Positions 1-64,000 of a DNA stretch of 64,000 bases are shown in pieces. Location: contig JAYRXE010000037.1 in assembly GCA_041917695.1 (NCBI GenBank), positions 370,582 to 434,581 of the forward strand, in the 5' to 3' direction. The first letter of the stretch is position 1. Every line of letters starts with the position of its first letter. The DNA comes from Minisyncoccota bacterium. GTDB lineage: Bacteria > Patescibacteriota > Minisyncoccia > UBA6257 > GWB1-50-10. The notes below the pieces were generated by a model. It saw nothing but the letters and a program-made list of their open reading frames with translations. It was not told the DNA's origin and made no database searches. Position numbers and translations under genes: made by a program.

Positions 1-970
1 AGAACTTGCAATCGCATTCTGCATCAATGGGATCTTCGCTCCCGCGCCATGCGCCCGATACGTTCACCCATCCGTGGTGAGTCCACGCGCGTTCATTCCG
101 CGCGTGCCGTGTCGGGATGATGCAGTCAAAGGTATCAACGCCCTGCTCGACGCCGTCAAAGATATCCTGAATCCTGCCGATTCCCAAAAGATGGCGGGGT
201 TTCTCGGAAGGAAGGTGCGGAATGGTCCAGGCGAGGACTTGAATCATCTCGTCTCGCCCGTGTCCGAGCGATCCGCCGATGCCGAACCCGTCAAAAGGAT
301 GCGACGCGACGAAGCGCGCGCTTGCTACGCGCAAGTCTTCATACGTGCCACCCTGGACGATGCCGTAGAGCAATTGGTTCTCATTCTTACTCTGAAGGGA
401 TTTCAATTCCCAGCTGTTTGTAAGTTCGAGCGATGCTTTGGTGTAGTCTTTGTCATGCAAGGGCGACGTGCATTCGTCCAGCACAAATGCGATATCCGAA
501 CCGAGCCGGTTCTGTACCGCCATGGACTTTTCGGGCGTCAGAAATCCTTTAAAATCCTTTTCTTTGTCATTGAAAAGAATGCCTTCACGCGTTATCTCGA
601 CCATGCTTTGGCCGTGCGCATTTCGTTCCATGCCCGGGAAGGCGATCTTCCCGCCTCCGTGAGTCCGCGCAATTCCCAATGAGAGCGCCTGGAATCCCCC
701 GCTGTCGGTCATGATGCAACCGTTCCATCCCATATGCCCGTGCAATCCGGGGAAATGTTCATCTTCTCCATGCATGGGCCACAAATGGTAGGTGTTGCAA
801 ATGACCATTTGGGTTTTCGTGGATTCCAAGTCGCGCGCGGAAAGCAACTTTACCTCGCCGTAGGTGCCTACGATGACATACGCAGGGGTTTTCACCACCG
901 TCCCGTTCGGCAACGTAAGCGTGCCCGTGCGCGCCCGCGATGCGGAGTCTGTGTTTTCAATATGAAACAT
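1..970 (-). CDS. tgt: queuine tRNA-ribosyltransferase (tRNA-guanine transglycosylase), C-terminally truncated by window edge
   Basis: Reverse-strand translation from ATG at 970 gives MFHIENTDSASRARTGTLTLPNGTVVKTPAYV...VICNTYHLW...DCIIPTRHARN...ECDCKF, the characteristic Tgt N-terminus, substrate pocket and start of the CxCxxC zinc site. It runs off the window, so it is absent from the ORF track. Confidence 0.9.
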   Translation of the reverse strand, partial: MFHIENTDSASRARTGTLTLPNGTVVKTPAYVIVGTYGEVKLLSARDLESTKTQMVICNTYHLWPMHGEDEHFPGLHGHMGWNGCIMTDSGGFQALSLGIARTHGGGKIAFPGMERNAHGQSMVEITREGILFNDKEKDFKGFLTPEKSMAVQNRLGSDIAFVLDECTSPLHDKDYTKASLELTNSWELKSLQSKNENQLLYGIVQGGTYEDLRVASARFVASHPFDGFGIGGSLGHGRDEMIQVLAWTIPHLPSEKPRHLLGIGRIQDIFDGVEQGVDTFDCIIPTRHARNERAWTHHGWVNVSGAWRGSEDPIDAECDCKF

Positions 971-1042
971 GGGTTCCTTTCTCTTATAAATTAGTTCAAA
1001 AAACTGAACCCTATCCTAGCGGAACCCGGCGCAAATGGCAAT

Positions 1043-1783
1043 TTATTTTTCGAACACGCGCGCATCGCGCCGATACGCGCAATAGTCGCAGGCATCCGCG
1101 GATTCCGGCACGGGGCCGTCGAGGCATTTTTTGAGTTCGATGATGGTCGGTTCCACCCAGTTGTCCTTACCCTCCGAAGGGATGACGCAGACCTCGAACT
1201 CGAGCTTGCCGTCGAAGGCGGCGCGATCGGCGCGACCCGTGCAGTAGACGAAATAGCCCGTGTCGGAAACCGTTAAACCGTTGTTGCGCAGGAGCCATTG
1301 GTAGACCTCCATTTGCCGCCGGTACTGGTCGCGGAACGATGTTTGGTCGAGGCTGCGCACCACCTCCGCTTTCGCCGTCGCCTTGTAATCGACGACCATG
1401 TATTCTTTTTTTGAATTGATCCACAAGTCGTCGATGGCGCCGAAAACAAGCAGGTTCGTCGGGCGGTGCAAAAATTGCACGCCGGTGAAGTTCGCGCGCC
1501 ATTCGTTCAAATTCGCGTGGGGGGCGGGAATGGCGTCCACGCCGTAGGCCTCCATGAGCGGATGCTTCTTTCCCTTCGCGCGGAGAACGTCGAATTCCTG
1601 CTTCAAAAGCGCGTCCACGGCGGCATTCAGCGTGAACGGGGGTCCCGACGGACGCGAAACGCCAAGCCGGCGGTCGAAATAAAAGCACCGCGGACATTCC
1701 CGGAACAGTTCAATTTTGGTACGGCTTATCTTGAACGGCGTCTCCCCGCCGGGAACATAGAGATTGCGTGCGCGCGGAGACAT
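1043..1783 (-). CDS. PD-(D/E)XK nuclease family protein with 4-Cys cluster (Cas4/RecB-nuclease-domain-like), standalone
   Basis: N-terminal CPRCFYF plus C-terminal CLDGPVPESADACDYCAY cysteines, typical of Fe-S nucleases of the Cas4/AddB type. IDDLW ... MVVDYKATAK fits the D..(D/E)xK motif arrangement. Confidence 0.6.
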   Translation of the reverse strand: MSPRARNLYVPGGETPFKISRTKIELFRECPRCFYFDRRLGVSRPSGPPFTLNAAVDALLKQEFDVLRAKGKKHPLMEAYGVDAIPAPHANLNEWRANFTGVQFLHRPTNLLVFGAIDDLWINSKKEYMVVDYKATAKAEVVRSLDQTSFRDQYRRQMEVYQWLLRNNGLTVSDTGYFVYCTGRADRAAFDGKLEFEVCVIPSEGKDNWVEPTIIELKKCLDGPVPESADACDYCAYRRDARVFEK

Positions 1784-1786
1784 GGA

Positions 1787-2749
1787 TTACCGCTTCGGGG
1801 CGGGCTCGTAGAGGTCGGGATTGATAGCGCGGTCGAAACACACATGGCCGGCACCGTGGTCCCAGCTCTCTTCGCGGAAACCGTACGAAACCGGCTTCGC
1901 TGTCGAATTCCCAAATTGCGCCTCGGTTGAAAAGTCCGCGCAGACGGCGAATTGCAATTCCCCTTTCTTCTCATACGCATAGGCTGAGCCGGTCTCCGGG
2001 TCCGCCGGGACGACAAATCCCGCGGCGGTGTTTTCGATCATTGAAAGGTTTTCCGGCAACGTACGCGTGTTCACCCAGTAATTGACGATTTGCGACTGAA
2101 TCATCTGGAGGTCCTGTACGCGCCGCTCGTCGAATTTTTGCATCCGTCCCGTCTTCGGAGAGCCCACGGTGAGCGTTCCGGCGACCAGCGCAATGAGGAC
2201 GACGAGTGAAATGCCGTACGTCCAATACGGACGAAATGCGGACTTCTCGCCCTTTTGCTCGTGCTTCAGCTCGGTAAAGTAGTACCCGAACACGGAACCG
2301 GCCGCAAAGAAAACAGCCAAAACCTTCAGGAAGAATCGAAGCGTCGTATCGCCTTCGAGGAAGCGGTACAGGAGAGTCACGACGTCGCCTATCACGATGA
2401 GCGCCGCGGCAAAGAGCGTGAAATACACGAGCCACCGGCGAATCTTTGATTCGCGCCGTTCAGGTTCGCGGGCATATTCCCGCTTCAAAAAGCGCATCGT
2501 AAAAAGGTAGGCCGGGAAAACGACGACGAGTGTTGCAATCGCGCCGCGCATGGCGCCGTACGCGGCTTGCGCCGCATACGCATAGTCCGTCGCATCCGGC
2601 AAAACGACGTTGATGTATTGGAAAATGAGCGTCAGGAAGCTGACGGCCGAGCCGTACAGCGTCACGATGGACAAGAGGTGCAGGAAGAAATCCCGCGGAG
2701 ATGTTCGATATGTTTTGTGTTCCATAGATTTATTTTTGTGCTTTCTCAA
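1787..2749 (-). CDS. DUF5671-type integral membrane protein
   Basis: Several hydrophobic helices in the N-terminal half followed by a soluble C-terminal domain. The architecture and motifs resemble DUF5671 proteins common in CPR genomes. Confidence 0.55.
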   Translation of the reverse strand: MRKHKNKSMEHKTYRTSPRDFFLHLLSIVTLYGSAVSFLTLIFQYINVVLPDATDYAYAAQAAYGAMRGAIATLVVVFPAYLFTMRFLKREYAREPERRESKIRRWLVYFTLFAAALIVIGDVVTLLYRFLEGDTTLRFFLKVLAVFFAAGSVFGYYFTELKHEQKGEKSAFRPYWTYGISLVVLIALVAGTLTVGSPKTGRMQKFDERRVQDLQMIQSQIVNYWVNTRTLPENLSMIENTAAGFVVPADPETGSAYAYEKKGELQFAVCADFSTEAQFGNSTAKPVSYGFREESWDHGAGHVCFDRAINPDLYEPAPKR

Positions 2750-3335
2750 CTCCGTATTTTTCGACGAGGGTGTTTACGAAGTCCCAATTGAGAACCTTGA
2801 AAAAGGCTTCGACGTATGCCTTCCGGTTCGTTCCATGGTCCATGAAATATGCGTGCTCGTAGACGTCGAGCGCGACGAGTGGAGAGCAATTCCAGACGGC
2901 TCCGACATTTTGCGCGTCCGCACCGTAGGTGTGCAGATGCCCGTCGGACCAGTCAAAAGCGAGCACCGCCCACCCGCGTGAGGAAAGGGCCGTGGCGGTA
3001 AAATCATCCTTCCACGCGTCAAACGAGCCGAAATCCTTTTCAATCATGGTCCGTATCGCTTTTCCGCATTCCCCGGTGCCGCCGAGCAGGGCGAAATAAA
3101 GCTCGTGAAGCTTCATGCCGTTCACCGCGAAGGTTTCCTGGCGCTTCAACTCGCCTATTTCACTGTACACGCCGTTTGCGGCAGATTTGTCGGCGCCGGC
3201 GATCTTTTCCTGTATCTCATTCGTCTTTTTCACATAGCCTTCATACAGCTTTTGGTGTTCGGCGAGCGACGTGAGACTCATGCCTTCGAGGTCTTTCGAG
3301 ATGGGAAGGGGTTTGGGCGTATAAGGGGTTTTCAT
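2730..3335 (-). CDS. superoxide dismutase (Fe/Mn family)
   Basis: LPISKDLEGMSLTSLAEHQKLYEGYV, HELYFALLGG, WAVLAFDW, DVYEHAYFMDHGTNRKAYVEAFFKVLNWDFV are the conserved Fe/Mn-SOD metal-ligand and signature segments. The start is placed at the internal ATG (MKTPYT); the longer ORF up to 3416 is also possible. Confidence 0.85.
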   Translation of the reverse strand: MKTPYTPKPLPISKDLEGMSLTSLAEHQKLYEGYVKKTNEIQEKIAGADKSAANGVYSEIGELKRQETFAVNGMKLHELYFALLGGTGECGKAIRTMIEKDFGSFDAWKDDFTATALSSRGWAVLAFDWSDGHLHTYGADAQNVGAVWNCSPLVALDVYEHAYFMDHGTNRKAYVEAFFKVLNWDFVNTLVEKYGVEKAQK

Positions 3336-3473
3336 GGCGTTTGGATAACGTTTTTGCGACCTTTTCATGATAACACAGGGAAAAGCCTTCCCTTCCCGCC
3401 CTCCCGTAATCTTCACGAGTCTTTATACGTCTTATACGGTAAAGGTCGACCAAAAACGATACGATTGCACACT

Positions 3474-4325
3474 ATGAAAAAGAAATTATTGATCGGAGGA
3501 TTGGCAGCGATAATGCTCGCCGGATCGCTTGTCGTTGTAAGCGTTGTAGGAGCTACGGAGAATTCCGTCGGTGCTGCTGACCAGAGAAAGCCGATGCGTT
3601 CGGCAATGTCCGTAGACGCGAACGGGTCGGTAACCTTGCGGGGGCAGATCGTTTCCATCCCGCCCACCGCCGGACCGCAGGAGACCCCCGTGGTCGTCGT
3701 TGCGGGCTGGTTCGGGAACTACTCCGTGAACGTGTTGAACGCGAAGATCATGGACGCCAAAGGCGATGCGCGCTCCCGCGCGGATCTCCGGATTGGCGAC
3801 TGGCTCACGGTTCGCGGAACGGCTTCTCTTACCGGGATGGCCATCACCGCCACATCGGTGAAAGACCACTCGCTTCCCGTCCCTCAGCCGACACCGCAAA
3901 AGCACGCGAAAGGCTGGGCTTCCGATATCGACTACAAAAACCGCACGTTTCTCCTTCATACCGAGAAGAATGAGACCATTCGCGTCGCCCTTGATGCGAA
4001 TGCCCAGATAGTGATTTCCGGTACCGCTCCGCAAAACGCGCCCGGATTCGACGGCTTGAAGGAAAAAGCAGCGGTTGAGGTGTGGGGATACTACGACCCG
4101 AACATCGATGCCGCCATTCCCCTCTTCCATGCGTCAAAGCTCATGATCCATTGGAACACGCCTGCTCTTTTCCCTGCGGCCGTTCAGAGCTTCTTCGCGG
4201 ACGTCCGTTCGGCGATGAAGTATGACGACGATGGAACGCGGAAGGATAGCGACAAGGATGCGCGCGTAGACTCCCGCGCAGAAGTGAAAACCGAAATAAA
4301 GACGTTCAAAACGATCAGCCGGTAA
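3474..4325 (+). CDS. secreted hypothetical protein (DUF5666-like beta-rich domain)
   Basis: MKKKLLIGGLAAIMLAGSLVVVSVVGA signal peptide. The ORF-track start at 3105 overlaps the SOD gene antisense, so the start was moved to ATG 3474. A hairpin plus T-run terminator follows at 4337-4369. Confidence 0.5.
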   Translation: MKKKLLIGGLAAIMLAGSLVVVSVVGATENSVGAADQRKPMRSAMSVDANGSVTLRGQIVSIPPTAGPQETPVVVVAGWFGNYSVNVLNAKIMDAKGDARSRADLRIGDWLTVRGTASLTGMAITATSVKDHSLPVPQPTPQKHAKGWASDIDYKNRTFLLHTEKNETIRVALDANAQIVISGTAPQNAPGFDGLKEKAAVEVWGYYDPNIDAAIPLFHASKLMIHWNTPALFPAAVQSFFADVRSAMKYDDDGTRKDSDKDARVDSRAEVKTEIKTFKTISR

Positions 4326-4336
4326 TCGCTTCCTCA

Positions 4337-4369
4337 AAACCTCCCCTCGAAGGGAGGTTTTGTTTTATT
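4337..4369 (+). terminator. rho-independent terminator
   Basis: aaacctccc-ctcgaa-gggaggttt stem-loop followed by tgttttatt. Confidence 0.6.
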
Positions 4370-4432
4370 GACAAAGTTGCAGATTAATTTTATTTTTACC
4401 CCAGCTATAAACTTTAAAAAACGAGGTGATAA

Positions 4433-5140
4433 TTGCTGAAAAAAATGTTTTTTGCGCTCCTTCTCGCGGTATGCATCTTTTCGACAGAGAAGCAGGGCTT
4501 CTCACAACAGAAATACGTGAAATTCAGGCCCGTCACGCTCACTCTGAGCGGCAACCAGGAACTCGGCGCAGAGACGCCTGACGGCGCTTCAAAAGTACAC
4601 CCCCGAAGCGTTAATTTTTTCCTGGGGTACTCCGTTTTCAAGGAAGGGAACGCCGGATTTTTCGGAACCGGCTCGTATGCGGACGGTTATTTCTTTGGAG
4701 CAGGCGGTGTGAAGACGGAATTCGATTTGACCGAAAGCCTGATTGGCGAAGAGATGGGCGATGTCATTGCCCGCGTTCTCTTTGCCGTGGGCGGCGGATT
4801 CCGAACTAAGGCGGTCGGCAAAGATAAAATAGTGTGGTTCGTGAAAGCGATTGCCAAAAATCCCAAATGGGAACTTGACGGCACGTTCTACGGAACAACT
4901 AAGAACGTCTCTTTCGTCATCCGGTGCGGCATGTATGCCTGGAAAATACTGCGCATCGGACTTGAAGCTCAAAAATACGAGCGCACGACGAGCGTTGCCG
5001 GACTGTTTGCGGAAGGCATCATTCCGCTCGATAAATATGTCGGGGCGCGCGTAGGCGCGAGCATCGGCGCGCAGGTGCAAGATCAGATGCGCTTCCACTG
5101 GGTTCCAGGAATTCACCTGGGCCTCTCAGCGCAGTTTTAA
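4433..5140 (+). CDS. hypothetical secreted protein
   Basis: N-terminal hydrophobic signal-like segment MFFALLLAVCIFS and Gly-rich beta-like repeats. A TTGACA element at 4366-4371 lies upstream. No recognisable family. Confidence 0.4.
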   Translation: MLKKMFFALLLAVCIFSTEKQGFSQQKYVKFRPVTLTLSGNQELGAETPDGASKVHPRSVNFFLGYSVFKEGNAGFFGTGSYADGYFFGAGGVKTEFDLTESLIGEEMGDVIARVLFAVGGGFRTKAVGKDKIVWFVKAIAKNPKWELDGTFYGTTKNVSFVIRCGMYAWKILRIGLEAQKYERTTSVAGLFAEGIIPLDKYVGARVGASIGAQVQDQMRFHWVPGIHLGLSAQF

Positions 5141-5144
5141 ACTC

Positions 5145-5172
5145 AATCCCGCTTTGCGGGATTTTTATTTTG
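5145..5172. terminator. bidirectional hairpin terminator between convergent genes
   Basis: aatcccg-ctttg-cgggatt stem followed by tttattttg. It sits between the + gene stop (5140) and the obg stop (5165). Confidence 0.55.
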
Positions 5173-6127
5173 CCTCCTTAATCTTGTTTAGAATCTTCCG
5201 CACCCCATTCAAGCTTTCCATATCATGGATGGAAATCGCAACGGCGCTTTTATTGATGGCCCGCAATGATTTGAGCTTTTCCCCCGCGTCTTTTTCGCCC
5301 ACCGCATCGGTCTTTGAAAGAAAGAGATATTCCGGCTTCGCCGCGAGATCTTCGCTGTAATTCTTGAGCTCGCGCCTCACTGTTTCGTAATCGCGTGCGG
5401 GATCGTCCGATTCGGCTGAAACCAAGTGGAAAATGATGCGCGTGCGCTCAATGTGCCTCAGGAATTTAATTCCCAATCCCCGCCCTTCGGACGAGCCTTC
5501 AATGAGGCCGGGAATATCCGCAAGGATAAGCTCGTAATAGGCGCCTAAGTGCGGCTCAAGCGTTGTAAAAGCGTAGTTCCCCACCTTGCTTTTTGAATTA
5601 GTGAGCTCATTTAAGAGGCTTGATTTGCCGGCGTTGGGAAGACCGACAAATCCCACGTCGGCGATAAGCTTGAGCTCAAGCCGTATGGTGGCGGATTCGC
5701 CGGGAATGCCCGGCTGCGCTTGTTTGGGCGACGTGTTTGTCGCCGACCTGAAATGAAAATTTCCCCGCCCGCCGATGCCGCCCCGCGCGAGCGGAATGCG
5801 TTCTCCTACGCGCGTCACCTCCTCCCGCGAACCCGTATCAAGATTCCACACCACGGTTCCGACCGGTACGGGAAGAACCAAATCCTCCCCGTCCGCGCCG
5901 TCCCGAAATTGGCCCCGACCGTCCTCGCCGTTTTGGGCTTTAAAATCCTTTTTATGCCGGAAGGGCAGAAGGGCGCCGAGGTCCGAAACTCCTTCTACAT
6001 ACACGCTTCCGCCCTTCCCTCCCGAAGCGCCGGAAGGCCCCAAACTCATGAGGTTCGTGTTAAAGGCGACCGCGCCTTTGCCTCCGTTCCCGGCGGAGAC
6101 TCGAATTGTGACGTCGTCTACAAGCAT
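5165..6127 (-). CDS. obg: GTPase Obg (short form without C-terminal TGS/OCT domain)
   Basis: MLVDDVTIRVSAGNGGKGAVAFN Obg-fold N-terminus with Gly-rich repeats, then the G-domain GLPNAGKSSLL (G1), DIPGLIEGS (G3) and SKTD (G4). Confidence 0.9.
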   Translation of the reverse strand: MLVDDVTIRVSAGNGGKGAVAFNTNLMSLGPSGASGGKGGSVYVEGVSDLGALLPFRHKKDFKAQNGEDGRGQFRDGADGEDLVLPVPVGTVVWNLDTGSREEVTRVGERIPLARGGIGGRGNFHFRSATNTSPKQAQPGIPGESATIRLELKLIADVGFVGLPNAGKSSLLNELTNSKSKVGNYAFTTLEPHLGAYYELILADIPGLIEGSSEGRGLGIKFLRHIERTRIIFHLVSAESDDPARDYETVRRELKNYSEDLAAKPEYLFLSKTDAVGEKDAGEKLKSLRAINKSAVAISIHDMESLNGVRKILNKIKEAK

Positions 6128-6224
6128 AGATACGGTTCCATTAAAGCACGCGAAACGGGCGAAGGCTATCTTCGTGCATTAATCTAACGGGTATCGAATT
6201 CGACAATTTTCGCCTGACGACGCT

Positions 6225-6662
6225 TTAGTGGAAAAAAAGGTTCTTGCGCAACACTTCGAGCACGCGCCCCTGCATGCCTAAAAATCGCCCGAACATGATG
6301 CCCCCTAAAAGCGCGAAGCTCGTCGCGACAATGGAACCGTCGTGCACAAAATATTCGGTGATGCGCTGCTTGAATATCTCGAAGACGATATAGAGCGCGA
6401 TAAAAGCGATGCTCGTCGCGTCCAAATGGGCGTTCACCTGCCGGGCGTCCTTGTCCCATGAAATCGCCAGCATTCGCGAGGTGAGGGCGCCGACGCCGAC
6501 GCCAACCACGAGTCCGATGACCGGATAAAAAATGGGAACGTCATCGACGAGCACTTGGTGCACCGCATACGCGACGATGCCGAAGGCGACAAGGAAATAG
6601 ATAATAAGCCGTACCCGAAGTTTCAGGCTTACGTAGTCCGGCACCTCGATATTTTCCGGCAT
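6225..6662 (-). CDS. small integral membrane protein, hypothetical
   Basis: Four predicted TM helices; no recognisable family. Confidence 0.45.
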   Translation of the reverse strand: MPENIEVPDYVSLKLRVRLIIYFLVAFGIVAYAVHQVLVDDVPIFYPVIGLVVGVGVGALTSRMLAISWDKDARQVNAHLDATSIAFIALYIVFEIFKQRITEYFVHDGSIVATSFALLGGIMFGRFLGMQGRVLEVLRKNLFFH

Positions 6663-6665
6663 GGA

Positions 6666-7088
6666 TTAATGGGATTCCGCAAGGATTTCGACGCTATCGA
6701 CGCGCATCACGCCCCGGACGTCGTATATCCGCCCCAAATTCGAAGAAATGGCCTCGATCGGCACGTAGAGTCCCGTAAAACGCACGCGAGACGCTTCGCT
6801 TATCTCATCCATCGTTTCCGGAGGAACCGCGGCGAGGTCCAGAGCGAAATATATTCCCTCATCCGTACGTACGCCGAAAGCGCATTCAAGCGTATGGGGC
6901 ATGCCAGGACCTCCCCGCTGCGGCAGACAGGTCGGCACGCCTTCAATCGATTCGGTGCGATAAACACTTTCGGGAGTGACGCGCGGAGCTTGCGGCTCGA
7001 ATGCGCGAGTGGAAATAAGGTATCCGGCGCCAACCAAAAAAAGGGCGCCGAGAAGCATCGAGAAATTTTGGAAATTTTTTGTGTTCAT
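6666..7088 (-). CDS. hypothetical secreted protein
   Basis: N-terminal signal/TM segment MLLGALFLVGAGYLIS; no family recognised. Confidence 0.45.
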   Translation of the reverse strand: MNTKNFQNFSMLLGALFLVGAGYLISTRAFEPQAPRVTPESVYRTESIEGVPTCLPQRGGPGMPHTLECAFGVRTDEGIYFALDLAAVPPETMDEISEASRVRFTGLYVPIEAISSNLGRIYDVRGVMRVDSVEILAESH

Positions 7089-7094
7089 ATGGCG

Positions 7095-7559
7095 TTAGGC
7101 ACGAGCTTCCCCGATTCCTCTAATAGCCCCGTTCCCTAGCTCAAAAAGATTTCTGTGGAACGCGATAGCTTCTTCCGCAACGGCCGCGAGGGCAGAGATA
7201 TTGTTTTTGACTGCCCCGGCGCGGACAAGTTCCCAATGCACAATGGCGGCGCCTTCGAAGAACCCGGCCCATTCCAAATGTTCGGCGGCATCGTCCCATC
7301 GGTCGGCAAGATACATGTCCCGCATGGCGCGAAGCTTCTCGCCGGTCGCTTTTATCTTCGCATTGAACGGCTCCTTCGCCTCAAGCGGAACCGCCGCTTC
7401 GAGCGCCGCATATTGGTTTTCAAATCCGGCAAGAAGCTCTTTGTACGTCTCATCGCCGAAAGTAAGCCTCAAGGCATTTACGCCTTTTTCGAACGTTTCC
7501 TTGCCGACAAGGGCGAATGCCCCCACTTCACCGGATTTCTTGCCTAAAAAATCATTCAT
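7095..7559 (-). CDS. hypothetical protein
   Basis: The ORF is trimmed to internal ATG (MNDFLGKK) to avoid overlapping the divergent exonuclease gene. Helical, no family recognised. Confidence 0.4.
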   Translation of the reverse strand: MNDFLGKKSGEVGAFALVGKETFEKGVNALRLTFGDETYKELLAGFENQYAALEAAVPLEAKEPFNAKIKATGEKLRAMRDMYLADRWDDAAEHLEWAGFFEGAAIVHWELVRAGAVKNNISALAAVAEEAIAFHRNLFELGNGAIRGIGEARA

Positions 7560-7649
7560 AGTGGTTATGAGTATACCATGCGTTCTCATATATTTAGCCC
7601 TCCTCCAATGGGTTCGAAGTGGTGTAAAATGGTACCACCTGAAACCCGT

Positions 7650-9056
7650 ATGAAAGCCCTTTCCGGCCATAATTTCGCCATCGTGGACGTCGAAACGACG
7701 GGCACGAACGCCGTGTACAACCGCATTATTGAAATCGGTATTGTCCGCGTGGAAGACGGAAAAGTTACCAAAACTTTCAGCTCGCTCATAAATCCCGATA
7801 CCTACCTCTCCCCTTTCATCACGGGGATTACCGGAATCACGGACACGGACCTTTTTGACGCCCCGCGGTTTGAAGATATCGCTGAGGAAATCGAAGAACT
7901 CTTAGACGGCTGTATCCTTGTCGCGCATAATGCCGCGTTCGACTATGGTTTCGTGCGACGCGAGCTTGAGCGCGCTGAACGGAGCTTCACTGGGCGGCGG
8001 CTCTGCACCGTACGCCTCTCTCGCAAACTCTTTCCCGAGCATCGTTATCACAGCCTCGATCACCTCGTTGAGCGCTTCGGGTTTACCGTAGAGCGCCGAC
8101 ACCGCGCCCTGGATGACGCGATGCTGCTCGTCGAATTTTTCAAAAAATCCGAAAAGCTTCTCGGGTCCGCCCGCGTGAAAAAAGCAATTGCCAAAATGCT
8201 GAAGTTCCCTTCCCTTCCTTCCTATATTCCCGAATCGCAAGTCGCCGGGCTTCCGGCCGCTCCCGGCGTCTACATCTTCCGGGACGAGAACGGCACCCCT
8301 CTCTACGTCGGTAAAAGCGTGTCGGTGCGCGACCGCGTACTCGGCCATTTTTCCAACGCAGCGCGTTCAGGAAGAGAACGCCACATGCTTGAAGAGACGC
8401 GAGATGTCGAATGCGTCCGTACGACCGGCGAATTCAGCGCCTTGATGCTTGAATGCCGCATGATCCAAGAGCTTCAGCCCATCTATAACGTGATGGCGAA
8501 GCGGACGAAAAAACTCCTTATCGGGGAAATTGCTGAGGGCGCCGGCGGCTATCAGACGGTCGTACTCAAGAATTTCGAGCATATTTCGGATATTGATCCT
8601 GAAAAATTCATCGGTCTTTTCCGCTCACGCAAACAATTCGAGGAGCGAATGCGAGCGCTTGCGGATGACGCGCGTCTCTGCCCCAAACTCCTCGGCCTCG
8701 AAAAGACTGCCCGCGCCTGTTTTGCCCACCAGCTAAAAAAGTGCCCTGGAGCCTGCATTGGCAAGGAAAAGCCTGAGAAATACAATCGACGCTTCGCAAA
8801 GTCGTTTGATGAATTCATGGTGCGCCGCTGGCCATATCGGGGTCCTGTCCATCTTATTGAACAGACCGCGCATGGCAGCGGCTCCTACTTTGTCGTTGAT
8901 AACTGGGTGCTTTCCGAATACGGAACCTTCGAGGACGACGCGATGGATTCAACAGAAGTTTCCGAAAAAGCCTTCAACCTAGAAACCTACAAGCTCCTTG
9001 CCACCTGCCTTACGAACCCGAAGCGTTTTCACGTACGGATAGAGTTCAAACGCTAA
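7650..9056 (+). CDS. DnaQ-like 3'-5' exonuclease (DEDDh) fused to GIY-YIG nuclease domain
   Basis: FAIVDVETTGT (Exo I), LVAHNAAFDYGF (Exo II), HRALDDAM (Exo III). Then PGVYIFRDENGTPLYVGKS...RV..H is a GIY-YIG core. Start set at ATG 7650 (MKALSGHNF). Confidence 0.8.
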   Translation: MKALSGHNFAIVDVETTGTNAVYNRIIEIGIVRVEDGKVTKTFSSLINPDTYLSPFITGITGITDTDLFDAPRFEDIAEEIEELLDGCILVAHNAAFDYGFVRRELERAERSFTGRRLCTVRLSRKLFPEHRYHSLDHLVERFGFTVERRHRALDDAMLLVEFFKKSEKLLGSARVKKAIAKMLKFPSLPSYIPESQVAGLPAAPGVYIFRDENGTPLYVGKSVSVRDRVLGHFSNAARSGRERHMLEETRDVECVRTTGEFSALMLECRMIQELQPIYNVMAKRTKKLLIGEIAEGAGGYQTVVLKNFEHISDIDPEKFIGLFRSRKQFEERMRALADDARLCPKLLGLEKTARACFAHQLKKCPGACIGKEKPEKYNRRFAKSFDEFMVRRWPYRGPVHLIEQTAHGSGSYFVVDNWVLSEYGTFEDDAMDSTEVSEKAFNLETYKLLATCLTNPKRFHVRIEFKR

Positions 9057-9071
9057 ATTTATACAAAATAA

Positions 9072-9097
9072 AAAGCCGGTTTAAGCCGGCTTATTTA
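9072..9097. terminator. hairpin terminator (bidirectional)
   Basis: aagccgg-tttaag-ccggctt followed by tattt on + and preceded by an A-run, so it is usable on the minus strand too. Confidence 0.6.
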
Positions 9098-9413
9098 AAT
9101 AATTACAGGCAGTCTCTCATCTGATTTTCGCTCGTTGCGCAGTATCGGGCGTAGCTTCACCCTGGGGCGGCTCTTCAATCCCATCCGCAATACGGAAATC
9201 CACCTAGAAAGATTCCCTCCGGGATCGCATCATTGCCTCCTGCGAGCATGTCCGAGTTACCCCACATACCTTGATTAGGATGTGATAACCTTCGACCCAG
9301 GCGATAAATTCGAGTACGACTTATCTTTAACCTGTTAGCCTGTTAAATATAATTTGTTAAAGCCTATATTCGGAAATAAAGCCCCCGCGACTCTATTCCT
9401 ATCTAAGAAGCAT

Positions 9414-9439
9414 GTCGAGATATGCTCGAGATATGCTCG
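9414..9439. repeat. 11-bp tandem duplication (tcgagatatgc x2.3) inside ORF-free AT-rich region
   Basis: Exact direct repeat seen in sequence: gtcgagatatgctcgagatatgctcgac. Confidence 0.7.
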
Positions 9440-9669
9440 ACCTCCTCTAGACATCACTGATGCATCTTCTCGGGATGAAGAGGGAAAATGGGTTTCCAAT
9501 CTTTAATCCTTTTCATCTGTCAGTAGACGGACTAGCCTCCCATTCAGAATTATCACGTAGTACAAGGCAGGGATTTAGCGCTTTCATTCATTCAGGCTTT
9601 ATGGCCAATTGCCGAACGTGAAAGTACTAAAGGCAACATACCTCCGTTGTGGCAATCATGTCAACAGAT

Positions 9670-10125
9670 TTATTTAAGTTCGAGAACGGTCTTAAAATTC
9701 CCTCGAAAACCGGGGTTTTCAGCATCCCCTTCCTCAATATCCCCCTTCTTCACGACAAGCTTCCCATTTTCCTTAAATACGCCGAGCTCCGAACCACCCC
9801 CGGCAAACCAGCAGATTGCGCCGGAAAGCTCTCCTTCGGAAAGGCCCCATGCGGACGCGGCGATTTCAAAACAGGAACCTTCGTATTCCCCGAGCGGATA
9901 TGTCTTCCCATTGGTTTCGAGAATAACTCTCGTGTGCGGAACCGGCCCCGCACGCTCGGTGTCCTCGAATTTCCACGCATATTCCCGGGCATCGTCTGCC
10001 GTGAATGTTGACGTAGGCGTCCCGGTTTCGCTCGTCGGTGCGGAAGCGGGGCGGTTCATGGACGTGATGAAGACTGCGGCGCCGATTGCGAGCACCGCCA
10101 AAGCTCCGATAAGGATTTTGCTCAT
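9670..10125 (-). CDS. hypothetical secreted protein
   Basis: MSKILIGALAVLAIGAAVFITS signal anchor, then a Thr/Ser-rich linker; no family recognised. The + ORFs 9647-10132 are antisense artefacts. Confidence 0.5.
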   Translation of the reverse strand: MSKILIGALAVLAIGAAVFITSMNRPASAPTSETGTPTSTFTADDAREYAWKFEDTERAGPVPHTRVILETNGKTYPLGEYEGSCFEIAASAWGLSEGELSGAICWFAGGGSELGVFKENGKLVVKKGDIEEGDAENPGFRGNFKTVLELK

Positions 10126-10184
10126 AGGTTAATCATAGCAAAGAAAAAGAGGCTTAGAGCCTCTTTCCGTTTTTTGGTGCGATA

Positions 10185-10580
10185 TTACTTTGCATTCGGA
10201 TCTGTCTGGTGAACTCCAAAGGTGTTTCCCTCCGTATCGAGGAAATATCCCTGCCATGCCATCCCTACCAGAGCGTATTTGGGCATTGCAACTTTTCCTC
10301 CCGCTTCTTCGATCTTTTTTGCTATTTCATCGAAATTGTCTACCTGCACGGTGCAGACAAACGCATTCGCTCCCTGTTCCGGCTTTGGCGCGGGACAGGG
10401 CCTCACCAAAAGACCGCCGTTGATGCCCGGCTCGGTGCTCCCTTTTTCCGCAGTCATCACCATCCAATAGGGATTCTCTCCCCATTTCTCGAACGACCAG
10501 CCGAACACGTCGGTATAAAACTTCATCGCGCGCTCGGTGTTTTCCGCCTGTATCTCAAAATGGACAATTCTGTTTTTCAT
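10185..10580 (-). CDS. VOC family protein (glyoxalase/bleomycin-resistance fold)
   Basis: MKNRIVHFEIQAENTERAMKFYTDVFGW...GGKVAMP...GNTFGVHQ is a typical ~130-aa single-module VOC protein. Confidence 0.8.
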   Translation of the reverse strand: MKNRIVHFEIQAENTERAMKFYTDVFGWSFEKWGENPYWMVMTAEKGSTEPGINGGLLVRPCPAPKPEQGANAFVCTVQVDNFDEIAKKIEEAGGKVAMPKYALVGMAWQGYFLDTEGNTFGVHQTDPNAK

Positions 10581-10611
10581 ATTGGTATTCCTCTCATACT
10601 ACCACATCCGC

Positions 10612-11727
10612 CTACGCGTCCTTTCCGATGGCTTCCGAAACGTTTGAAAATCCGTCTTTTTTAAGAAGTCGGGGAAGCTCCGCATTGATGGACGCGACAA
10701 GTTGGGGGCCTTCGTAGATGAGCCCCGTGATGAGCTGAACTGCCGTTGCGCCCAGGCGTATTTTTTTATACGCGTCTTCCGCGTTAAATACTCCTCCGCA
10801 ACCGATAACGACGAGCCGTTTCCCATATTCGCGATATGCCAACCGGATAAGTTCATTCGAACGCTCCTCTGTCGGTTTGCCGCTGAAATTCCCTTTTGGA
10901 TACCGCGCAACTTCTTTCGGATCGAGAGACGGGTGATTCCTATCCTTCTGAAGATTGCCGAAGATCACTCCTGACACGGGAAACTCGATGACCGCCGTAA
11001 GCATTCCGCGAACTTCTTCATCGGACTTATCTATCGGCATTTTAATAAAAAGCGGCCGAGAGAGATTCAACGCAGTTACTTTCTTAAGAAGTTCACTCAA
11101 GTGAAGTGGCTCATAAAACTCAACGCTCCCGTGCAAATTCGGGCAACTGATATTCAGCTCGTAATACGCGAACGGAACGGTGGAAATCTCCGCTTCTTTG
11201 AATGCCGAAAGAATGTCCTCGACTGCTTCGTTTTGGGTCATCCCCTCTTTATTGGTCTTTCCGACGCTCAAGCCTACGGGGAAGTCAAAACGGCTAAGTT
11301 TTAGGCGGGTAAGGATGGCGCGAATCCCGGGGTTCTTGAATCCCTTGTTCACCATAAGCGATCGGGATTTCACCAGCCGTCCGAGGCGTGGCGGCTCGTT
11401 TCCCTCATAGGGATTGTTAGTAATAGTCCCAATAGTCTCGAATCCAAAGCCAAGGGCGGGCAAAAACTGGGTGAGGCGTGCTTCATAGTCGAATCCGGCG
11501 GCGAGCCCGATGGGGCTGGCAAAATGAACGCCGCAGATTTCCTGCTCCAAGCTTTTTGCAGGGCGTCCAAAGAGAGCCTTAAAAATAGTTTTCCGCAGGC
11601 GGCTTTTGCCGAGCATTTCTCCCACCGCCGTCATCCGTTCGTGGATTTTCTCTGAGTTCGTAAGAAAAAGAACCGGACGCAAAAACCGGTAGAGATCGTT
11701 GCACGCAGATAGGAAAAGCCTTCTCAT
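10612..11727 (-). CDS. pyrD: dihydroorotate dehydrogenase (quinone), class 2
   Basis: ASPIGLAAGFD, NKGFKN, GLSVGKTN, ELNISCPN, IFGNLQKDR, GKP, IGCGGV are the hallmark PyrD class-2 motifs, with an N-terminal membrane-association extension. Confidence 0.9.
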   Translation of the reverse strand: MRRLFLSACNDLYRFLRPVLFLTNSEKIHERMTAVGEMLGKSRLRKTIFKALFGRPAKSLEQEICGVHFASPIGLAAGFDYEARLTQFLPALGFGFETIGTITNNPYEGNEPPRLGRLVKSRSLMVNKGFKNPGIRAILTRLKLSRFDFPVGLSVGKTNKEGMTQNEAVEDILSAFKEAEISTVPFAYYELNISCPNLHGSVEFYEPLHLSELLKKVTALNLSRPLFIKMPIDKSDEEVRGMLTAVIEFPVSGVIFGNLQKDRNHPSLDPKEVARYPKGNFSGKPTEERSNELIRLAYREYGKRLVVIGCGGVFNAEDAYKKIRLGATAVQLITGLIYEGPQLVASINAELPRLLKKDGFSNVSEAIGKDA

Positions 11728-11757
11728 GGAACGCCTATAGTATACACCCGCCGGGCT

Positions 11758-12183
11758 TTATGACGTCCAGATTTTTTTGCCGTCAGGCGTTTTCCAATCG
11801 GTAAAGCGCCACCAAGTCGGCACGAATTTAAAATAGACCGTCTCGGGATCTTTCGGATGCTCCTCCTTATCCGGGAATTTTCCGAAATATGTCTTTTCGA
11901 AAAGGCCTTCTTCGGCCTCAGCCACCACGCTCGCCTCTCCGTCCATTTGAAGCGTTTTCATATTGCTTTCATCGGAACCGATCACGAATGACGCCCGTGT
12001 TTTTTCCTTGCCGAAAAGCGGTTCGCATTTCCGGTAATTCCGATCAGTTTCGAAGTAAAAAACGAGCGGTTCCTCCGTATGGGCGAAATGAATGGTCGCA
12101 CCATGCGGCGAGCCATCAAGCATTTCGACGGCGAGCACGCCCACCCGCTGGCTTTTGATATATTCCAGTATGTTTTCTTGCAT
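11758..12183 (-). CDS. pyridoxamine 5'-phosphate oxidase family (FMN-binding split-barrel) protein
   Basis: MQENILEYIKSQRVGVLAV...GATIHFA... is a PNPOx-like general stress protein 26 type N-terminus, ~140 aa. Confidence 0.65.
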   Translation of the reverse strand: MQENILEYIKSQRVGVLAVEMLDGSPHGATIHFAHTEEPLVFYFETDRNYRKCEPLFGKEKTRASFVIGSDESNMKTLQMDGEASVVAEAEEGLFEKTYFGKFPDKEEHPKDPETVYFKFVPTWWRFTDWKTPDGKKIWTS

Positions 12184-12197
12184 GCTCTTCTTATACC

Positions 12198-12614
12198 CTA
12201 TTCCGACACAAGCTCAAGGGTGTCCGCTTGAAGTGTTGACCCTTCGGAGAACGTGCCGTAGGCTCGAATCTTTTTTCCGATCAAATCTTGCACGGCATTG
12301 CTTATCCGAAAGGTGAGCAGCATCGAAAAGACGTTCCCATAGACGGCTCCGGGCGTTTCGATATCCAAAAAGAACCTGCCTCCATCTTGCCGGAGATGCC
12401 CCACGTATGATTCCGCGGTGTTCGGGCAGGGAGAAAACCTGCACTCAGGGCCCGCACGCCCCACTCCGGAACCGTCGGGACACAGGAGAGCTTCTTCAGT
12501 GCACCCGTGTGAAGGCGGGTTTGGTTTCACCGGCGAAAACCCTCCAAACTCCATGGTAAGAAATGCCGCCACTACAACTGCGATACCGACACCAAGTTTT
12601 ACATTTTCAGACAT
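12198..12614 (-). CDS. hypothetical membrane-anchored Cys-containing protein
   Basis: N-terminal TM (GVGIAVVVAAFL) and five Cys in the soluble part; no family recognised. Confidence 0.4.
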   Translation of the reverse strand: MSENVKLGVGIAVVVAAFLTMEFGGFSPVKPNPPSHGCTEEALLCPDGSGVGRAGPECRFSPCPNTAESYVGHLRQDGGRFFLDIETPGAVYGNVFSMLLTFRISNAVQDLIGKKIRAYGTFSEGSTLQADTLELVSE

Positions 12615-12616
12615 AG

Positions 12617-13033
12617 TTAAAAAGCCATAAGAAAGGCTCCGAGGGCGACCATAAGCGCACCAACCGCTTTTTGCCAGGTCATCGCCTCGCTCAAGAAGAG
12701 CACGGCAAGAATGAAGGCGAAGATGACGCTCGTACGATCGATGGCCACGACTCCCGTCACGGTGCCCGACTTCACCGCAAAAAAGTAAAAAAGCCAGGAG
12801 AGCGCACCGGCGATGCCGGAGAGCGCGATAAAGGTAAGCGCCTTGCTATTGAGATTTTGCATAAAAGAAAATTTTCCCAAGCCCCATGAGACGGCGACTA
12901 GAAACACCGCCATCACTATGGCGCGAAGCGCCGTGGCAAGCGTGGAATCAATCCCCTTCAGGCCGATCTTCCCAAATACGGCAACGAGCGCCGCAAATAC
13001 CGCCGAAAGGAGGGCATAAATACTCCAGTGCAT
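12617..13033 (-). CDS. EamA-like (DMT superfamily) transporter, single 4-TM module
   Basis: Hydrophobic 4-5 helix protein resembling a half-size EamA domain. Start moved to internal ATG 13033 (MHWSIYALLSA). Confidence 0.5.
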   Translation of the reverse strand: MHWSIYALLSAVFAALVAVFGKIGLKGIDSTLATALRAIVMAVFLVAVSWGLGKFSFMQNLNSKALTFIALSGIAGALSWLFYFFAVKSGTVTGVVAIDRTSVIFAFILAVLFLSEAMTWQKAVGALMVALGAFLMAF

Positions 13034-13034
13034 A

Positions 13035-13199
13035 TTACATCTGAAGGAATCCGAAAAGATTGTACATAAGCATCGCCGGCCAAATGAGAGCCTTCCCAAT
13101 CCCCACAACCCCAGCCCAAAAACCGATAGCATGCTGGAGATAGTAGATTCCCGCACCGATAACTCCCAAGCCGTATACCATGCCAGAACCTTTATTCAT
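13035..13199 (-). CDS. possible 54-aa two-helix membrane peptide immediately upstream of EamA gene
   Basis: Own translation: MNKGSGMVYGLGVIGAGIYYLQHAIGFWAGVVGIGKALIWPAMLMYNLFGFLQM. Below the ORF-track size cutoff. Could alternatively be the frameshifted N-terminal half of a full-length EamA. Confidence 0.25.
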   Translation of the reverse strand: MNKGSGMVYGLGVIGAGIYYLQHAIGFWAGVVGIGKALIWPAMLMYNLFGFLQM

Positions 13200-13314
13200 G
13201 CTTTTATTTTAGCAGGTCGGCACTTCATTTCCCTTTTCAAATACGAATTGACGCCTCTCGGTGAACTATGATAAAGCTAGTGTAGAATTTATTAACTTAA
13301 AAAGGAGGTGGAAT

Positions 13315-13782
13315 ATGACTGAAGGAATGACTGCAGAATATGTTTTGGAAACCCCAAAAAAATTATATGAATTCTTGAAAGGCAAGTTTGGAGCAACGGG
13401 GAAAATCTCAAAATTTACTGATAGAAGTAAACGTGAATGGGTTTTTCAGGATATAAAGTTTCCCAAGGCCGGTGATCGAGCTATGGATGAGTTGACATGC
13501 TTTATTGGACTCTCGCCTAATGCGCCAATTGATGAAGGCTACGAATTCAAGTTATGGCAAAGGGCCCCTGATGACACCACTCTTGGAATAAGTGAATCAT
13601 TGTCTCTGATTTACGTAAAAAGCCAAGTAAAGGATATCGTTGGGCCAGTTTCTAATCTAAGCATGCTCATTCGCGCAGAGATTTTTATTCCTGGATTGAG
13701 TAATTACTCCTCTCTCATTACGGTCCTCATTGCGATAAACGAATTTCTGCTTCAAAGCAGTGAAAAGTCCCTTGCTAGTTAA
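13315..13782 (+). CDS. hypothetical protein in AT-rich segment
   Basis: Canonical RBS aaaaggaggtggaat before ATG 13315 (MTEGMTAEYV). Low GC relative to flanks. Hairpin terminator follows. Confidence 0.5.
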   Translation: MTEGMTAEYVLETPKKLYEFLKGKFGATGKISKFTDRSKREWVFQDIKFPKAGDRAMDELTCFIGLSPNAPIDEGYEFKLWQRAPDDTTLGISESLSLIYVKSQVKDIVGPVSNLSMLIRAEIFIPGLSNYSSLITVLIAINEFLLQSSEKSLAS

Positions 13783-13806
13783 CCCGCCAATGGCGGGTTT
13801 ATTTTT
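13783..13806 (+). terminator. rho-independent terminator
   Basis: cccgcca-a-tggcggg followed by tttattttt. Confidence 0.7.
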
Positions 13807-13891
13807 GGCAATATTAATTTGCAATTTTTGACATACTTCTCCTTTTAATGCATGATACGCTTAGAATTATTAACCTATATAGGAGGCTTAT

Positions 13892-14062
13892 ATGCTTCTA
13901 CTCCAGTATTTTCTGTTATTCCTGCCGCAAGACTTAACTGAGGGAGACTTCATTTTTCTTGAAAAAGTCTGCGGGACCATGCTTGGCCTTTTTGTACTAT
14001 TTATTATTTTTATGGCGCTGGCCAGCCGCGGGGAAGATCCGCGAGATACCGATTGGGATTAG
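13892..14062 (+). CDS. small hydrophobic peptide (56 aa), hypothetical
   Basis: Perfect RBS aggaggcttat then ATG. Own translation: MLLLQYFLLFLPQDLTEGDFIFLEKVCGTMLGLFVLFIIFMALASRGEDPRDTDWD. A TTGACA element lies 60 bp upstream. Confidence 0.3.
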   Translation: MLLLQYFLLFLPQDLTEGDFIFLEKVCGTMLGLFVLFIIFMALASRGEDPRDTDWD

Positions 14063-14090
14063 TTTTCTTACATTAGGGCTTCGGCCCTAT

Positions 14091-14549
14091 TTATTTTTCC
14101 ATGAAAGCCTTCCAATCGATCTTCCAGCTCCCCCGCTGAACCATCTTGTCATTCGTCTCACTCGCAAACTTCGGGTAAATGTGGAGATGGAAATGCGCTA
14201 GCGAGGGCTTCGCCCTGCCGTCGTATCTCGATCGCCATGCGAAGAAAAACTGGTCGCCAAAACGCGATGAAGCGCTCACAATCCCCTTTGCCCGATAATG
14301 AGTTTCGATATGCTTTATTGCCAATTTAAGCTCGCTAAGCTCGGCAGCTCTCAATTCCGTGAATTCCGTTACATGGCGCTTACTCACCAATAGCGTGTGA
14401 TATTTCCGATACGGGAAGGCCGCAAAATACCATCCCCAATGTCTGAATTTTTTGATGAGGAGCGAATCCCTGTCACTGCAGAAAGCGCAGACCCCCTTGA
14501 GGCTTTTTAAATGCTTAGCGTATTCCTTCCGAGGTAAGGGATGTTTCAT
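14091..14549 (-). CDS. HIT family protein (histidine triad hydrolase/transferase)
   Basis: HFHLHIYP histidine-triad motif near the C-terminus and CAFC N-terminal zinc-like motif. Confidence 0.75.
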   Translation of the reverse strand: MKHPLPRKEYAKHLKSLKGVCAFCSDRDSLLIKKFRHWGWYFAAFPYRKYHTLLVSKRHVTEFTELRAAELSELKLAIKHIETHYRAKGIVSASSRFGDQFFFAWRSRYDGRAKPSLAHFHLHIYPKFASETNDKMVQRGSWKIDWKAFMEK

Positions 14550-14644
14550 GGAGCTCCAATTCTTCCATATTTAGATTCTATACTTTCCTCCGTGGCCATG
14601 AAATCCCCGCCCTTCGCATTGCCACGTTTTGCTAATATAAAATT

Positions 14645-15133
14645 ATGGAACGCAAGGCGGGCTTTTTCCGAAACTTCGTATTTGGGGTTGAAGATAGCTT
14701 AGTCTCTACCGTCGGCCTCCTTTCCGGCGTTGCCGCGGCGGGCACCAGCGCGTGGACAACGTTCACCACCGGCGTTATCCTCATCTTCGTCGAAGCATTC
14801 TCTATGGCGATCGGAAGCTATCTTTCCGAAAATTCCGCGCAAGAGTTTGTTGAGCATAGGCAGGAACCTCTCGGCCAATCAGTGCCTAATTCGCTCATCA
14901 TGTTCTTTTCGTATTTTATTTCGGGATTCGTCCCGCTTTTCCCGTACCTCTTTTTTGACGCTTCCCGCGCCCTGCCTATTTCAGTCGGCGCGTCGCTCAT
15001 TGCCTTGCTTGCCCTCGGTTTCGGAAGTGCAAGGCTTTCCAAGACAAGCGTTTGGAAGGGCGTGTTGCGCATGATGCTTCTTGGCGGAACCGCCATTGCC
15101 CTCGGCATCAGCGTAGGACTTATTTTAAAGTAA
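14645..15133 (+). CDS. VIT1/CCC1 family (DUF125) membrane protein
   Basis: FGVEDSLVSTVGLLSGVAAAG signature of the VIT1/CCC1 iron/manganese transporter family, followed by TM helices. Confidence 0.65.
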   Translation: MERKAGFFRNFVFGVEDSLVSTVGLLSGVAAAGTSAWTTFTTGVILIFVEAFSMAIGSYLSENSAQEFVEHRQEPLGQSVPNSLIMFFSYFISGFVPLFPYLFFDASRALPISVGASLIALLALGFGSARLSKTSVWKGVLRMMLLGGTAIALGISVGLILK

Positions 15134-15281
15134 GCTCCCACTGAGAGTCAGTTTCAAACTCTCCATCTCTCTAGAATTGGGCACAAATCATCTACTCAAT
15201 GGCTTGTTTGACGCATCAAAAAAATGCGCCTATGGTTTTAAATAGAATTTCTACAAATTTAACAACTTTTTGGAGGTGGAA

Positions 15282-15710
15282 ATGAAACACTCAACAAAAG
15301 AGCTTTTAGTTGCAATTGTTGCAGTTATTGCAGGTGGAATCGGATTATCACTCTTTGCTTTAAACTATCCCCGTCCCCTTGGTGTAGGCACCATTATCGC
15401 ATTTGTGATTTGCATCGCCGTGCTCGGATGGTGCATGTATAAAATGGAAAAATTAGTATATAGCGAAGGAGAGGTAAGGAAGGAAAATTCGAAAAAAGAC
15501 TCACAGGATGGAAGTGACAAAAAATTGCCTCAGCTTAGAAATTTCTTAAGGAAAGTTCAACAGGCATTCTGCAAACACAATTATGAATTAGCAGAACCAA
15601 TGGATTGGCCTGTATTTGAAGAAGGAACTTCCTATAATCTTATTAGGAAACACGCCTGCTCTCATTGCGGGCATGAGGCTTATCTCGGAACCGGCTGGAT
15701 ATTAGGATAA
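15282..15710 (+). CDS. hypothetical membrane protein with C-terminal CxxC...CxHC pattern
   Basis: RBS ggaggtgga then ATG 15282 (MKHSTKEL). Two TM helices, then a soluble tail with CKHN...CSHCGHE. Confidence 0.4.
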   Translation: MKHSTKELLVAIVAVIAGGIGLSLFALNYPRPLGVGTIIAFVICIAVLGWCMYKMEKLVYSEGEVRKENSKKDSQDGSDKKLPQLRNFLRKVQQAFCKHNYELAEPMDWPVFEEGTSYNLIRKHACSHCGHEAYLGTGWILG

Positions 15711-15799
15711 TTTTTCAAAAATCACCCCATGCAGGGTGATTTTTATTTGCCCACCTTTCCAATTGGAATAGAAATTCTAAGGCCGCTATAATTGAAACG

Positions 15800-16327
15800 A
15801 TGTATGGAAGACTCAGCGATATTTTGAGGAAGATATCGCCTTATTTGAAGAAGGAGGACAGGATAATAGATATCGGCTGCGGTAGCTGCGAAGTCTGTAA
15901 GCATCTGCAGAATGATGGATACGCCGTTACCCCCGTCGATGTCAAAAATAGGAGCTTTTTTCGAAATATAAAGCCGATCATCTATGACGGGAAGAAATTG
16001 CCATTTCCCGACAATTCCTTCGATGTATCGCTCCTCATAACGGTTTTGCACCACACTCAAGATCCCGTGGCGGTTTTAAGCGAGGCGAAACGCGTTTCGA
16101 AGCGCATTATCGTAATGGAAGATCTTTACCAAGGTAAGGCTCAAAAGTACCTGACCTTTGCAATGGACAGCATTCTTAACCTTGAGTTCTTTGGCCATCC
16201 GCATACGAATATGACCAAGGAGGAATGGGAGCATCTTTTCAAGGAATTGAAATTAACAAAGAAAAGTGAAAATATACACGATTTCTGGAAATTCTTTACG
16301 AGCGGCACTTTCTATCTTGTTAAGTAG
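15800..16327 (+). CDS. class I SAM-dependent methyltransferase
   Basis: IIDIGCGSCE (motif I), PFPDNSFDVSLL (post I/II), LSEAKRVSKRIIV (motif III). Confidence 0.75.
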   Translation: MYGRLSDILRKISPYLKKEDRIIDIGCGSCEVCKHLQNDGYAVTPVDVKNRSFFRNIKPIIYDGKKLPFPDNSFDVSLLITVLHHTQDPVAVLSEAKRVSKRIIVMEDLYQGKAQKYLTFAMDSILNLEFFGHPHTNMTKEEWEHLFKELKLTKKSENIHDFWKFFTSGTFYLVK

Positions 16328-16365
16328 ATGAATAAATAGGCAAGCCGGTGAGCTTGCCTATAAAA

Positions 16366-17583
16366 CTAGTTTTCCTGGGTCGCGGAAACCATTTCCCGCC
16401 TTTCTTTCTCGACACTTCTTTTATACGAATGGTAGCTCCATATACCGACAATGAGGGAGAGACCTCCCAGCATAATCAGCGCACTCAGCAAATCCGAGCG
16501 CTGCAAGAGGAACCCGAACCCTGCCATCCCAACTATCGCCACCAAGCTGGACGATGATGACTGCACCGAAAGGACGGTTGCACGGATATCGCTCTGAATA
16601 TGTCGGTTCACGTAGTCACCCACGAACGGGCGCATAAATCCGCGGCTTACGTTTTGTATCAGCACGAGGTACGCGAAAGGCCATATAGGCACAAGCCCCA
16701 TCAGAAGGATCGGCACGGCCACGCAGAGAATCAGGCCAAGCACGCTTCTCCGCTCCCCGATAAGGGCTTCTAGCTTGTAAGCATAGTGGCTGAAAAACCA
16801 CGCCACGATGTTTAACAGGAAGAAAATGACGCCATATTGGTAGATCGCGATGCCAACAAACTCAAAATACGGATTGTACGTAAAGAACCATAGCTTTGAG
16901 GTGGTGCCGATAAGGGCCGCGAATCCCAACATCCACCGCACCGCCCTAGAGCGAAATGCGAATGTGGCGCCCCGTTTCAAGGTTTCGAGCTGCCGCTGCA
17001 CGGAATAATGCTCAACCCGCGCCGGCTCTTTCCAGAAGAACGTAGCAACAAGCGGCACAAGGGTAAACGGCAGACTAAGGTACAGCGGAAGCCGGAGGCT
17101 GATATCTGCCAGGAAACCGGTCGCAAGCGAACAGAACGCAATAAGGAACATCCGCAGTCCGATAGCCTTCCCCTCTATCCTTTTGTATTCGTTTTCCCTC
17201 TTCGCTTCCTTCAGCGTATCGTAGAGAAACGCAGAATCTGCCCCCGACTGCATTGAGAAACCGACAGCCCAGAGAATATTGCCGATCCACGCTTCAAGCG
17301 GATTCGCCATCGTTGCAAAAAAGTAGATACTCCCCAAAAGGAAGACTCTCCCAATGCTGATTGTCTTCTTTCTTCCCAAAATGTCGGCTAATGCGCCCAT
17401 CGGTATTTCAAGGCACACCAGTACCCCAATCACCACCGATTCCATGAGGTAGATCTCAGCCAGCGACATAAAGGCCAGTTTTTGAAGAGATGTGATGAGA
17501 ATGGGGCCCCAAAAAAGCGGCTCGTTAAAAATCGCATACAGCTGGTACAGCAGGATATTTCGTTTGTATTCGGTGTCTTTCAT
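16366..17583 (-). CDS. MFS transporter
   Basis: 12 predicted TM helices and GRKKTISIGR between TM2 and TM3, an MFS motif-A-like loop. Confidence 0.8.
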   Translation of the reverse strand: MKDTEYKRNILLYQLYAIFNEPLFWGPILITSLQKLAFMSLAEIYLMESVVIGVLVCLEIPMGALADILGRKKTISIGRVFLLGSIYFFATMANPLEAWIGNILWAVGFSMQSGADSAFLYDTLKEAKRENEYKRIEGKAIGLRMFLIAFCSLATGFLADISLRLPLYLSLPFTLVPLVATFFWKEPARVEHYSVQRQLETLKRGATFAFRSRAVRWMLGFAALIGTTSKLWFFTYNPYFEFVGIAIYQYGVIFFLLNIVAWFFSHYAYKLEALIGERRSVLGLILCVAVPILLMGLVPIWPFAYLVLIQNVSRGFMRPFVGDYVNRHIQSDIRATVLSVQSSSSSLVAIVGMAGFGFLLQRSDLLSALIMLGGLSLIVGIWSYHSYKRSVEKERREMVSATQEN

Positions 17584-17621
17584 TGCTGAAATCCTTTCTT
17601 ATTAAGTTGTTAAATAATTTT

Positions 17622-17659
17622 CTGAATAAAAAACCTCGGCTTTCTATCCAGCCGAGGTT
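17622..17659 (-). terminator. rho-independent terminator (minus strand) after kinase/GNAT operon
   Basis: On minus strand: aacctcggct-ggatagaa-agccgaggtt followed by ttttttatt. Confidence 0.65.
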
Positions 17660-17986
17660 TCTCTAAGTGATTTTTCGTATTGTTTAAGCGGTCCTACAAA
17701 AATCACGGCTGAATACAAAGCGATTGGTGTGATTCGTCCAAATGGAAAAAGACACCCCAAGTTTCGGCGTTGCGTAGCACGTATTCATGTGATTTTTGTT
17801 CAACTCTTTCATGCGTATATGATACATATATTGTGCATTTTGTCAATTTTTTTCGGCTTCTGAACTCTGCATTACTTGGCTGAGCATCTGGAATGGCCAA
17901 GCGAGGAAAAAGTGCAAAAACTACTATTCAAGAATGGTGGTTTTTCTATCGAGGGTTAGATACTTCACCCTAATAACTTCTTAATC

Positions 17987-18997
17987 TCAAAGAAGGGAAA
18001 AATGGAGTCTCTCTATGAACTCTTCTTTATGACTATCCAAATAGACCATATTCCTTATAGAGGGCGGATAGGTGAGATCTGAACGAAAATCGTGCTCCTC
18101 ATAATGCGCTCGTTCCCGCCATACGGAAAACATTTTAAAAAAAACAGCTTCTACTCCTTTGCGCAATTCTTCTTTTTCGAAAGGATATTCTTCAAAGTAT
18201 GCCTTCGCAAAAATAGCCGCTTGCTCAAAACCTTCTTCCGTATACGCATACTCAAAGCAAGAGATATAGAGCGATCGGGCAAATTCATACATTCGCGGCA
18301 TGGGGCCGGACATATCAAGGTCAAAAATGGCAGAGATGCTCATGTTTTCTTTGAAAAACATATTTGAGGGATGATAATCCCCGTGGCCAAGCGTCAATTT
18401 TTCGAATGTGAGCTGCTTGATATCTTCAGCGTGCTTCAAAACCATCTTCTTTTTTAAGGCAAGTCCTTCCTCCGCGATGTGGTCGTATTCCGTTTTAGAA
18501 GCAAGGTGGGAAATTTTCAAAAGAAAGCGGTCGATATCGGCAATCAACTTATCTGGAGAAGGTGAGAGAAAATAAGTAGAAACATCTGCATAAGACCCCT
18601 TAATGCCGTCTTTTGTAAGAAGATGCATCTTTGCAAGCATCTCCCCCATATTTCTCAGAGCATCCCTTGGAGCTTTCCCGAAGTCAAAACTCTGGCCACT
18701 TACAAAGGGATACAGGACATACGCCGCCCCTTCCTGAAACACATGCGATGCGTCGTCTCTTGTCCGAATCGGAGTGAGCACAGGAATGCCGTGGGAGCAA
18801 AAATATTCCTCGACCCTTTTTATGGATTCTATTCTTCCCCCTCCGGATGCCCTGTGCATTTTTAAAAAATAAAAGCCACCAGACGTTTCTATTTTCCAAT
18901 TCTTGCTAGACATCCCAATAGGAATCAGGGAGATCCTCAAAACATCTCCGATATTCCATTCACGAAGAATTTTTATGATTGCGGAGTCAGTCATCAA
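17987..18997 (-). CDS. phosphotransferase-family kinase (APH/homoserine-kinase-II/choline-kinase fold)
   Basis: LGHGDYHPSNMFF is the HGDxxxxN catalytic loop, and FDLDMSG is the D-x-D/E metal site. The substrate cannot be assigned from sequence. Confidence 0.75.
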   Translation of the reverse strand: MMTDSAIIKILREWNIGDVLRISLIPIGMSSKNWKIETSGGFYFLKMHRASGGGRIESIKRVEEYFCSHGIPVLTPIRTRDDASHVFQEGAAYVLYPFVSGQSFDFGKAPRDALRNMGEMLAKMHLLTKDGIKGSYADVSTYFLSPSPDKLIADIDRFLLKISHLASKTEYDHIAEEGLALKKKMVLKHAEDIKQLTFEKLTLGHGDYHPSNMFFKENMSISAIFDLDMSGPMPRMYEFARSLYISCFEYAYTEEGFEQAAIFAKAYFEEYPFEKEELRKGVEAVFFKMFSVWRERAHYEEHDFRSDLTYPPSIRNMVYLDSHKEEFIERLHFSLL

Positions 18998-19457
18998 TCC
19001 CTTTCAAATTATTTTCAAAAATCTTGCAAAAACCGCCAGATTCATCCCTCGTCTCTCGGCGAATTTTCCACCCTCGTTTCCCGAGAAATTTTTCTATCAG
19101 CGGATTATCCGTGCATACTAAAACAATTTTCTCCCCTCTTTTCCTAAGATACTCCATCCGTTTTTCGTAAAACTCACGATAAATGCCTTGCTCGCGGTAT
19201 TCCGGGAGAACCACCGCATCCGCAAGCCACGGCAGGCCATTGTCTATCTCGTCAGGACTTGCCACACGAGTTATTGCCCCAAATCCTGCAAGCTTTTCAC
19301 CTTCAAAACACCCGATGATATATTCGGATTCTTTGAGTTCATCCCACGCGTTCACGGGGTACTCAAGTCCCCAAGAATGCTCATGGATGATGTCCGCACA
19401 CCGTTTTGCAAGCGGATTGGTCGTTTTTATTTTCCGATACTCAAGCCTCGTGTTCAT
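18987..19457 (-). CDS. GNAT family N-acetyltransferase
   Basis: ~156 aa with a GNAT motif A-like region. Overlaps the kinase gene by 11 nt, so an operon is likely. Confidence 0.7.
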   Translation of the reverse strand: MNTRLEYRKIKTTNPLAKRCADIIHEHSWGLEYPVNAWDELKESEYIIGCFEGEKLAGFGAITRVASPDEIDNGLPWLADAVVLPEYREQGIYREFYEKRMEYLRKRGEKIVLVCTDNPLIEKFLGKRGWKIRRETRDESGGFCKIFENNLKGIDD

Positions 19458-19496
19458 AAGATCTTTTTGACCCTGGGGTACATACGCAGCATATTT

Positions 19497-20195
19497 TTAC
19501 CCGTTGTGGTCTGCTGGCAAATCAATATCCTTAATTCTGTTCGCAACGTTCGTCTCATGAATAATCTCTACCCACATCACTTTCGGGGAAGGGAGCGTGA
19601 CAATTTCAAGTCCTGCCCCAAGGATCTTAGAGTGATTATACTGGAGAATAGTATAATCACGAGAAGCTATCATTGAAAGGAAATGGTTGTCTTTTCTAAG
19701 ATAGGCATATCGTTTACCGGCCTTTTCATCCAACTTTTCACCCTTTTCAAAGGTTAAAACACATTTGCGAAGATTGCCTTTCGCGTACCCCTGAACGATA
19801 TCTACATATTTTGAATTTAAAATATCATCGTTATCAATCCTAGATGTAATGAACCACTCATTGTCATATTTGTTTTCAGAGACAAAACTGGCGAAATCAA
19901 AAAATTCGTTATCATCAAAATATAAGTCAATAAACATGTACACCTCCTTCAATGTCCGGATTCTTTCTTTAAAGACTTCAGGGGTCTGCTTGTGGAAAAG
20001 TATTATCCATTGGAAATTCTGGGATGTCTGGCTCTGAAGCGAAGGAATCGTGTATTGCTCAAAAAGACGGAAGCGCTCCGATAAATAATCTGGATCCAAG
20101 ATTAAATCCATTGGATTGCGTTCTGGATCTCTCGGACTACAACCAAATTTTTTCCGTATATTAAATCTGGTTAATACAAAATGTTTATATTCCAT
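19497..20195 (-). CDS. putative glycosyltransferase (rhamnosyltransferase-like family)
   Basis: N-terminal HFVLTRFNIR and ITSRIDNDDIL resemble the Rhamno_transf/GT-A-like family. The assignment is tentative. Confidence 0.4.
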   Translation of the reverse strand: MEYKHFVLTRFNIRKKFGCSPRDPERNPMDLILDPDYLSERFRLFEQYTIPSLQSQTSQNFQWIILFHKQTPEVFKERIRTLKEVYMFIDLYFDDNEFFDFASFVSENKYDNEWFITSRIDNDDILNSKYVDIVQGYAKGNLRKCVLTFEKGEKLDEKAGKRYAYLRKDNHFLSMIASRDYTILQYNHSKILGAGLEIVTLPSPKVMWVEIIHETNVANRIKDIDLPADHNG

Positions 20196-20235
20196 GGTAA
20201 AAATGAAACTTGTTCGAATGCTGGGGTACCCTCTT

Positions 20236-20763
20236 TCATATGCGTGAATGGTTGGTCATATTTTGCCGCCGCAAAAGCTTTAAGGCCATTTTGTGAGAAT
20301 CATCTGAGTAGGTAGATTGAACGCATTCCTCGATAACATACGTGAAAAATCCCGCATCAAAGGCATCAAAGGCCGTAGCGAGCACGCAATCCTCAGTATC
20401 TAATCCTACGATATGCACCTCCCTTATTTTCTTACTTTTCAAAAAAGCGGTCAGCTTCTTATTCCCTTGGAAGGCCGACCTCGTATCCTTTTGAACCTTG
20501 AAGGACTTATAGGGCTTTAGAGCCGTGGCAATGGACTCCACGGTCTCTGTATACCTTCCTTTCGGGCAAATCCATTTCTGCTGTTTTTTCCACAGGGAAC
20601 CCTTTTCGGCGTGAAAATTCACCTCAACATACGCATCGTATTTTACCGAATCTAGAAGTTTTAAAATATTCTTAACGATATAACCATTCCCTCTATTCAA
20701 GAATGAATCTTGTACATCCACGACAATAAGAGCCTTTTTGCGAGAATTTTCGGAAAATTTCAT
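20236..20763 (-). CDS. isochorismatase-family cysteine hydrolase
   Basis: ALIVVDVQ (catalytic Asp), K.., VHIVGLDTEDCVLATAFDAFDAGF (catalytic Cys) form the D-K-C triad arrangement. Confidence 0.8.
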   Translation of the reverse strand: MKFSENSRKKALIVVDVQDSFLNRGNGYIVKNILKLLDSVKYDAYVEVNFHAEKGSLWKKQQKWICPKGRYTETVESIATALKPYKSFKVQKDTRSAFQGNKKLTAFLKSKKIREVHIVGLDTEDCVLATAFDAFDAGFFTYVIEECVQSTYSDDSHKMALKLLRRQNMTNHSRI

Positions 20764-20804
20764 GTTGGCTCTTAATTCTTCATTATCTTACGAGATTGAT
20801 ATGA

Positions 20805-21608
20805 TTATTTCCTATCATCATCAAATAATTCATAGAAGGCAACAACGCTGAAAGGGCCCACAAAGCCCACAAAGAATAACTCTTCCCAGGGTATAGGATT
20901 GAACCCGAAAAAATTGATGGGCGGAAGAAAATAAACCCCAGTAAATACCCATTGGTTGAGAAATGTTGCGGTAATTTCAAAGAAAAAAGTGATGGCGAAA
21001 AAGTACGCTACAAGAGATAATGCTCGACGAAGAAACTGCGGAAAATGCCACAGAAAAATTAACGTGGGAAGAGCGAAGAAAACAGTTCCAAGAATCAAAT
21101 AAGTGTATGGCCCCTCCCACACAAAAAGATGCTTCCCACCTGATGCAAGAATCAAGAAAAAGGCGCTTAATACGAATAATGCAATAGAAATGAAATACCA
21201 GAGGCGCTTATCCGCCAATTCACGCTTCCCTTTATCGAGCATGATTTCATAGCCGACAACGAGCGTGAAGACGCCGCTCGCCATCCAGAAAAAATCCTCG
21301 ATGGGAATAACTCCGAGAAACCTCGATGGAAAAAGGCTATACGGCACATACCATACGCCGCTTGTGGTACCGATATAATCGATGATAATGGCAAAAGGTA
21401 ATGAAATGATGAACGTAAAGATTGCTCCTTTCGCTACTTGCCACAGCCGTCCAAAACGGAGGATTAAATAAATTCCTGGGAGGCTATAAAACAGGAAAAT
21501 AGAAAGAATATACGGGGCGTGAAATACAAGGGACACTAAGGAGCTTAAGAAAGGTAAAAGCGCCAACACGAAAAAATCGTATACGCTTAGACGCTTCAAA
21601 ATCTCCAT
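20805..21608 (-). CDS. integral membrane protein, hypothetical
   Basis: 7-8 TM helices, aromatic-rich; no confident family. Confidence 0.45.
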   Translation of the reverse strand: MEILKRLSVYDFFVLALLPFLSSLVSLVFHAPYILSIFLFYSLPGIYLILRFGRLWQVAKGAIFTFIISLPFAIIIDYIGTTSGVWYVPYSLFPSRFLGVIPIEDFFWMASGVFTLVVGYEIMLDKGKRELADKRLWYFISIALFVLSAFFLILASGGKHLFVWEGPYTYLILGTVFFALPTLIFLWHFPQFLRRALSLVAYFFAITFFFEITATFLNQWVFTGVYFLPPINFFGFNPIPWEELFFVGFVGPFSVVAFYELFDDDRK

Positions 21609-21680
21609 GCCTTTATTCTATGAGTAAAAGAAAATGGAGGAAAGCGACCCTCCTCGGGCGCGAGAACTCAGCTCGACTTG

Positions 21681-21695
21681 GCTGGGGAGCAGGGA
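21681..21695. repeat. 15-bp duplicate of tRNA-Gln 3' end (gctggggagcaggga)
   Basis: Identical to 21846-21860, which is the 3' acceptor/T-stem of the tRNA. It is followed by an 82-bp unrelated insert and then ttcgaatcccc, a diverged T-loop-like segment. Confidence 0.7.
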
Positions 21696-21846
21696 AATCT
21701 TACGTCGCTTCGCTCCCTGAAACCCAGCGGTTTCAGGGCATCCGCTACGGGAAAACTCCCGTTTCCCCGACCCCCTTCCCGTTCGAATCCCCTCTATTCC
21801 ACATCAAAGCAGAAACACCGGCATAAAGCTGGCGTTTCTGTTTTTG

Positions 21847-21917
21847 CTGGGGAGCAGGGATTCGAACCCCAATACTCGCCTCCAAAGGGCGATGTCCTAC
21901 CATTAGACGACTCCCCA
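21847..21917 (-). tRNA. tRNA-Gln (anticodon TTG)
   Basis: Reverse complement folds as a cloverleaf: acceptor TGGGGAG/CTCCCCA (7 bp), D-arm GTCT-AATGGTA-GGAC, anticodon arm TCGCC-CTTTGGA-GGCGA (U33, anticodon UUG), T-arm with TTCGAAT loop, discriminator G. CCA is not encoded. Confidence 0.7.
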
Positions 21918-21987
21918 ATTAATCTAAATGTAATAAACTTTTTTCTCTAAAACTGGGGGAAAATTAGACCTGCCTGCGCAGGCAAGC

Positions 21988-22000
21988 GACTCCCCAATTA
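21988..22000. repeat. 13-bp duplicate of tRNA-Gln 5' end (gactccccaatta) within a GC hairpin
   Basis: Identical to 21909-21921. Embedded in ggggg-aaaattagacctgcctgcgcaggcaagcgac-tcccc, a minihelix-like hairpin. Confidence 0.65.
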
Positions 22001-22033
22001 CGTCTGTAATTGTACCCTCCGCTTCCGGTTTCG

Positions 22034-22062
22034 CAAATAAAAAGCCCCACTATGGGGGCTTT
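22034..22062 (-). terminator. rho-independent terminator (minus strand) downstream of peptide ORF
   Basis: Minus strand: aaagcccc-catagt-ggggcttt followed by ttatttgcg. Also hairpin plus T-run on the + strand. Confidence 0.7.
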
Positions 22063-22082
22063 GATTTTTACCTGTATGACGG

Positions 22083-22223
22083 TTACTTCCTCTTGTAACA
22101 GTTGTCGCACGGCTGTGAGAAACAGCTGTCACCCTCTTCGCACTGAGCGCCAACCATCGGATTAACCTTCAGGTCGCTCTTTGCGTTCGAGTCTTTCACT
22201 ATGGAGAGAATCTCGGGTTTCAA
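22083..22223 (-). CDS. Cys-rich precursor-like peptide (46 aa) downstream of radical-SAM/SPASM gene
   Basis: aaaggaggtga RBS 8 nt before TTG. Own translation: (M)KPEILSIVKDSNAKSDLKVNPMVGAQCEEGDSCFSQPCDNCYKRK, with 4 Cys in the C-terminal 15 residues. It lies 33 nt after the maturase stop. Below the ORF-track cutoff. Confidence 0.5.
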   Translation of the reverse strand: MKPEILSIVKDSNAKSDLKVNPMVGAQCEEGDSCFSQPCDNCYKRK

Positions 22224-22256
22224 TGAAATCACCTCCTTTCTTTTCCGTATTGGTGA

Positions 22257-23558
22257 TTAAAGCGCTGATTCAACAATACCCCTTTGGGATAAAATCCGCA
22301 AAAAGGCCTCTGCGTCTTCCCGCTCTATGGGAAATGCCTGTGCCATCGTATCGGTGCTGAATGTTTTCTCATCCATCATGTATTGCACCAGACGCATCGC
22401 ATCATTATTCAGAAGCGCGGATCCGCCAGAGACGAATACCACTCCCCCAAATTCTTCATCGCGCACGCGAACGCCGTTCGCAAGCTTGAATTCGCCAGGC
22501 GGCGTATCAGCATTTCTCGCTATCTTCTGCGGCAAGACGATGTCATAGGGACCACTCATGAAAGGGTCATTTCCATGGATATCTCCCAGATATTTCGCTT
22601 CCATTCTGCACCCGGCGCTGCACATCTCTATGTAATCACATGCATCGCAAGCGGGCGGAATATATACGCCCGCGCGCCAGTCTTCCATACTCTCCCATGC
22701 CTTTAAGAGACCATCCTGAAACACGTTGCCGTATACCATATCGGCGCGGGAACAGGGACGGACATCCCCATTAGAACCGATGGTGCAGCTCGTAACGCCG
22801 GCACCGCAGTTCCTGCGTGCAAAGACATGATACTTGCCCACATCGCCAATCAAGCAGAGCGGATAGCATTCCAACACATCAACGGCAATTCCCAATTCTT
22901 TCTGAATGTCCGTAAGCATCGCCATGCTTTTGCGCACCTCTTCTACGGTTAGAATCTCCTTATCAAAGTTGCGGCTATTCAGCGCCGGCGAAGCTTTCGT
23001 TGCGCAAAATCCATCAATGCCGTGCTTTACAAGCACTTCTGCCGTTTCCCTAAGATACGAGAAATTGCGCTTGCTGAGCACCATATTCGTACTCACCAAA
23101 AAACCAGCATGGACAGCAATGTCGATTCCTCTCATGGTACGCGCCCATGCGCCCTTTCGCCCCGCAATTTCATCATGCACCGCTTCGTTTCCGCATAAGA
23201 CAGAAACAAGCATTTTCCTCAATCCTGCATTCCATAAGGCCTGCGCGATCGGTTCGGTAAGGAGCGCCACATTCGAGTTGAGGCCTACTTCGATTCCCGC
23301 CTTATCCAATTCAGCGATGGCAGGAGGAAGCATAGACCAGTAAATAAGGGGTTCGCCGCCGGTAATGGTAACCGATGAAACCTGGAGCGAAATAAGATCG
23401 CGTACGATTTGCATCAGCTCGTCTTCCGTAAGGCGCGAGAGGACTTTCGGCCCGCTCTTTTCCCGCCAGTGGTTATAGCAATGGAAACAATCCATATTGC
23501 AGGCTTCGGTGATTTCCACCTGGACCGACAAGGGGCCCTTTAACTTCCGGTACTTCAT
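22257..23558 (-). CDS. radical SAM / SPASM-domain peptide-modifying enzyme
   Basis: EITEACNMDCFHCYN is the CxxxCxxC radical-SAM cluster motif. GGEPL SAM-binding segment. C-terminal CGAGVTSC...PACDACDYIEMCSAGC is the SPASM auxiliary-cluster pattern. Confidence 0.85.
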   Translation of the reverse strand: MKYRKLKGPLSVQVEITEACNMDCFHCYNHWREKSGPKVLSRLTEDELMQIVRDLISLQVSSVTITGGEPLIYWSMLPPAIAELDKAGIEVGLNSNVALLTEPIAQALWNAGLRKMLVSVLCGNEAVHDEIAGRKGAWARTMRGIDIAVHAGFLVSTNMVLSKRNFSYLRETAEVLVKHGIDGFCATKASPALNSRNFDKEILTVEEVRKSMAMLTDIQKELGIAVDVLECYPLCLIGDVGKYHVFARRNCGAGVTSCTIGSNGDVRPCSRADMVYGNVFQDGLLKAWESMEDWRAGVYIPPACDACDYIEMCSAGCRMEAKYLGDIHGNDPFMSGPYDIVLPQKIARNADTPPGEFKLANGVRVRDEEFGGVVFVSGGSALLNNDAMRLVQYMMDEKTFSTDTMAQAFPIEREDAEAFLRILSQRGIVESAL

Positions 23559-23673
23559 AAAAACCTCCGTATTAAATTAGTAGTTTACTGCCCATACCAT
23601 ACAAATATTTCAGAATCCCGTCAATCATCCCCTTCCCAAATAAAAATAGCAGATCCGTATCGGCATCTGCTAT

Positions 23674-26316
23674 TTATTGTTTTTCATATATCCCTTCGTT
23701 TATCCACCATTCATTTATGTCTTTGTACGCGATAAGCCGCGGATACTCCTCCACAAAATCGGGCGGCATTTTAAAACGCACCCGTTCCGTGAACTGCATC
23801 TCGTCCAGCCATTTGAGGGTCTTTTGCTTCGCAAATTTTCCCCCCGCATCTACGTCAAAGCCAATGCATACGTTTTCACGAACGCTCAATGCATGCTGGA
23901 GGGCAAGATAGTTAAACGTGCCTCCAAATGCTCCTGTGTCCGTGTGTTCAAGCTGAATCATCGTTAGGGCGTCTATAACCGCTTCCATAAGGTTAAAGTC
24001 CTTATAGCGAGGTCCTGTAGCCAATGCATCAGCATTCCACATGCCTTGCGGCACGCCGCTTAAGTGAACTAAGGTCTTGCGGTGCCGCATTTCCTTAGGA
24101 CAGTTTTTCCGCACATCACGCCCGTAAAAGCTCGTGATCCTTCCCCCGCTAAATCCGAGAGGGAAAACCAACTTGTTTCGCAAGACGAGATACGGCAAAC
24201 CATCTTTGGTAGCCACATCGCTCAAAGACTTCCCACGCCGTTTTAGAAGCGGGAAAAGCCCTTGGGTTTCACGCAAACTCCCATTGAAATTCACCAAACC
24301 GTAATGCACCAATTCATCGAACTCAAAAAGATCCAATAATGTTTCAATCGCATCATTGCTGCAGAATCCTGCTCCGTATGCGCGCGCCAGTTCTGGATCA
24401 AGCCGCCGTTCGTTTTCGAGATATTCCTTTCCCGGACTATCCTTGAAGAAAACTTGGAAGACTTGTTGCATCAGCGTCATCGCTTTCACATGAAAAGCCG
24501 GGATTTTTTCCAAGCTTTCAAGGGAATTGATGCGTTGCCTTCGCAAAACATCTATGCGCACCTCAGGGGGCATGGATTCATATGCAAAGGGCATCCACGT
24601 ATCGCACACATAGCACCGAGCATAGCCACGCCTCATGAAAAGCATCATGGAGGGGTTTTTATCCTCATGCCACGGCAGGACGCACTGGATGAAACCGCCG
24701 CGCTCCATACTGAAATGGCGTGTCCGTATATCCCCTTCTTCCAAGGCATGGAAGAACGCATCGAGATGGAAACGGTACGGCGAGTGCCGTCCGCTTGCCG
24801 TTTCGACCCGTACTTTCTCAACGATTTTTGCTTCATCAAGAAAGATCCGCTGGGACTTGATAACTTCCGCTATCTCATCATGCGGATGCAACGAGGTTGA
24901 TTGGACATCAATCAGCGTTTCATTAACACAGAGGGAACCATTCTGGCCGTTCTGCTTCCCATTTTTCCCATTCTTCCCTTTTTTGAGATGGATGAGTTCC
25001 TGGATGGCATTGCTGATGGCATTTCCCCGATCGCGAATCAAGGCTTTGGTCTGACTGTAGCCGTAGCGGCTTCCAATCGTCTCCATAAATACCTCGTGCT
25101 GTTCAGGGCCATCGACGTGAATGCGGTATTCAACCGGGGCAATACTGGGGAAAAAATACACCAGTTTCGCATCAGTGAATTTCACGTTTCCGTTCCAGAT
25201 GTCTTTCTGCTTATGCATGAGCGCATAATCCAGGTTTGCGAGAGCGATGTACTTCTTGAGCTGCACCTTATGCTCCGCAATAGGCTCTCCATTGATTTCA
25301 GTCGGCAGGATCACATGACGCGCATGCAAGCCATCACCCGTTGCAAATTTGAATTCATAGAATTCAACGTCAACGCGGGCTCCATGAAAAATCCTTTCCA
25401 GTTCGGAAAGAACCTGATTCAAGGAGTGAAACGTCATCTTTTGGAGGCTATTTACCTGGAGACGCTGTTTTTCCGTAGGAGTTTTACCCCCTATGGCAGT
25501 CACTAAAATCAAATCCATACGCCATCCTCCCAACCCATAGTGGTATGAAAGAATGGGTATCTCCCTCAGACCGCCATGGAGGCCGATCTTTTGGACGTAT
25601 GAAATGATCGTCGCAAGCGTCATCACCGTCAGGGTGAGATAGTACTGGAAATCAGAATGGTGTTGCTTCCGCTCCAGAAGGGCGCGGCCCGATTCGCCAA
25701 TAAGCGGCATGAGAAGCTTAAAGAGTGCACGGAATTTATTCCTATCCAGTTTCAGATAGTTTCTTTCCCAGTTCTTCCTTCCCAGCTGGCGAGCGAGAAA
25801 CTTCCATTTCTTTTTCACCTGTCGTGCAAAATCACGGGTAATACGGGGAATAGAGACAAAGCCTGATTCGAAAAGTGGCTGAGGAGCCGGAAATAGCGAT
25901 AGCTCCTCACACGTTTTTTGCTTATCTCCAACCTGACCGGTGAGTATCCTCTGGGCAGCAGCGTGTAAAAACACCCCGAACCCTCGAATATACTCCTCGT
26001 TATTCCCTGATTCTTCTTCAAACTGCCTGCGCAATGAAGCAAGTGAACGAGTATATCGGCCATCTTTCATATCAACCGACGTGATTCTTTGCTTTTCCGC
26101 GGGAGGGTGCGCTTTATGAATCTCATAGAGCTTCCCTACCGCTTCTTCGAGGCTTCGAGCAATCCGGCACTGGACCAAGATTCGCGCGAAACCCATCACA
26201 TCCGCTGGTGCGCGTTCGATCCATACCTTGAAGGCATGGTCGTCCTTATAGCGCTCAGTAAGCGCTAGAAGATCACCATAGGGAGTGAGCGTTGCATTGT
26301 TGAATAATGAGCTCAT
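23674..26316 (-). CDS. 880-aa fusion: unknown ~540-aa N-terminal region + DnaG-type primase core (CHC2 zinc finger + TOPRIM), no C-terminal helicase-binding domain
   Basis: CVLPWHEDKNPSMMLFMRRGYARCYVCDTW is a CHC2 primase zinc finger. LMEAVIDAL (TOPRIM Glu) and CIGFDVDAGGKFA (TOPRIM DxD) lie ~260 aa downstream, the same spacing as DnaG. Low-complexity linker KGKNGKNGKQNGQNG. The N-terminal 540 aa has no motif I can assign. Confidence 0.7.
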   Translation of the reverse strand: MSSLFNNATLTPYGDLLALTERYKDDHAFKVWIERAPADVMGFARILVQCRIARSLEEAVGKLYEIHKAHPPAEKQRITSVDMKDGRYTRSLASLRRQFEEESGNNEEYIRGFGVFLHAAAQRILTGQVGDKQKTCEELSLFPAPQPLFESGFVSIPRITRDFARQVKKKWKFLARQLGRKNWERNYLKLDRNKFRALFKLLMPLIGESGRALLERKQHHSDFQYYLTLTVMTLATIISYVQKIGLHGGLREIPILSYHYGLGGWRMDLILVTAIGGKTPTEKQRLQVNSLQKMTFHSLNQVLSELERIFHGARVDVEFYEFKFATGDGLHARHVILPTEINGEPIAEHKVQLKKYIALANLDYALMHKQKDIWNGNVKFTDAKLVYFFPSIAPVEYRIHVDGPEQHEVFMETIGSRYGYSQTKALIRDRGNAISNAIQELIHLKKGKNGKNGKQNGQNGSLCVNETLIDVQSTSLHPHDEIAEVIKSQRIFLDEAKIVEKVRVETASGRHSPYRFHLDAFFHALEEGDIRTRHFSMERGGFIQCVLPWHEDKNPSMMLFMRRGYARCYVCDTWMPFAYESMPPEVRIDVLRRQRINSLESLEKIPAFHVKAMTLMQQVFQVFFKDSPGKEYLENERRLDPELARAYGAGFCSNDAIETLLDLFEFDELVHYGLVNFNGSLRETQGLFPLLKRRGKSLSDVATKDGLPYLVLRNKLVFPLGFSGGRITSFYGRDVRKNCPKEMRHRKTLVHLSGVPQGMWNADALATGPRYKDFNLMEAVIDALTMIQLEHTDTGAFGGTFNYLALQHALSVRENVCIGFDVDAGGKFAKQKTLKWLDEMQFTERVRFKMPPDFVEEYPRLIAYKDINEWWINEGIYEKQ

Positions 26317-26487
26317 TCTTTTTCCTTTCAGATATATGGAATTTTTTGCTTGGGCACTATGCCCCAGCTGCTACAGATTTTTTATCACGTAGCTGGAGAG
26401 GGGTCAATTTGAAAAAATGCGTTTTTCGTGTCGTGAACTTGATATAATAAAAGGGAGGAAAGGTCGAAAAACTGACCGATTAAACAC

Positions 26488-26700
26488 ATGAAGCTCCACA
26501 CGATCGCCTTCGTTCTCCTTGTTATCGGAGGCTTGAACTGGCTTCTTCTTGCGCTTACGGGATGGGAGGTCGGGATGCTCTTTGGCGGCATGACTGCCAT
26601 GGTTTCCCGCATCATCTACATCCTTGTCGGCCTCTCTGCTATCTACGAGGTCGCGATGCACAAGAAGATCTGTCGCGAATGCGCGAAAAGCGCAATGTAA
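26488..26700 (+). CDS. DUF378 family small membrane protein
   Basis: VIGGLNWLLLALTGWEV...FGG... is a two-TM DUF378-like signature. A gggagg RBS region lies upstream. Confidence 0.65.
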   Translation: MKLHTIAFVLLVIGGLNWLLLALTGWEVGMLFGGMTAMVSRIIYILVGLSAIYEVAMHKKICRECAKSAM

Positions 26701-26721
26701 GACGGACTCACGTCTTCACCA

Positions 26722-26746
26722 AAATCCCGCCCACGCGGGATTTTTA
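26722..26746 (+). terminator. rho-independent terminator
   Basis: aaaatcccgcc-cac-gcgggattttt. Confidence 0.7.
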
Positions 26747-26822
26747 ATTGACAAAGCAGCTTTGAAGTCCTACGGTAGGCATAGCTTAAAAACATAATTT
26801 TAAATTTAAAAAAGGAGCCTAT

Positions 26823-27665
26823 ATGCTTTCTGCTGAAGCAATTGCAAACGGAACCAAATGCATCAATGAATATATCGCCAAAAAACTCTCAGACTGGAAA
26901 GTAAAGCGCTATATCTTGGGAATCCATTGCAGCATTGTCGTGGCGTACCGCCTCGTTGATGCAAAGAATCACATCTTCAGGGGAATGATCGTAAACCACC
27001 AAAATCTTGATGGGAAAGTATTTTATGAACAGGAATTCACATCCTCTCATGAGAAATACGACCAAAACTGGGAAAATTTTTGGACGGATGCGGTTGAATT
27101 CTATCTTTTCGAAGAACAGGGCAAGATCCTGATACTTGAGGCTAAGCGCGAGCGCGAGAGGCCTAAATTCGTCAGTTTCGAAATGACCCCTGAATTATCT
27201 GTAAGCGGCATTTCCCTCTTTCCCGATAAATTGCCCATTGGAAATACCATAGGAGAGATCCATGACCCCGTCACGAGGCTCATACGCAGCAATTCCGACA
27301 GATATCTCGGCATCCACCTCACGAGAAACACCTTTTGCGTACTGGATATTGATACATGGAAACTGATCACCTCCCTCATTACCGAACCCGATGAAATCCC
27401 TATGGTTAATGATTTTCAGCTTTTCTTCGGAAAAAACGAGAAGCTCGCCGTAGTGGTAGTGAATGTCCAGCATGAAATGGCGGCGCATTGCCGCCAAAGG
27501 CTCGATATTTCATACAAGGGCGGATTCCTGAACCACAGTTACCTGGGGAATTCGGGAATCAAGTCATACCAGGGCAGACTCGATGGGGATAAATTCACCC
27601 TCACGGTCGAAACAGCGAGAGCGGGGACGGCAGTAATGCATTACGATCTTACCGAGAAAGATTAA
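26823..27665 (+). CDS. hypothetical protein
   Basis: RBS aaaaaggagcc then ATG. No recognisable family. A TTGACA element at 26748-26753 lies upstream. Confidence 0.45.
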   Translation: MLSAEAIANGTKCINEYIAKKLSDWKVKRYILGIHCSIVVAYRLVDAKNHIFRGMIVNHQNLDGKVFYEQEFTSSHEKYDQNWENFWTDAVEFYLFEEQGKILILEAKRERERPKFVSFEMTPELSVSGISLFPDKLPIGNTIGEIHDPVTRLIRSNSDRYLGIHLTRNTFCVLDIDTWKLITSLITEPDEIPMVNDFQLFFGKNEKLAVVVVNVQHEMAAHCRQRLDISYKGGFLNHSYLGNSGIKSYQGRLDGDKFTLTVETARAGTAVMHYDLTEKD

Positions 27666-27739
27666 TCCAAAAGGGGCGCATGCCCCTTTTTATTTTCCTT
27701 CGGCAACCGGTTTTTTTAGGCTATACTGACTGCACAGAG

Positions 27740-28879
27740 ATGCTTCGTTCCCTCTTCAGGAAAATCCGGAAAAGCCGCTTCGCCTACGAGCCGCTCATCG
27801 AAGTGACTATCTTTGCCGACCGGATACTCCACAATCTCCATGCGTTTCGGGAGAAATACGGCATCGCTGTCGCTCCCGTCTTGAAAAGCAACGCCTACGG
27901 CCACGGCTTGAAGGAAGTGGGCGCCATTCTAAAAGACGAGCCGCTCCCCTTTCTCTGCGTCGATTCGTACCATGAAGCGCTGTCCCTCCGGAACGAAAAC
28001 GTCGCAACGCCCATACTTATCCTCGCCTATACGTCACTCAAAAATATTCTCGCTTCGAAACTACCTCACGTTTCTTTCGCAATTATAAGCCTTGAGGAAC
28101 TTACCCTCCTTTCGTCCGAACTCCAGAAAACACGGAGCTTCCATTTGGAAATAGATACCGGCATGCATCGCCATGGCATTCGCGCAAGCGAGCTTCACAC
28201 GGCACGGGACCTTCTTTTGAAAAATCCCCATATCCGCCTTGAAGGCATTTATTCCCATTTTGCCGATGCGGGCAATCCGGATGCCGTGACGACCCATGAG
28301 CAGATACGTGCCTGGCATGAAGCGAAAAAACGCTTCACTGCCGACCTCTTTCCCCATCTTCGCTATTATCATCTTGCGGCGACCGCCGGAAGCTTCTATT
28401 CGAAAGAAATCGAGGCTAATGTCATGCGCCTCGGGCTTGGTTTATATGGCGGAAACGCCCACCAGAACGAGGATTTAAAGCTTCTCCCCGCACTCCGGCT
28501 TGAGACGGTCATCTCGTCGCTTTCTGCCGTGCATGCCGGCGAACGAATCGGCTATGGCGGAACCTACGAAGCTCCTGAGACTAAACAGATTGCCACCATT
28601 CCCATGGGGTATAACGAGGGAATCGATCGGCGGCTTTCGAATAAAGGCATCGTTACCGTGCGGGGAATTCCCTGCCCTATCCTCGGACGGGTTAGCATGA
28701 ATATTTCGACGATAGACGTTTCGGGAGTGCCCCAGCCCCGTCTGGGCGAGCGCGTCGTCGTTATTTCCGAAAATGCGTCAGATCCAAACTCGGCAGAGTA
28801 CATTGCCCATGCCTCGAACGTAATTCCCTACGAAACACTCGTGCATCTTCCCGCTTCCCTTCGCCGTACCGTCCGTTAA
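27740..28879 (+). CDS. alr: alanine racemase
   Basis: APVLKSNAYGHG (PLP-Lys motif), TGMHRHG, SMNISTIDVS. Start moved to ATG 27740 (MLRSLF). Confidence 0.85.
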   Translation: MLRSLFRKIRKSRFAYEPLIEVTIFADRILHNLHAFREKYGIAVAPVLKSNAYGHGLKEVGAILKDEPLPFLCVDSYHEALSLRNENVATPILILAYTSLKNILASKLPHVSFAIISLEELTLLSSELQKTRSFHLEIDTGMHRHGIRASELHTARDLLLKNPHIRLEGIYSHFADAGNPDAVTTHEQIRAWHEAKKRFTADLFPHLRYYHLAATAGSFYSKEIEANVMRLGLGLYGGNAHQNEDLKLLPALRLETVISSLSAVHAGERIGYGGTYEAPETKQIATIPMGYNEGIDRRLSNKGIVTVRGIPCPILGRVSMNISTIDVSGVPQPRLGERVVVISENASDPNSAEYIAHASNVIPYETLVHLPASLRRTVR

Positions 28880-29640
28880 TCGCGAGTAATGACCCGGGGC
28901 ATTACCACTTTCTGCTCCCCTGCCACGCCGGGAGCCACCTGATATTTGGGAAAATAGAACATGACCGCCTGATCGGTAAAGGTGAAATTCTCAAAATTCT
29001 CAATAGTGGGCTCAGTGCCAGACTCGATCATATCAGTCGGAGCGCCCCCTTCGAAATCGGCGGTCAATTTCGAAATAAGCACCGTACGCGCGTATTTCGA
29101 TATCTTTTGGAGATATCCATCCCCTTCTTCGGGGAACAAATCGGCAAGGGCGATCGGCTTACCCTTCCCAAAATCGTAATTGAAGGTTTTTATCTCTTGG
29201 CGCGTGTTTGCACCGCCTTCAAACGCCTCAAGCCGCAGGATAAAGCTTGCAGAATCCTCGTCGAGCTTTTCGGGCGACCAGGCAATCGAAAAAATGAAGG
29301 GCACGTCGGGAAATTCCTTCTTTGCCTCCCCTTCCGGCGCCGTAGCATTCCGTGCCTGCCAATTCTCCTCCGCGGTTTTTTTGAAATCGGCAATGCGGCC
29401 TGTCACATAGCTTTGGATCTCGCTATTCCACGCGGGGTCCGCCGAATCGAACTGGGGATATTCAGCGCGCAAATCATACAAGCGAGTATTCTCTTTCACC
29501 GAGACGATGCGCATCGGCAGCCCTTCGCGTTTCACCGCTTCCTTCATGCCCTCATCCGATTTGAAATAAGAGGATGAAAACGTGCCAAGGACGAATGCGG
29601 CAACGGCGGCGCCGATGATGATAAGCGGAGTTTTGTTCAT
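28876..29640 (-). CDS. DUF3298/DUF4163 (RsiV-like) domain protein with N-terminal signal anchor
   Basis: MNKTPLIIIGAAVAAFVLG signal anchor. The body resembles the RsiV/PdaC-type DUF4163-DUF3298 pair. Tentative. Confidence 0.5.
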   Translation of the reverse strand: MNKTPLIIIGAAVAAFVLGTFSSSYFKSDEGMKEAVKREGLPMRIVSVKENTRLYDLRAEYPQFDSADPAWNSEIQSYVTGRIADFKKTAEENWQARNATAPEGEAKKEFPDVPFIFSIAWSPEKLDEDSASFILRLEAFEGGANTRQEIKTFNYDFGKGKPIALADLFPEEGDGYLQKISKYARTVLISKLTADFEGGAPTDMIESGTEPTIENFENFTFTDQAVMFYFPKYQVAPGVAGEQKVVMPRVITRD

Positions 29641-29687
29641 ACACTCATTATACCCCTGGGCGGAGCACGGCGCATCGCGTATCATTA

Positions 29688-30647
29688 ATGCATATGGAAC
29701 TTTTCGGGCATTTCGTCGCCGGACATATCGCTCTCACCGCCATTTGGCTTTCAGCGGGTGCCTTGATCCGCGCCGTCAAAAACCTCGCCGCCACCTTCCA
29801 TAAATCGAGCTTTGTCGTATCGTTTCTTGTCTTGGGAACACTTACCTCATTAAGCGAGATCTCGGTCGCCCTTAATTCAACCGCCCTTGAAGTGCCTCAA
29901 GTCTCTGCAGGCAATCTCGTCGGCGCCTCATTTGTCCTGCTTCTTTTTGTTGTTCCGCTCCTTGCCGCGCTCGGAAACGGCATCCGCCTCAAAAAAACCT
30001 TTTCGCGGGGGAATGTGATTCTCGCCCTCCTTACCATCGCGCTCCCCGCCCTCTTCGTGATGGATGGCTCAGTGTCATGGGGTGAAGGAATTGCGGCGAT
30101 CTTCGCCTACGGGGCTTTTTTGGTTTCCATGCTCCGCGAGCAACCGGAAAAGCCAGCCCACATCCCCCGGCGGCGCGGGGCGCTTGTTTTTGACATCCTC
30201 AAAGTCATTATCGGAGCAGTCGTCATCTTCATCGCTGGCCGCATGCTCGTCTCGGAGGTTATCTACTTCGGCGGCATCCTGCATGTGCCGAATTCGCTCA
30301 TCGCGCTTATCGTCCTTTCCATCGGCACAAACATCCCTGAACTTACCATCGCTGCTCGCGCCGTCGTCTCGAAGGAAACTGATATTGCCTTCGGCGATTA
30401 TATCGGTTCGGCTGCGGTAAATACGCTTATCTTCGGTTTCTTGGGGCTCGCAAACCATGGCTTTCTCATTGAATCATCAGTTTTCACGGGTACGGCCATT
30501 CTCACCGTCTGCGGATTCGGCCTTCTCTACGTCTTCGCGAGCTCCAAGGAGACCATCTCCCGCCGCGAGGGTATGATCCTCCTTCTTTTCTATGCGGCAT
30601 TCATCATTTTCCAAACAGCGAATATTGTGACCCTCTCAAGTCGCTGA
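29688..30647 (+). CDS. Ca2+/Na+ antiporter (CaCA family)
   Basis: Two alpha-repeat signatures, GTLTSLSEISVA and GTNIPELTIA (GTSxPEL-like), and 10 TM helices. Confidence 0.8.
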   Translation: MHMELFGHFVAGHIALTAIWLSAGALIRAVKNLAATFHKSSFVVSFLVLGTLTSLSEISVALNSTALEVPQVSAGNLVGASFVLLLFVVPLLAALGNGIRLKKTFSRGNVILALLTIALPALFVMDGSVSWGEGIAAIFAYGAFLVSMLREQPEKPAHIPRRRGALVFDILKVIIGAVVIFIAGRMLVSEVIYFGGILHVPNSLIALIVLSIGTNIPELTIAARAVVSKETDIAFGDYIGSAAVNTLIFGFLGLANHGFLIESSVFTGTAILTVCGFGLLYVFASSKETISRREGMILLLFYAAFIIFQTANIVTLSSR

Positions 30648-30710
30648 TTGACAACCAGCGACTCTCTTTTCATACTGAGCAGACTTAAAAACTAAACATG
30701 GAGAGACAGG

Positions 30711-31094
30711 ATGAAAGCATCAGGGATCACGCTCCAAACAAGGATACCCACCGGCGAAACTCCCGTTCCGGCATTTTGCAGGGATTGCACCTTCGGGCCG
30801 AACGGCGTGCAGAGCTGTGCTCAGCTTCGCAAGCACCTCGAGGAGGATGGCGAAAAACCGTATTCAACATCCCCCAATGAAGTTCCGGAATGTTTTGAGA
30901 ATTCTTCCACCGGCCCGAAACGATTGTGTGCCGTATGCGCGTTCGGACCCAACTATGAAAATAATTGCGCCTATCTTGAATATGGGTACGATATTCCGAT
31001 GGCGGAAAATGGCATCTGCACCGCCTTTTCAGAAAAAACCTTCCACAAGGATTTTGTGCTATACGGAAAGAACACTCCCCACGTTCAGGCTTAA
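30711..31094 (+). CDS. small Cys-rich protein with duplicated CxxCxFGPNx(4-5)C module
   Basis: CRDCTFGPNGVQSC and CAVCAFGPNYENNC repeats; no family recognised. Hairpin terminator at 31110-31137. Confidence 0.45.
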   Translation: MKASGITLQTRIPTGETPVPAFCRDCTFGPNGVQSCAQLRKHLEEDGEKPYSTSPNEVPECFENSSTGPKRLCAVCAFGPNYENNCAYLEYGYDIPMAENGICTAFSEKTFHKDFVLYGKNTPHVQA

Positions 31095-31109
31095 TACGCA
31101 TTCATACTA

Positions 31110-31137
31110 AAACCCCCGCATGGGGGTTTTATTTATT
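31110..31137 (+). terminator. rho-independent terminator
   Basis: aaacccccgca-tgggggtttt followed by atttattt. Confidence 0.7.
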
Positions 31138-32881
31138 TAGTCTTTTTGGCAATGCGCCGCACTTTCTTCTTTGTCGCCTGTTCCGCAGCGGAAAGGCTTT
31201 TTTGGAGCTTCGTCCGTATCCGCTCCTCTTCCCGCGTGAGATCGCGCTTGGTCCGCACGCCATCAAGGGTTTTTACGGCAGACGCTACATCCCGCGCCAC
31301 TCCCTGGAAAATCGTATGGATATCGGTATCCGTATCCTCAAGAATACCCGACGCGTGGCGTTTCAAGACCGCTGCATGCCGGAGGAAACGGTTCACGAGG
31401 AGCGTGAAGAGAAGGAGACAGGCCGCGATAATGATGCCAATCGTAAGATATTGGACCAAACGGCTTCCGAACTTTGCGAGGAACGGCGCGTGGACACCGA
31501 CCGTCACGGCTTCGGTAAGAGCGCTTTCCTCCCCGGCATCGTTTACGGCTTTAAACCGGAACGTGTACGCGCCTTCCCGAAGTTTCTCGCTGAAAACAAA
31601 CGTGAATTTCCCTTCAGTATCCGCAGTCGTGCGCTCGATCTTCAGGTTTTCACCGTTCCAATCCGTATAGGCCTCAATCGCCGCTCCGGGCACCGTTTCG
31701 CCGCGAATGGCGAGGAGCGTATCGGCATACATTTCCTTCGGATAATCCGTAACTTTCGGCGTCGGCAAGCCTTCCGTTTCGAATTCCGCGAATGCCGATG
31801 CGTAATTGCCGGCCTTGTCTACTGCGCGCATCACGAGGACGTGCCGTCCCGGCGAAAGCGAGGGAGTCTCATAGCGGTGGTCGCCGTTGTCGCTCCAGGT
31901 GCTTGTCGCCCCGCCGTCTATCTGGAATTCATAATGATCGATGCCGGAGACGGTATCGGACGCACTCACGAGGAATGCCCTCCGCGAACGCGAGACCGGC
32001 TTCTGCGGATCCTCGACGATGGAAACGGTCGGTTTTTCCGCATCAATCCTGAGCGAGAAATGCTCAAGAGGACCCCATCCGGAGGCCGTACGGGCCTGAG
32101 CGTGGAAATACCATATTCCATTGCTCAAATCGGCTATTTCGCGGGAGGATATCGGCGGTTCGTAAACGCTGGTCGGCGTACTCTTCGGCGACGTATCGGC
32201 AAGAAGCCTCACTGCGGTCGCGCCTCCGGGCAATTCCCACGACAGTTTCGCCACCGTCGATGCGTACCATTTGGACGGATCGGGATGCGTCACTGACGTT
32301 ATTTTCAGAGCGCGGGAAGAAGAAGCCGGCGTGGGAACAGACTCGGTCTTTTTCGGCTCAGGTTCCGCAGGCGCCTCCGTTTCGGGAGTTTGAGAAACCG
32401 CCGTTATGCGTACCGATGCAGGAGCCGTACCCGTCAGAATATTCGTGCCTTGGCCGTCATTCGCAAGAACGCTCGCGTTGGAAAAGCCGATGGTTCCCGA
32501 ACCTGCCGAGCGGGCGCGGAACGTTACCGCCATAATCTTCCCCGCAGAACCGGTATAGCCGGGGTTTAGAACAACGCCTTCAAACTCAGCGGTCCCTCCC
32601 ACATTTGAGTATGACGGGTCTTGCGCCCACAACGAGAATATTGAGCCCGCCTTCGATATGGACGTAACCTGGAAAAGGTCCGCAGGAAATGTGAGAACGC
32701 CCGACGCGGCATTCATTGCCTCAGCGGGCGTTGAGACGAGAACGGAAAGGGTGAACGTATCGCCCACCTCGACAGCTCGAGAAGCGGGAGAAAGACTGAG
32801 CGTCGCAGCGTAAGCGATTGCTATGGGAGAAAAAACTCCCGCAGTTAAAACAAAGACAACTAATACGGCAAAACGATTCAT
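31133..32881 (-). CDS. cell-surface protein with N-terminal cohesin-like domain and C-terminal TM anchor
   Basis: Signal peptide, then LSLSPASRAVEVGDTFTLSVLV...FSNASVLANDGQGTNIL (cohesin-like beta module), a Pro/Thr-rich linker, beta-rich repeats, C-terminal TM (LTIGIIIAACLLLFTLL) and a basic tail. Confidence 0.5.
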   Translation of the reverse strand: MNRFAVLVVFVLTAGVFSPIAIAYAATLSLSPASRAVEVGDTFTLSVLVSTPAEAMNAASGVLTFPADLFQVTSISKAGSIFSLWAQDPSYSNVGGTAEFEGVVLNPGYTGSAGKIMAVTFRARSAGSGTIGFSNASVLANDGQGTNILTGTAPASVRITAVSQTPETEAPAEPEPKKTESVPTPASSSRALKITSVTHPDPSKWYASTVAKLSWELPGGATAVRLLADTSPKSTPTSVYEPPISSREIADLSNGIWYFHAQARTASGWGPLEHFSLRIDAEKPTVSIVEDPQKPVSRSRRAFLVSASDTVSGIDHYEFQIDGGATSTWSDNGDHRYETPSLSPGRHVLVMRAVDKAGNYASAFAEFETEGLPTPKVTDYPKEMYADTLLAIRGETVPGAAIEAYTDWNGENLKIERTTADTEGKFTFVFSEKLREGAYTFRFKAVNDAGEESALTEAVTVGVHAPFLAKFGSRLVQYLTIGIIIAACLLLFTLLVNRFLRHAAVLKRHASGILEDTDTDIHTIFQGVARDVASAVKTLDGVRTKRDLTREEERIRTKLQKSLSAAEQATKKKVRRIAKKTK

Positions 32882-32897
32882 ATCACTCTTAAAAGAA

Positions 32898-33788
32898 TTA
32901 CGTTCGGTTACGCTTTCTTTTTATAGTACCATACCGCACCGCGAAGAATGCGATGATCCCGACGAGCAGTATCCATATGTACGGTGACGCGATAAGGTCA
33001 TCAAAGGCGAGACGCGGGTTTGTTCCCTTTTCAGCCGGTATCACAACCTCCGCGACATTCCCTTCGGCATCGTACGCCTTCAAAACCACGTCCGACGAGC
33101 GCGATTGGTCGTATAAGAGATACGGGCTTTGCGCCTCCGCGCACGGGCGCTTGCCTTCGCACACCTCGAAACGGCTTACGCCTGAATTTTTATCCTGCGC
33201 AACCCAGAGAAGGGCGTACGCCCCTCCGTAGAGATCGCTTTCCCGCACTATCAAAGAGGTGCCTATTTCCGGCGCATCGCGATCCCGAAGAGCCGCCACA
33301 TTGCCTTCCGCGCGCGCATCGTTTTTCACCGCAACAGAAACCGGAGCAAGGTAAAGACCCGTCGGCGTGCCTTTCCCGTCATTTATAAACGCTGCTCCAT
33401 TCTGCAACGACAATTCCCCGGAGGATTCGACGCCCCCCCGCACTACCGTGGAGAAAAGCTTCCCTTCGCTTCCCCGGTATCCTCCCGGTATCACGCCCGA
33501 GAACGAAAGCGCGCCGTCCCGGACGCGCGGATTTTCAACCCACAACGAAACGATGGAATTCCCCGTCGAAATTTGTGAAAAGGAAAGCGATGACGCCGGA
33601 TACGCAAGCGCGCCCTCAAATGCATTTACCCGCTCTCCTTCCGTGTCCAAAAACCACGAAACCTCAATTGACCCGCCGGGCGGAACCTCGACTAGAGCCG
33701 GGACGGAGTACAATCGTGCGGCCTCTGCAGGCAAAGCAAAAAGAGCCGCCCCCGCCAATAAAACCGACATAGAGAATAGCTTGTTCAT
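32898..33788 (-). CDS. cell-surface protein with cohesin-like domain and C-terminal TM anchor (paralog of previous)
   Basis: Signal peptide, then LYSVPALVEVPPGGSIEVSWFLDT...SLQNGAAFINDGKGT (same module as in the neighbouring gene), and a C-terminal TM plus RKRNRT tail. Confidence 0.5.
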   Translation of the reverse strand: MNKLFSMSVLLAGAALFALPAEAARLYSVPALVEVPPGGSIEVSWFLDTEGERVNAFEGALAYPASSLSFSQISTGNSIVSLWVENPRVRDGALSFSGVIPGGYRGSEGKLFSTVVRGGVESSGELSLQNGAAFINDGKGTPTGLYLAPVSVAVKNDARAEGNVAALRDRDAPEIGTSLIVRESDLYGGAYALLWVAQDKNSGVSRFEVCEGKRPCAEAQSPYLLYDQSRSSDVVLKAYDAEGNVAEVVIPAEKGTNPRLAFDDLIASPYIWILLVGIIAFFAVRYGTIKRKRNRT

Positions 33789-33796
33789 TTTCTCCG

Positions 33797-35017
33797 TTAT
33801 CCGGACCAGTTGTACGCCATGATGCTGAAATCGACAAGCGTCACTTTTCCATCGCCGTTCAAATCAACTTTTGCCGGCGGAGCGGAACGCTTGTACCAGT
33901 ATGCCAAGACGGAAAAGTCGATGAGGTTCACCTTCCCATCCCCTGAAACGTCGGACTTCCCCGCCTTCGTGGTTTTTGCCGCCAAGACGGTCTTATCGCC
34001 GACCTTAAACGCGAGCGGGGCACTTTGTTGGCTCACTGCTCCGGAGAGCGCGGATTTTGACCGCGCCGTATGGTCGCCGTCCTCGAGGACGCCGGTATTG
34101 AACGCATACAAGTACACGCCGTCCTTGTCCGCCTTGGCCGTACCAAAATGCTCTTCATCGGAACTCACGGTAAGCGTAATTTGGCTTTCGGGGGCGCTTT
34201 GCCCGAAAAGGGTTATAGTCTCTCCGCGCTTTACCTCAACCTTGTCGGCGCCGATGGTCGGCGCGATAAAAATACCCGAAACTTGCGTCGCCGCCCCCGC
34301 CGTAATGCTGATGGGAAATGTTGATAAGGATGACCGGTATCCGTTCTTGTCTTCGCCGTACACGGAGAAAATATAATTCCCTCCGCTCAAGTTCGATATC
34401 GAAATACTGAACTGGCCGTCGGTTCCCACGCGCGACGAACCCGCCACCGATCCGTCCTTCAAAACGGTGACGTCGCTTCCGGGATACGCCCGCCCGATAA
34501 GGGTAACGCTCGTCGTGGGAGGCGGTACGCTGTTTCCCCCGCTTCCGCCACCTCCTCCTCCACCCCCGCCTCCTCCGCCTCCTCCGCTACCGCCTCCACC
34601 CGTGCTCCCCGCACTCGTCGTTGCGCTTGCCTCATCCGACGACGTGCTCGAACCCGCATCATTGAAAGCGCGCACGCGATAAAAATACGTGGTCGAAGGA
34701 AGGAGTCCTGTTCGGGTGTAGCTCGTGGCATTCGCGGGACGCGAGTCTATTTGCGTGAAAAATCCTCCGCTCCCCACTTTTTCTTCTACGTAAAAACCGT
34801 CTTCGTTGTTCGAATTGTCACTCCAACTCAAATTTATTTGTGACGCGGAAACCGACGTCGCGACAAGCGATGTCGGTTCAAGCGGAAGAACGACGATGCG
34901 AAGCGTGAGCTCGAAACCATCCGAAACCGTCTGGGCATGCGAAAAGAAAGGGAAAGCGAGTCCTATGCAAAACCCAAAAACAAGGAGTAGCGCGTTTTTT
35001 CTGTAAAACGGGCTCAC
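33797..35017 (-). CDS. surface protein: signal anchor, FN3 domain, poly-Gly tract, Ig-like repeats, two C-terminal dockerin repeats
   Basis: FN3: PTSLVATSVSASQINLSWS...YFYRVRAFNDAGSS. (G)n run of ~25 Gly. Dockerin repeats DVSGDGKVNLIDFSVLAYWY and DLNGDGKVTLVDFSIMAYNW. Start set at GTG 35017, just after the upstream gene's stop; the track ORF extends to 35122. Confidence 0.65.
   Translation of the reverse strand: MSPFYRKNALLLVFGFCIGLAFPFFSHAQTVSDGFELTLRIVVLPLEPTSLVATSVSASQINLSWSDNSNNEDGFYVEEKVGSGGFFTQIDSRPANATSYTRTGLLPSTTYFYRVRAFNDAGSSTSSDEASATTSAGSTGGGGSGGGGGGGGGGGGGGSGGNSVPPPTTSVTLIGRAYPGSDVTVLKDGSVAGSSRVGTDGQFSISISNLSGGNYIFSVYGEDKNGYRSSLSTFPISITAGAATQVSGIFIAPTIGADKVEVKRGETITLFGQSAPESQITLTVSSDEEHFGTAKADKDGVYLYAFNTGVLEDGDHTARSKSALSGAVSQQSAPLAFKVGDKTVLAAKTTKAGKSDVSGDGKVNLIDFSVLAYWYKRSAPPAKVDLNGDGKVTLVDFSIMAYNWSG
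34540..34610. repeat. CCN/GGN simple-sequence tract encoding poly-Gly
   Basis: cctcctcctccacccccgcctcctccgcctcctccgctaccgcctccacc on + strand. Confidence 0.8.
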
Positions 35018-35022
35018 GAATC

Positions 35023-35922
35023 CTATTTCTTCACCCGAACGATCCTGAATTTCTTTTTGAGATTTCCCAAGCCGAACCAAACAAGCAGTCCGAACGCCAC
35101 GACGGCAAGCGCTTCCTGCCATGGAAAGGCGAAGAAGGTTATTGTCTTCGTAACCGCTCCGCCGGGCATGGAGGACGTGAGGGTTGCCGTGAGAGGACCA
35201 AAGGCATAACGGCCCGCCACCTGCGCCTCAAAGGTACGCGTGTGGCCGGGAAAAACGATACGCGGCTCTATTGCAACCGATTTTTCGGGATAAAAAGGGC
35301 CTTTAATCGAGATGGAGCTCTCGGGATTGAAATGCGTATTACCCGTGTTTTCAAGTTTTGCCGTAAAAGAAAAGGGTCCGTGCGAAACATACGACGCGGG
35401 GCCAGTGAAAGAATCTATTTTACCGGTCTTTACGGTCGCGCCCGGAACTTCGATGAGCATCACCGTACCGACGCGCCCCGAAATGCCCACTCCCCCGTTC
35501 GGACCTGAAATACCGCGGAAAAGTATGGAACCGTAATGGCCTCCCGGCTCTGCATTTGCGGGAACATTAACCGTAAACGGAATTTGGCGGCGTTCCTGGG
35601 GTCCGAGCGTGAATTCTGTGCGGTCGATGGAAACCCACGAGGAAATGCCGTGCGGTATTTCCATGTCGATAAGATCTATCGAGCCTTCGTCGCCGCCGGC
35701 GATATTCTCGACCTCTGGATGCACGCCGATTGAGAAATCATTCGGATTGATGACGGTAATGGTGTCGGCATACGATTCGCCCTGAGCCACCGTCACATTG
35801 AACTTCACCGGATACAGCGAGATGCCCACCTGGGCGTTGCCAACCCCGGGGAATAAAAGGCACCCACCAAGAAAGAGGGCGCCAAATGATAAAACTGAGA
35901 AAATTCCAACGTGTGATTTCAT
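35023..35922 (-). CDS. secreted beta-rich protein with C-terminal TM anchor, hypothetical
   Basis: Start moved to ATG 35922 (MKSHVGIFSVLSFGALFLGG signal). C-terminal TM ALAVVAFGLLVWFGL plus KKKFRIVRVKK. Confidence 0.5.
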   Translation of the reverse strand: MKSHVGIFSVLSFGALFLGGCLLFPGVGNAQVGISLYPVKFNVTVAQGESYADTITVINPNDFSIGVHPEVENIAGGDEGSIDLIDMEIPHGISSWVSIDRTEFTLGPQERRQIPFTVNVPANAEPGGHYGSILFRGISGPNGGVGISGRVGTVMLIEVPGATVKTGKIDSFTGPASYVSHGPFSFTAKLENTGNTHFNPESSISIKGPFYPEKSVAIEPRIVFPGHTRTFEAQVAGRYAFGPLTATLTSSMPGGAVTKTITFFAFPWQEALAVVAFGLLVWFGLGNLKKKFRIVRVKK

Positions 35923-36005
35923 GTTCCTTAGTAAGAAGGATGATACCCGAATCTCTGCAGTCCGTCGAATCAAAACAACCGCTTTCGCGGCTGTTTTTTT
36001 AGCGA

Positions 36006-36677
36006 TTACGGATTGGTGATAGCGGTCACCGTGATGGTTCCGGTGTAGTTCGTGGCCTGCTGGGTGGCCGGCGCATCGGCACGGACCTTCATGACGACCG
36101 TCTGCGCGGAACCGGAATATGTGCTCGTTGTTGCAACATTCTGGGACGTCGATGTCGGAAATCCTGCGTACTGCGCCCCTGCGGCGCCGTCGGTATCGTT
36201 CGGGCCCCACCACGTCGTGCTATAAAGGCCGGCACCGGTTCCCGTCTGCATGACGCGGAAATGGAGGTTTGAACCGATGAGGTTTGTGGTCGTCGCATTG
36301 CCGTTACCCGTCGCGTTCCACGCGGTGTAATCGGGGAAGGTGATGGTGCCGGACGCAATCGTCGAGGTGACGCTCACGCGGCTGATACGGAGATTCCAAC
36401 CCGTCGCCGAGTTCGTCGAAACCGTCGCGGAAGACGTTGCGGAGACCGCAGAGCCCGGAGTAAGCGACCCGAGGGCGATGGTCGTCGTTGAGAGGCTCAG
36501 GGTAATCGTTTGGTTTACCGTGACGCTAATCGTCTGGTTCGTAGACGTCGAAACCTGCGCCAAGGCGTTCGGCATGAAAATCGAGGCGGGGAGCGAAAAA
36601 GCCCCCATCAAAAGCCCCGCGATGCCGACCACGACCACCGAAAATGCAAACCCTTCCAAAGAGATAAAATCTTTCAT
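36006..36677 (-). CDS. secreted Thr/Ser-rich beta protein, hypothetical (paralog pair A)
   Basis: Signal peptide. Shares ITFPDYTAWN, RADAPATQQATNY and C-terminal TAITNP with the next gene. Confidence 0.5.
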   Translation of the reverse strand: MKDFISLEGFAFSVVVVGIAGLLMGAFSLPASIFMPNALAQVSTSTNQTISVTVNQTITLSLSTTTIALGSLTPGSAVSATSSATVSTNSATGWNLRISRVSVTSTIASGTITFPDYTAWNATGNGNATTTNLIGSNLHFRVMQTGTGAGLYSTTWWGPNDTDGAAGAQYAGFPTSTSQNVATTSTYSGSAQTVVMKVRADAPATQQATNYTGTITVTAITNP

Positions 36678-36731
36678 GGGCTTATTATAACACTTTCACG
36701 TAACGACATGCCTTCTTCCCTTGTGGATAAT

Positions 36732-38075
36732 TTAGGGGTTCGTTATCGCCGTAAACGTGACAGTTCCTGCATAATTCGTCGCTTGCTGGGTCGCCGGCGC
36801 ATCGGCGCGGTATTGCACGGTCGTGACGGTCGTTCCCGAGTTCGATGACGTGGCATTTGCGATGGTTTGCGAGCTCGTCGGCATCCCTGCAAAGATAGCC
36901 GTGCCGTTCGTATCATTCGTCCCCCACCAAATACCGCAATAGCTCGAGTCCGTCCCGGTTTGCCGTACCCTGAAGGAAAAAACCGCTCCCGGGGCCGTTG
37001 AGCCGTTTCCTTGGCCCGCCGTGCATCCGGAGCCCGGATTCCACGCCGTGTAGTCGGGGAACGTAATCGTGGAACTCGCGAGAGTCGAGGTGACGCTCGT
37101 CCGGTTGATCTTCAAACTATAGCCGTTCGTCCCGCCGCTTATCGTGACAGACGCCGTTGTCGTCGCCGTTACCGCTGTGCCCGGCGTAAACGAACCGAGC
37201 GCGACGGTTGAACTTGAAAGCGTGAGGGTAATGGTCGGCGAACCTGCGCCCGAGGAAAGCGTCACCTGCGGATATTGCGAATAAGTGAAATTCGCCGCTG
37301 AGCCTGCATTCGTTACGCGGAAGCAATACGTTGCGGACGAGGTCGCCTGCGCGTTTGCTTGCACCGCATATTCAAGCTCAAGGAATGAATCGCTGGGGAG
37401 CGAAACCGCCGCCGCTTGGCTTCCCGCATCCTTCACGCCGCCGTTTGCCGCGAGAAACGCGTAATTCGAATCCGTCACGCCGCCCGAGCCTACGGAAATA
37501 TTCGTCGTGTTCGCGCCGTCGGTGAGGTTTGCCGTGTTCACCATGCTCCAGTCGGCATTCGTACCGACATCCACCCAGTTTGAGACGGCACTGCAGGTCG
37601 TCACCAGAAATCCGTACTCAAGCCGGAACTGCTGGGTTGAATATCCTTTTATCGTCCCTCCTTCGTTCGAAATCCCGACACGAATGCGTGTCGTGGTTGC
37701 TTTAGCAAAATTCGTGAGCGCCGCGTTCTCAACTCCGCCCGTCGCTGAGGTTGCCGCCGACTCCGAACCGTTGTCGTTCCTGAAATGAAAGCCAGTCTGC
37801 GTATAGTCGGGCTTTACCGGCTGAAAGAGCGCGCGGAGGAAACCAGCGACCGCGCGAAATGTCGTCGATGTTGAAAGTCCCGGAGCGTCAGAAAAACCAT
37901 TCTGCAGTATCCGGAAGGTTGTCGAACTTGAAAAACCCGCGGTCGAACCTATTTCCTGCCGGACAAAAAAATTCGTCGAGGACGCATCAAGCGCGAACGC
38001 GGTGCGGATGCCGAAGAGAAGCGCGGCGCAGAAAAAAAATACTGCACCGAGACGCGCCGAAGTGCGTTTTTTCAT
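36732..38075 (-). CDS. secreted Thr/Ser-rich beta protein, hypothetical (paralog pair B)
   Basis: Signal peptide. Same conserved blocks as 36006-36677 (ITFPDYTAWN ... YRADAPATQQATNYAGTVTFTAITNP). Confidence 0.5.
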   Translation of the reverse strand: MKKRTSARLGAVFFFCAALLFGIRTAFALDASSTNFFVRQEIGSTAGFSSSTTFRILQNGFSDAPGLSTSTTFRAVAGFLRALFQPVKPDYTQTGFHFRNDNGSESAATSATGGVENAALTNFAKATTTRIRVGISNEGGTIKGYSTQQFRLEYGFLVTTCSAVSNWVDVGTNADWSMVNTANLTDGANTTNISVGSGGVTDSNYAFLAANGGVKDAGSQAAAVSLPSDSFLELEYAVQANAQATSSATYCFRVTNAGSAANFTYSQYPQVTLSSGAGSPTITLTLSSSTVALGSFTPGTAVTATTTASVTISGGTNGYSLKINRTSVTSTLASSTITFPDYTAWNPGSGCTAGQGNGSTAPGAVFSFRVRQTGTDSSYCGIWWGTNDTNGTAIFAGMPTSSQTIANATSSNSGTTVTTVQYRADAPATQQATNYAGTVTFTAITNP

Positions 38076-38081
38076 GGAAGT

Positions 38082-38519
38082 CTAGCGGAGATACGAAACG
38101 ATCGGATCATCCGCGTCGAGGAATTTCCAATAGAGCACCATCGAGCGGTTGATGAAAAGAAACGACGTGCGCTTCACCGGCACGAGTTGCGTGGCGCTTT
38201 GGCCGCTCGCAGTACCGGAGAGCGAAAATTCCATCGACGAAGACTGCGTTTCGGATGAAGAAGGCGTGAATTTTTCAAGCACGTACACGTCGCTCAAGCC
38301 CACGACGTCGTCACCCATCCCGCTCAGATGCCCAAAAAGGATTTCGCCGTTCGCAAGCTGTACCGAGGCCCACTCCTTGGGAAGCGGGCTGTGCATGCGC
38401 ACGTAGAGGACGGTACGTTCCGCACCGAGCCAAACGGCGCCGGCAACGATAAGAAACAAGAGGACGAGCACCCACGGGCTTCGCGCCTTTCTTTTTATGC
38501 GGATAATATCTATCGCCAT
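38082..38519 (-). CDS. membrane-anchored hypothetical protein
   Basis: N-terminal TM WVLVLLFLIVAGAVWL; no family. Confidence 0.4.
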   Translation of the reverse strand: MAIDIIRIKRKARSPWVLVLLFLIVAGAVWLGAERTVLYVRMHSPLPKEWASVQLANGEILFGHLSGMGDDVVGLSDVYVLEKFTPSSSETQSSSMEFSLSGTASGQSATQLVPVKRTSFLFINRSMVLYWKFLDADDPIVSYLR

Positions 38520-38525
38520 AGTTGC

Positions 38526-38996
38526 TTATCTTGGATTATACCACGTCCCCTCTTCGCCCTGGTCGGCAAAAAAGTAGTAATATTCCCCGTCGCCGAAATT
38601 CTTGAGTGATTCAGCCGAAAATCCATACTGGAACGCCTTCCCCGATTCGCACGGAAGCGCGCGGTTCACGACGGCACGCGATACATCCTCGCGGTAGTCG
38701 ACCGACGCGGGATATACGAGGAGCGTCGCATAGGTCGCATGGCATCCGTCTTCAAGCACGACGCCTGTTGCCCCGCTTATCTTCCCGTCCGCGTACGCGA
38801 TGCGGCGATAGGTATCGGGAGAAGGCATGTTTCGCAAGACCGGATCGAGTATCGTGCGGGAAGATACAACCTTTTTTACCTCCGCGGTCTCTTCGGATTT
38901 TTTTTCTTTTCCGAAAAAAAACAAATAGCCCCCGGCGAGGATGAGGACGACGCCTAATGCGATGACGCGATAGAGCCGTTTCGAATCCCCTACCAT
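38526..38996 (-). CDS. membrane-anchored hypothetical protein
   Basis: Start moved to ATG 38996 (MVGDSKRLYRVIALGVVLILAGGYLFFF). The upstream part of the track ORF is GC-skewed Arg/His-rich and overlaps the next gene. Confidence 0.4.
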   Translation of the reverse strand: MVGDSKRLYRVIALGVVLILAGGYLFFFGKEKKSEETAEVKKVVSSRTILDPVLRNMPSPDTYRRIAYADGKISGATGVVLEDGCHATYATLLVYPASVDYREDVSRAVVNRALPCESGKAFQYGFSAESLKNFGDGEYYYFFADQGEEGTWYNPR

Positions 38997-39502
38997 TTGC
39001 GCACGACAAGCTCCACCATGATGTCCGAAATGACGTTCCAATAATGCTGCTGGGCAAACTGCCGGGCTTCCTCGGATTTCTTGTCCCACGGCGGATTGAA
39101 GAACACCACCATCTGCGAAACGTCGAAATGCGATTTGATAGGATAATGGTCGAGCTTGTTCGCCGCGCGCCAATCTTTGTTGAAATAGAGCCACGTGGCC
39201 TCCGAGAGCGTCCGCGTGTGCGTGGGATCCTGCCATGCGCGGATGGAGGTGTAATACGGCCCGATGATGGTTACTTTCGCCCCGTCGGCGCAAATGCGCC
39301 AGATTTCGTCCATGAACTTCATGAGGTCATGCGTGTGCTCGGCATAGTGGCTTACGTGGGCTTCTTCCACGGAATTATCTTCAAACGGCGCCCAGGGAAA
39401 TTGTTCCAGGTCCCACACGTAATCGACGCCGGGTCCCGGTGCGATGTCGACTCCCTTGAATCCGGCGCGTTTGTTCTGTCCGCAGGCGATATCGAGCTTC
39501 AT
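38990..39502 (-). CDS. class I SAM-dependent methyltransferase
   Basis: MKLDIACGQNKRAGFKGVDI (motif I LDxxCG) ... ADGAKVTIIGP (motif III-like). Confidence 0.65.
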   Translation of the reverse strand: MKLDIACGQNKRAGFKGVDIAPGPGVDYVWDLEQFPWAPFEDNSVEEAHVSHYAEHTHDLMKFMDEIWRICADGAKVTIIGPYYTSIRAWQDPTHTRTLSEATWLYFNKDWRAANKLDHYPIKSHFDVSQMVVFFNPPWDKKSEEARQFAQQHYWNVISDIMVELVVRKW

Positions 39503-39515
39503 GACGTTAAATAGG

Positions 39516-40505
39516 TTAGTTGTTGATCACGTAATCGTACGCGGCTTTGGAAATTTCCGCCATGAAAGACGCAGCGCGCTTCTCATCTCCGCCGTTCGAA
39601 CCCACGCAGAGAATATAATGCCGGTTCGAAGCATATACGATACCGCAATCGGAGAACGTCTCATCGTTTGCCGCAATACCTATCTTATGTGCGACGGAGA
39701 CCCGCTCCGGGACTCCTGCAACGATCTTGTCATTGAAGCTACTACTCGCCAAATACCCGAGTATCTGTTCGGAATGCTCAGGGGAAACATATGTCGCATT
39801 GTAGAGGGCGAGAAACATGTTCGAGAGCGTCTTTAAATTGATCTTCACGTAAGTGGGCGCGGTATTCTCACCAAACCCTGGCACACCCTCCCCATAGGCC
39901 CACCCAAATTGCGCATATACATCCGCTAACGGGTCGGCGATGCCCGTGTTCATCAAAATGTTCTGCACGGCAATTGCGGCGGTATTATCCGATTGCTCCA
40001 ACATAATCCGTACCAATTCCTCAAGGCTGAAATCGTGGTCAGCTCCATTTTTATATAAATCACCGAAATCCTTATTCAAATCAAGTTCGCTAAGAGTGTA
40101 TCGATCGTTTAAGTGTAACTTTCCCTCCTCAACAGCCTTCATCGCCGACATCGCGAGCGGCACCTTCACGGTGCTTGCCGCAGTGAACTCTTCCCGTTCA
40201 TTCAGGCCCGTCCACGCACCGTTATTGAGATAGAGGAAATAAACATAGGTCTTTTGGGGATACCTCGCCTGTATCTCGGCAAGCGCCTTCCTTAGCGGTC
40301 CGAAATTAATGATGAAATGCTTGTTAAGATTCGACATGACGGTCGGATTGACGAACGCAAGATCTCCGCGCGCATTTTCACGCTCCAAAACATCTTTTGC
40401 CGAATCAGGGCTGTCCTTTTTTCCTGAAAAAGTTTTTCCCAAAACAAAGCTCGCCGTAGCAACGGCTAAAATTATCGGAACCGCGATGAAAATTTTTTTT
40501 ACCAT
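39516..40505 (-). CDS. class A beta-lactamase-like serine hydrolase (secreted)
   Basis: Signal anchor; ASTVK (SxxK), SDN, KIG (KTG-like) in the canonical order and spacing. Confidence 0.7.
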   Translation of the reverse strand: MVKKIFIAVPIILAVATASFVLGKTFSGKKDSPDSAKDVLERENARGDLAFVNPTVMSNLNKHFIINFGPLRKALAEIQARYPQKTYVYFLYLNNGAWTGLNEREEFTAASTVKVPLAMSAMKAVEEGKLHLNDRYTLSELDLNKDFGDLYKNGADHDFSLEELVRIMLEQSDNTAAIAVQNILMNTGIADPLADVYAQFGWAYGEGVPGFGENTAPTYVKINLKTLSNMFLALYNATYVSPEHSEQILGYLASSSFNDKIVAGVPERVSVAHKIGIAANDETFSDCGIVYASNRHYILCVGSNGGDEKRAASFMAEISKAAYDYVINN

Positions 40506-41218
40506 ACGATATCCATTTGCGCGTCGTAATGCCCCACTCTGACACGCGTATCACACGCCACCTTATACCCTAGTTTCCGTATCTTTTCGAAGAAATACAG
40601 GTCTTGCGTATATGCCTTGATGCCCCGTTCGTGGTCCCATTCATTAAACGTCTTAAACCAGGGTTTTTCAATCCGCGTGTCCCTAAAAAGCTCCATTTTG
40701 AAAAGCGTGAAGCCCATCCCAAGCCCATTGCACTCTTGAATTTCCTCCTGCGGCACTTGCGGACGGAAGTTCATCTCACTATCTTTCGGATCGCCATATA
40801 TCATCGGCTGGCCGCCCTCTCCCTTCGTCCAATAGAGACCACCAACGGCGGCGTAGTCGTCGATGTGTTCGTATAATTTGATAAGCCCGTCGGGCGGAGG
40901 GATATTATCCTCTTCCAAGGTAAGCACGTATTTCCATTTGGAAAGCTCGGGGTTTCCCAAAATAGTTTCGATGGTTGAGCTATAGGCCTCCCCAACCTCC
41001 ATGCCGATTGCAAATATCCTCGTGAATTTCTGGTTCATGGGCGCGATCATACCCATCCACGCTTGGGTGACTTTCGCAGGAATCATTCCGCGCGTGGGAA
41101 CGATGCAGACGGTCGAGAGGTCGCGATACCCCTTCCCTTTTTCCAATCGCTCAATGCTCTCCGAAAAATTAGCATTATGAGTCCCTTGGTAGTTTTGGAT
41201 GACGATTTGAGGCTTCAT
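40499..41218 (-). CDS. putative glycosyltransferase-like protein
   Basis: CIVPTRG ... LEEDNIPPPD ... QDLYFFEKIRKLGYKV is loosely GT-A-like. Tentative. Confidence 0.35.
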   Translation of the reverse strand: MKPQIVIQNYQGTHNANFSESIERLEKGKGYRDLSTVCIVPTRGMIPAKVTQAWMGMIAPMNQKFTRIFAIGMEVGEAYSSTIETILGNPELSKWKYVLTLEEDNIPPPDGLIKLYEHIDDYAAVGGLYWTKGEGGQPMIYGDPKDSEMNFRPQVPQEEIQECNGLGMGFTLFKMELFRDTRIEKPWFKTFNEWDHERGIKAYTQDLYFFEKIRKLGYKVACDTRVRVGHYDAQMDIVW

Positions 41219-41233
41219 ATGATATTCATTACT

Positions 41234-42841
41234 TTACCAAACCAAATTGATGTACGGTTTCTGTTGCTGACTCGACCCGCCGGTGCTTGTAATGACGGAT
41301 GTATGCACCGACGCAGGCATGATCGGCGTCAGGAAATCTCCTACGGCGGATGTCGAGGAAAATATACCGTTCAGCCATTGAGAATTCACGTTGAAAGTCG
41401 ATGCGGTGGCAAAATTTCCCGCTGTATTTATAGACCCAGAAAAGCGCGCCACGCTGTTTGCCGGCATGACCGCTACGCTCGACGAGCGGTTCGTTTGCGC
41501 GACCACGAGCCAATACTGACCAGCCGATAACGAGTCTCCTCCATTGGTGTACAACGGTATTTTGCGAATGCCGCTTACGATGGTCGAAATATTGCCAGCG
41601 CTCGAACTTGAGTTTGCATTGCTGTCAGTCCCCCAGTAAAAGCGATGGCTTTGGGCGGTAACACTATTCTGGCTCACTTCATTCCGCCACATGAATGAAG
41701 ACAGGCGGGACAAGGCGGTGCCGCCATTCAAGGTATAAATGCCCACCATATACGCAATCGATTGGGAGCCTGTTCCGGCCACGGTAGCAAAGTTGGCAAT
41801 CATATTTACGCTTCTAAACGTGAGATTCTGCAATACCTGAAGGGGGCCTACATAATAGGACGCAGTGATATTAGTGCCGGCTCCCGTCGCGCCGGTATAT
41901 TGCGAAGAAGTCGCCAAGTAAGCGGGGACATGCGGCCAATGGGAAACAGTTGCTCCTCCCCCGCCAGCGTTTACGCTTGCCGTGATCGTCGAGCCGTTCA
42001 TGCCGAAGGTGACGCCGTTTGAGTTTGAAAAGACGATGTTCCCCGCCGTTACCGGCGCGCCCGCGTTCACCCCGATGCCGGCAATGGTCGTCGAGGAGTT
42101 TGAGATGACATTGATGACGCCGTTTTCGCAAACAAGTGCGCGCGTCAAAGTCGAGTTGTACCACAGGGCGCCGTTATTCGTGCATGCCCCGCCCAAACTG
42201 TCCGCGGTGTTTGCAACGTCAAGTGAGAGTACCGTTTGGCTTCCGGCGCCGATGCCGCTCCCGGTGCCGATCTGCACCTTGGTAGAGGTAGGCGTGCGGA
42301 GAGCCGCGCCGTACACGCTTTCCGCGGTTTGCGCCCAGGCGTTCGACGTTATCTGCTGGCGCGGGGTCAGGTCTTCCCAGCTGCCGGAGCACGTGGAGGT
42401 GACGGTATTCACCGCCACTTGAAGGTACAAAGTCGACGTCGTCAGGAAATCAAGACCCGAGAGATCGTCCATGCGCCCGACCTGGTCGCTAAAGACGCCG
42501 TCCGTAACGGTCGTCGTCGTATTCGTCGGCGTCCCTGCCGGCCATACCTTATTCCCTCCGCTTGCCGCGTCATAAATGGAATAGCGGAAACAATAGAGCG
42601 TGCCGGTTCCTCCGAGCGGGTTCCCCGACGTGTCGGTCAGCCTCCCCTGGTACGAAATAAGGTTCGGCACGCCGGCTGCGGACTGCGCCTCGGGCGGCGC
42701 GAAGATGCGTCCCGCGAGCGAAAGATACAGGAAAAACGTAAAAATACCCTCGAGCGCAACCAAGAAAAGCGCGAAAGCGGCGCCCCTGCGCTTCGTATTG
42801 CGGATTTTCACCCCCTGGATGCTGTCGACGGAAAAACTCAT
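41234..42841 (-). CDS. large Thr/Ser/Gly/Asn-rich surface protein with N-terminal TM anchor
   Basis: TM AAFALFLVALEGIFTFFLYLSLAG, then a low-complexity beta-rich ectodomain. Confidence 0.45.
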   Translation of the reverse strand: MSFSVDSIQGVKIRNTKRRGAAFALFLVALEGIFTFFLYLSLAGRIFAPPEAQSAAGVPNLISYQGRLTDTSGNPLGGTGTLYCFRYSIYDAASGGNKVWPAGTPTNTTTTVTDGVFSDQVGRMDDLSGLDFLTTSTLYLQVAVNTVTSTCSGSWEDLTPRQQITSNAWAQTAESVYGAALRTPTSTKVQIGTGSGIGAGSQTVLSLDVANTADSLGGACTNNGALWYNSTLTRALVCENGVINVISNSSTTIAGIGVNAGAPVTAGNIVFSNSNGVTFGMNGSTITASVNAGGGGATVSHWPHVPAYLATSSQYTGATGAGTNITASYYVGPLQVLQNLTFRSVNMIANFATVAGTGSQSIAYMVGIYTLNGGTALSRLSSFMWRNEVSQNSVTAQSHRFYWGTDSNANSSSSAGNISTIVSGIRKIPLYTNGGDSLSAGQYWLVVAQTNRSSSVAVMPANSVARFSGSINTAGNFATASTFNVNSQWLNGIFSSTSAVGDFLTPIMPASVHTSVITSTGGSSQQQKPYINLVW

Positions 42842-42844
42842 GGA

Positions 42845-43480
42845 TTATTTTTTCAATAAAAGGCCCCGCGCCGTGCGGTGGGTTTCTTGATATGCATTCG
42901 AAAACTCTACCGCAAGCTCGCGTTCCGCGGGAACACGGGACGCGTGAAAATGCGCATTATGATGGAGCGCGAACTCCAAAGGCGCCGTCACTTTCATGAA
43001 ATAGGCATCCACTTCCTTGCCGTCCTTGCGCGCCACGGACCACTGCCACCCGAAATCAAGCAAATGGTCGCCAAACGGCAAAGGCTGGGAAACAGCCGTA
43101 TACTGCTCGCCTATCGGTATGATGTCCTGGGTCTGATAGAAGACTTCGAAATTAAAACCGTAGCCTTGGAATTTCGTACGGCGGTTTTCCGTGAGCCGCG
43201 TGAGAATCCGCGCCGCTTCGGCTGGGAGCGGCGAAGAAGCGGGTTCGCGCGCTTCAAGGTCTTCGAAGCGGATGCGATGTTCCTCGCACGCGATTTGAAG
43301 CCCCAGAGCGGGAAGATCGATGACCTTCATGCGAAGCATCGGATCGTCGGCAAGCTGCATCCCCCGCCCCCGATCGCCCTTGAAAAGCTCAACCAACTCG
43401 CTTGGCTCGGGCACTAACGACACGCCCCGTTCAAAAACGAATATCATGTTTGCCTTGTGGAGCGATTCGGAGCGTATCAT
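42845..43480 (-). CDS. hypothetical protein
   Basis: Soluble, no family recognised. Confidence 0.4.
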   Translation of the reverse strand: MIRSESLHKANMIFVFERGVSLVPEPSELVELFKGDRGRGMQLADDPMLRMKVIDLPALGLQIACEEHRIRFEDLEAREPASSPLPAEAARILTRLTENRRTKFQGYGFNFEVFYQTQDIIPIGEQYTAVSQPLPFGDHLLDFGWQWSVARKDGKEVDAYFMKVTAPLEFALHHNAHFHASRVPAERELAVEFSNAYQETHRTARGLLLKK

Positions 43481-43486
43481 GTTTTT

Positions 43487-44902
43487 CTATTCAGCCTTTA
43501 CGCGGGTCACCTTGATGCCGAACACCTCGTCGCGCGGAATGGTGGGGCCGTTGCCCTGGTCCGCGACGGTAAGGTAATAGACCCCGTCCTCGAGGGTGGG
43601 CGGCACGTCGCGGTCGGTGAATTTCTGCGTGAGCGAACCATTGTGGCATTCAAACGCCTTGTTGAAAAGCGCGAGCGAGGGATCTTTCAGGTATCCGTCC
43701 CGCTCCTTGAACAGAAGCGTTGCCAGATATCCTTTGCGGCAGGCGGATTGCAGTTCAAATGAATGCTCGTCGAGAAGCCGCAAACGCGCATCATCCATCT
43801 TCCGGCCCGCTTCAGCCTTGTACTCCTTCACGTCTTCAGTCGGAAGCCATTGTATGTCTTTGATATTAAGGGACGCGCTGTTTTCGAGGGCAAACGTAAA
43901 ACGCGGAGGGCCTTGGGGCGTCGACGGCGTCGGCGTCGGGTCAACCACTTGTTCGGGAGACGGCTCGACGACATTCGGCTCAACCACCACGTGCATCGCA
44001 TCGTCTATTACGTCGGCCACGGAATTGATGGCGTCGCCGATGACATTCCCCACGTCCGATGCGGCATCAAGGACCGAATCGAGGCCGTCCCGGGCGGCGT
44101 CCATAAATGACTGGTCGTATTCGGCCTCAACCCAAAGTCCGTCCAAGAGGACGGTCGGCGCATCGCCCGTCGGAAGCGACGCAAACTGGAACTGGAGATT
44201 CCGCACGTCGTCCCACGACGCGACGGGAATTTCGATTGAAAAACCGCGCCAATTCGATTCGGCGATCTCCGCAAGCGGCTTCCATTCGGTTCCGCCGTCC
44301 ACCGAAAAGCTCACCGCCATGAATGCGGGGTTCGCGGATACGCCTTGCGTTACCTGGTCTTCGGCGTGAACCTCCGGGACAAAACGAAACGCCGCAGGAG
44401 CGGATGATTCGCTTTGCGGTTCCGCAGGCTTCTCTTGCGGTTGTTCTTGCGGGAGAGCCGGTTCCGCAGGCTTCGGTTCGGGCTCGCGGTTCGGCGCTTC
44501 CTCTCCCTTTTTTTCTTCGTTCAATGTCTCCTGCCACTCGGCTTCGTCCCCGCTCGCCGGAGAATTTTCGGCAAATGAAACATCCCACGAGACATGGAGC
44601 ACGATGCGCGTCGGCGGCGAATGCTTTTCGCCGGGATCGAAATAACCGCAATATATCTGTCCCGTACGGTTATGCAATACGGCGGAATTCGAATCGGAGA
44701 AACCGTCCGATTGGCCCATGCGTTCGGGTTCGCCTGATGCGCCGCCGGGGTTTTCCCAGCCTCCCAGGCACGATGACGGATACGCCACAAGGGACGCCGC
44801 AGAGGCGGCATAACGGTCATTCGTCGTATTCGTCGAAAGGCTGAGCGCCAAAAATACAAATACAAGGACGCCAACGGTCGTATTCTTTAACCAACGTGGC
44901 AT
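43487..44902 (-). CDS. secreted hypothetical protein with Pro/Glu-rich linker
   Basis: Signal anchor VGVLVFVFLALSLS and a PEPKPAEPALPQEQPQEKPAEPQ linker. Confidence 0.45.
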   Translation of the reverse strand: MPRWLKNTTVGVLVFVFLALSLSTNTTNDRYAASAASLVAYPSSCLGGWENPGGASGEPERMGQSDGFSDSNSAVLHNRTGQIYCGYFDPGEKHSPPTRIVLHVSWDVSFAENSPASGDEAEWQETLNEEKKGEEAPNREPEPKPAEPALPQEQPQEKPAEPQSESSAPAAFRFVPEVHAEDQVTQGVSANPAFMAVSFSVDGGTEWKPLAEIAESNWRGFSIEIPVASWDDVRNLQFQFASLPTGDAPTVLLDGLWVEAEYDQSFMDAARDGLDSVLDAASDVGNVIGDAINSVADVIDDAMHVVVEPNVVEPSPEQVVDPTPTPSTPQGPPRFTFALENSASLNIKDIQWLPTEDVKEYKAEAGRKMDDARLRLLDEHSFELQSACRKGYLATLLFKERDGYLKDPSLALFNKAFECHNGSLTQKFTDRDVPPTLEDGVYYLTVADQGNGPTIPRDEVFGIKVTRVKAE

Positions 44903-44969
44903 TGTGCATTTATTTTAGCACACCAAATGAACCTTCACGTTAGAGAAATGTTAATAACTCCCGCGAAGG

Positions 44970-46253
44970 TTATCCGGCAAACGAAAAATAGAAAAAGACG
45001 CCGGCTGCAATCGTCATCAGAACGCCGATTGCGATGCCCCACGCGTTCGAATTCCTTGAATTTGTCCGGCTTCCCATCGTCTTCCGGTCATTGGCAAGCG
45101 CGATAATCATAAAAATGAGGGGCGGAGCGCACAGGCCGTTCAAAACGGCTGAATAATAAAGCATTTTAAAGGGCGGAACGCCGGAGAAATTCACGAGGAG
45201 CCCCAAGAACGTCGCTACGATGATGGCGGTGTAGAACCCCCGCGCTTTTGAAAATGTCTTTCCCAAACCTTCGGACCAGCCGACGGCTTCCGAGAGAGCG
45301 TACGAGGCGGAACCGGCGAGCACGGGTATAGCGAGCAAGCCGGTGCCCACAATGCCAAGCGCAAAGAGGAGGTATGCAAACGGGCCGGCGATAGGCTCGA
45401 GCGCGGCGGCTGCCTGGTCGGCTGTCTCGATGGAGAAGATTCCCTGCGCGTGGAGCGTCGCCGCCGTGGTCGCGATGATGAAGAAGCTCACGAGATTTGA
45501 AAAAACCATGCCGAGCACGGTATCCGCGCGCATATCCCGCAAATCCTGCCGAGTCACTTTCGGGATTCCCTTCCCCATCGCTCGAATCTTTCCCTTCGCG
45601 ACCTCTTCCTCGACTTCTTCATCGGACTGCCAAAAGAACAGATACGGCGAAATCGTCGTGCCGAGAAAAGCCACCACGTTCATGGCAAACTCCTTCGACA
45701 GCACGAACCGTGGCCAGAAGGTGCTCGAAAGAATGACTCCCCAGTCGGCCTTCACGATGAAAAGAACCGCCACGTAGGAGAATAGCGAGAAGGTGAGGTA
45801 TTTGAGGATGCGGGCATAGGTCGGGTACGGGATGTAGATTTGGAGGATGAGAACGACAAACACCGCGGCCCAAAGCCATAGTGCAACGCCCCCGCCGAAG
45901 ACAAGGGAGATCGAAGAGGCTATTGCGCCGAGATCGGCCCCGATATTCACGACGTTTGCCAAAAAAAGAAGGAGAACGGCGACGGAAAGCAACGCCCTCC
46001 CATAGCGCGCCCGAAGGGCTCCCGCGAGCCCCTTCCCGGTCACGAGGCCTATCCGCCCGCACATCTCCTGGATGGCGACCATGAAGGGAACGCTGAAAAA
46101 GGCGAGCCACAGCTGGCGGTAGCCGAAAACCGCCCCGGTCTGGGCGTAGGTCCCGATGCCGGATGGGTCGTCGTCGGCCGCTCCCGTAATGAAGCCTGGG
46201 CCTATTTTCTTAAAAAACCGCTTAAAATCTAGCTTTTTCGCCATTTCCTCCAT
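44970..46253 (-). CDS. mntH: Nramp-family divalent metal cation transporter
   Basis: GPGFITGAADDDPSGIGTY is the Nramp signature (DPGN-like region), with 11 TM helices. Confidence 0.8.
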   Translation of the reverse strand: MEEMAKKLDFKRFFKKIGPGFITGAADDDPSGIGTYAQTGAVFGYRQLWLAFFSVPFMVAIQEMCGRIGLVTGKGLAGALRARYGRALLSVAVLLLFLANVVNIGADLGAIASSISLVFGGGVALWLWAAVFVVLILQIYIPYPTYARILKYLTFSLFSYVAVLFIVKADWGVILSSTFWPRFVLSKEFAMNVVAFLGTTISPYLFFWQSDEEVEEEVAKGKIRAMGKGIPKVTRQDLRDMRADTVLGMVFSNLVSFFIIATTAATLHAQGIFSIETADQAAAALEPIAGPFAYLLFALGIVGTGLLAIPVLAGSASYALSEAVGWSEGLGKTFSKARGFYTAIIVATFLGLLVNFSGVPPFKMLYYSAVLNGLCAPPLIFMIIALANDRKTMGSRTNSRNSNAWGIAIGVLMTIAAGVFFYFSFAG

Positions 46254-46438
46254 TATAGCGGTTCACCCCTGTGGATAACTTTCCGGAAAAACTTGAAAAA
46301 TCGGGAGGGGTATGGTAGGATAATCTTACACCTCGAGAGAGGCGTTTTTTATTGGGATTTTGGTCGGCTGTCGGATTCGGACCTCGAATCGGCCGGCGGA
46401 CCGGGTTCCCTAAATCTCCGAGGAAGTTTAAGAATCTT

Positions 46439-46900
46439 ATGAAAAGACTTTTCATCCTTACGGCGCTCGTCTTTGCCCTCTTTGCGGCTCCGACCTACGC
46501 CGAAAACCCCGATTTTTGCCAATACTCCTTCGAATCGAAGACGGCGGCGGCAAAAGCCGCGGTGACGGAAGAATTGAAGCCGGCGGCCCCCGCGGCCTCG
46601 GCGATTCCCACGTATGTCTGGGTGACGGCCTACTCTTCGGCCGTGGACGAGACTGACGAGGACCCGTTTACAACGGCCTCCATGACCACCGTCCGCGACG
46701 GCATCGTAGCCGCGAACTTCCTCCCCTTCGGGACGAGGATCAAGCTCCCCGGACTCACCGGCGACAAAATCTATGTCGTCGAGGACCGGATGCATTCCCG
46801 CAAATCGAATTACGTGGACGTCTGGATGCCTTCAAAGGCTGAAGCCATGCAGTTCGGCAAGACGAAGACCAAAATCGTCATTGTTGAAATGCCCGCCTAA
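46439..46900 (+). CDS. secreted 3D-domain (MltA-like/cell-wall-binding) protein
   Basis: Signal peptide MKRLFILTALVFALFAAPTYA. C-terminal VAANFLPFGTRIKLPGLTGDKIYVVEDRMHSRKSNYVDVWMP matches the 3D domain with its three Asp. Confidence 0.6.
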   Translation: MKRLFILTALVFALFAAPTYAENPDFCQYSFESKTAAAKAAVTEELKPAAPAASAIPTYVWVTAYSSAVDETDEDPFTTASMTTVRDGIVAANFLPFGTRIKLPGLTGDKIYVVEDRMHSRKSNYVDVWMPSKAEAMQFGKTKTKIVIVEMPA

Positions 46901-46926
46901 CGCTCGAAAGGAATCCTGAAAGTCCA

Positions 46927-46955
46927 AAACGCCCCACAGGGGGCGTTTTGTTTTG
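46927..46955 (+). terminator. rho-independent terminator
   Basis: aaacgcccc-acag-ggggcgttt followed by tgttttg. Confidence 0.7.
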
Positions 46956-46984
46956 CGTGCCGGAAGCTTATACTTAAGGCATCC

Positions 46985-48310
46985 ATGCAGGCGCGGAACA
47001 TCATCAACTTCGAGATTGCCGGCGGCAAGAAACTCCACGGGACCGTGGAAACGAACACCGCGAAGAATTCCGCGGTCGGCCTCCTCTGCGCTTCGCTTTT
47101 GAACGAGGCGGAAACCCTTTTGATAGACATGCCGAAGATCGAAGAGGTCTTCCGGATCATCGAGGTGCTCCATTCAATCGGCGTTTCCGCGGTATGGGAG
47201 GGACAAAACCTCCGCATCCGTCCGCCGAAAAAACTTGCCGTCACAAAAATGGACGTGGACACCGCCATGCGCACGCGGAGCGCCATCATGCTCATCGGTC
47301 CCCTCCTCCATCTTTTCCCCAAATTCCACATCCCCCAGGCGGGCGGGTGCCAGCTGGGAAGCCGGACGGTCGAGCCCCACTTCTTTGCGCTCGAAAACCT
47401 CGGCGTCCATATTAAAACGCTTCCGAAGTCGTACGAGATAACGCGAAAAAGCCTGAAGCGGAACCGGACGGTCATCCTTTACGAAGCGGGCGACACCGTT
47501 ACCGAAAACATCCTTATGGCGGCGGCGAAGGTTCCGGGAAAGACCACTATAAAATTCGCTTCGGCGAACTATCAGGTGCAGGACCTCTGCCGGTTCCTCG
47601 AGCTTTTGGGTGCAAAGGTTGAAGGCATCGGCACGACGACGATGGTGATACGCGGGAATCCGCATATGGCGAAGCCCGTCGAATTCCGCCCGAGCGAAGA
47701 CCCTATCGAATCCATGCTGTTTCTCTCGATCGCGGCGACGACCGGTTCGGAGCTCCTCATCAAGCGTTGCCCAATCGACTTCCTTGAGCTTGAGCTCTTG
47801 AAGCTCAAGAAGATGGGCTTCCGCTATAAGATCGTGCGGGAATACGTCTCGAAAAACGGCTTTACGCGGCTTGCCGACATCCGCACCTATCCGTCGAAAC
47901 TCACCGCGCTCCACGACAAGCTGAGCTCCGGCCCTTTTCCCGACCTGAACATCGACAATCTCCCCTTTTTCGTGCCTATCGCCATCCGAAGCTCGGGAAC
48001 GACGCTTATCCACGACTGGGTGTATGAAAACCGCGCCATCTATTACCTTGAACTCAAGAAGCTGGGCGCAAACATCCTCCTCGCCGATCCGCACCGCGTA
48101 TACGTCGAAGGCCCGTCGCATCTGAAGGGTGCGGAGGTTATCTGCCCGCCCGCGCTTCGCCCCGCCGCCATCATCCTCATCGCCATGCTTGCCGCCGAGG
48201 GAAAATCCACTCTCCGCAACGTCTACTCCATAAACCGCGGCTACGAAGATCTCGCGGCGCGCCTTAAGAAATTAGGCGCGGATATCAAGGTATTGAAATT
48301 GAAGGCATAA
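46985..48310 (+). CDS. murA: UDP-N-acetylglucosamine 1-carboxyvinyltransferase
   Basis: ~440 aa with the MurA fold. The catalytic Cys lies in the QAGGCQLGSRTVEPH loop, and KLGA/RGYE C-terminal blocks are present. Confidence 0.9.
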   Translation: MQARNIINFEIAGGKKLHGTVETNTAKNSAVGLLCASLLNEAETLLIDMPKIEEVFRIIEVLHSIGVSAVWEGQNLRIRPPKKLAVTKMDVDTAMRTRSAIMLIGPLLHLFPKFHIPQAGGCQLGSRTVEPHFFALENLGVHIKTLPKSYEITRKSLKRNRTVILYEAGDTVTENILMAAAKVPGKTTIKFASANYQVQDLCRFLELLGAKVEGIGTTTMVIRGNPHMAKPVEFRPSEDPIESMLFLSIAATTGSELLIKRCPIDFLELELLKLKKMGFRYKIVREYVSKNGFTRLADIRTYPSKLTALHDKLSSGPFPDLNIDNLPFFVPIAIRSSGTTLIHDWVYENRAIYYLELKKLGANILLADPHRVYVEGPSHLKGAEVICPPALRPAAIILIAMLAAEGKSTLRNVYSINRGYEDLAARLKKLGADIKVLKLKA

Positions 48311-48323
48311 ATAAAAACCGCCC

Positions 48324-48725
48324 CTAAGGGCGATTTTTTGATCTCATTTTCCCGAAACGGGGGTTCTTCTTCTTGAGCGCAATCTTCATCCGCTCAAAAT
48401 TAAAGTACCCTCCCCCCATCTTCACCGCATAGTGGATGCTCTTCCGTTCCGCAGTCTTTTCAAGATTCGAGCGGAAACAGAGAAGAACCATGAGGACGTT
48501 TTTTGCGTCTTCTTCGCACGCCGTGAAGAATTTCAGAATATCTTCCCCGTATATGCCGAGCTCGTCGAGCGCGAAGAGGGCGGAATCGGCATAGTCATAA
48601 TCCAAAAGCGCGCTGAGTTTCTGAATCGCATCGAAGCGCTCTTCCGTGAGCCCCATCACCAAATCTTCGCGCGTATGCATGCGCTCCGAAAGATGCCGGG
48701 TCTCAAAACCGCTTTTTTTACCCAC
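48324..48725 (-). CDS. hypothetical protein
   Basis: No family recognised. Confidence 0.4.
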   Translation of the reverse strand: MGKKSGFETRHLSERMHTREDLVMGLTEERFDAIQKLSALLDYDYADSALFALDELGIYGEDILKFFTACEEDAKNVLMVLLCFRSNLEKTAERKSIHYAVKMGGGYFNFERMKIALKKKNPRFGKMRSKNRP

Positions 48726-48762
48726 GTCGCCCTCCTTTCCGGGCTTTGGTTAGTTTCTTGTT

Positions 48763-49974
48763 TCAGCTTAACCTCCTTCGCAAATCCTTCAAGGGCCTGC
48801 TTCGGCGATACCGATGGAAATTGATGGCGAAACGGTGCGCCTCGTCGCGGGCGCGTATAAGCTCGGCTTCGGCGATTCCAGCGGGGATTTTCCCCACAAA
48901 CTCGTTCTTTTTGCGTTCCGGCCCCTTCGCAATGCCGACCACGGGAATGGAAAGCCCCGCCGCTTCGAGTACGGCCTCCACGGCGTTCACTTGGCCCTTC
49001 CCGCCGTCGATGAGCATCACGTGCGGAAGCGGCCAGTCGTTCTTCAGCCTTCGTTCCATCACCTCCTTAAGCATTCCCGTATCGTTCGAACCGCGGATGG
49101 TCTTCACGATAAATTTCCGGTAATCGCTTTTTTTGGGGGAACCATTCTCCAAAACGACCATCACGCCGACCGCGTCCGTTCCAGAGATGTTTGAGATGTC
49201 GTACCCTTCTATCCGCGTGCCGTTCCCTTTCTTTTCGTCCTTCTCTTCCTTGCCGATGAGCGAGGTGTCCTGGATATGCCGGAGGGCGAAGATGCGCTTC
49301 TTCAACTTTCCGGCCTTTTCGAACTGGAGCGCGTCCGATGCCTCCTCCATTTCCCTTTCGAGCCGGCGGATAAGCAGGCGTTTCTTGCCCTTCAAAAACA
49401 TTTTGAGGTTTTTCACCGTCTCTTTGTATTCGGCCTTGTCTACCTCTTGAAAACAGGTGCCCGGACACAACCCCAGCTGAAAATCGAAACAGGGACGCCC
49501 CATTTTCCCGATGGCTTCGGGCGGGTGCGTATTCCAGGGGAAGATCTTCCGCAAAATGCGCATGGCTTCGCGAATCGATGAAGCGGACACGAAGGGTCCG
49601 AAGCGTTCCCCCGCCTGCTCCGCTTTCCCGCGCATGAGAAGCACCCGCGGATACGGATCTTTCGTAATCTCGACGAACAGGAAGCTTTTATCGTCCTTCT
49701 CGCGGATGTTGTACGGAGGTATCTCGCGCTTGATGAGTTCCGCTTCGAGAATCAAGGCTTCCAAGGCCGAGTCGGTTTCGCGGTACTGGATATCCCGGAT
49801 TTCCGAGACCATCTTTTGTATGCGCGCGTCGTGCGGACGCAAAAAATAACTCGACACCCGCCGGCGCAAATTCGCCGCCTTCCCGATATACAAAATGCGC
49901 CCGCGGGCGTCGTACATGATGTAGCACCCGGGCGCATCGGGAAGGTGGCCGTAGAGTTCTTTCGGCCCCTTCAT
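48763..49974 (-). CDS. uvrC: excinuclease ABC subunit C, short form (GIY-YIG + UvrBC + RNase H-like endonuclease; no C-terminal HhH)
   Basis: PGCYIMYDARGRILYIGKAANLRRRV (GIY-YIG), PCFDFQLGLCPGTC (Cys-rich UvrC segment), UVR-like ALQFEKAGKLKKRI, IEGYDISN endonuclease core. Ends ~200 aa before canonical UvrC. Confidence 0.8.
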   Translation of the reverse strand: MKGPKELYGHLPDAPGCYIMYDARGRILYIGKAANLRRRVSSYFLRPHDARIQKMVSEIRDIQYRETDSALEALILEAELIKREIPPYNIREKDDKSFLFVEITKDPYPRVLLMRGKAEQAGERFGPFVSASSIREAMRILRKIFPWNTHPPEAIGKMGRPCFDFQLGLCPGTCFQEVDKAEYKETVKNLKMFLKGKKRLLIRRLEREMEEASDALQFEKAGKLKKRIFALRHIQDTSLIGKEEKDEKKGNGTRIEGYDISNISGTDAVGVMVVLENGSPKKSDYRKFIVKTIRGSNDTGMLKEVMERRLKNDWPLPHVMLIDGGKGQVNAVEAVLEAAGLSIPVVGIAKGPERKKNEFVGKIPAGIAEAELIRARDEAHRFAINFHRYRRSRPLKDLRRRLS

Positions 49975-49977
49975 AGG

Positions 49978-50295
49978 CTAGAGGTACGGCGCGAGCTCGT
50001 CTTTAAAAACGTCTTTCGGCCGGAATCCGATGAAATCCTTCACGACCTGGCCGTTTTTGAAAAGCTTCATGTTCGGCAGGCTCTGGATGCGGTACTGAAC
50101 GGCAAGCTCGAGATTGTCGGGTTCTTCGGTGTTTACCTTCACCACCTTCATTTTTCCCGCAAGCTCCGCATCCATCGCTTCGAGGATGGGCGCCATCATC
50201 CGGCAGGGGCCGCACCACGGCGCCCAAAAATCCACAAGCACCGGAACCGGCGAATCCAAAACCGCTGATTGAAAATCTTTTTTAGTTATATCCAT
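49978..50295 (-). CDS. trxA: thioredoxin
   Basis: VLVDFWAPWCGPCRMMAP active site. Start at internal ATG (MDITKKDF). Confidence 0.85.
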   Translation of the reverse strand: MDITKKDFQSAVLDSPVPVLVDFWAPWCGPCRMMAPILEAMDAELAGKMKVVKVNTEEPDNLELAVQYRIQSLPNMKLFKNGQVVKDFIGFRPKDVFKDELAPYL

Positions 50296-50547
50296 GGCGA
50301 AAAAATTAATACGCTCCGATCGAGGCCTTATAGTAAAGGAAAAGAATGACCCACACAATGCTCGCAAAAATAACCCCTGCGACGAATCCGGAAAGCGACG
50401 ATGCCACTTTCCTGCCTAATTGGAACGGATACCGCCGGGGAGTTTCTACCGAAAAGTCAGATGCTTTTTTCATGGTGATGCAGTGAAACGGCCTTTGTTT
50501 TTCTTCAGTATACCCGCCGCTCCCCGTAAAGAGAAGTCTCCGGAACC

Positions 50548-51546
50548 TTAAAAATCATAATTTATCCCCATCGACGCCTTCGCGCGCGAGAGGACGCCTT
50601 CGGAAACCTTTCTCGCCCGAAGAGTGCCCTTTTTCAGAATTTCGAGTGTTGCCTTCCGGTTTTTTTCGTACTTTGCACGCCTCGCCCGCATCGGCTCGAG
50701 ATGCGATTCCAAAACGCCGATGAGGCGCTTCTTCACCTCGACATCTCCGAGACCGCCCCGCTGATACGCTTTTTTTAAGTTTTCCACTTCGTCTTTCTCC
50801 GCGTCAAACGCGTCGAGATATTCAAAAACGACGTTTCCCTTCACTTTTCCCGGATCGGAAACCTTCACGTGCCCCGGGTCGGTGTACATCATCATGACCT
50901 TCTTCTTCACCTCGTCCGGGGAATCCGAAAGATAGATGCAATTACCGAGGGTTTTCGACATCTTGGCCCCGCCGTCAATCCCGGAAAGGCGGGAAACGGG
51001 TGACAGCATCGCTTCCGCGCGCTTGAACGTTTTTCCGTAGATGCGGTTGAAGCGGTCCGCAATTTCATTCGTTTGCTCTATCATCGGCAATTGGTCGGCG
51101 CCGACGGGAACGAGGTCGGCATCGAAGCCGAGAATATCGGCAGCCTGGCTCACGGGGTACGCCAAAAAACCGGCGGGAACGTTCCGCGCAAAACCTTTTT
51201 CCTTCATTTCATGCTTTACCGTCGGATTCTGCTCGAGGCGCGCCAGGGTCACGAGGTTCAGAAAATACTGGCTGAGTTCCGCAAGGGCGGGAATCTGCGA
51301 TTGTAAAAATATCGTCGTTTTCTTCGGATCAATACCGACGCCGAGATAGTCGCACAGCACCTCGAAGGTGTTTTTCTCGATGTCCGCCCCGCGGTCCGCC
51401 TTGTCGGTAAGCGCCTGCGTGTCCGCAATCATTACGAACTGGGAATGCGTATCCTGGAGCCTCACGCGATTTACAAGCGAGCCCGCATAGTGCCCCAGAT
51501 GGAGCCTCCCTGTCGGCCTGTCGCCGGTAAGAACTGTTTTCTTCAT
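50548..51546 (-). CDS. trpS: tryptophan--tRNA ligase
   Basis: TGDRPTGRLHLGHY (HIGH), KMSKT (KMSKS), and class Ic TrpRS length of 332 aa. Confidence 0.9.
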   Translation of the reverse strand: MKKTVLTGDRPTGRLHLGHYAGSLVNRVRLQDTHSQFVMIADTQALTDKADRGADIEKNTFEVLCDYLGVGIDPKKTTIFLQSQIPALAELSQYFLNLVTLARLEQNPTVKHEMKEKGFARNVPAGFLAYPVSQAADILGFDADLVPVGADQLPMIEQTNEIADRFNRIYGKTFKRAEAMLSPVSRLSGIDGGAKMSKTLGNCIYLSDSPDEVKKKVMMMYTDPGHVKVSDPGKVKGNVVFEYLDAFDAEKDEVENLKKAYQRGGLGDVEVKKRLIGVLESHLEPMRARRAKYEKNRKATLEILKKGTLRARKVSEGVLSRAKASMGINYDF

Positions 51547-51582
51547 GTTTATTCATCATAGCACGGAAAATTGCCATGGTTA

Positions 51583-51611
51583 TTGACATATATCTATATT
51601 AATGCTTAAAT
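51583..51611 (+). promoter_or_regulatory. sigma70-like promoter candidate for 51649 gene
   Basis: ttgaca - 17 nt - ttaaat, then aaaggagg RBS at 51636-51643 and TTG start at 51649. Confidence 0.4.
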
Positions 51612-51648
51612 ATTCCGGCAACTTAACATAACCAAAAGGAGGTTAAAC

Positions 51649-52164
51649 TTGTCTTCAAAATCTTCGAAAAAAAGGATTCTTTTGATCACCAACGGCGTTT
51701 CCCTTTGGAAACCATACGAGGAGGAACTGAAACGTCTCGGATTTGAGGTCGATTTCTGCAGTTCGTTCTGCGATATCAAAACTAAGTGCGCAGAGAATAC
51801 ATACTTCTGCGCCATCATTGATGCCGCCGATCCCTGCTCATTCGTAAGTGCGCCGGGAGTCCTCAAAGACTTCACGGCAAAATACGGACAATGGTCCATG
51901 GGTACGCCCGCTGCAGGCATTCATTTGGCAAAGGCACAGGTACCTTTTCTAAGCTTCGCCCTCATGGACGTGGATATTGACCGCGTACCGGAGGACTTAA
52001 AAGGCTTGGTTTGGATGGGATTAGTGGCGTGCAAGCCGGAACTTACCAGCAGAATATTCAAACTCCTCAAAACCATCCCTGACGGCTCCACAGAGGAAAC
52101 CTTCAAAAGAGTTCTTAAGGGCGCTTCATCAGAAACTCCCATGAGACAGGTAGCAAACAGTTAA
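51649..52164 (+). CDS. hypothetical protein (TTG start)
   Basis: AGGAGG RBS 6 nt upstream of TTG; no family recognised. Confidence 0.45.
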   Translation: MSSKSSKKRILLITNGVSLWKPYEEELKRLGFEVDFCSSFCDIKTKCAENTYFCAIIDAADPCSFVSAPGVLKDFTAKYGQWSMGTPAAGIHLAKAQVPFLSFALMDVDIDRVPEDLKGLVWMGLVACKPELTSRIFKLLKTIPDGSTEETFKRVLKGASSETPMRQVANS

Positions 52165-52189
52165 TTTTAAACCCGGATAATTCCGGGTT

Positions 52190-52636
52190 TTATTTTATCC
52201 TCTTTACGAAGTGAACGAGGATGTCCGATTCTTTAAAACCAGCACTTTTGTGCATTCTCCTGCTTTCAACATTCGTCTGATTCGTATCCGAGCCCATTTC
52301 TGTGCATCCTTTTTCACGCGCCCATTTTTCAGCCTCCTCCATAAGTCTTCGCGCAACGCCTTTGCGGCGATGTTCGGGCTTCACATAGACGCCCTCAAGG
52401 TATCCCACTGGCGACGTCTCCGTGCCTTCGACATAATCCGTGCGCAGGCTTGCGTGAATATATCCCAAGGGAATCCCATCTTCAACGCATACGAAGCAGG
52501 CTGCCGTTTCCGACGTGAGGGCTGTTTTTAGGTAATCATCTCTGAAATCGACTGTATCCGCATGCGGCCATAAAGCGATTGCCATCGCAATCACATCCTT
52601 GAAATCCTTCTCTTCAGCACGGCGATATTCTCTCAT
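52190..52636 (-). CDS. GNAT family N-acetyltransferase (AAC(6')-like size/architecture)
   Basis: VYVKPEHRRKGVARRLMEEAEKWAREKG is GNAT motif A (Q/RxxGxG/A). Confidence 0.75.
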   Translation of the reverse strand: MREYRRAEEKDFKDVIAMAIALWPHADTVDFRDDYLKTALTSETAACFVCVEDGIPLGYIHASLRTDYVEGTETSPVGYLEGVYVKPEHRRKGVARRLMEEAEKWAREKGCTEMGSDTNQTNVESRRMHKSAGFKESDILVHFVKRIK

Positions 52637-52778
52637 TTTTTAAAAGGGTTGTCCGCGAAAAGCGACATGACGCCCAGAGCTATGAAAATGCCGGCATAGA
52701 GCCAATCCCCGTTCGAAAAAGCCTCCAGGAGAGACAAGAGGAAGAAGATTGCAAATACCGCCGTATTTGGTCCTAATT

Positions 52779-53348
52779 TCATCGTATATATACCTTATAC
52801 TGGAAATCCGCCAATAGCACGGTATCCAAATTCCCCGGACAGTCACTTAATCGTTCCGCATTCTCGCCGATATAATGACAAATAGTTTTTGCAGGAACAA
52901 AACCTAAACCCTCAAAAACCCCTCCTTCGGACTTGCTATAAAAATACGTTGATAAGACATAGGCGCCCGCTGAGTCTCCAGCAACCACCTTACCTTCAAA
53001 AAGGTGGCCCAAATTCGGGCACCCTTTCAATACTTCCAGGAGTTTAAGCGTTTTCCCGCCTTGAATATAAATAACGTGGGATTTTTTTATTTGCTCTTCT
53101 AAATTTTCTTTTTGAGCTATTTCATAAATAAAAGACCGGTTCCCAGCATTCCTCTCAAATTGTTCAATTTGTCTCGCTTTCAATCCCTCGTACTCATGTT
53201 CATCTTTTGCAAAATACACAAGGAGAACACGGATTGCGCTCGGAAGATCTTTCAAGATTTCCTGATAAAATTGGTCATTTTGAGCATTGATTTCTCGCGC
53301 AAATCCTCCTTGGAGAATGAATTTAGTTCTCATTTTTCGCCGCTTCAT
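52779..53348 (-). CDS. peptidase S51 (dipeptidase E-like) / class I glutamine amidotransferase-like protein
   Basis: VIYIQGGKT and GDSAGAYVL are the S51 nucleophile Ser motif. Confidence 0.65.
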   Translation of the reverse strand: MKRRKMRTKFILQGGFAREINAQNDQFYQEILKDLPSAIRVLLVYFAKDEHEYEGLKARQIEQFERNAGNRSFIYEIAQKENLEEQIKKSHVIYIQGGKTLKLLEVLKGCPNLGHLFEGKVVAGDSAGAYVLSTYFYSKSEGGVFEGLGFVPAKTICHYIGENAERLSDCPGNLDTVLLADFQYKVYIR

Positions 53349-53865
53349 CCAGTTCCCTGAGCAAGCTCGACTTTCCTTCTCTATAGGCGGGGTAATCGTT
53401 TGGAAACTTCTTATACAGTTCTTCTTTCAAAGAGGAATATTTTTCTGCCCACTCAGGTTTTTTTCTCAAAAAATCCCTAATGCCTAAAAATTGAGAAACC
53501 TTAAAATTCGTGCGATCGCAAACATGTATGTTTTCGGTTTTCCGCCCGTCCGTTAAAACTTTGAAAAAAAGAAGGGTGTTGGGCGCAATATAGTTTTCTC
53601 CATATTGATACCCGAGTTTTCCCATCTTTTCTTTCTCTTCTGAAAAGTCCCCCATCGCATCCACTATCACTAAGACGTCTATAAGCGGCTTTGCGCGCAT
53701 TCCAGGGATTGAGGTGCTTCCGATATGTTCTATAGCTTGCGCTTTACTCCCAAAAACTTTTTCTAACTTTTCTTTTATTTTTTTAAAATCAATAACCCAT
53801 TCAGAATTGTACGGCTCTATCGAGTATGGGCGCTTTTGATTCTTATCTAAATTCATATTTACCAC
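53323..53865 (-). CDS. GrpB family protein (UPF0157, nucleotidyltransferase-like)
   Basis: IEHIGSTSIPGMRAKPLIDVLVIV is the GrpB signature. Confidence 0.75.
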   Translation of the reverse strand: MVNMNLDKNQKRPYSIEPYNSEWVIDFKKIKEKLEKVFGSKAQAIEHIGSTSIPGMRAKPLIDVLVIVDAMGDFSEEKEKMGKLGYQYGENYIAPNTLLFFKVLTDGRKTENIHVCDRTNFKVSQFLGIRDFLRKKPEWAEKYSSLKEELYKKFPNDYPAYREGKSSLLRELDEAAKNEN

Positions 53866-54893
53866 AGTGAAAAATATACTCTCAAAAGAACTGACTTTAC
53901 TCCGTCATCTATCGCGCCGTAGAGATTCACTTCCGAACGGGAATCGTTTTCAGCAAGCAGATACAATGCGCGTTTTTTCGTATCATATGCGGCGACCTTC
54001 ACGGTCCCGATGCATCCGTCATAGCTGCATCCGGAAAAAACGACGAATTTCCGCTTATCGGGAAGCGTTGCGACAACCGTCTTGAATCCCTGCCTCATTT
54101 CAGCCACTTCGAAATTCGGGATAAAGCGCCGTACGAGCGTCAAAAGGCTCGGCTGCTTTTTGAAAACCTCTTCCGGATTTGCCCCATATGTTTTTATAAG
54201 CGCATCCTCTGAACTCATCTCGCCGGAGAACGGGACGCTTCGAAGTTCTTCGTTTATCGGGGTTATCGCGGGTTTTACGGGGTTTATAGGTGCCACGACG
54301 GCAATCTTCTTCTCGCACTTCCCCATCCAAAAATCCGCCGCCTTGCAGGTCTTCCCCGTCGTCAGAAATACGCAATTTCCCGTTTCGCGGGGAGTTTTGT
54401 AGTTCTTGTCGCGGACGGGACGATATTCGCCTCCCATCGTGATACAGTACCGGGCAGCCTCAGTGTACTGGCCCGTGATAAGCGCGCCGTTTTGCGGGCA
54501 TTCTTCGGAAATATACGAATTCACTTCGCACTCCCTGCCGCCCAAAAAAACGCACACCGCATATTCCGCCCCTGCCCCGTTTTTCCGGTATTCGATCTTC
54601 CCGCCGTGGTTCTTGCAATACTCGATCTCCCGGGGAACCTCCGGAAGGGCGAAGATCGTCGACGTGGGAATCGATTCGCCGATTTTTTCCGTTTCTCCTC
54701 CGCACGCTTCTGCTGGGGGTGGGCCTACCGGTTTACCCTCCTTCTGCCACACATTGTCGCGGCACACCCATTTCCCTTCCGGCTTCTGAAAACCGACGAT
54801 TGCGACCGCAGCAATGACGGCAAGAATCACGCCCGCCTGGAGGGCATGTTTTGATTTCAAAAAGCTCATCACCTTGGTGAGCGAAAAAGGCAT
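53859..54893 (-). CDS. secreted protein with two DUF333-like Cys-rich modules
   Basis: YCKNHGGKIEYRKNGAGAEYAVCVFLGGRECEVNSY and YCITMGGEYRPV...GNCVFLTTGKTCKAADFWMGKC. Start set at ATG 54893 (MPFSLTKV). Confidence 0.5.
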   Translation of the reverse strand: MPFSLTKVMSFLKSKHALQAGVILAVIAAVAIVGFQKPEGKWVCRDNVWQKEGKPVGPPPAEACGGETEKIGESIPTSTIFALPEVPREIEYCKNHGGKIEYRKNGAGAEYAVCVFLGGRECEVNSYISEECPQNGALITGQYTEAARYCITMGGEYRPVRDKNYKTPRETGNCVFLTTGKTCKAADFWMGKCEKKIAVVAPINPVKPAITPINEELRSVPFSGEMSSEDALIKTYGANPEEVFKKQPSLLTLVRRFIPNFEVAEMRQGFKTVVATLPDKRKFVVFSGCSYDGCIGTVKVAAYDTKKRALYLLAENDSRSEVNLYGAIDDGVKSVLLRVYFSLW

Positions 54894-54894
54894 C

Positions 54895-55221
54895 TTACCT
54901 ACCCGCGTTGGGATTCTCGCCGAGACACGCCAGGAAGATTGCATTTGCATCCGTCTCGCCTGCGGCAAGCTTCCTGCCGATGCATTCATCCACGCTATTT
55001 TTATACGTTTCTTCCTTCGGCTGTTCACGAGGAGCCTCTGTCTCCACCGTAAAGCCCCCGCCGGTTGACGAACCGTTCACGAGAACGCTCGGCTCCGTAG
55101 TCGTCGCCGCCTCTTCCACTACGGGCGCCTCCACCCGGGCACCCCACCCGGCGCGCCAGGCAAAAAAGAGTCCGCCGAGGACGGCAATGGCAATAATCGA
55201 AAGTATCACTTTGTCCCTCAT
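54895..55221 (-). CDS. small membrane-anchored hypothetical protein
   Basis: Start at ATG 55221 (MRDKVILSIIAIAVLGGLFFAW). Confidence 0.4.
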   Translation of the reverse strand: MRDKVILSIIAIAVLGGLFFAWRAGWGARVEAPVVEEAATTTEPSVLVNGSSTGGGFTVETEAPREQPKEETYKNSVDECIGRKLAAGETDANAIFLACLGENPNAGR

Positions 55222-55401
55222 ATTTTTAGTATATATCCTCGGGAAGTTCCGGGAAAAATACGCGGGGAGAGAAATCAGGCTTTCCAAATTCACGATAACC
55301 TGAAAGAAAGCGGGATATGGCGCGTTTTTTTGCTTCTTCGCTTATTTTTTCTCCGCGCCGTTCGGGAGAACGTTCGGAGGAGAGCGGTATATTTTCTAAT
55401 T

Positions 55402-55722
55402 TCATGTGAGTGAGCCTAATTTTTTGGCGACGTCGCCCGCGGTCCTTGTCACCAATGTTTTCATATCCGGCCGCGAAACGAGGTTTTCGGAGAGAAACGT
55501 ATCGAGTTTCTCATCGTCTCCGCTTTCCACGGCTTCTTCAAACGCTTCCGCTTTTCCATCGGGGAGACATTCGAACATCATGCCGAAAAGCGCGGAAACC
55601 ACTTCTTCCCGCACGCTCAAATCGCTTTTCATGCGGGCAATTTCCGCCTTTGATGCGCCTGGACGGGATGTCGCAAGCGCCGCGGTGGCTATGTCATCAA
55701 TAAATCTGTCGAGAACGCTCAT
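55402..55722 (-). CDS. hypothetical protein
   Basis: Start MSVLDRFIDD. Helical acidic protein. Adjacent to the PspC-domain gene. Confidence 0.4.
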   Translation of the reverse strand: MSVLDRFIDDIATAALATSRPGASKAEIARMKSDLSVREEVVSALFGMMFECLPDGKAEAFEEAVESGDDEKLDTFLSENLVSRPDMKTLVTRTAGDVAKKLGSLT

Positions 55723-55737
55723 GTATGCTCCCAACCG

Positions 55738-56220
55738 CTAACGGCTCTTCCAAACAAGGATGAGCCCGAGCAAAACGAGGAGCGCCGGCAACAGGAATTT
55801 TTCGCGGAAGAATCCCCAGGGGAAAAGCTTGTCGAGGAGCAGCAACACGCCGACAAAGATGAGGACGATGCCCAGCACGTTCATCCGCTCGTCCCGCTTC
55901 AGGCGTTTCGCCTCCTTCACGAGTTCCTTCGCTTTCTCCCCCGTCTCGGCGGCAAACTCCTTCGCATTCTCCTTGCGGTTCCCGGCAACCTCCGTCGCAT
56001 CCTCCTTCACGGCTACCGCAAAAATGAGGTACGAAACGATGCCCAAGCCCGATACAAAGCTTAGGGCAATAAAAACGATTCGGACGATGGCAGGATCAAT
56101 CGCGAAATATTTCGCCAAGCCCCCCGCCACGCCGAAAATGATGCGGTCTTCCCGCGCGCGATAGAGGCGTCGAATATTCGTTTCCGTGGCCTTCTCGTGC
56201 TGATTTTTTTCGTGGTCCAT
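55738..56220 (-). CDS. PspC-domain membrane protein
   Basis: LYRAREDRIIFGVAGGLAKYFAIDPAIVRIVF is the PspC domain, followed by two TM helices. Confidence 0.7.
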   Translation of the reverse strand: MDHEKNQHEKATETNIRRLYRAREDRIIFGVAGGLAKYFAIDPAIVRIVFIALSFVSGLGIVSYLIFAVAVKEDATEVAGNRKENAKEFAAETGEKAKELVKEAKRLKRDERMNVLGIVLIFVGVLLLLDKLFPWGFFREKFLLPALLVLLGLILVWKSR

Positions 56221-56352
56221 ATGAATCCGATTATATGCCCTTTTAACGCTCTCCGAAAGGGGCCCGTGACTCCGTATTTGATTGGCCTTTTGGAGCGCTT
56301 CGTGCTATAACATCAGCAGTTTTTTTAATATTTTAAACTCAAAAGGAACGCG

Positions 56353-56670
56353 ATGGAAATATTCATGCTGCTTCAGGAACTTGCACGAAAGCTCGAGGAA
56401 GAACTGTTGAACCCCAGGTTCAAAAGCGCCTCAAGCCACAGTTTTCAAAACCCGCATTTGCGGATCAAAGTGACACCAACCAAAAAGAACGGCCTCGCCG
56501 CCGGGCTGGGAAACCCCATCATACAAATCAAGGAAATCGGCGAGAAGCGCTATTGCCTGGAAGCGCGGCATCTCAGGGATTATAAAAACTTCCTTCCCGA
56601 TATCAAGAAACTTACCGATGAATGGTGCAAAGAAAAACAATTCATCTTTGATTTCAGGTATATTTCCTGA
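56353..56670 (+). CDS. hypothetical protein
   Basis: No family recognised. Bidirectional hairpin terminator at 56690-56720 (aaaccccgc-gtat-gcggggttt). Confidence 0.4.
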   Translation: MEIFMLLQELARKLEEELLNPRFKSASSHSFQNPHLRIKVTPTKKNGLAAGLGNPIIQIKEIGEKRYCLEARHLRDYKNFLPDIKKLTDEWCKEKQFIFDFRYIS

Positions 56671-56689
56671 CCTGTCCGTTAAAATTTAA

Positions 56690-56720
56690 AACCCCGCGTA
56701 TGCGGGGTTTATTTCTTATT
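56690..56720. terminator. bidirectional rho-independent terminator
   Basis: aaaccccgc-gtat-gcggggttt flanked by an A-run and a T-run. Confidence 0.7.
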
Positions 56721-57038
56721 CTTATCCTTCCCCCACCGCCAGCGGGGTTTTTCCCCTGTACGGTACGCCACGAAGATGAGCACGGCAACGAGTACGAAGG
56801 TTTGCGGCAGGTATTCATAGAGCATTTTCTCCATCGAGTTGAGCGGAGCGAGGCGCAGGTAATTTAAAATCCACAGCGCGATGAAAACGAGAAGCACGAG
56901 CCAGCCTTCCCAGGTCGCCGGATACCAGCCCCAACCGTATTCTTTGGCCCTAAACCAAAAAATTCTTTTTTGGTCGGGCGTCCCCTCCGTGGCGGGATTA
57001 GCCTTAAACCAAAGTTTTTTTTCTTTTTGAGCGCCCAC
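56709..57038 (-). CDS. small membrane protein (WGWYPATWEGW motif), hypothetical
   Basis: Two TM helices; aromatic motif. Confidence 0.4.
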   Translation of the reverse strand: MGAQKEKKLWFKANPATEGTPDQKRIFWFRAKEYGWGWYPATWEGWLVLLVFIALWILNYLRLAPLNSMEKMLYEYLPQTFVLVAVLIFVAYRTGEKPRWRWGKDKNKK

Positions 57039-57635
57039 TTATTTTTTCTCCACCGTCACTTTCTTCATGCTGACGGGCGCAAGCGGCCTGTCGTTTTGGT
57101 CGCGCTCAACGTTTGCGATCGCGTCAACCGTTTCTATGCCGGAAATCACTTTGCCGAAAATGGTGTACTGGTGCGGCAAGGGATAATCCGTTTGCATGAT
57201 GAAAAACTGGCTCCCGTTCGTATCGGGGCCCGCGTTCGCCATCGCCACCACTCCGCGCTTATAGCCGGCGCGCGCCGAATCCGTATCGGGAGAGAGCTCG
57301 TCGGCGAATTGATAGCCCGGGCCGCCCGTGCCGTCGCCCCGCGGATCGCCTCCCTGAATCATGAAGCCTGGAATGACGCGATGGAACGTGAGATTGTCGT
57401 AAAAGCCTTTCTCCGCGAGCGTAACGAAATTGCCGACGGTACGGGGAGCGTCGCCGTCATAGGTCTCGAATACGATCGTGCCGTAATTCGTCTCAATGGT
57501 GACGCGATGCGAAAAATTCGCCGCTTGTGCGATGGGACTGGTTTCGGGAACGGGTTGTGATTGGTTGTTCATATATATGATGATGCCGAGAATGGCCACG
57601 AGAAGAATTGCGCCGACGACGTATAGGTTCTTCAT
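57039..57635 (-). CDS. ppiB: peptidyl-prolyl cis-trans isomerase, cyclophilin type (membrane-anchored)
   Basis: FHRVIPGFMIQGGD, GGPGYQF, FFIMQTD are cyclophilin signatures. N-terminal TM anchor. Confidence 0.85.
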   Translation of the reverse strand: MKNLYVVGAILLVAILGIIIYMNNQSQPVPETSPIAQAANFSHRVTIETNYGTIVFETYDGDAPRTVGNFVTLAEKGFYDNLTFHRVIPGFMIQGGDPRGDGTGGPGYQFADELSPDTDSARAGYKRGVVAMANAGPDTNGSQFFIMQTDYPLPHQYTIFGKVISGIETVDAIANVERDQNDRPLAPVSMKKVTVEKK

Positions 57636-57649
57636 CCATGCATTCTAGC

Positions 57650-57678
57650 ATAAAAAAGCTCCGGCGGGGCCGGAGCTA
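57650..57678 (-). terminator. rho-independent terminator (minus strand)
   Basis: Minus strand: agctccggc-ccc-gccggagct followed by ttttttat. Confidence 0.65.
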
Positions 57679-58167
57679 GTCTTTCATTTCCAAAAACGTC
57701 CATTCTTCCTCCCACTTGAATTTTTCGAATTCGGTGAGGAAGAGGCACGGTACCGCCTTTTCGTTTATTTTCTCCCACGTGAAGGCCAGCGCCGCTCTGC
57801 GGCCGTTTGCCCCGATAAAGATGGCTTCCTCCGTTTCGCAATAGAGCGTGGCAATGGGGACCAAGAGGTTTCCCGCGTACTTTATGAGCGTACCAAGAAA
57901 TTCCGCCGGATGAGCCGGGCGATAGGTGCGCTCTTCCCACTTGGCAAGAATGGTCGGCGTGCTCAAACCGCCGAAATGGACCACATTTGCGCAGACGCCG
58001 TTTTCCTCTTTCGTTTCACGCACCCGAGCGCGGTATTCCTCCGGAAGGGTCTTAAACACTTCGCGCTGTTCAAGGATTTCCGGAGCTATCCTCCATCTTT
58101 TCTTCTTGAAGAAATCCAGGGTCTCCACGAATCTGATGCGCGTAAGTTCCTGCTTTTTGGGACCCAT
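57676..58167 (-). CDS. hypothetical protein
   Basis: No family recognised. Confidence 0.45.
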   Translation of the reverse strand: MGPKKQELTRIRFVETLDFFKKKRWRIAPEILEQREVFKTLPEEYRARVRETKEENGVCANVVHFGGLSTPTILAKWEERTYRPAHPAEFLGTLIKYAGNLLVPIATLYCETEEAIFIGANGRRAALAFTWEKINEKAVPCLFLTEFEKFKWEEEWTFLEMKD

Positions 58168-58280
58168 AGGGGCCTCCTTTCTCGTAATTTACTGCCTTCA
58201 GTATGAAATAAGCCTCCTTGACCCGTCAATAAAAGGAAGGGTAGGATGGAGTCAGATATTAATTAAAAAAGGAGCTCAGG

Positions 58281-58580
58281 ATGAAAATCATCAAAACACT
58301 GGCATGGTTTCTTGCCATCGCCACCGTAACTTTCATGCTCGTTACTTCCGTAAACAGCCTCGCGACCGCCTTTTGGACAAGCGCGCTCCGTATGAACGAA
58401 ACTGTTGCCTATTACTTCACGGCGCTCCAGTTTGCCCGGAGCCTTCTTGAAACCGTCCTTATCGCGGGATATGTCGCCTACTTCTTCATCTGGCGTTTCA
58501 TCGAAATGCCCGCAACCGACGAAGAATGCGGTATCTGCACGGATTATTATTACAAAAGCGAAAGGCGGGTAATCGCATGA
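58281..58580 (+). CDS. small membrane protein, hypothetical
   Basis: RBS aaaaaggagctcagg then ATG. Two or three TM helices, then CGICTDYYYK. Confidence 0.4.
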   Translation: MKIIKTLAWFLAIATVTFMLVTSVNSLATAFWTSALRMNETVAYYFTALQFARSLLETVLIAGYVAYFFIWRFIEMPATDEECGICTDYYYKSERRVIA

Positions 58581-58780
58581 GCGGACCGGGGAGCAGTGCA
58601 TGGCTCAAAAAGGAGTTGAAAAAACTCGAAAGAGACGGAAAAGTTAGAATTTTCACCGATAAAGAAACCGCTGCGATAGCAAAGCGCATCAATGCAGGCA
58701 TTGCGCAGGCAAAGTTGGAATACCGGCGAATAGCTGGGGAATCCGAAAGAGATGCAGCGAAGGTTTTTATCAATTGTTAG
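58577..58780 (+). CDS. small hypothetical protein, translationally coupled (ATGA overlap)
   Basis: ATG 58577 overlaps the stop of the previous gene. Basic helical 67-aa product. Terminator at 58779-58810. Confidence 0.35.
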   Translation: MSGPGSSAWLKKELKKLERDGKVRIFTDKETAAIAKRINAGIAQAKLEYRRIAGESERDAAKVFINC

Positions 58781-58810
58781 CCCCGAATCATTCGGGGCTT
58801 ATTTTTTTAT
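58779..58810 (+). terminator. rho-independent terminator
   Basis: agccccgaat-c-attcggggct followed by tattttttt. Confidence 0.75.
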
Positions 58811-59305
58811 CCAGATATGGGACTTCGTATTCAGAAACGGCAGAATCTCCAAGAGATGCTCCTTTTTCAATGCGATGCATCCGTCGGTCGGTTTCAGCCC
58901 TTCGCGCGCGATATGGATGAAAATCGCGCTCCCCTTCCCCGGCACGGCCGGGGACATGTTGTATCCGACGGAGACGACGATGTCGTATATGTTGTCCGAA
59001 CGCCACATCGTTTCATGGTGTTCGGGGGCCGGCAAAAAAATGTGCTGGTTGTAAAACGGCGATGAGGCGTCGTCGCACCATCCGTCGCACGTCCGGAGCG
59101 CCCGCTTCGGAAGTCCGGTATGTATTTCGGGAATCCGATCCTTCCGCCAAAAAACCTCGCGGAGCGGAAACGCGCCAAGGGGAGTCTTCTTGTCCCCTTC
59201 CGTTTTCGCTTCAGTAACGCCTCCTTCGCCCAAGGCGCACGGATAGTCTTCGCCGTTCATGCGAAGTATTCCGCGGGAGAACACCTCAATATCCATTACG
59301 TCCAT
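58799..59305 (-). CDS. L,D-transpeptidase (YkuD) domain protein
   Basis: GSAIFIHIAREGLKPTDGCIALKKEHLLEIL is the YkuD H...(S/T)xGC catalytic motif. Start set at ATG 59305 (MDVMDIEV); the upstream part of the track ORF overlaps msrB antisense. Confidence 0.7.
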   Translation of the reverse strand: MDVMDIEVFSRGILRMNGEDYPCALGEGGVTEAKTEGDKKTPLGAFPLREVFWRKDRIPEIHTGLPKRALRTCDGWCDDASSPFYNQHIFLPAPEHHETMWRSDNIYDIVVSVGYNMSPAVPGKGSAIFIHIAREGLKPTDGCIALKKEHLLEILPFLNTKSHIWIKK

Positions 59306-59338
59306 TATACCTTCTTTCGAATGCGCTAAAATATATAG

Positions 59339-59707
59339 ATGCAAGAATGGAATGAACTTACACCCGAGGAAGAACGCATCATCGTCCGCAAAGGGACCGA
59401 AGCGCCCGGGAGCGGCGAATACGAAAATTTCTGGGAAACGGGCACCTACGCGTGCCGCCGATGCGAGACTCCGCTCTACCGTTCCGAATCGAAATTCGAC
59501 GCGCGGTGCGGATGGCCGAGCTTCGACGAAGAAATTCCCGGCAGGGTAACGCACGCATTGGACGCCGACGGGGTACGCACCGAGATAACGTGCACGCACT
59601 GCGGCGCGCACCTCGGCCACGTTTTCGAAGGAGAACGATTCACACCGAAAGATACGCGCCATTGCGTGAACTCGCTCTCGCTGAAATTCATCCCCGATAA
59701 GAAATAA
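59339..59707 (+). CDS. msrB: peptide-methionine (R)-S-oxide reductase
   Basis: CRRCETPLYRS...GWPSF...RTEITCTHCGAHLGHVFEGE carries the MsrB zinc CxxC pairs and the catalytic region. Confidence 0.9.
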   Translation: MQEWNELTPEEERIIVRKGTEAPGSGEYENFWETGTYACRRCETPLYRSESKFDARCGWPSFDEEIPGRVTHALDADGVRTEITCTHCGAHLGHVFEGERFTPKDTRHCVNSLSLKFIPDKK

Positions 59708-59709
59708 AA

Positions 59710-59736
59710 AAATCCCGCCAGCGGCGGGATATTTAA
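59710..59736 (+). terminator. rho-independent terminator
   Basis: atcccgcc-agc-ggcgggat followed by atttaatt. Confidence 0.65.
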
Positions 59737-60125
59737 TTGATGGGTGTTTCTGTATATATATTATGGAATTTCTGTGTATGGTAATGTGCGTTTTATAGTG
59801 GGTAACTGGGAGGCTACGAATCAATTCGTATATAGTGAGGTTTGTTAATAAGATTATTTTGGTACGAATTGCTTCGCGAGTTTTTGGGTTTCTGATTTTT
59901 CGAGAAATCGGAAAAAACGTCTTGCATCCTTCCGGTCGTACAGCACTTTTCAGTTACTGGATATAGTATAGCACGCGGGCATTCCAAAGGAATAGAAAAG
60001 CCGCCTTTCCGGGGAGGCGGCTTGAAAGCTCATTTTTCCAGCCTTTTTAAGGCCTCCTATGTGTCGCGCCGGCACTTTTCCACAGTTTTCTGAAAGGACG
60101 CAGACCTCCTGTTCCAACCGGCGCC

Positions 60126-60632
60126 TTACATCTTCCGCGAATCGTACGCCCAGTGTAGCAATGCCTGCCGTTGCCGCGGACGGCAAGTAACGTCCCCTCT
60201 TTTGCAATACTTTTGAAGCTGCGCAATGTGCCGCCGGACAGCTTTCCACCGTCCGATTTGCCACTCGTCATATTCGGGAATACGCCGTCCCATATAATAG
60301 CGGCAATACCACTGGAACCATCCGCGCGGGTCTTCGCTTCGTATCCATCCCCTTCTCCGCCATTCGCTGAGGGGCTGCGAAGCGTTCACGCCGAAATAAT
60401 TACACCGCTTGTCGCGGAACTCGGGAGACAGCTTTGCGCGGGAAAACCACGAGCGCGGAAACTCGTTGCGGCAATCAGTCATGTACTTTCCCCCGAAGAC
60501 GCCGAGTTCAAGCATTTTGCGGGGCGTGAGTTCCGGTTTGAAATCCGCGTGGAAGTTCCGCCCGGCTGGGGCGGTGCACATATAGCGATACCCCGTCTGC
60601 ATACGATCCTCGACGCGGACGAGACGGGGCAT
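60126..60632 (-). CDS. conserved hypothetical protein (Trp/Arg-rich)
   Basis: No family confidently recognised. Minus-strand hairpin terminator at ~59993-60023. Confidence 0.45.
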   Translation of the reverse strand: MPRLVRVEDRMQTGYRYMCTAPAGRNFHADFKPELTPRKMLELGVFGGKYMTDCRNEFPRSWFSRAKLSPEFRDKRCNYFGVNASQPLSEWRRRGWIRSEDPRGWFQWYCRYYMGRRIPEYDEWQIGRWKAVRRHIAQLQKYCKRGDVTCRPRQRQALLHWAYDSRKM

Positions 60633-60633
60633 G

Positions 60634-62436
60634 TTAAGCGGCGCTTTTGGCGCTTCGTTTCGCGCGGGTGCGGTCGACTTCGGTGAGGAATTCCTTTCGC
60701 AGCCGTACGCTTTTCGGCGTCACCTCCAAATACTCGTCTTCGTTCATGATCTCAAGCCCGCGTTCAAGCGTGAGTTCGATGGGCGGCGTGAGCATAATCG
60801 CTTCGTCGGCTCCCTTTGAGCGCATATTTGTCAGCTCCTTCCCTTTGATGGGATTTACCGTCATATCGTCCCCCTTCGACACGTTTCCGATCACCATGCC
60901 CTCGTATACTTCCGTACCCGGCCCGATATACAAGGCTCCCCGTTCCTGCAGGTTCCACAACGAGAACGCCAGGGCTTTCCCGGACGCCATCGAAACCATC
61001 GAACCGACTGAACGCTTCACCACCTCTCCGGCGTGCGGCTTGAAACCGATGACGCGGCTGGAAAGAAGGCCCTCTCCCCGCGTATCAATAATGAATTCAC
61101 CCCGATAGCCGAGGAAACCGCGCGTCGGCATTTCAAAAATAAGGCGGGTCATCGCGCCGTGGGGTTCCATGGCGGAAAGGATGCCTTTGCGCTTCGAGAG
61201 CTTTTCGATGACGACTCCGGAGAACGTCTCCGGCACGTCCACGATGACCTCCTCAAACGGCTCGAGGCGGATACCGCCTTCTTCTTTCATGATGACCTGC
61301 GGCTGGGACACCTGCATTTCATACCCTTCCCGCCGCATGTTTTCGAGCAGGATGGCGATGTGCAGTTCACCGCGCCCGTAGACCTTGTACGAATCGGTGC
61401 CGGCAAAATCCACTTTGAGCCCCACGTTGACCTCGAGCTCCCGTTCCAGGCGCCGCTTCAGTTCGCGCGTCGTGACGAACTTTCCTTCCCGGCCGGCAAA
61501 CGGCGAGTTGTTCACCAAAAAATTCAAAGAAATGGTCGGCTCATCGATGGCAATGGCGGGCAACGGCTCGACATCTTCGCCGCTACCGATGGTTTCGCCG
61601 ATATAAATGTCCGGCAGACCCGCAATCATGACGATATCCCCCGCTTCGGCGGCGGGCGCCTCCTTTCGCTCAAGTCCTTCAAAGGTAAAAATCTTCGTGA
61701 GCTTTCCTTCGCGCATCTCTCCGGTAGCCTTTTTAACAAAAACCTTCGCGCCATTTTCCACCCGGCCCTCGTACACGCGCCCGATTGCCAGGCGCCCCAA
61801 AAAATTATCGTATGCAAGATTGAACGGCTGCATCCGGAACGGGCGCGCGGCGAGTTCGGGCGTCGTCGCCGGAGCGACGTGGCGCATGATCAAATCGAGG
61901 AGCGGCGTTAAATCTTTAGACTCATCGGTGAGCTTCGCCTGGGCGACGCCGGCCTTCCCGATTGCATAGACGTACGGAAAATCCAGCTGTGCGTCGTTCG
62001 CGCCCAGATCCATAAAAAGTTCCAGGACTTTGTCATGCGCCCAGTCGGGACGCGCGGCGGGCTTGTCTATCTTATTGATGACCACGATGGGACGAAGTCC
62101 GAGCTCAAGCGATTTCTTCAAAACGAATTTTGTCTGGGGCATGGGTCCCTCCTGCGCGTCGACGACCAAAAGGACGGAGTCGATGGACCGGAGCACCCGT
62201 TCAACCTCGGAACCGAAATCGGCGTGCCCCGGAGTGTCAACGATGTTGATTTTCGTGCCCTTATAGAAGATGGACGTATTCTTGGAATAAATAGTAATTC
62301 CCCGCTCCCGTTCGAGATCGTTCGAATCCATGCTTACCCCTTCCTTCACCGCTCCCGACTGGCGCATCAAAGCGTCGGTGAGCGCCGTCTTTCCGTGGTC
62401 CACATGGGCGATGATGGCGATATTCCTGATTTCCAT
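60634..62436 (-). CDS. typA: translational GTPase TypA/BipA
   Basis: [22 protein letters not shown] (G1), DTPGHADF (G3), NKIDK (G4), and EF-G-like domains for a total of 600 aa. Start at internal ATG 62436. Confidence 0.9.
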
Positions 62437-62512
62437 AAAAAAATCCCGTGTACGGGAGCCTTCCTCTTGGGCAGAGATTAACACAAAAAATAGCGTGAGG
62501 CAATGCTTCGCC

Positions 62513-63220
62513 CTACCGCTCCATTTCAAGGACGTTCGTGAGGCGCGCCTTTCGCGCAGCCGCGAGGCGCAAGATGACGCCGGCGAGAAGTACGCCGATG
62601 GCATCAAACATCAGGTCATTTGCGGTATCGGTGCCCAGTCCCAGCCGGTTTGAACCGAAGACGAGATCCTCAGCATACTCCTCGATCTCATACAACGCTC
62701 CCGTTGTCATCGCAAGCGCCATGGCAAAGAAAATGGCGATTCGGAGCTTTTCATGAATCGAAAGCGCCCCCTGCCCGCGGGGCATGGCAAAGCTTGAAAC
62801 GATGACGAAAAAGACGATGCACGCAACGCCGCTTGAAAAAAGATGGAGCGCGGAGTCCCACCAAAAGAACCGCTCATAGAGATGGAACATGTCCCCTCCC
62901 GCGTCGAGCGCCAGGGAGAGGGCGGCGAGAACCCACAGCGAGGAGTGGAGCGCCGCACCGCGATGGAGCGCGTAGCGATACGCAATGAATTCCAAAATTC
63001 CCCACACGGCAAGCGCCGTCAAAAAAAGCCCAAGCCACGTGAACTGGATATCGGACCGGATTATCCCCGCCATGTTGAGCGCTTCGAAAACCAGCAACGC
63101 GCCGAAAAAAATGCGAATGGAATTCTTCACCGTCCAAAATGGATGCAATTCCCGCTCAAGAAGCGAGGAGGAAAGGGGGCGTATCGCGCTGGGATCCAGG
63201 AGAGGGAGTTTTGTCCTCAT
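62513..63220 (-). CDS. integral membrane protein, hypothetical
   Basis: 6-7 TM helices; no family. Confidence 0.45.
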   Translation of the reverse strand: MRTKLPLLDPSAIRPLSSSLLERELHPFWTVKNSIRIFFGALLVFEALNMAGIIRSDIQFTWLGLFLTALAVWGILEFIAYRYALHRGAALHSSLWVLAALSLALDAGGDMFHLYERFFWWDSALHLFSSGVACIVFFVIVSSFAMPRGQGALSIHEKLRIAIFFAMALAMTTGALYEIEEYAEDLVFGSNRLGLGTDTANDLMFDAIGVLLAGVILRLAAARKARLTNVLEMER

Positions 63221-63296
63221 GGAATAAAAACGTTTTTTTGAAAATCCGCGTGACACAAATAAAAACCCGCGCGAGCGCGCGGGAATGATGTAAGCA

Positions 63297-63659
63297 TCAT
63301 GCTGCCTTGTTCTTTGCGGATTTCTTCAGAGCCTCCCGCACGGCCGTTACCACGCCTTCCGCCGCCGGTTCACATTTTATAAAGGAGACGGTTTGTTTTT
63401 CAAAAACAGCTTTTTCGCCGTTTACGATGCTGAATGTGAATTCGCTGCCGGGCCTCGCATCCGAAAGATGCCGGGCAATGCGCATACCCGCTTTCTTTCC
63501 GTTTTCCTCCGTGAGATTCCAGCCGCTCATCGCAAATACGTCGGCTTCCCCGTCAACCGCGCGAATACCCGCGAAGAATTCCCTGCTCCCGCGGGGAGCG
63601 CGAGACCCTTCATGGACCGTGCGGATTTCGCTTCCTAAAAAAATAGTTACCGATACCAA
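63297..63659 (-). CDS. hypothetical protein
   Basis: No family recognised. Confidence 0.35.
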   Translation of the reverse strand: MVSVTIFLGSEIRTVHEGSRAPRGSREFFAGIRAVDGEADVFAMSGWNLTEENGKKAGMRIARHLSDARPGSEFTFSIVNGEKAVFEKQTVSFIKCEPAAEGVVTAVREALKKSAKNKAA

Positions 63660-63772
63660 CCTCTCTCCTCCTCTTTTTTAATTTTTACGCTTCAGAAAAA
63701 ATACCTTTTCTGGCACGCACGGTCAAGAATGCAGTTGCCAAAAATGCGGATTTCCGTGAAGATTATCCGGTA

Positions 63773-64000
63773 ATGGCAAACCAGGAAGTCACCTTGCGAT
63801 TCAGCGACGTATCGTTTGAATACGGCGCGCGGAAACCGATCCTCCACGAGGTGAATTTCAGCGTGCGCCGGGGGGCGAAATTCACCCTCATGGGCCAGAA
63901 CGGGGCGGGCAAGACGACGCTTTTCAAGCTCATCACAGGCGAGCTCCAGCCCGAATCCGGAAGCATTTCGTATGCGCCGGGAGCGACCATCGCCGCGGGG
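63773..64000 (+). CDS. ABC transporter ATP-binding protein, N-terminal fragment (continues beyond window)
   Basis: Own translation from ATG 63773: MANQEVTLRFSDVSFEYGARKPILHEVNFSVRRGAKFTLMGQNGAGKTTLFKLITGELQPESGSI, containing Walker A (GQNGAGKTT). No stop within the window. Confidence 0.75.
   Translation, partial: MANQEVTLRFSDVSFEYGARKPILHEVNFSVRRGAKFTLMGQNGAGKTTLFKLITGELQPESGSISYAPGATIAAG

Follow-up and report, generated by a model that had tools for sequence, protein, structure and literature searches.

A window of 64,000 nucleotides from a Patescibacteria (CPR) genome was analysed, and an ORF check of it recovered seven minus-strand ORFs at or near the positions that a first-pass annotation had given. 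These genes and their main features are as follows.

38082..38519, minus strand: gene G, 145 aa, a small protein with an N-terminal membrane segment (ORF list and hydropathy scan)
36732..38075, minus strand: gene F, 447 aa, the "large" protein, with a signal peptide, a ~250-aa N-terminal domain and a C-terminal E-type domain (ORF list, alignment to E)
37236-37991, minus strand: N-terminal domain of F, ~250 aa, without a family match (Pfam)
36735-37235, minus strand: C-terminal E-type domain of F (alignment to E)
36006..36677, minus strand: gene E, 223 aa, the "small" protein, with a signal peptide and then a single ~180-aa beta domain ending ...NYTGTITVTAITNP (ORF list, homolog search, AF2)
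35023..35922, minus strand: gene D, 299 aa, WxLIP-like, with a signal peptide, two Ig-like domains, a membrane helix and a basic tail (Pfam, family profile, hydropathy)
33797..35017, minus strand: gene C, 406 aa, with a signal peptide, FN3 head, Gly/Ser tract, two Big_6 Ig domains and a C-terminal dockerin, without a membrane anchor (Pfam)
34625-34879, minus strand: FN3 head of C (Pfam fn3)
34535-34609, minus strand: Gly/Ser tract of C, 25 residues, aa 137-161 (sequence)
33800..33955, minus strand: dockerin of C, aa 355-406 (Pfam Dockerin_1)
33893-33952 and 33806-33865, minus strand: the two calcium-loop-plus-helix dockerin repeats of C (sequence)
32898..33788, minus strand: gene B, 296 aa, with a signal peptide, the second cohesin-type module, a small beta domain, a membrane helix and a short basic tail (ORF list, A-B alignment, hydropathy)
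33324-33719, minus strand: cohesin-type module of B, aa 24-155 (cohesin-module HMM, E=1.7e-24)
32928-33011, minus strand: membrane helix of B (hydropathy scan)
31133..32881, minus strand: gene A, 582 aa, with a signal peptide, a cohesin-fold module, a Pro/Glu-rich linker, three beta domains, a membrane helix and a ~85-aa cytoplasmic tail (ORF list, Pfam, NCBIfam, hydropathy)
32402..32809, minus strand: cohesin-fold module of A, aa 25-160 (AF2, Foldseek, conservation)
31394..31471, minus strand: membrane anchor helix of A, aa 471-496 (hydropathy scan)
31136-31393, minus strand: cytoplasmic tail of A (coordinates relative to the anchor helix)
31108..31131, no strand: GC-rich hairpin (TAAAACCCCCGCATGGGGGTTTTA) with T runs on both sides, in the gap that separates the stop codons of A and of the convergent ORF 30711-31094

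The gaps between the genes measure 5-83 nt, and the hairpin downstream of A is likely a bidirectional terminator closing the operon. Because of these short gaps and the terminator-like hairpin, the region from ~31.1 kb to 38.1 kb, or perhaps as far as 38.5 kb, is on balance read as a single co-directional, tightly packed operon in the order (G)-F-E-D-C-B-A. G lies 6 nt upstream of F and possibly belongs to the same transcription unit as F-A; a G homolog occupies the equivalent position in the few loci where one is detectable (L046, L081, L082 and L056). The six co-directional genes A-F probably specify a complex of several proteins at the surface of a Patescibacteria cell, and the operon would seem to be built of two modules, C-B-A (module 1) and F-E-D (module 2).

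In a simple hydropathy scan both A and B show a signal-like segment at the N-terminus and a hydrophobic C-terminal helix, a result that together with the ORFs bears out the architecture first assigned to them (signal peptide, N-terminal module, C-terminal TM anchor). By hydropathy, A-type homologs have a C-terminal membrane helix in 75 of 80 cases, with a median tail of 87 aa, and B-type homologs a membrane helix in 64 of 65, with a median tail of 12 aa. The N-terminal modules of A and B are 35% identical over 135 aa (E=7e-18). Their description as cohesin-like stands for the fold of A but not at the level of direct family matches: the AF2 model of the A module (pLDDT 94.8) is a nine-stranded sandwich whose best 50 Foldseek matches in the PDB are all cohesins (best E=6.7e-10; target-normalised TM up to 0.77), whereas neither A nor B matches Pfam Cohesin at E<=1. 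With this cohesin fold the A module is not a generic Ig/CARDB domain, the alternative named by the first-pass annotation. Pfam Cohesin is matched by 31 of 61 family homologs and the family profile matches solved R. flavefaciens cohesins (E=0.004), so that the assignment of A and B as cohesins follows from the predicted fold, the Cohesin-matching homologs and the profile match taken together. A further contains Pfam Big_13 (42.9 bits) and an NCBIfam OmpL47-type domain (E=4e-8, below the family cut-off). The cohesin is the best conserved region of A—54% mean identity over 62 homologs vs 21-42% in other regions—and matches to the cohesin-module profile in the 64-kb window are confined to A and B.

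C had been described as an FN3 domain, a ~25-residue Gly tract and Ig-like repeats followed by a C-terminal dockerin, and its 406-aa reading (start 35017) agrees on every point: fn3 scores 45.3 bits, Big_6 46.5 bits and Dockerin_1 36.3 bits (gathering score 22.9), and the tract spans aa 137-161. Where C starts is uncertain: an extension of the ORF as far as 35122 is possible, and the JGI product has 424 aa. The dockerin repeats sit at aa 356 and 385, and the calcium-ligand positions are retained in both 12-residue loops (D-x-S/N-x-D-...-N/T-x-x-D). Throughout the C family the dockerin lies at the extreme C-terminus (consensus ...DLNGDGKVDLVDFSIMAYYWTG*); it is matched by Dockerin_1 in 33 of 34 homologs and is the best conserved part of the protein (61% vs 13% for the head). 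In the C-terminal half of the C homologs, hydropathy shows a hydrophobic segment in just 1 protein of 64. Dockerin-type repeats occur in C only within the 64-kb window, and the genome may have genes for further dockerin proteins outside the window. The operon codes for two cohesins and one dockerin.

D, E and F had been left uninterpreted, D being recorded as an anchored beta protein and E and F as a paralog pair. Both descriptions are accurate: D has a signal-like N-terminus, two Ig-like domains and a C-terminal helix (hydropathy), and the C-terminal domain shared by E and F is 56% identical over 173 aa (E=3e-44). Pfam WxLIP_PGBD matches D slightly under its gathering score (E=6.3e-6, 26.7 bits against 27.3), PF06030 is matched by 9 of 34 D homologs, and the D-family profile matches PDB chains 9i25_C and 9i1y_A (EfmWxLIP1) at E=1.6e-6, spanning both domains. 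On these profile matches, D is a homolog of the enterococcal/firmicute WxL-interacting protein, and D, E and F are a WxLIP-type module within the same conserved locus as C-B-A. A Pfam search of F gave no match, and the 70 homologs of E are all unannotated. Weak Foldseek matches place the AF2 model of E (pLDDT 86) closest to TasA and chaperone-usher pilins in the PDB, and the predicted E/F fold weakly resembles that of pilins. Assignment of the E/F domain as a WxL domain is not supported by Pfam or hhalign (probability 1.5%), and the solved WxL chain 9i25_A is absent from the best 50 Foldseek matches of the domain.

The trio recurs widely. At least 568 relatives are present in GTDB species genomes, of which 80 loci were taken for gene-order comparison, and the cohesin-module profile (E<=1e-30) matches 2169 clusters at 50% identity. 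About 70 of the 80 Patescibacteria loci, including nearly all of those without a contig-end cut, have C, B and A in that order on a single strand, and 68 have the dockerin of C; within 10 kb of the cohesin genes, C is the sole dockerin carrier in every locus. Where C is present and the sequence upstream of it extends for at least 1.2 kb (63 loci), a D homolog directly precedes C in about 47, and most D-bearing loci have, upstream of D, a small/large pair with a common C-terminal domain. The retention of C-B-A gene order across CPR bacteria is the new result here, and its recurrence in most of the 80 related loci makes the pairing look functional. This recurrence, the position of C as sole nearby dockerin carrier, the fact that cohesin and dockerin are the best conserved modules of their proteins, and the lack of an anchor in C as opposed to A and B together lend strong indirect support to the prediction of a cognate, membrane-tethered cohesin-dockerin pair.

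The explanation that we favour, with some reserve, is a two-module surface complex encoded by the operon (G)-F-E-D-C-B-A, in which the dockerin of C would sit on the cohesin of A and/or B. A and B would be type-I membrane proteins, exposing the N-terminal cohesin-fold domain outside the cell after signal-peptide cleavage and held by the C-terminal helix, A additionally with its ~85-aa cytoplasmic tail. C, predicted to be secreted without an anchor, would dock through its C-terminal dockerin (two EF-hand-like calcium loops) on the cohesin of A and/or B, keeping its two Ig domains, flexible poly-Gly tract and head—which varies by lineage and is FN3 in this genome—at the cell surface. By analogy with WxL clusters, membrane-anchored D may retain small E and large F via their common C-terminal beta domain, probably through beta-strand complementation, and the N-terminal domain of F would point outward as a binding head. 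The two modules might also contact each other; attachment to a host, raised by the first-pass annotation, is a speculative role for such a complex.

The pilin likeness of E opens a second reading, unlikely on the whole and compatible with the two-module complex in that both can hold: E- and F-type proteins could be pilin-like subunits polymerising by donor-strand exchange into a surface fibre, with F as a two-domain tip adhesin, E as the shaft, D as a membrane-anchored base or chaperone-like partner, and the C-B-A trio as an accessory anchoring platform. Among PDB structures, the folds closest to the E model are those of the TasA fibre, FimA, CfaB, Caf1, Csu pilins and the PapG/FimH pilin domains, many at a Foldseek probability of 0.9-1.0, but in E-value (2.5e-3 to 0.1) these matches are weak, and TM is 0.3-0.55 at an rmsd of 8-17 Å. 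Weak SCPU, DUF4402 and Fimbrial Pfam hints point the same way, as do the layout of F as head plus pilin domain, like that of FimH and PapG; the mature N-terminus of E (TISVTVNQ), where hydrophobic residues alternate with polar ones and the monomer model shows no structure; and the C-terminal ...G.Y.xTxTxTA motif, which we take to resemble the last strand of chaperone-usher pilins. No usher, PapD-type chaperone, sortase or SipW-like peptidase gene was seen in the locus, and polymerisation of E and F is purely conjectural.

It is also distinctly improbable that the cohesin-fold modules of A and B bind other ligands (E/F, peptidoglycan, glycans or a host molecule) and not the dockerin of C, which would then act only as a calcium-stabilised terminal module or bind a partner encoded elsewhere. 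Cohesin-like and dockerin-like modules are common in non-cellulosomal proteins with unknown partners (Peer et al. 2009, as cited in PMC9012536), A and B fall under Pfam Cohesin detection, and mirror-tree co-variation with the dockerin gives a partial Mantel r of 0.085 for the A cohesin (not significant) and 0.20 for the B cohesin, a value similar to that for a non-cohesin region of A. Against this stand the strict adjacency of C, B and A, seen in about 70 loci that each have exactly one dockerin gene, the joint high conservation of the cohesin and dockerin modules, and a protein C that has no other means of cell retention. As for a true cellulosome-like system of polysaccharide-degrading enzymes on a scaffoldin, the cohesin fold and type-I dockerin are all that speak for it and it is hardly credible, being contradicted by a domain content of one cohesin per protein (hence no multi-cohesin scaffoldin), a single dockerin protein with just FN3 and Ig domains, no glycoside hydrolase, other enzyme or carbohydrate-binding module in domain searches of the operon and flanks, and one dockerin gene within 10 kb in the 80 loci. 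The first-pass reading is thus partly supported: its underlying observation is confirmed, and its "cellulosome-like scaffolding" overreaches.

Among known systems, the donor-strand-complemented fibres (chaperone-usher pili and TasA) are the best, though weak, fold matches of the predicted E subunit, and their tip adhesins share the head-plus-pilin-domain layout of F; they differ in that the present locus, in a single-membrane cell, has no usher or periplasmic chaperone, and the similarity lies at the detection edge. In the anchoring scaffoldins of Clostridia (OlpC/OlpA, ScaE-type), a cell-bound protein uses its single cohesin to capture a dockerin partner, as is predicted here, and the solved OlpC and OlpA cohesins (4dh2, 3ul4) are among the best fold matches of the A module. 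In contrast to those proteins, a membrane helix serves here as anchor in place of SLH domains or sortase, an FN3/Ig protein is carried as cargo instead of an enzyme-loaded scaffoldin, and glycoside hydrolases are absent.

In archaea, the cohesins and dockerins of non-cellulosomal pairs do bind one another (reviewed in PMC9012536). The pairs of Archaeoglobus fulgidus and ANME archaea share with module 1 a type-I-like cohesin fold (cohesin PDB 2xdh is ninth in Foldseek, target-normalised TM 0.77), a canonical duplicated calcium-loop dockerin, and single cohesins without enzymes in a presumed surface or cell-cell assembly role (PMC9012536). Here, by contrast, the cohesins are carried by two different proteins, each anchored in the membrane by a C-terminal helix, the partners are encoded together in a fixed operon of three genes that recurs in many Patescibacteria lineages, and this operon is coupled to a WxLIP-type module. 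WxL/Csc clusters combine a WxLIP (DUF916-DUF3324-TM) with a small and a large WxL protein in Lactobacillales and Bacillales, to which WxL proteins are reported to be almost entirely confined, and a small/large pair with a common C-terminal domain is their defining architecture (PMC10599100). Module 2 is similar in that D is by profile a homolog of EfmWxLIP1 over both domains, likewise with a C-terminal helix, and in that E consists of the common domain alone while F has the same domain C-terminal behind an extra N-terminal domain. It differs in that this common domain is not detectably WxL, that the second Trp-x-Leu motif is missing, that the cluster belongs to Patescibacteria, and that a cohesin-dockerin trio stands in place of an LPXTG protein.

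Seven minus-strand ORFs, A to G, are arranged head to tail between 31.1 and 38.5 kb of the window, with intergenic gaps of 5-83 nt. In a hydropathy scan all seven proteins show signal-like N-termini and only A, B and D have C-terminal helices, which bears out the membrane anchors that the first-pass annotation had assigned to these three.

Genes of the operon and the hairpin at its end
38082-38519, minus strand: gene G, 145 aa, small protein upstream of F
36732-38075, minus strand: gene F, 447 aa, large member of a pair with a common C-terminal domain
36006-36677, minus strand: gene E, 223 aa, small member of this pair
35023-35922, minus strand: gene D, 299 aa, WxLIP-like protein
33797-35017, minus strand: gene C, 406 aa (ORF extendable to 35122), dockerin-bearing protein without an anchor
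32898-33788, minus strand: gene B, 296 aa, anchored protein with a predicted cohesin
31133-32881, minus strand: gene A, 582 aa, anchored protein with a predicted cohesin
31108-31131: GC-rich hairpin separating the stop of A from a convergent ORF

The hairpin looks like a bidirectional terminator. The convergent ORF beyond it (30711-31094, plus strand, 127 aa) contains two similar Cys-rich segments (CRDCTFGPNGVQSCAQL... and CAVCAFGPNYENNCAYL) and gave no match in a Pfam search; it may encode a small duplicated zinc-ribbon-like protein. At the other end of the operon, a block at 38526-43480 keeps its synteny with the operon in five loci fetched from GTDB species genomes (L005, L046, L081, L082 and L056) and encodes a 156-aa protein with the C-terminal end ...GTWYNPR, a 170-aa methyltransferase-like protein, a 329-aa beta-lactamase-2-like protein, a 239-aa protein for which a family search found no match, and a 535-aa protein with a weak match (E=7e-4) to the N-terminus of a Bdellovibrio mosaic adhesive trimer fibre; the surface-protein locus may reach beyond the operon. 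Elsewhere in the window, G+C falls to 0.42-0.47 at 12000-22000 and 52000-54000, vs ~0.55 in the remainder, and these stretches may be acquired or otherwise atypical. Homologs of the operon proteins come from genomes named, for example, Candidatus Paceibacterota or Minisyncoccia, which places the source of the window among the CPR/Patescibacteria; the locus also occurs, in near-identical copies, in three JGI metagenomes. In the JGI gene calls, E (7109-7793 in the fetched locus L001) is split into a 123-aa fragment (public record P0111) and an antisense ORF of 107 aa is added, so that the public annotation of E is faulty in those records.

A and B have an N-terminal module in common (35% identity, E=7e-18), present once in each according to a module-profile scan of the window. 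Against Pfam Cohesin (PF00963), 31/61 close family members match (best E=4.8e-12), whereas A and B themselves do not at E<=1, and the A and B module sequences found no cohesin among PDB sequences either; the cohesin-like character that the first-pass annotation gave to this module is supported by its family profile and its predicted fold. A profile search with the module recovered 101 relatives; PF00963 or the name 'cohesin domain-containing protein' is attached to many of them, and the family profile matches the solved cohesins of R. flavefaciens ScaB (E=0.004). The AF2 model of residues 1-171 of A (pLDDT 94.8) contains only strands beyond the signal helix and forms a nine-stranded beta-sandwich (jelly-roll) superposable on solved cohesins, with TM scores, normalised to the target in Foldseek, of up to 0.77. 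All of its top 50 Foldseek matches in the PDB are cohesins (E 6.7e-10 to 7.6e-5, probability 1.00), for the most part of type I and including the non-cellulosomal A. fulgidus 2xdh. B matches the cohesin-module HMM with E=1.7e-24, its fold being assigned via alignment to the modelled A. By predicted fold, then, the module common to A and B is a cohesin. When 1.84 billion representative proteins were searched exhaustively with the profile, 2169 clusters matched at E<=1e-30, so the module family is a large one. A sub-threshold sequence match of both the A module and the family profile to PDB 9rwu_A ('Pilus assembly protein', E about 0.35) is probably due to chance.

The only proteins with two cohesins found elsewhere are B-A fusions, in which a cohesin, a small domain, a membrane helix and a short basic loop are followed by the signal segment of A and a full A protein; three public proteins of 799-903 aa (P0172, P0173 and P0183) are in-frame fusions of this kind. 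The membrane topology would remain workable in such a fusion, a hint that B and A function jointly, although the fusions are possibly artefacts of read-through or gene calling.

The dockerin repeats and the 25-residue Gly/Ser tract attributed to C in the first-pass annotation are both found where it had placed them. C matches Pfam fn3, Big_6 and Dockerin_1 (PF00404), the last over residues 355-400 at 36.3 bits, above the gathering score of 22.9; among 34 homologs of C, Dockerin_1 is matched by 33, Big_6 by 32 and fn3 by only 5. The dockerin consists of two tandem, nearly symmetric segments, read from the sequence as DVSGDGKVNLID followed by FSVLAYWY and DLNGDGKVTLVD followed by FSIMAYNW, each a 12-residue EF-hand-like predicted calcium loop and then a helix. 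Both loops keep their predicted ligands at positions 1, 3, 5, 9 and 12 (D,S,D,N,D in the first and D,N,D,T,D in the second; family consensus D-x-N-x-D-G-x-V-N/D-L-V-D). In all C homologs the dockerin lies at the extreme C-terminus (consensus GDxNxDGRVNLVDFSIxAYWYKRxxPPxxxDLNGDGKVDLVDFSIMAYYWTG, then stop), while the N-terminal head is variable and often Cys-rich and a poly-Gly tract is present in 60/72. With a predicted cohesin fold in A and both calcium loops of C in order, the observation of clustered cohesin and dockerin proteins stands as confirmed; its interpretation is supported in part.

Relatives were sought in one genome for each GTDB species; at least 568 stretches encode the cohesin module, and 80 of these loci were kept, their lineages including Taylor-, Kaiser-, Magasanik-, Wildermuth-, Komeili- and Vogelbacteria as well as Campbell-, Falkow-, Jorgensen-, Wolfe-, Staskawicz- and Brennerbacteria. 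Some records bear titles from other phyla, e.g., Gammaproteobacteria or Methylomirabilis, which are probably labelling or binning artefacts; the genes of at least one of them (L017) are close to those of the Kaiserbacteria locus in size and score. HMM searches of six-frame ORFs show the order C, then B, then A on one strand almost throughout, and a contig end interrupts most of the loci lacking C or B. In none of the 80 loci does an ORF other than C carry this dockerin within 10 kb of the cohesin genes, and the scan of the 64-kb window found no other dockerin. Mean identity to the window protein reaches 54% in the A cohesin and 61% in the C dockerin, vs 21-42% in the other regions of A and 13% in the C head. 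A mirror-tree (partial Mantel) test of co-variation gave r=0.085, not significant, for the dockerin and the A cohesin, and r=0.20 for the dockerin and the B cohesin, with a similar score for the dockerin and a non-cohesin region of A. As to membrane topology, a C-terminal helix is found in 75/80 A-type proteins, in 64/65 B-type proteins (median tail 12 aa) and in 1/64 C-type proteins, for which a tail is not applicable. The cytoplasmic tail of A (31136-31393) is ~85 aa long, charged and helical-looking, and A-type tails (median 87 aa in 75 homologs) have recurrent motifs, including ...GL(S/T)xxE(E/K)xI...L..SL..AE..., a hint of a partner in the cytoplasm or of transmembrane signalling.

Of the 63 C-bearing loci that extend at least 1.2 kb upstream of C, about 47 have a D homolog directly next to C on that side. 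D itself matches Pfam WxLIP_PGBD (DUF916, PF06030) with E=6.3e-6 and 26.7 bits, just below the gathering score of 27.3, and a profile of 34 D homologs matches E. faecium EfmWxLIP1 (PDB 9i25_C and 9i1y_A, E=1.6e-6) over profile positions 46-263, i.e., both Ig-like domains. Coverage of DUF916 (PGBD) and DUF3324 (HBD), together with the C-terminal membrane helix, identifies D, as judged by homology, as a WxLIP homolog. Proteins with a 'peptidoglycan-binding domain' are highly expressed in cultured Paceibacteria (PMC10936435); of these, the one inspected, PMX_810_sub_00350 (2079 bp), is not D-sized. Eight loci with no D homolog (L015, L031, L042, L052, L055, L075, L083 and L085) have instead a giant ORF of 1500-2360 aa preceding C, followed by a ~140-aa protein with ...KI(V/I)E(V/I)APLxIG... 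near its C-terminus, apparently an alternative 'cargo' module upstream of the C-B-A trio.

The paralogy of E and F noticed in the first pass is likewise borne out, their common C-terminal domain being 56% identical (E=3e-44). Most loci with D have a pair of ORFs ahead of D, one small and one large (up to about 1500 aa), with C-terminal end motifs such as ...TEAGSYTATLTYTATANF or ...TQQATNYTGTITVTAITNP immediately before the stop, and in hhalign the E family matches two further small/large families of CPR from the position upstream of D (probability 95% and 88%). For an assignment to the WxL family no support was found: Pfam WxL had no match at E<=1 among 89 members of the E/F domain (55 + 34), jackhmmer did not reach annotated WxL domains, and hhalign against five annotated WxL domains, taken from plasmids of Enterococcus, Bacillus and Levilactobacillus, gave a probability of 1.5%, with only the C-terminal motif aligned. 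The solved WxL chain 9i25_A is not in the Foldseek top 50 of the E model, and the dual Trp-x-Leu signature is lacking, E having GWNL with no second motif and F having GYSL. Family membership is therefore rejected and only an architectural analogy kept. In Foldseek the E model comes closest to the TasA fibre, FimA, CfaB, Caf1 and Csu, each time weakly (E 2.5e-3 to 0.1, TM 0.3-0.55), and weak SCPU and DUF4402 Pfam matches occur in members of the E/F domain. By analogy, E and F may be regarded as positional and architectural counterparts of WxL proteins with a pilin-like fold of uncertain relationship. On the 829-kb contig of L006, which has two E paralogs (P0125 and P0127), a lone E-type small protein (10001-10645) lies apart from the D-C-B-A genes and adjoins an LTD-domain protein, with a type II/IV secretion ATPase gene nearby.

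The model best supported by these data has two modules, each of which would tether anchorless proteins to the membrane. In the first, the C dockerin would insert into the cohesin of A and/or B; this putative binding is supported indirectly, by the conserved C-B-A synteny and the joint conservation of both modules. In the second, D would retain E and F in the manner proposed for WxLIP, which would hold WxL proteins via an inserted beta-hairpin (PMC10599100). The cohesins, dockerin, Ig stalk and D are constant, whereas the C head, the F N-terminal domain and several unrelated-looking small/large families evolve fast and lie distally, a pattern that fits a conserved base with variable binding tips. 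A putative role in host attachment is plausible for an episymbiont. A broader reading, to which we give little credence, takes F/E-D-C-B-A as an undescribed Patescibacteria-wide surface organelle, the general host-attachment apparatus of ultrasmall episymbionts; its base would be two cohesin membrane proteins, one with a conserved cytoplasmic tail, holding a dockerin-tethered stalk and joined by a WxLIP-anchored, strand-complemented adhesin or fibre whose small and large subunits diversify rapidly.

A large part of bacterial diversity belongs to the Patescibacteria (CPR), and the members brought into culture to date live attached to host cells; to our knowledge, the proteins of the CPR-host interface other than type IV pili are mostly unannotated. 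The locus offers a concrete, testable model, a proposed calcium-dependent cohesin-dockerin tether with a gene order fixed across many CPR classes, and takes the WxLIP-type surface module far beyond the Lactobacillales and Bacillales. Many A and B homologs are already named 'cohesin domain-containing protein' by NCBI, and no description of this operon was found in the literature searched, so the domains are known and the system appears not to be. One of the loci (L058) belongs to Ca. Microsyncoccus archaeolyticus PMX.50, a patescibacterium that parasitises an archaeon and is maintained in enrichment culture, which makes experiments feasible.

Among known systems, the cellulosome, whose scaffolding the first-pass annotation had evoked, is ruled out by domain content: A and B carry single cohesins in place of a multi-cohesin scaffoldin, the one dockerin belongs to a protein of FN3 and Ig domains in place of an enzyme with a carbohydrate-binding module, and searches of the operon and the flanking genes scanned gave neither a glycoside hydrolase nor a carbohydrate-binding module. 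SEML1_0315, a dockerin protein essential in Ca. Southlakia, a cultured Saccharibacterium (PMC10633639), is likewise ruled out as a member of a C-B-A operon: its gene (927 aa) stands alone, with no cohesin gene next to it. E and F differ from chaperone-usher and TasA fibres in their locus, where no usher, chaperone or SipW-type peptidase had a Pfam or NCBIfam match in the operon or the flanking genes scanned. WxL clusters, for which one or more WxLIP and two or more WxL proteins have to lie within four genes, comprise a WxLIP (DUF916-DUF3324-TM), a small domain-only WxL protein and a large one with the WxL domain C-terminal, behind host-binding domains, and are reported almost entirely from Lactobacillales and Bacillales (Hassan, Chaudhuri, Williamson; PMC10599100). 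D-E-F has the same small/large plus WxLIP architecture, but lies outside this taxonomic range, and its E/F domain is not detectably WxL and has no second Trp-x-Leu motif. C-B-A, finally, would work like a minimal non-cellulosomal cohesin-dockerin tether, a likeness, based on predicted binding, to the non-cellulosomal pairs for which Archaea provide precedents (PMC9012536).
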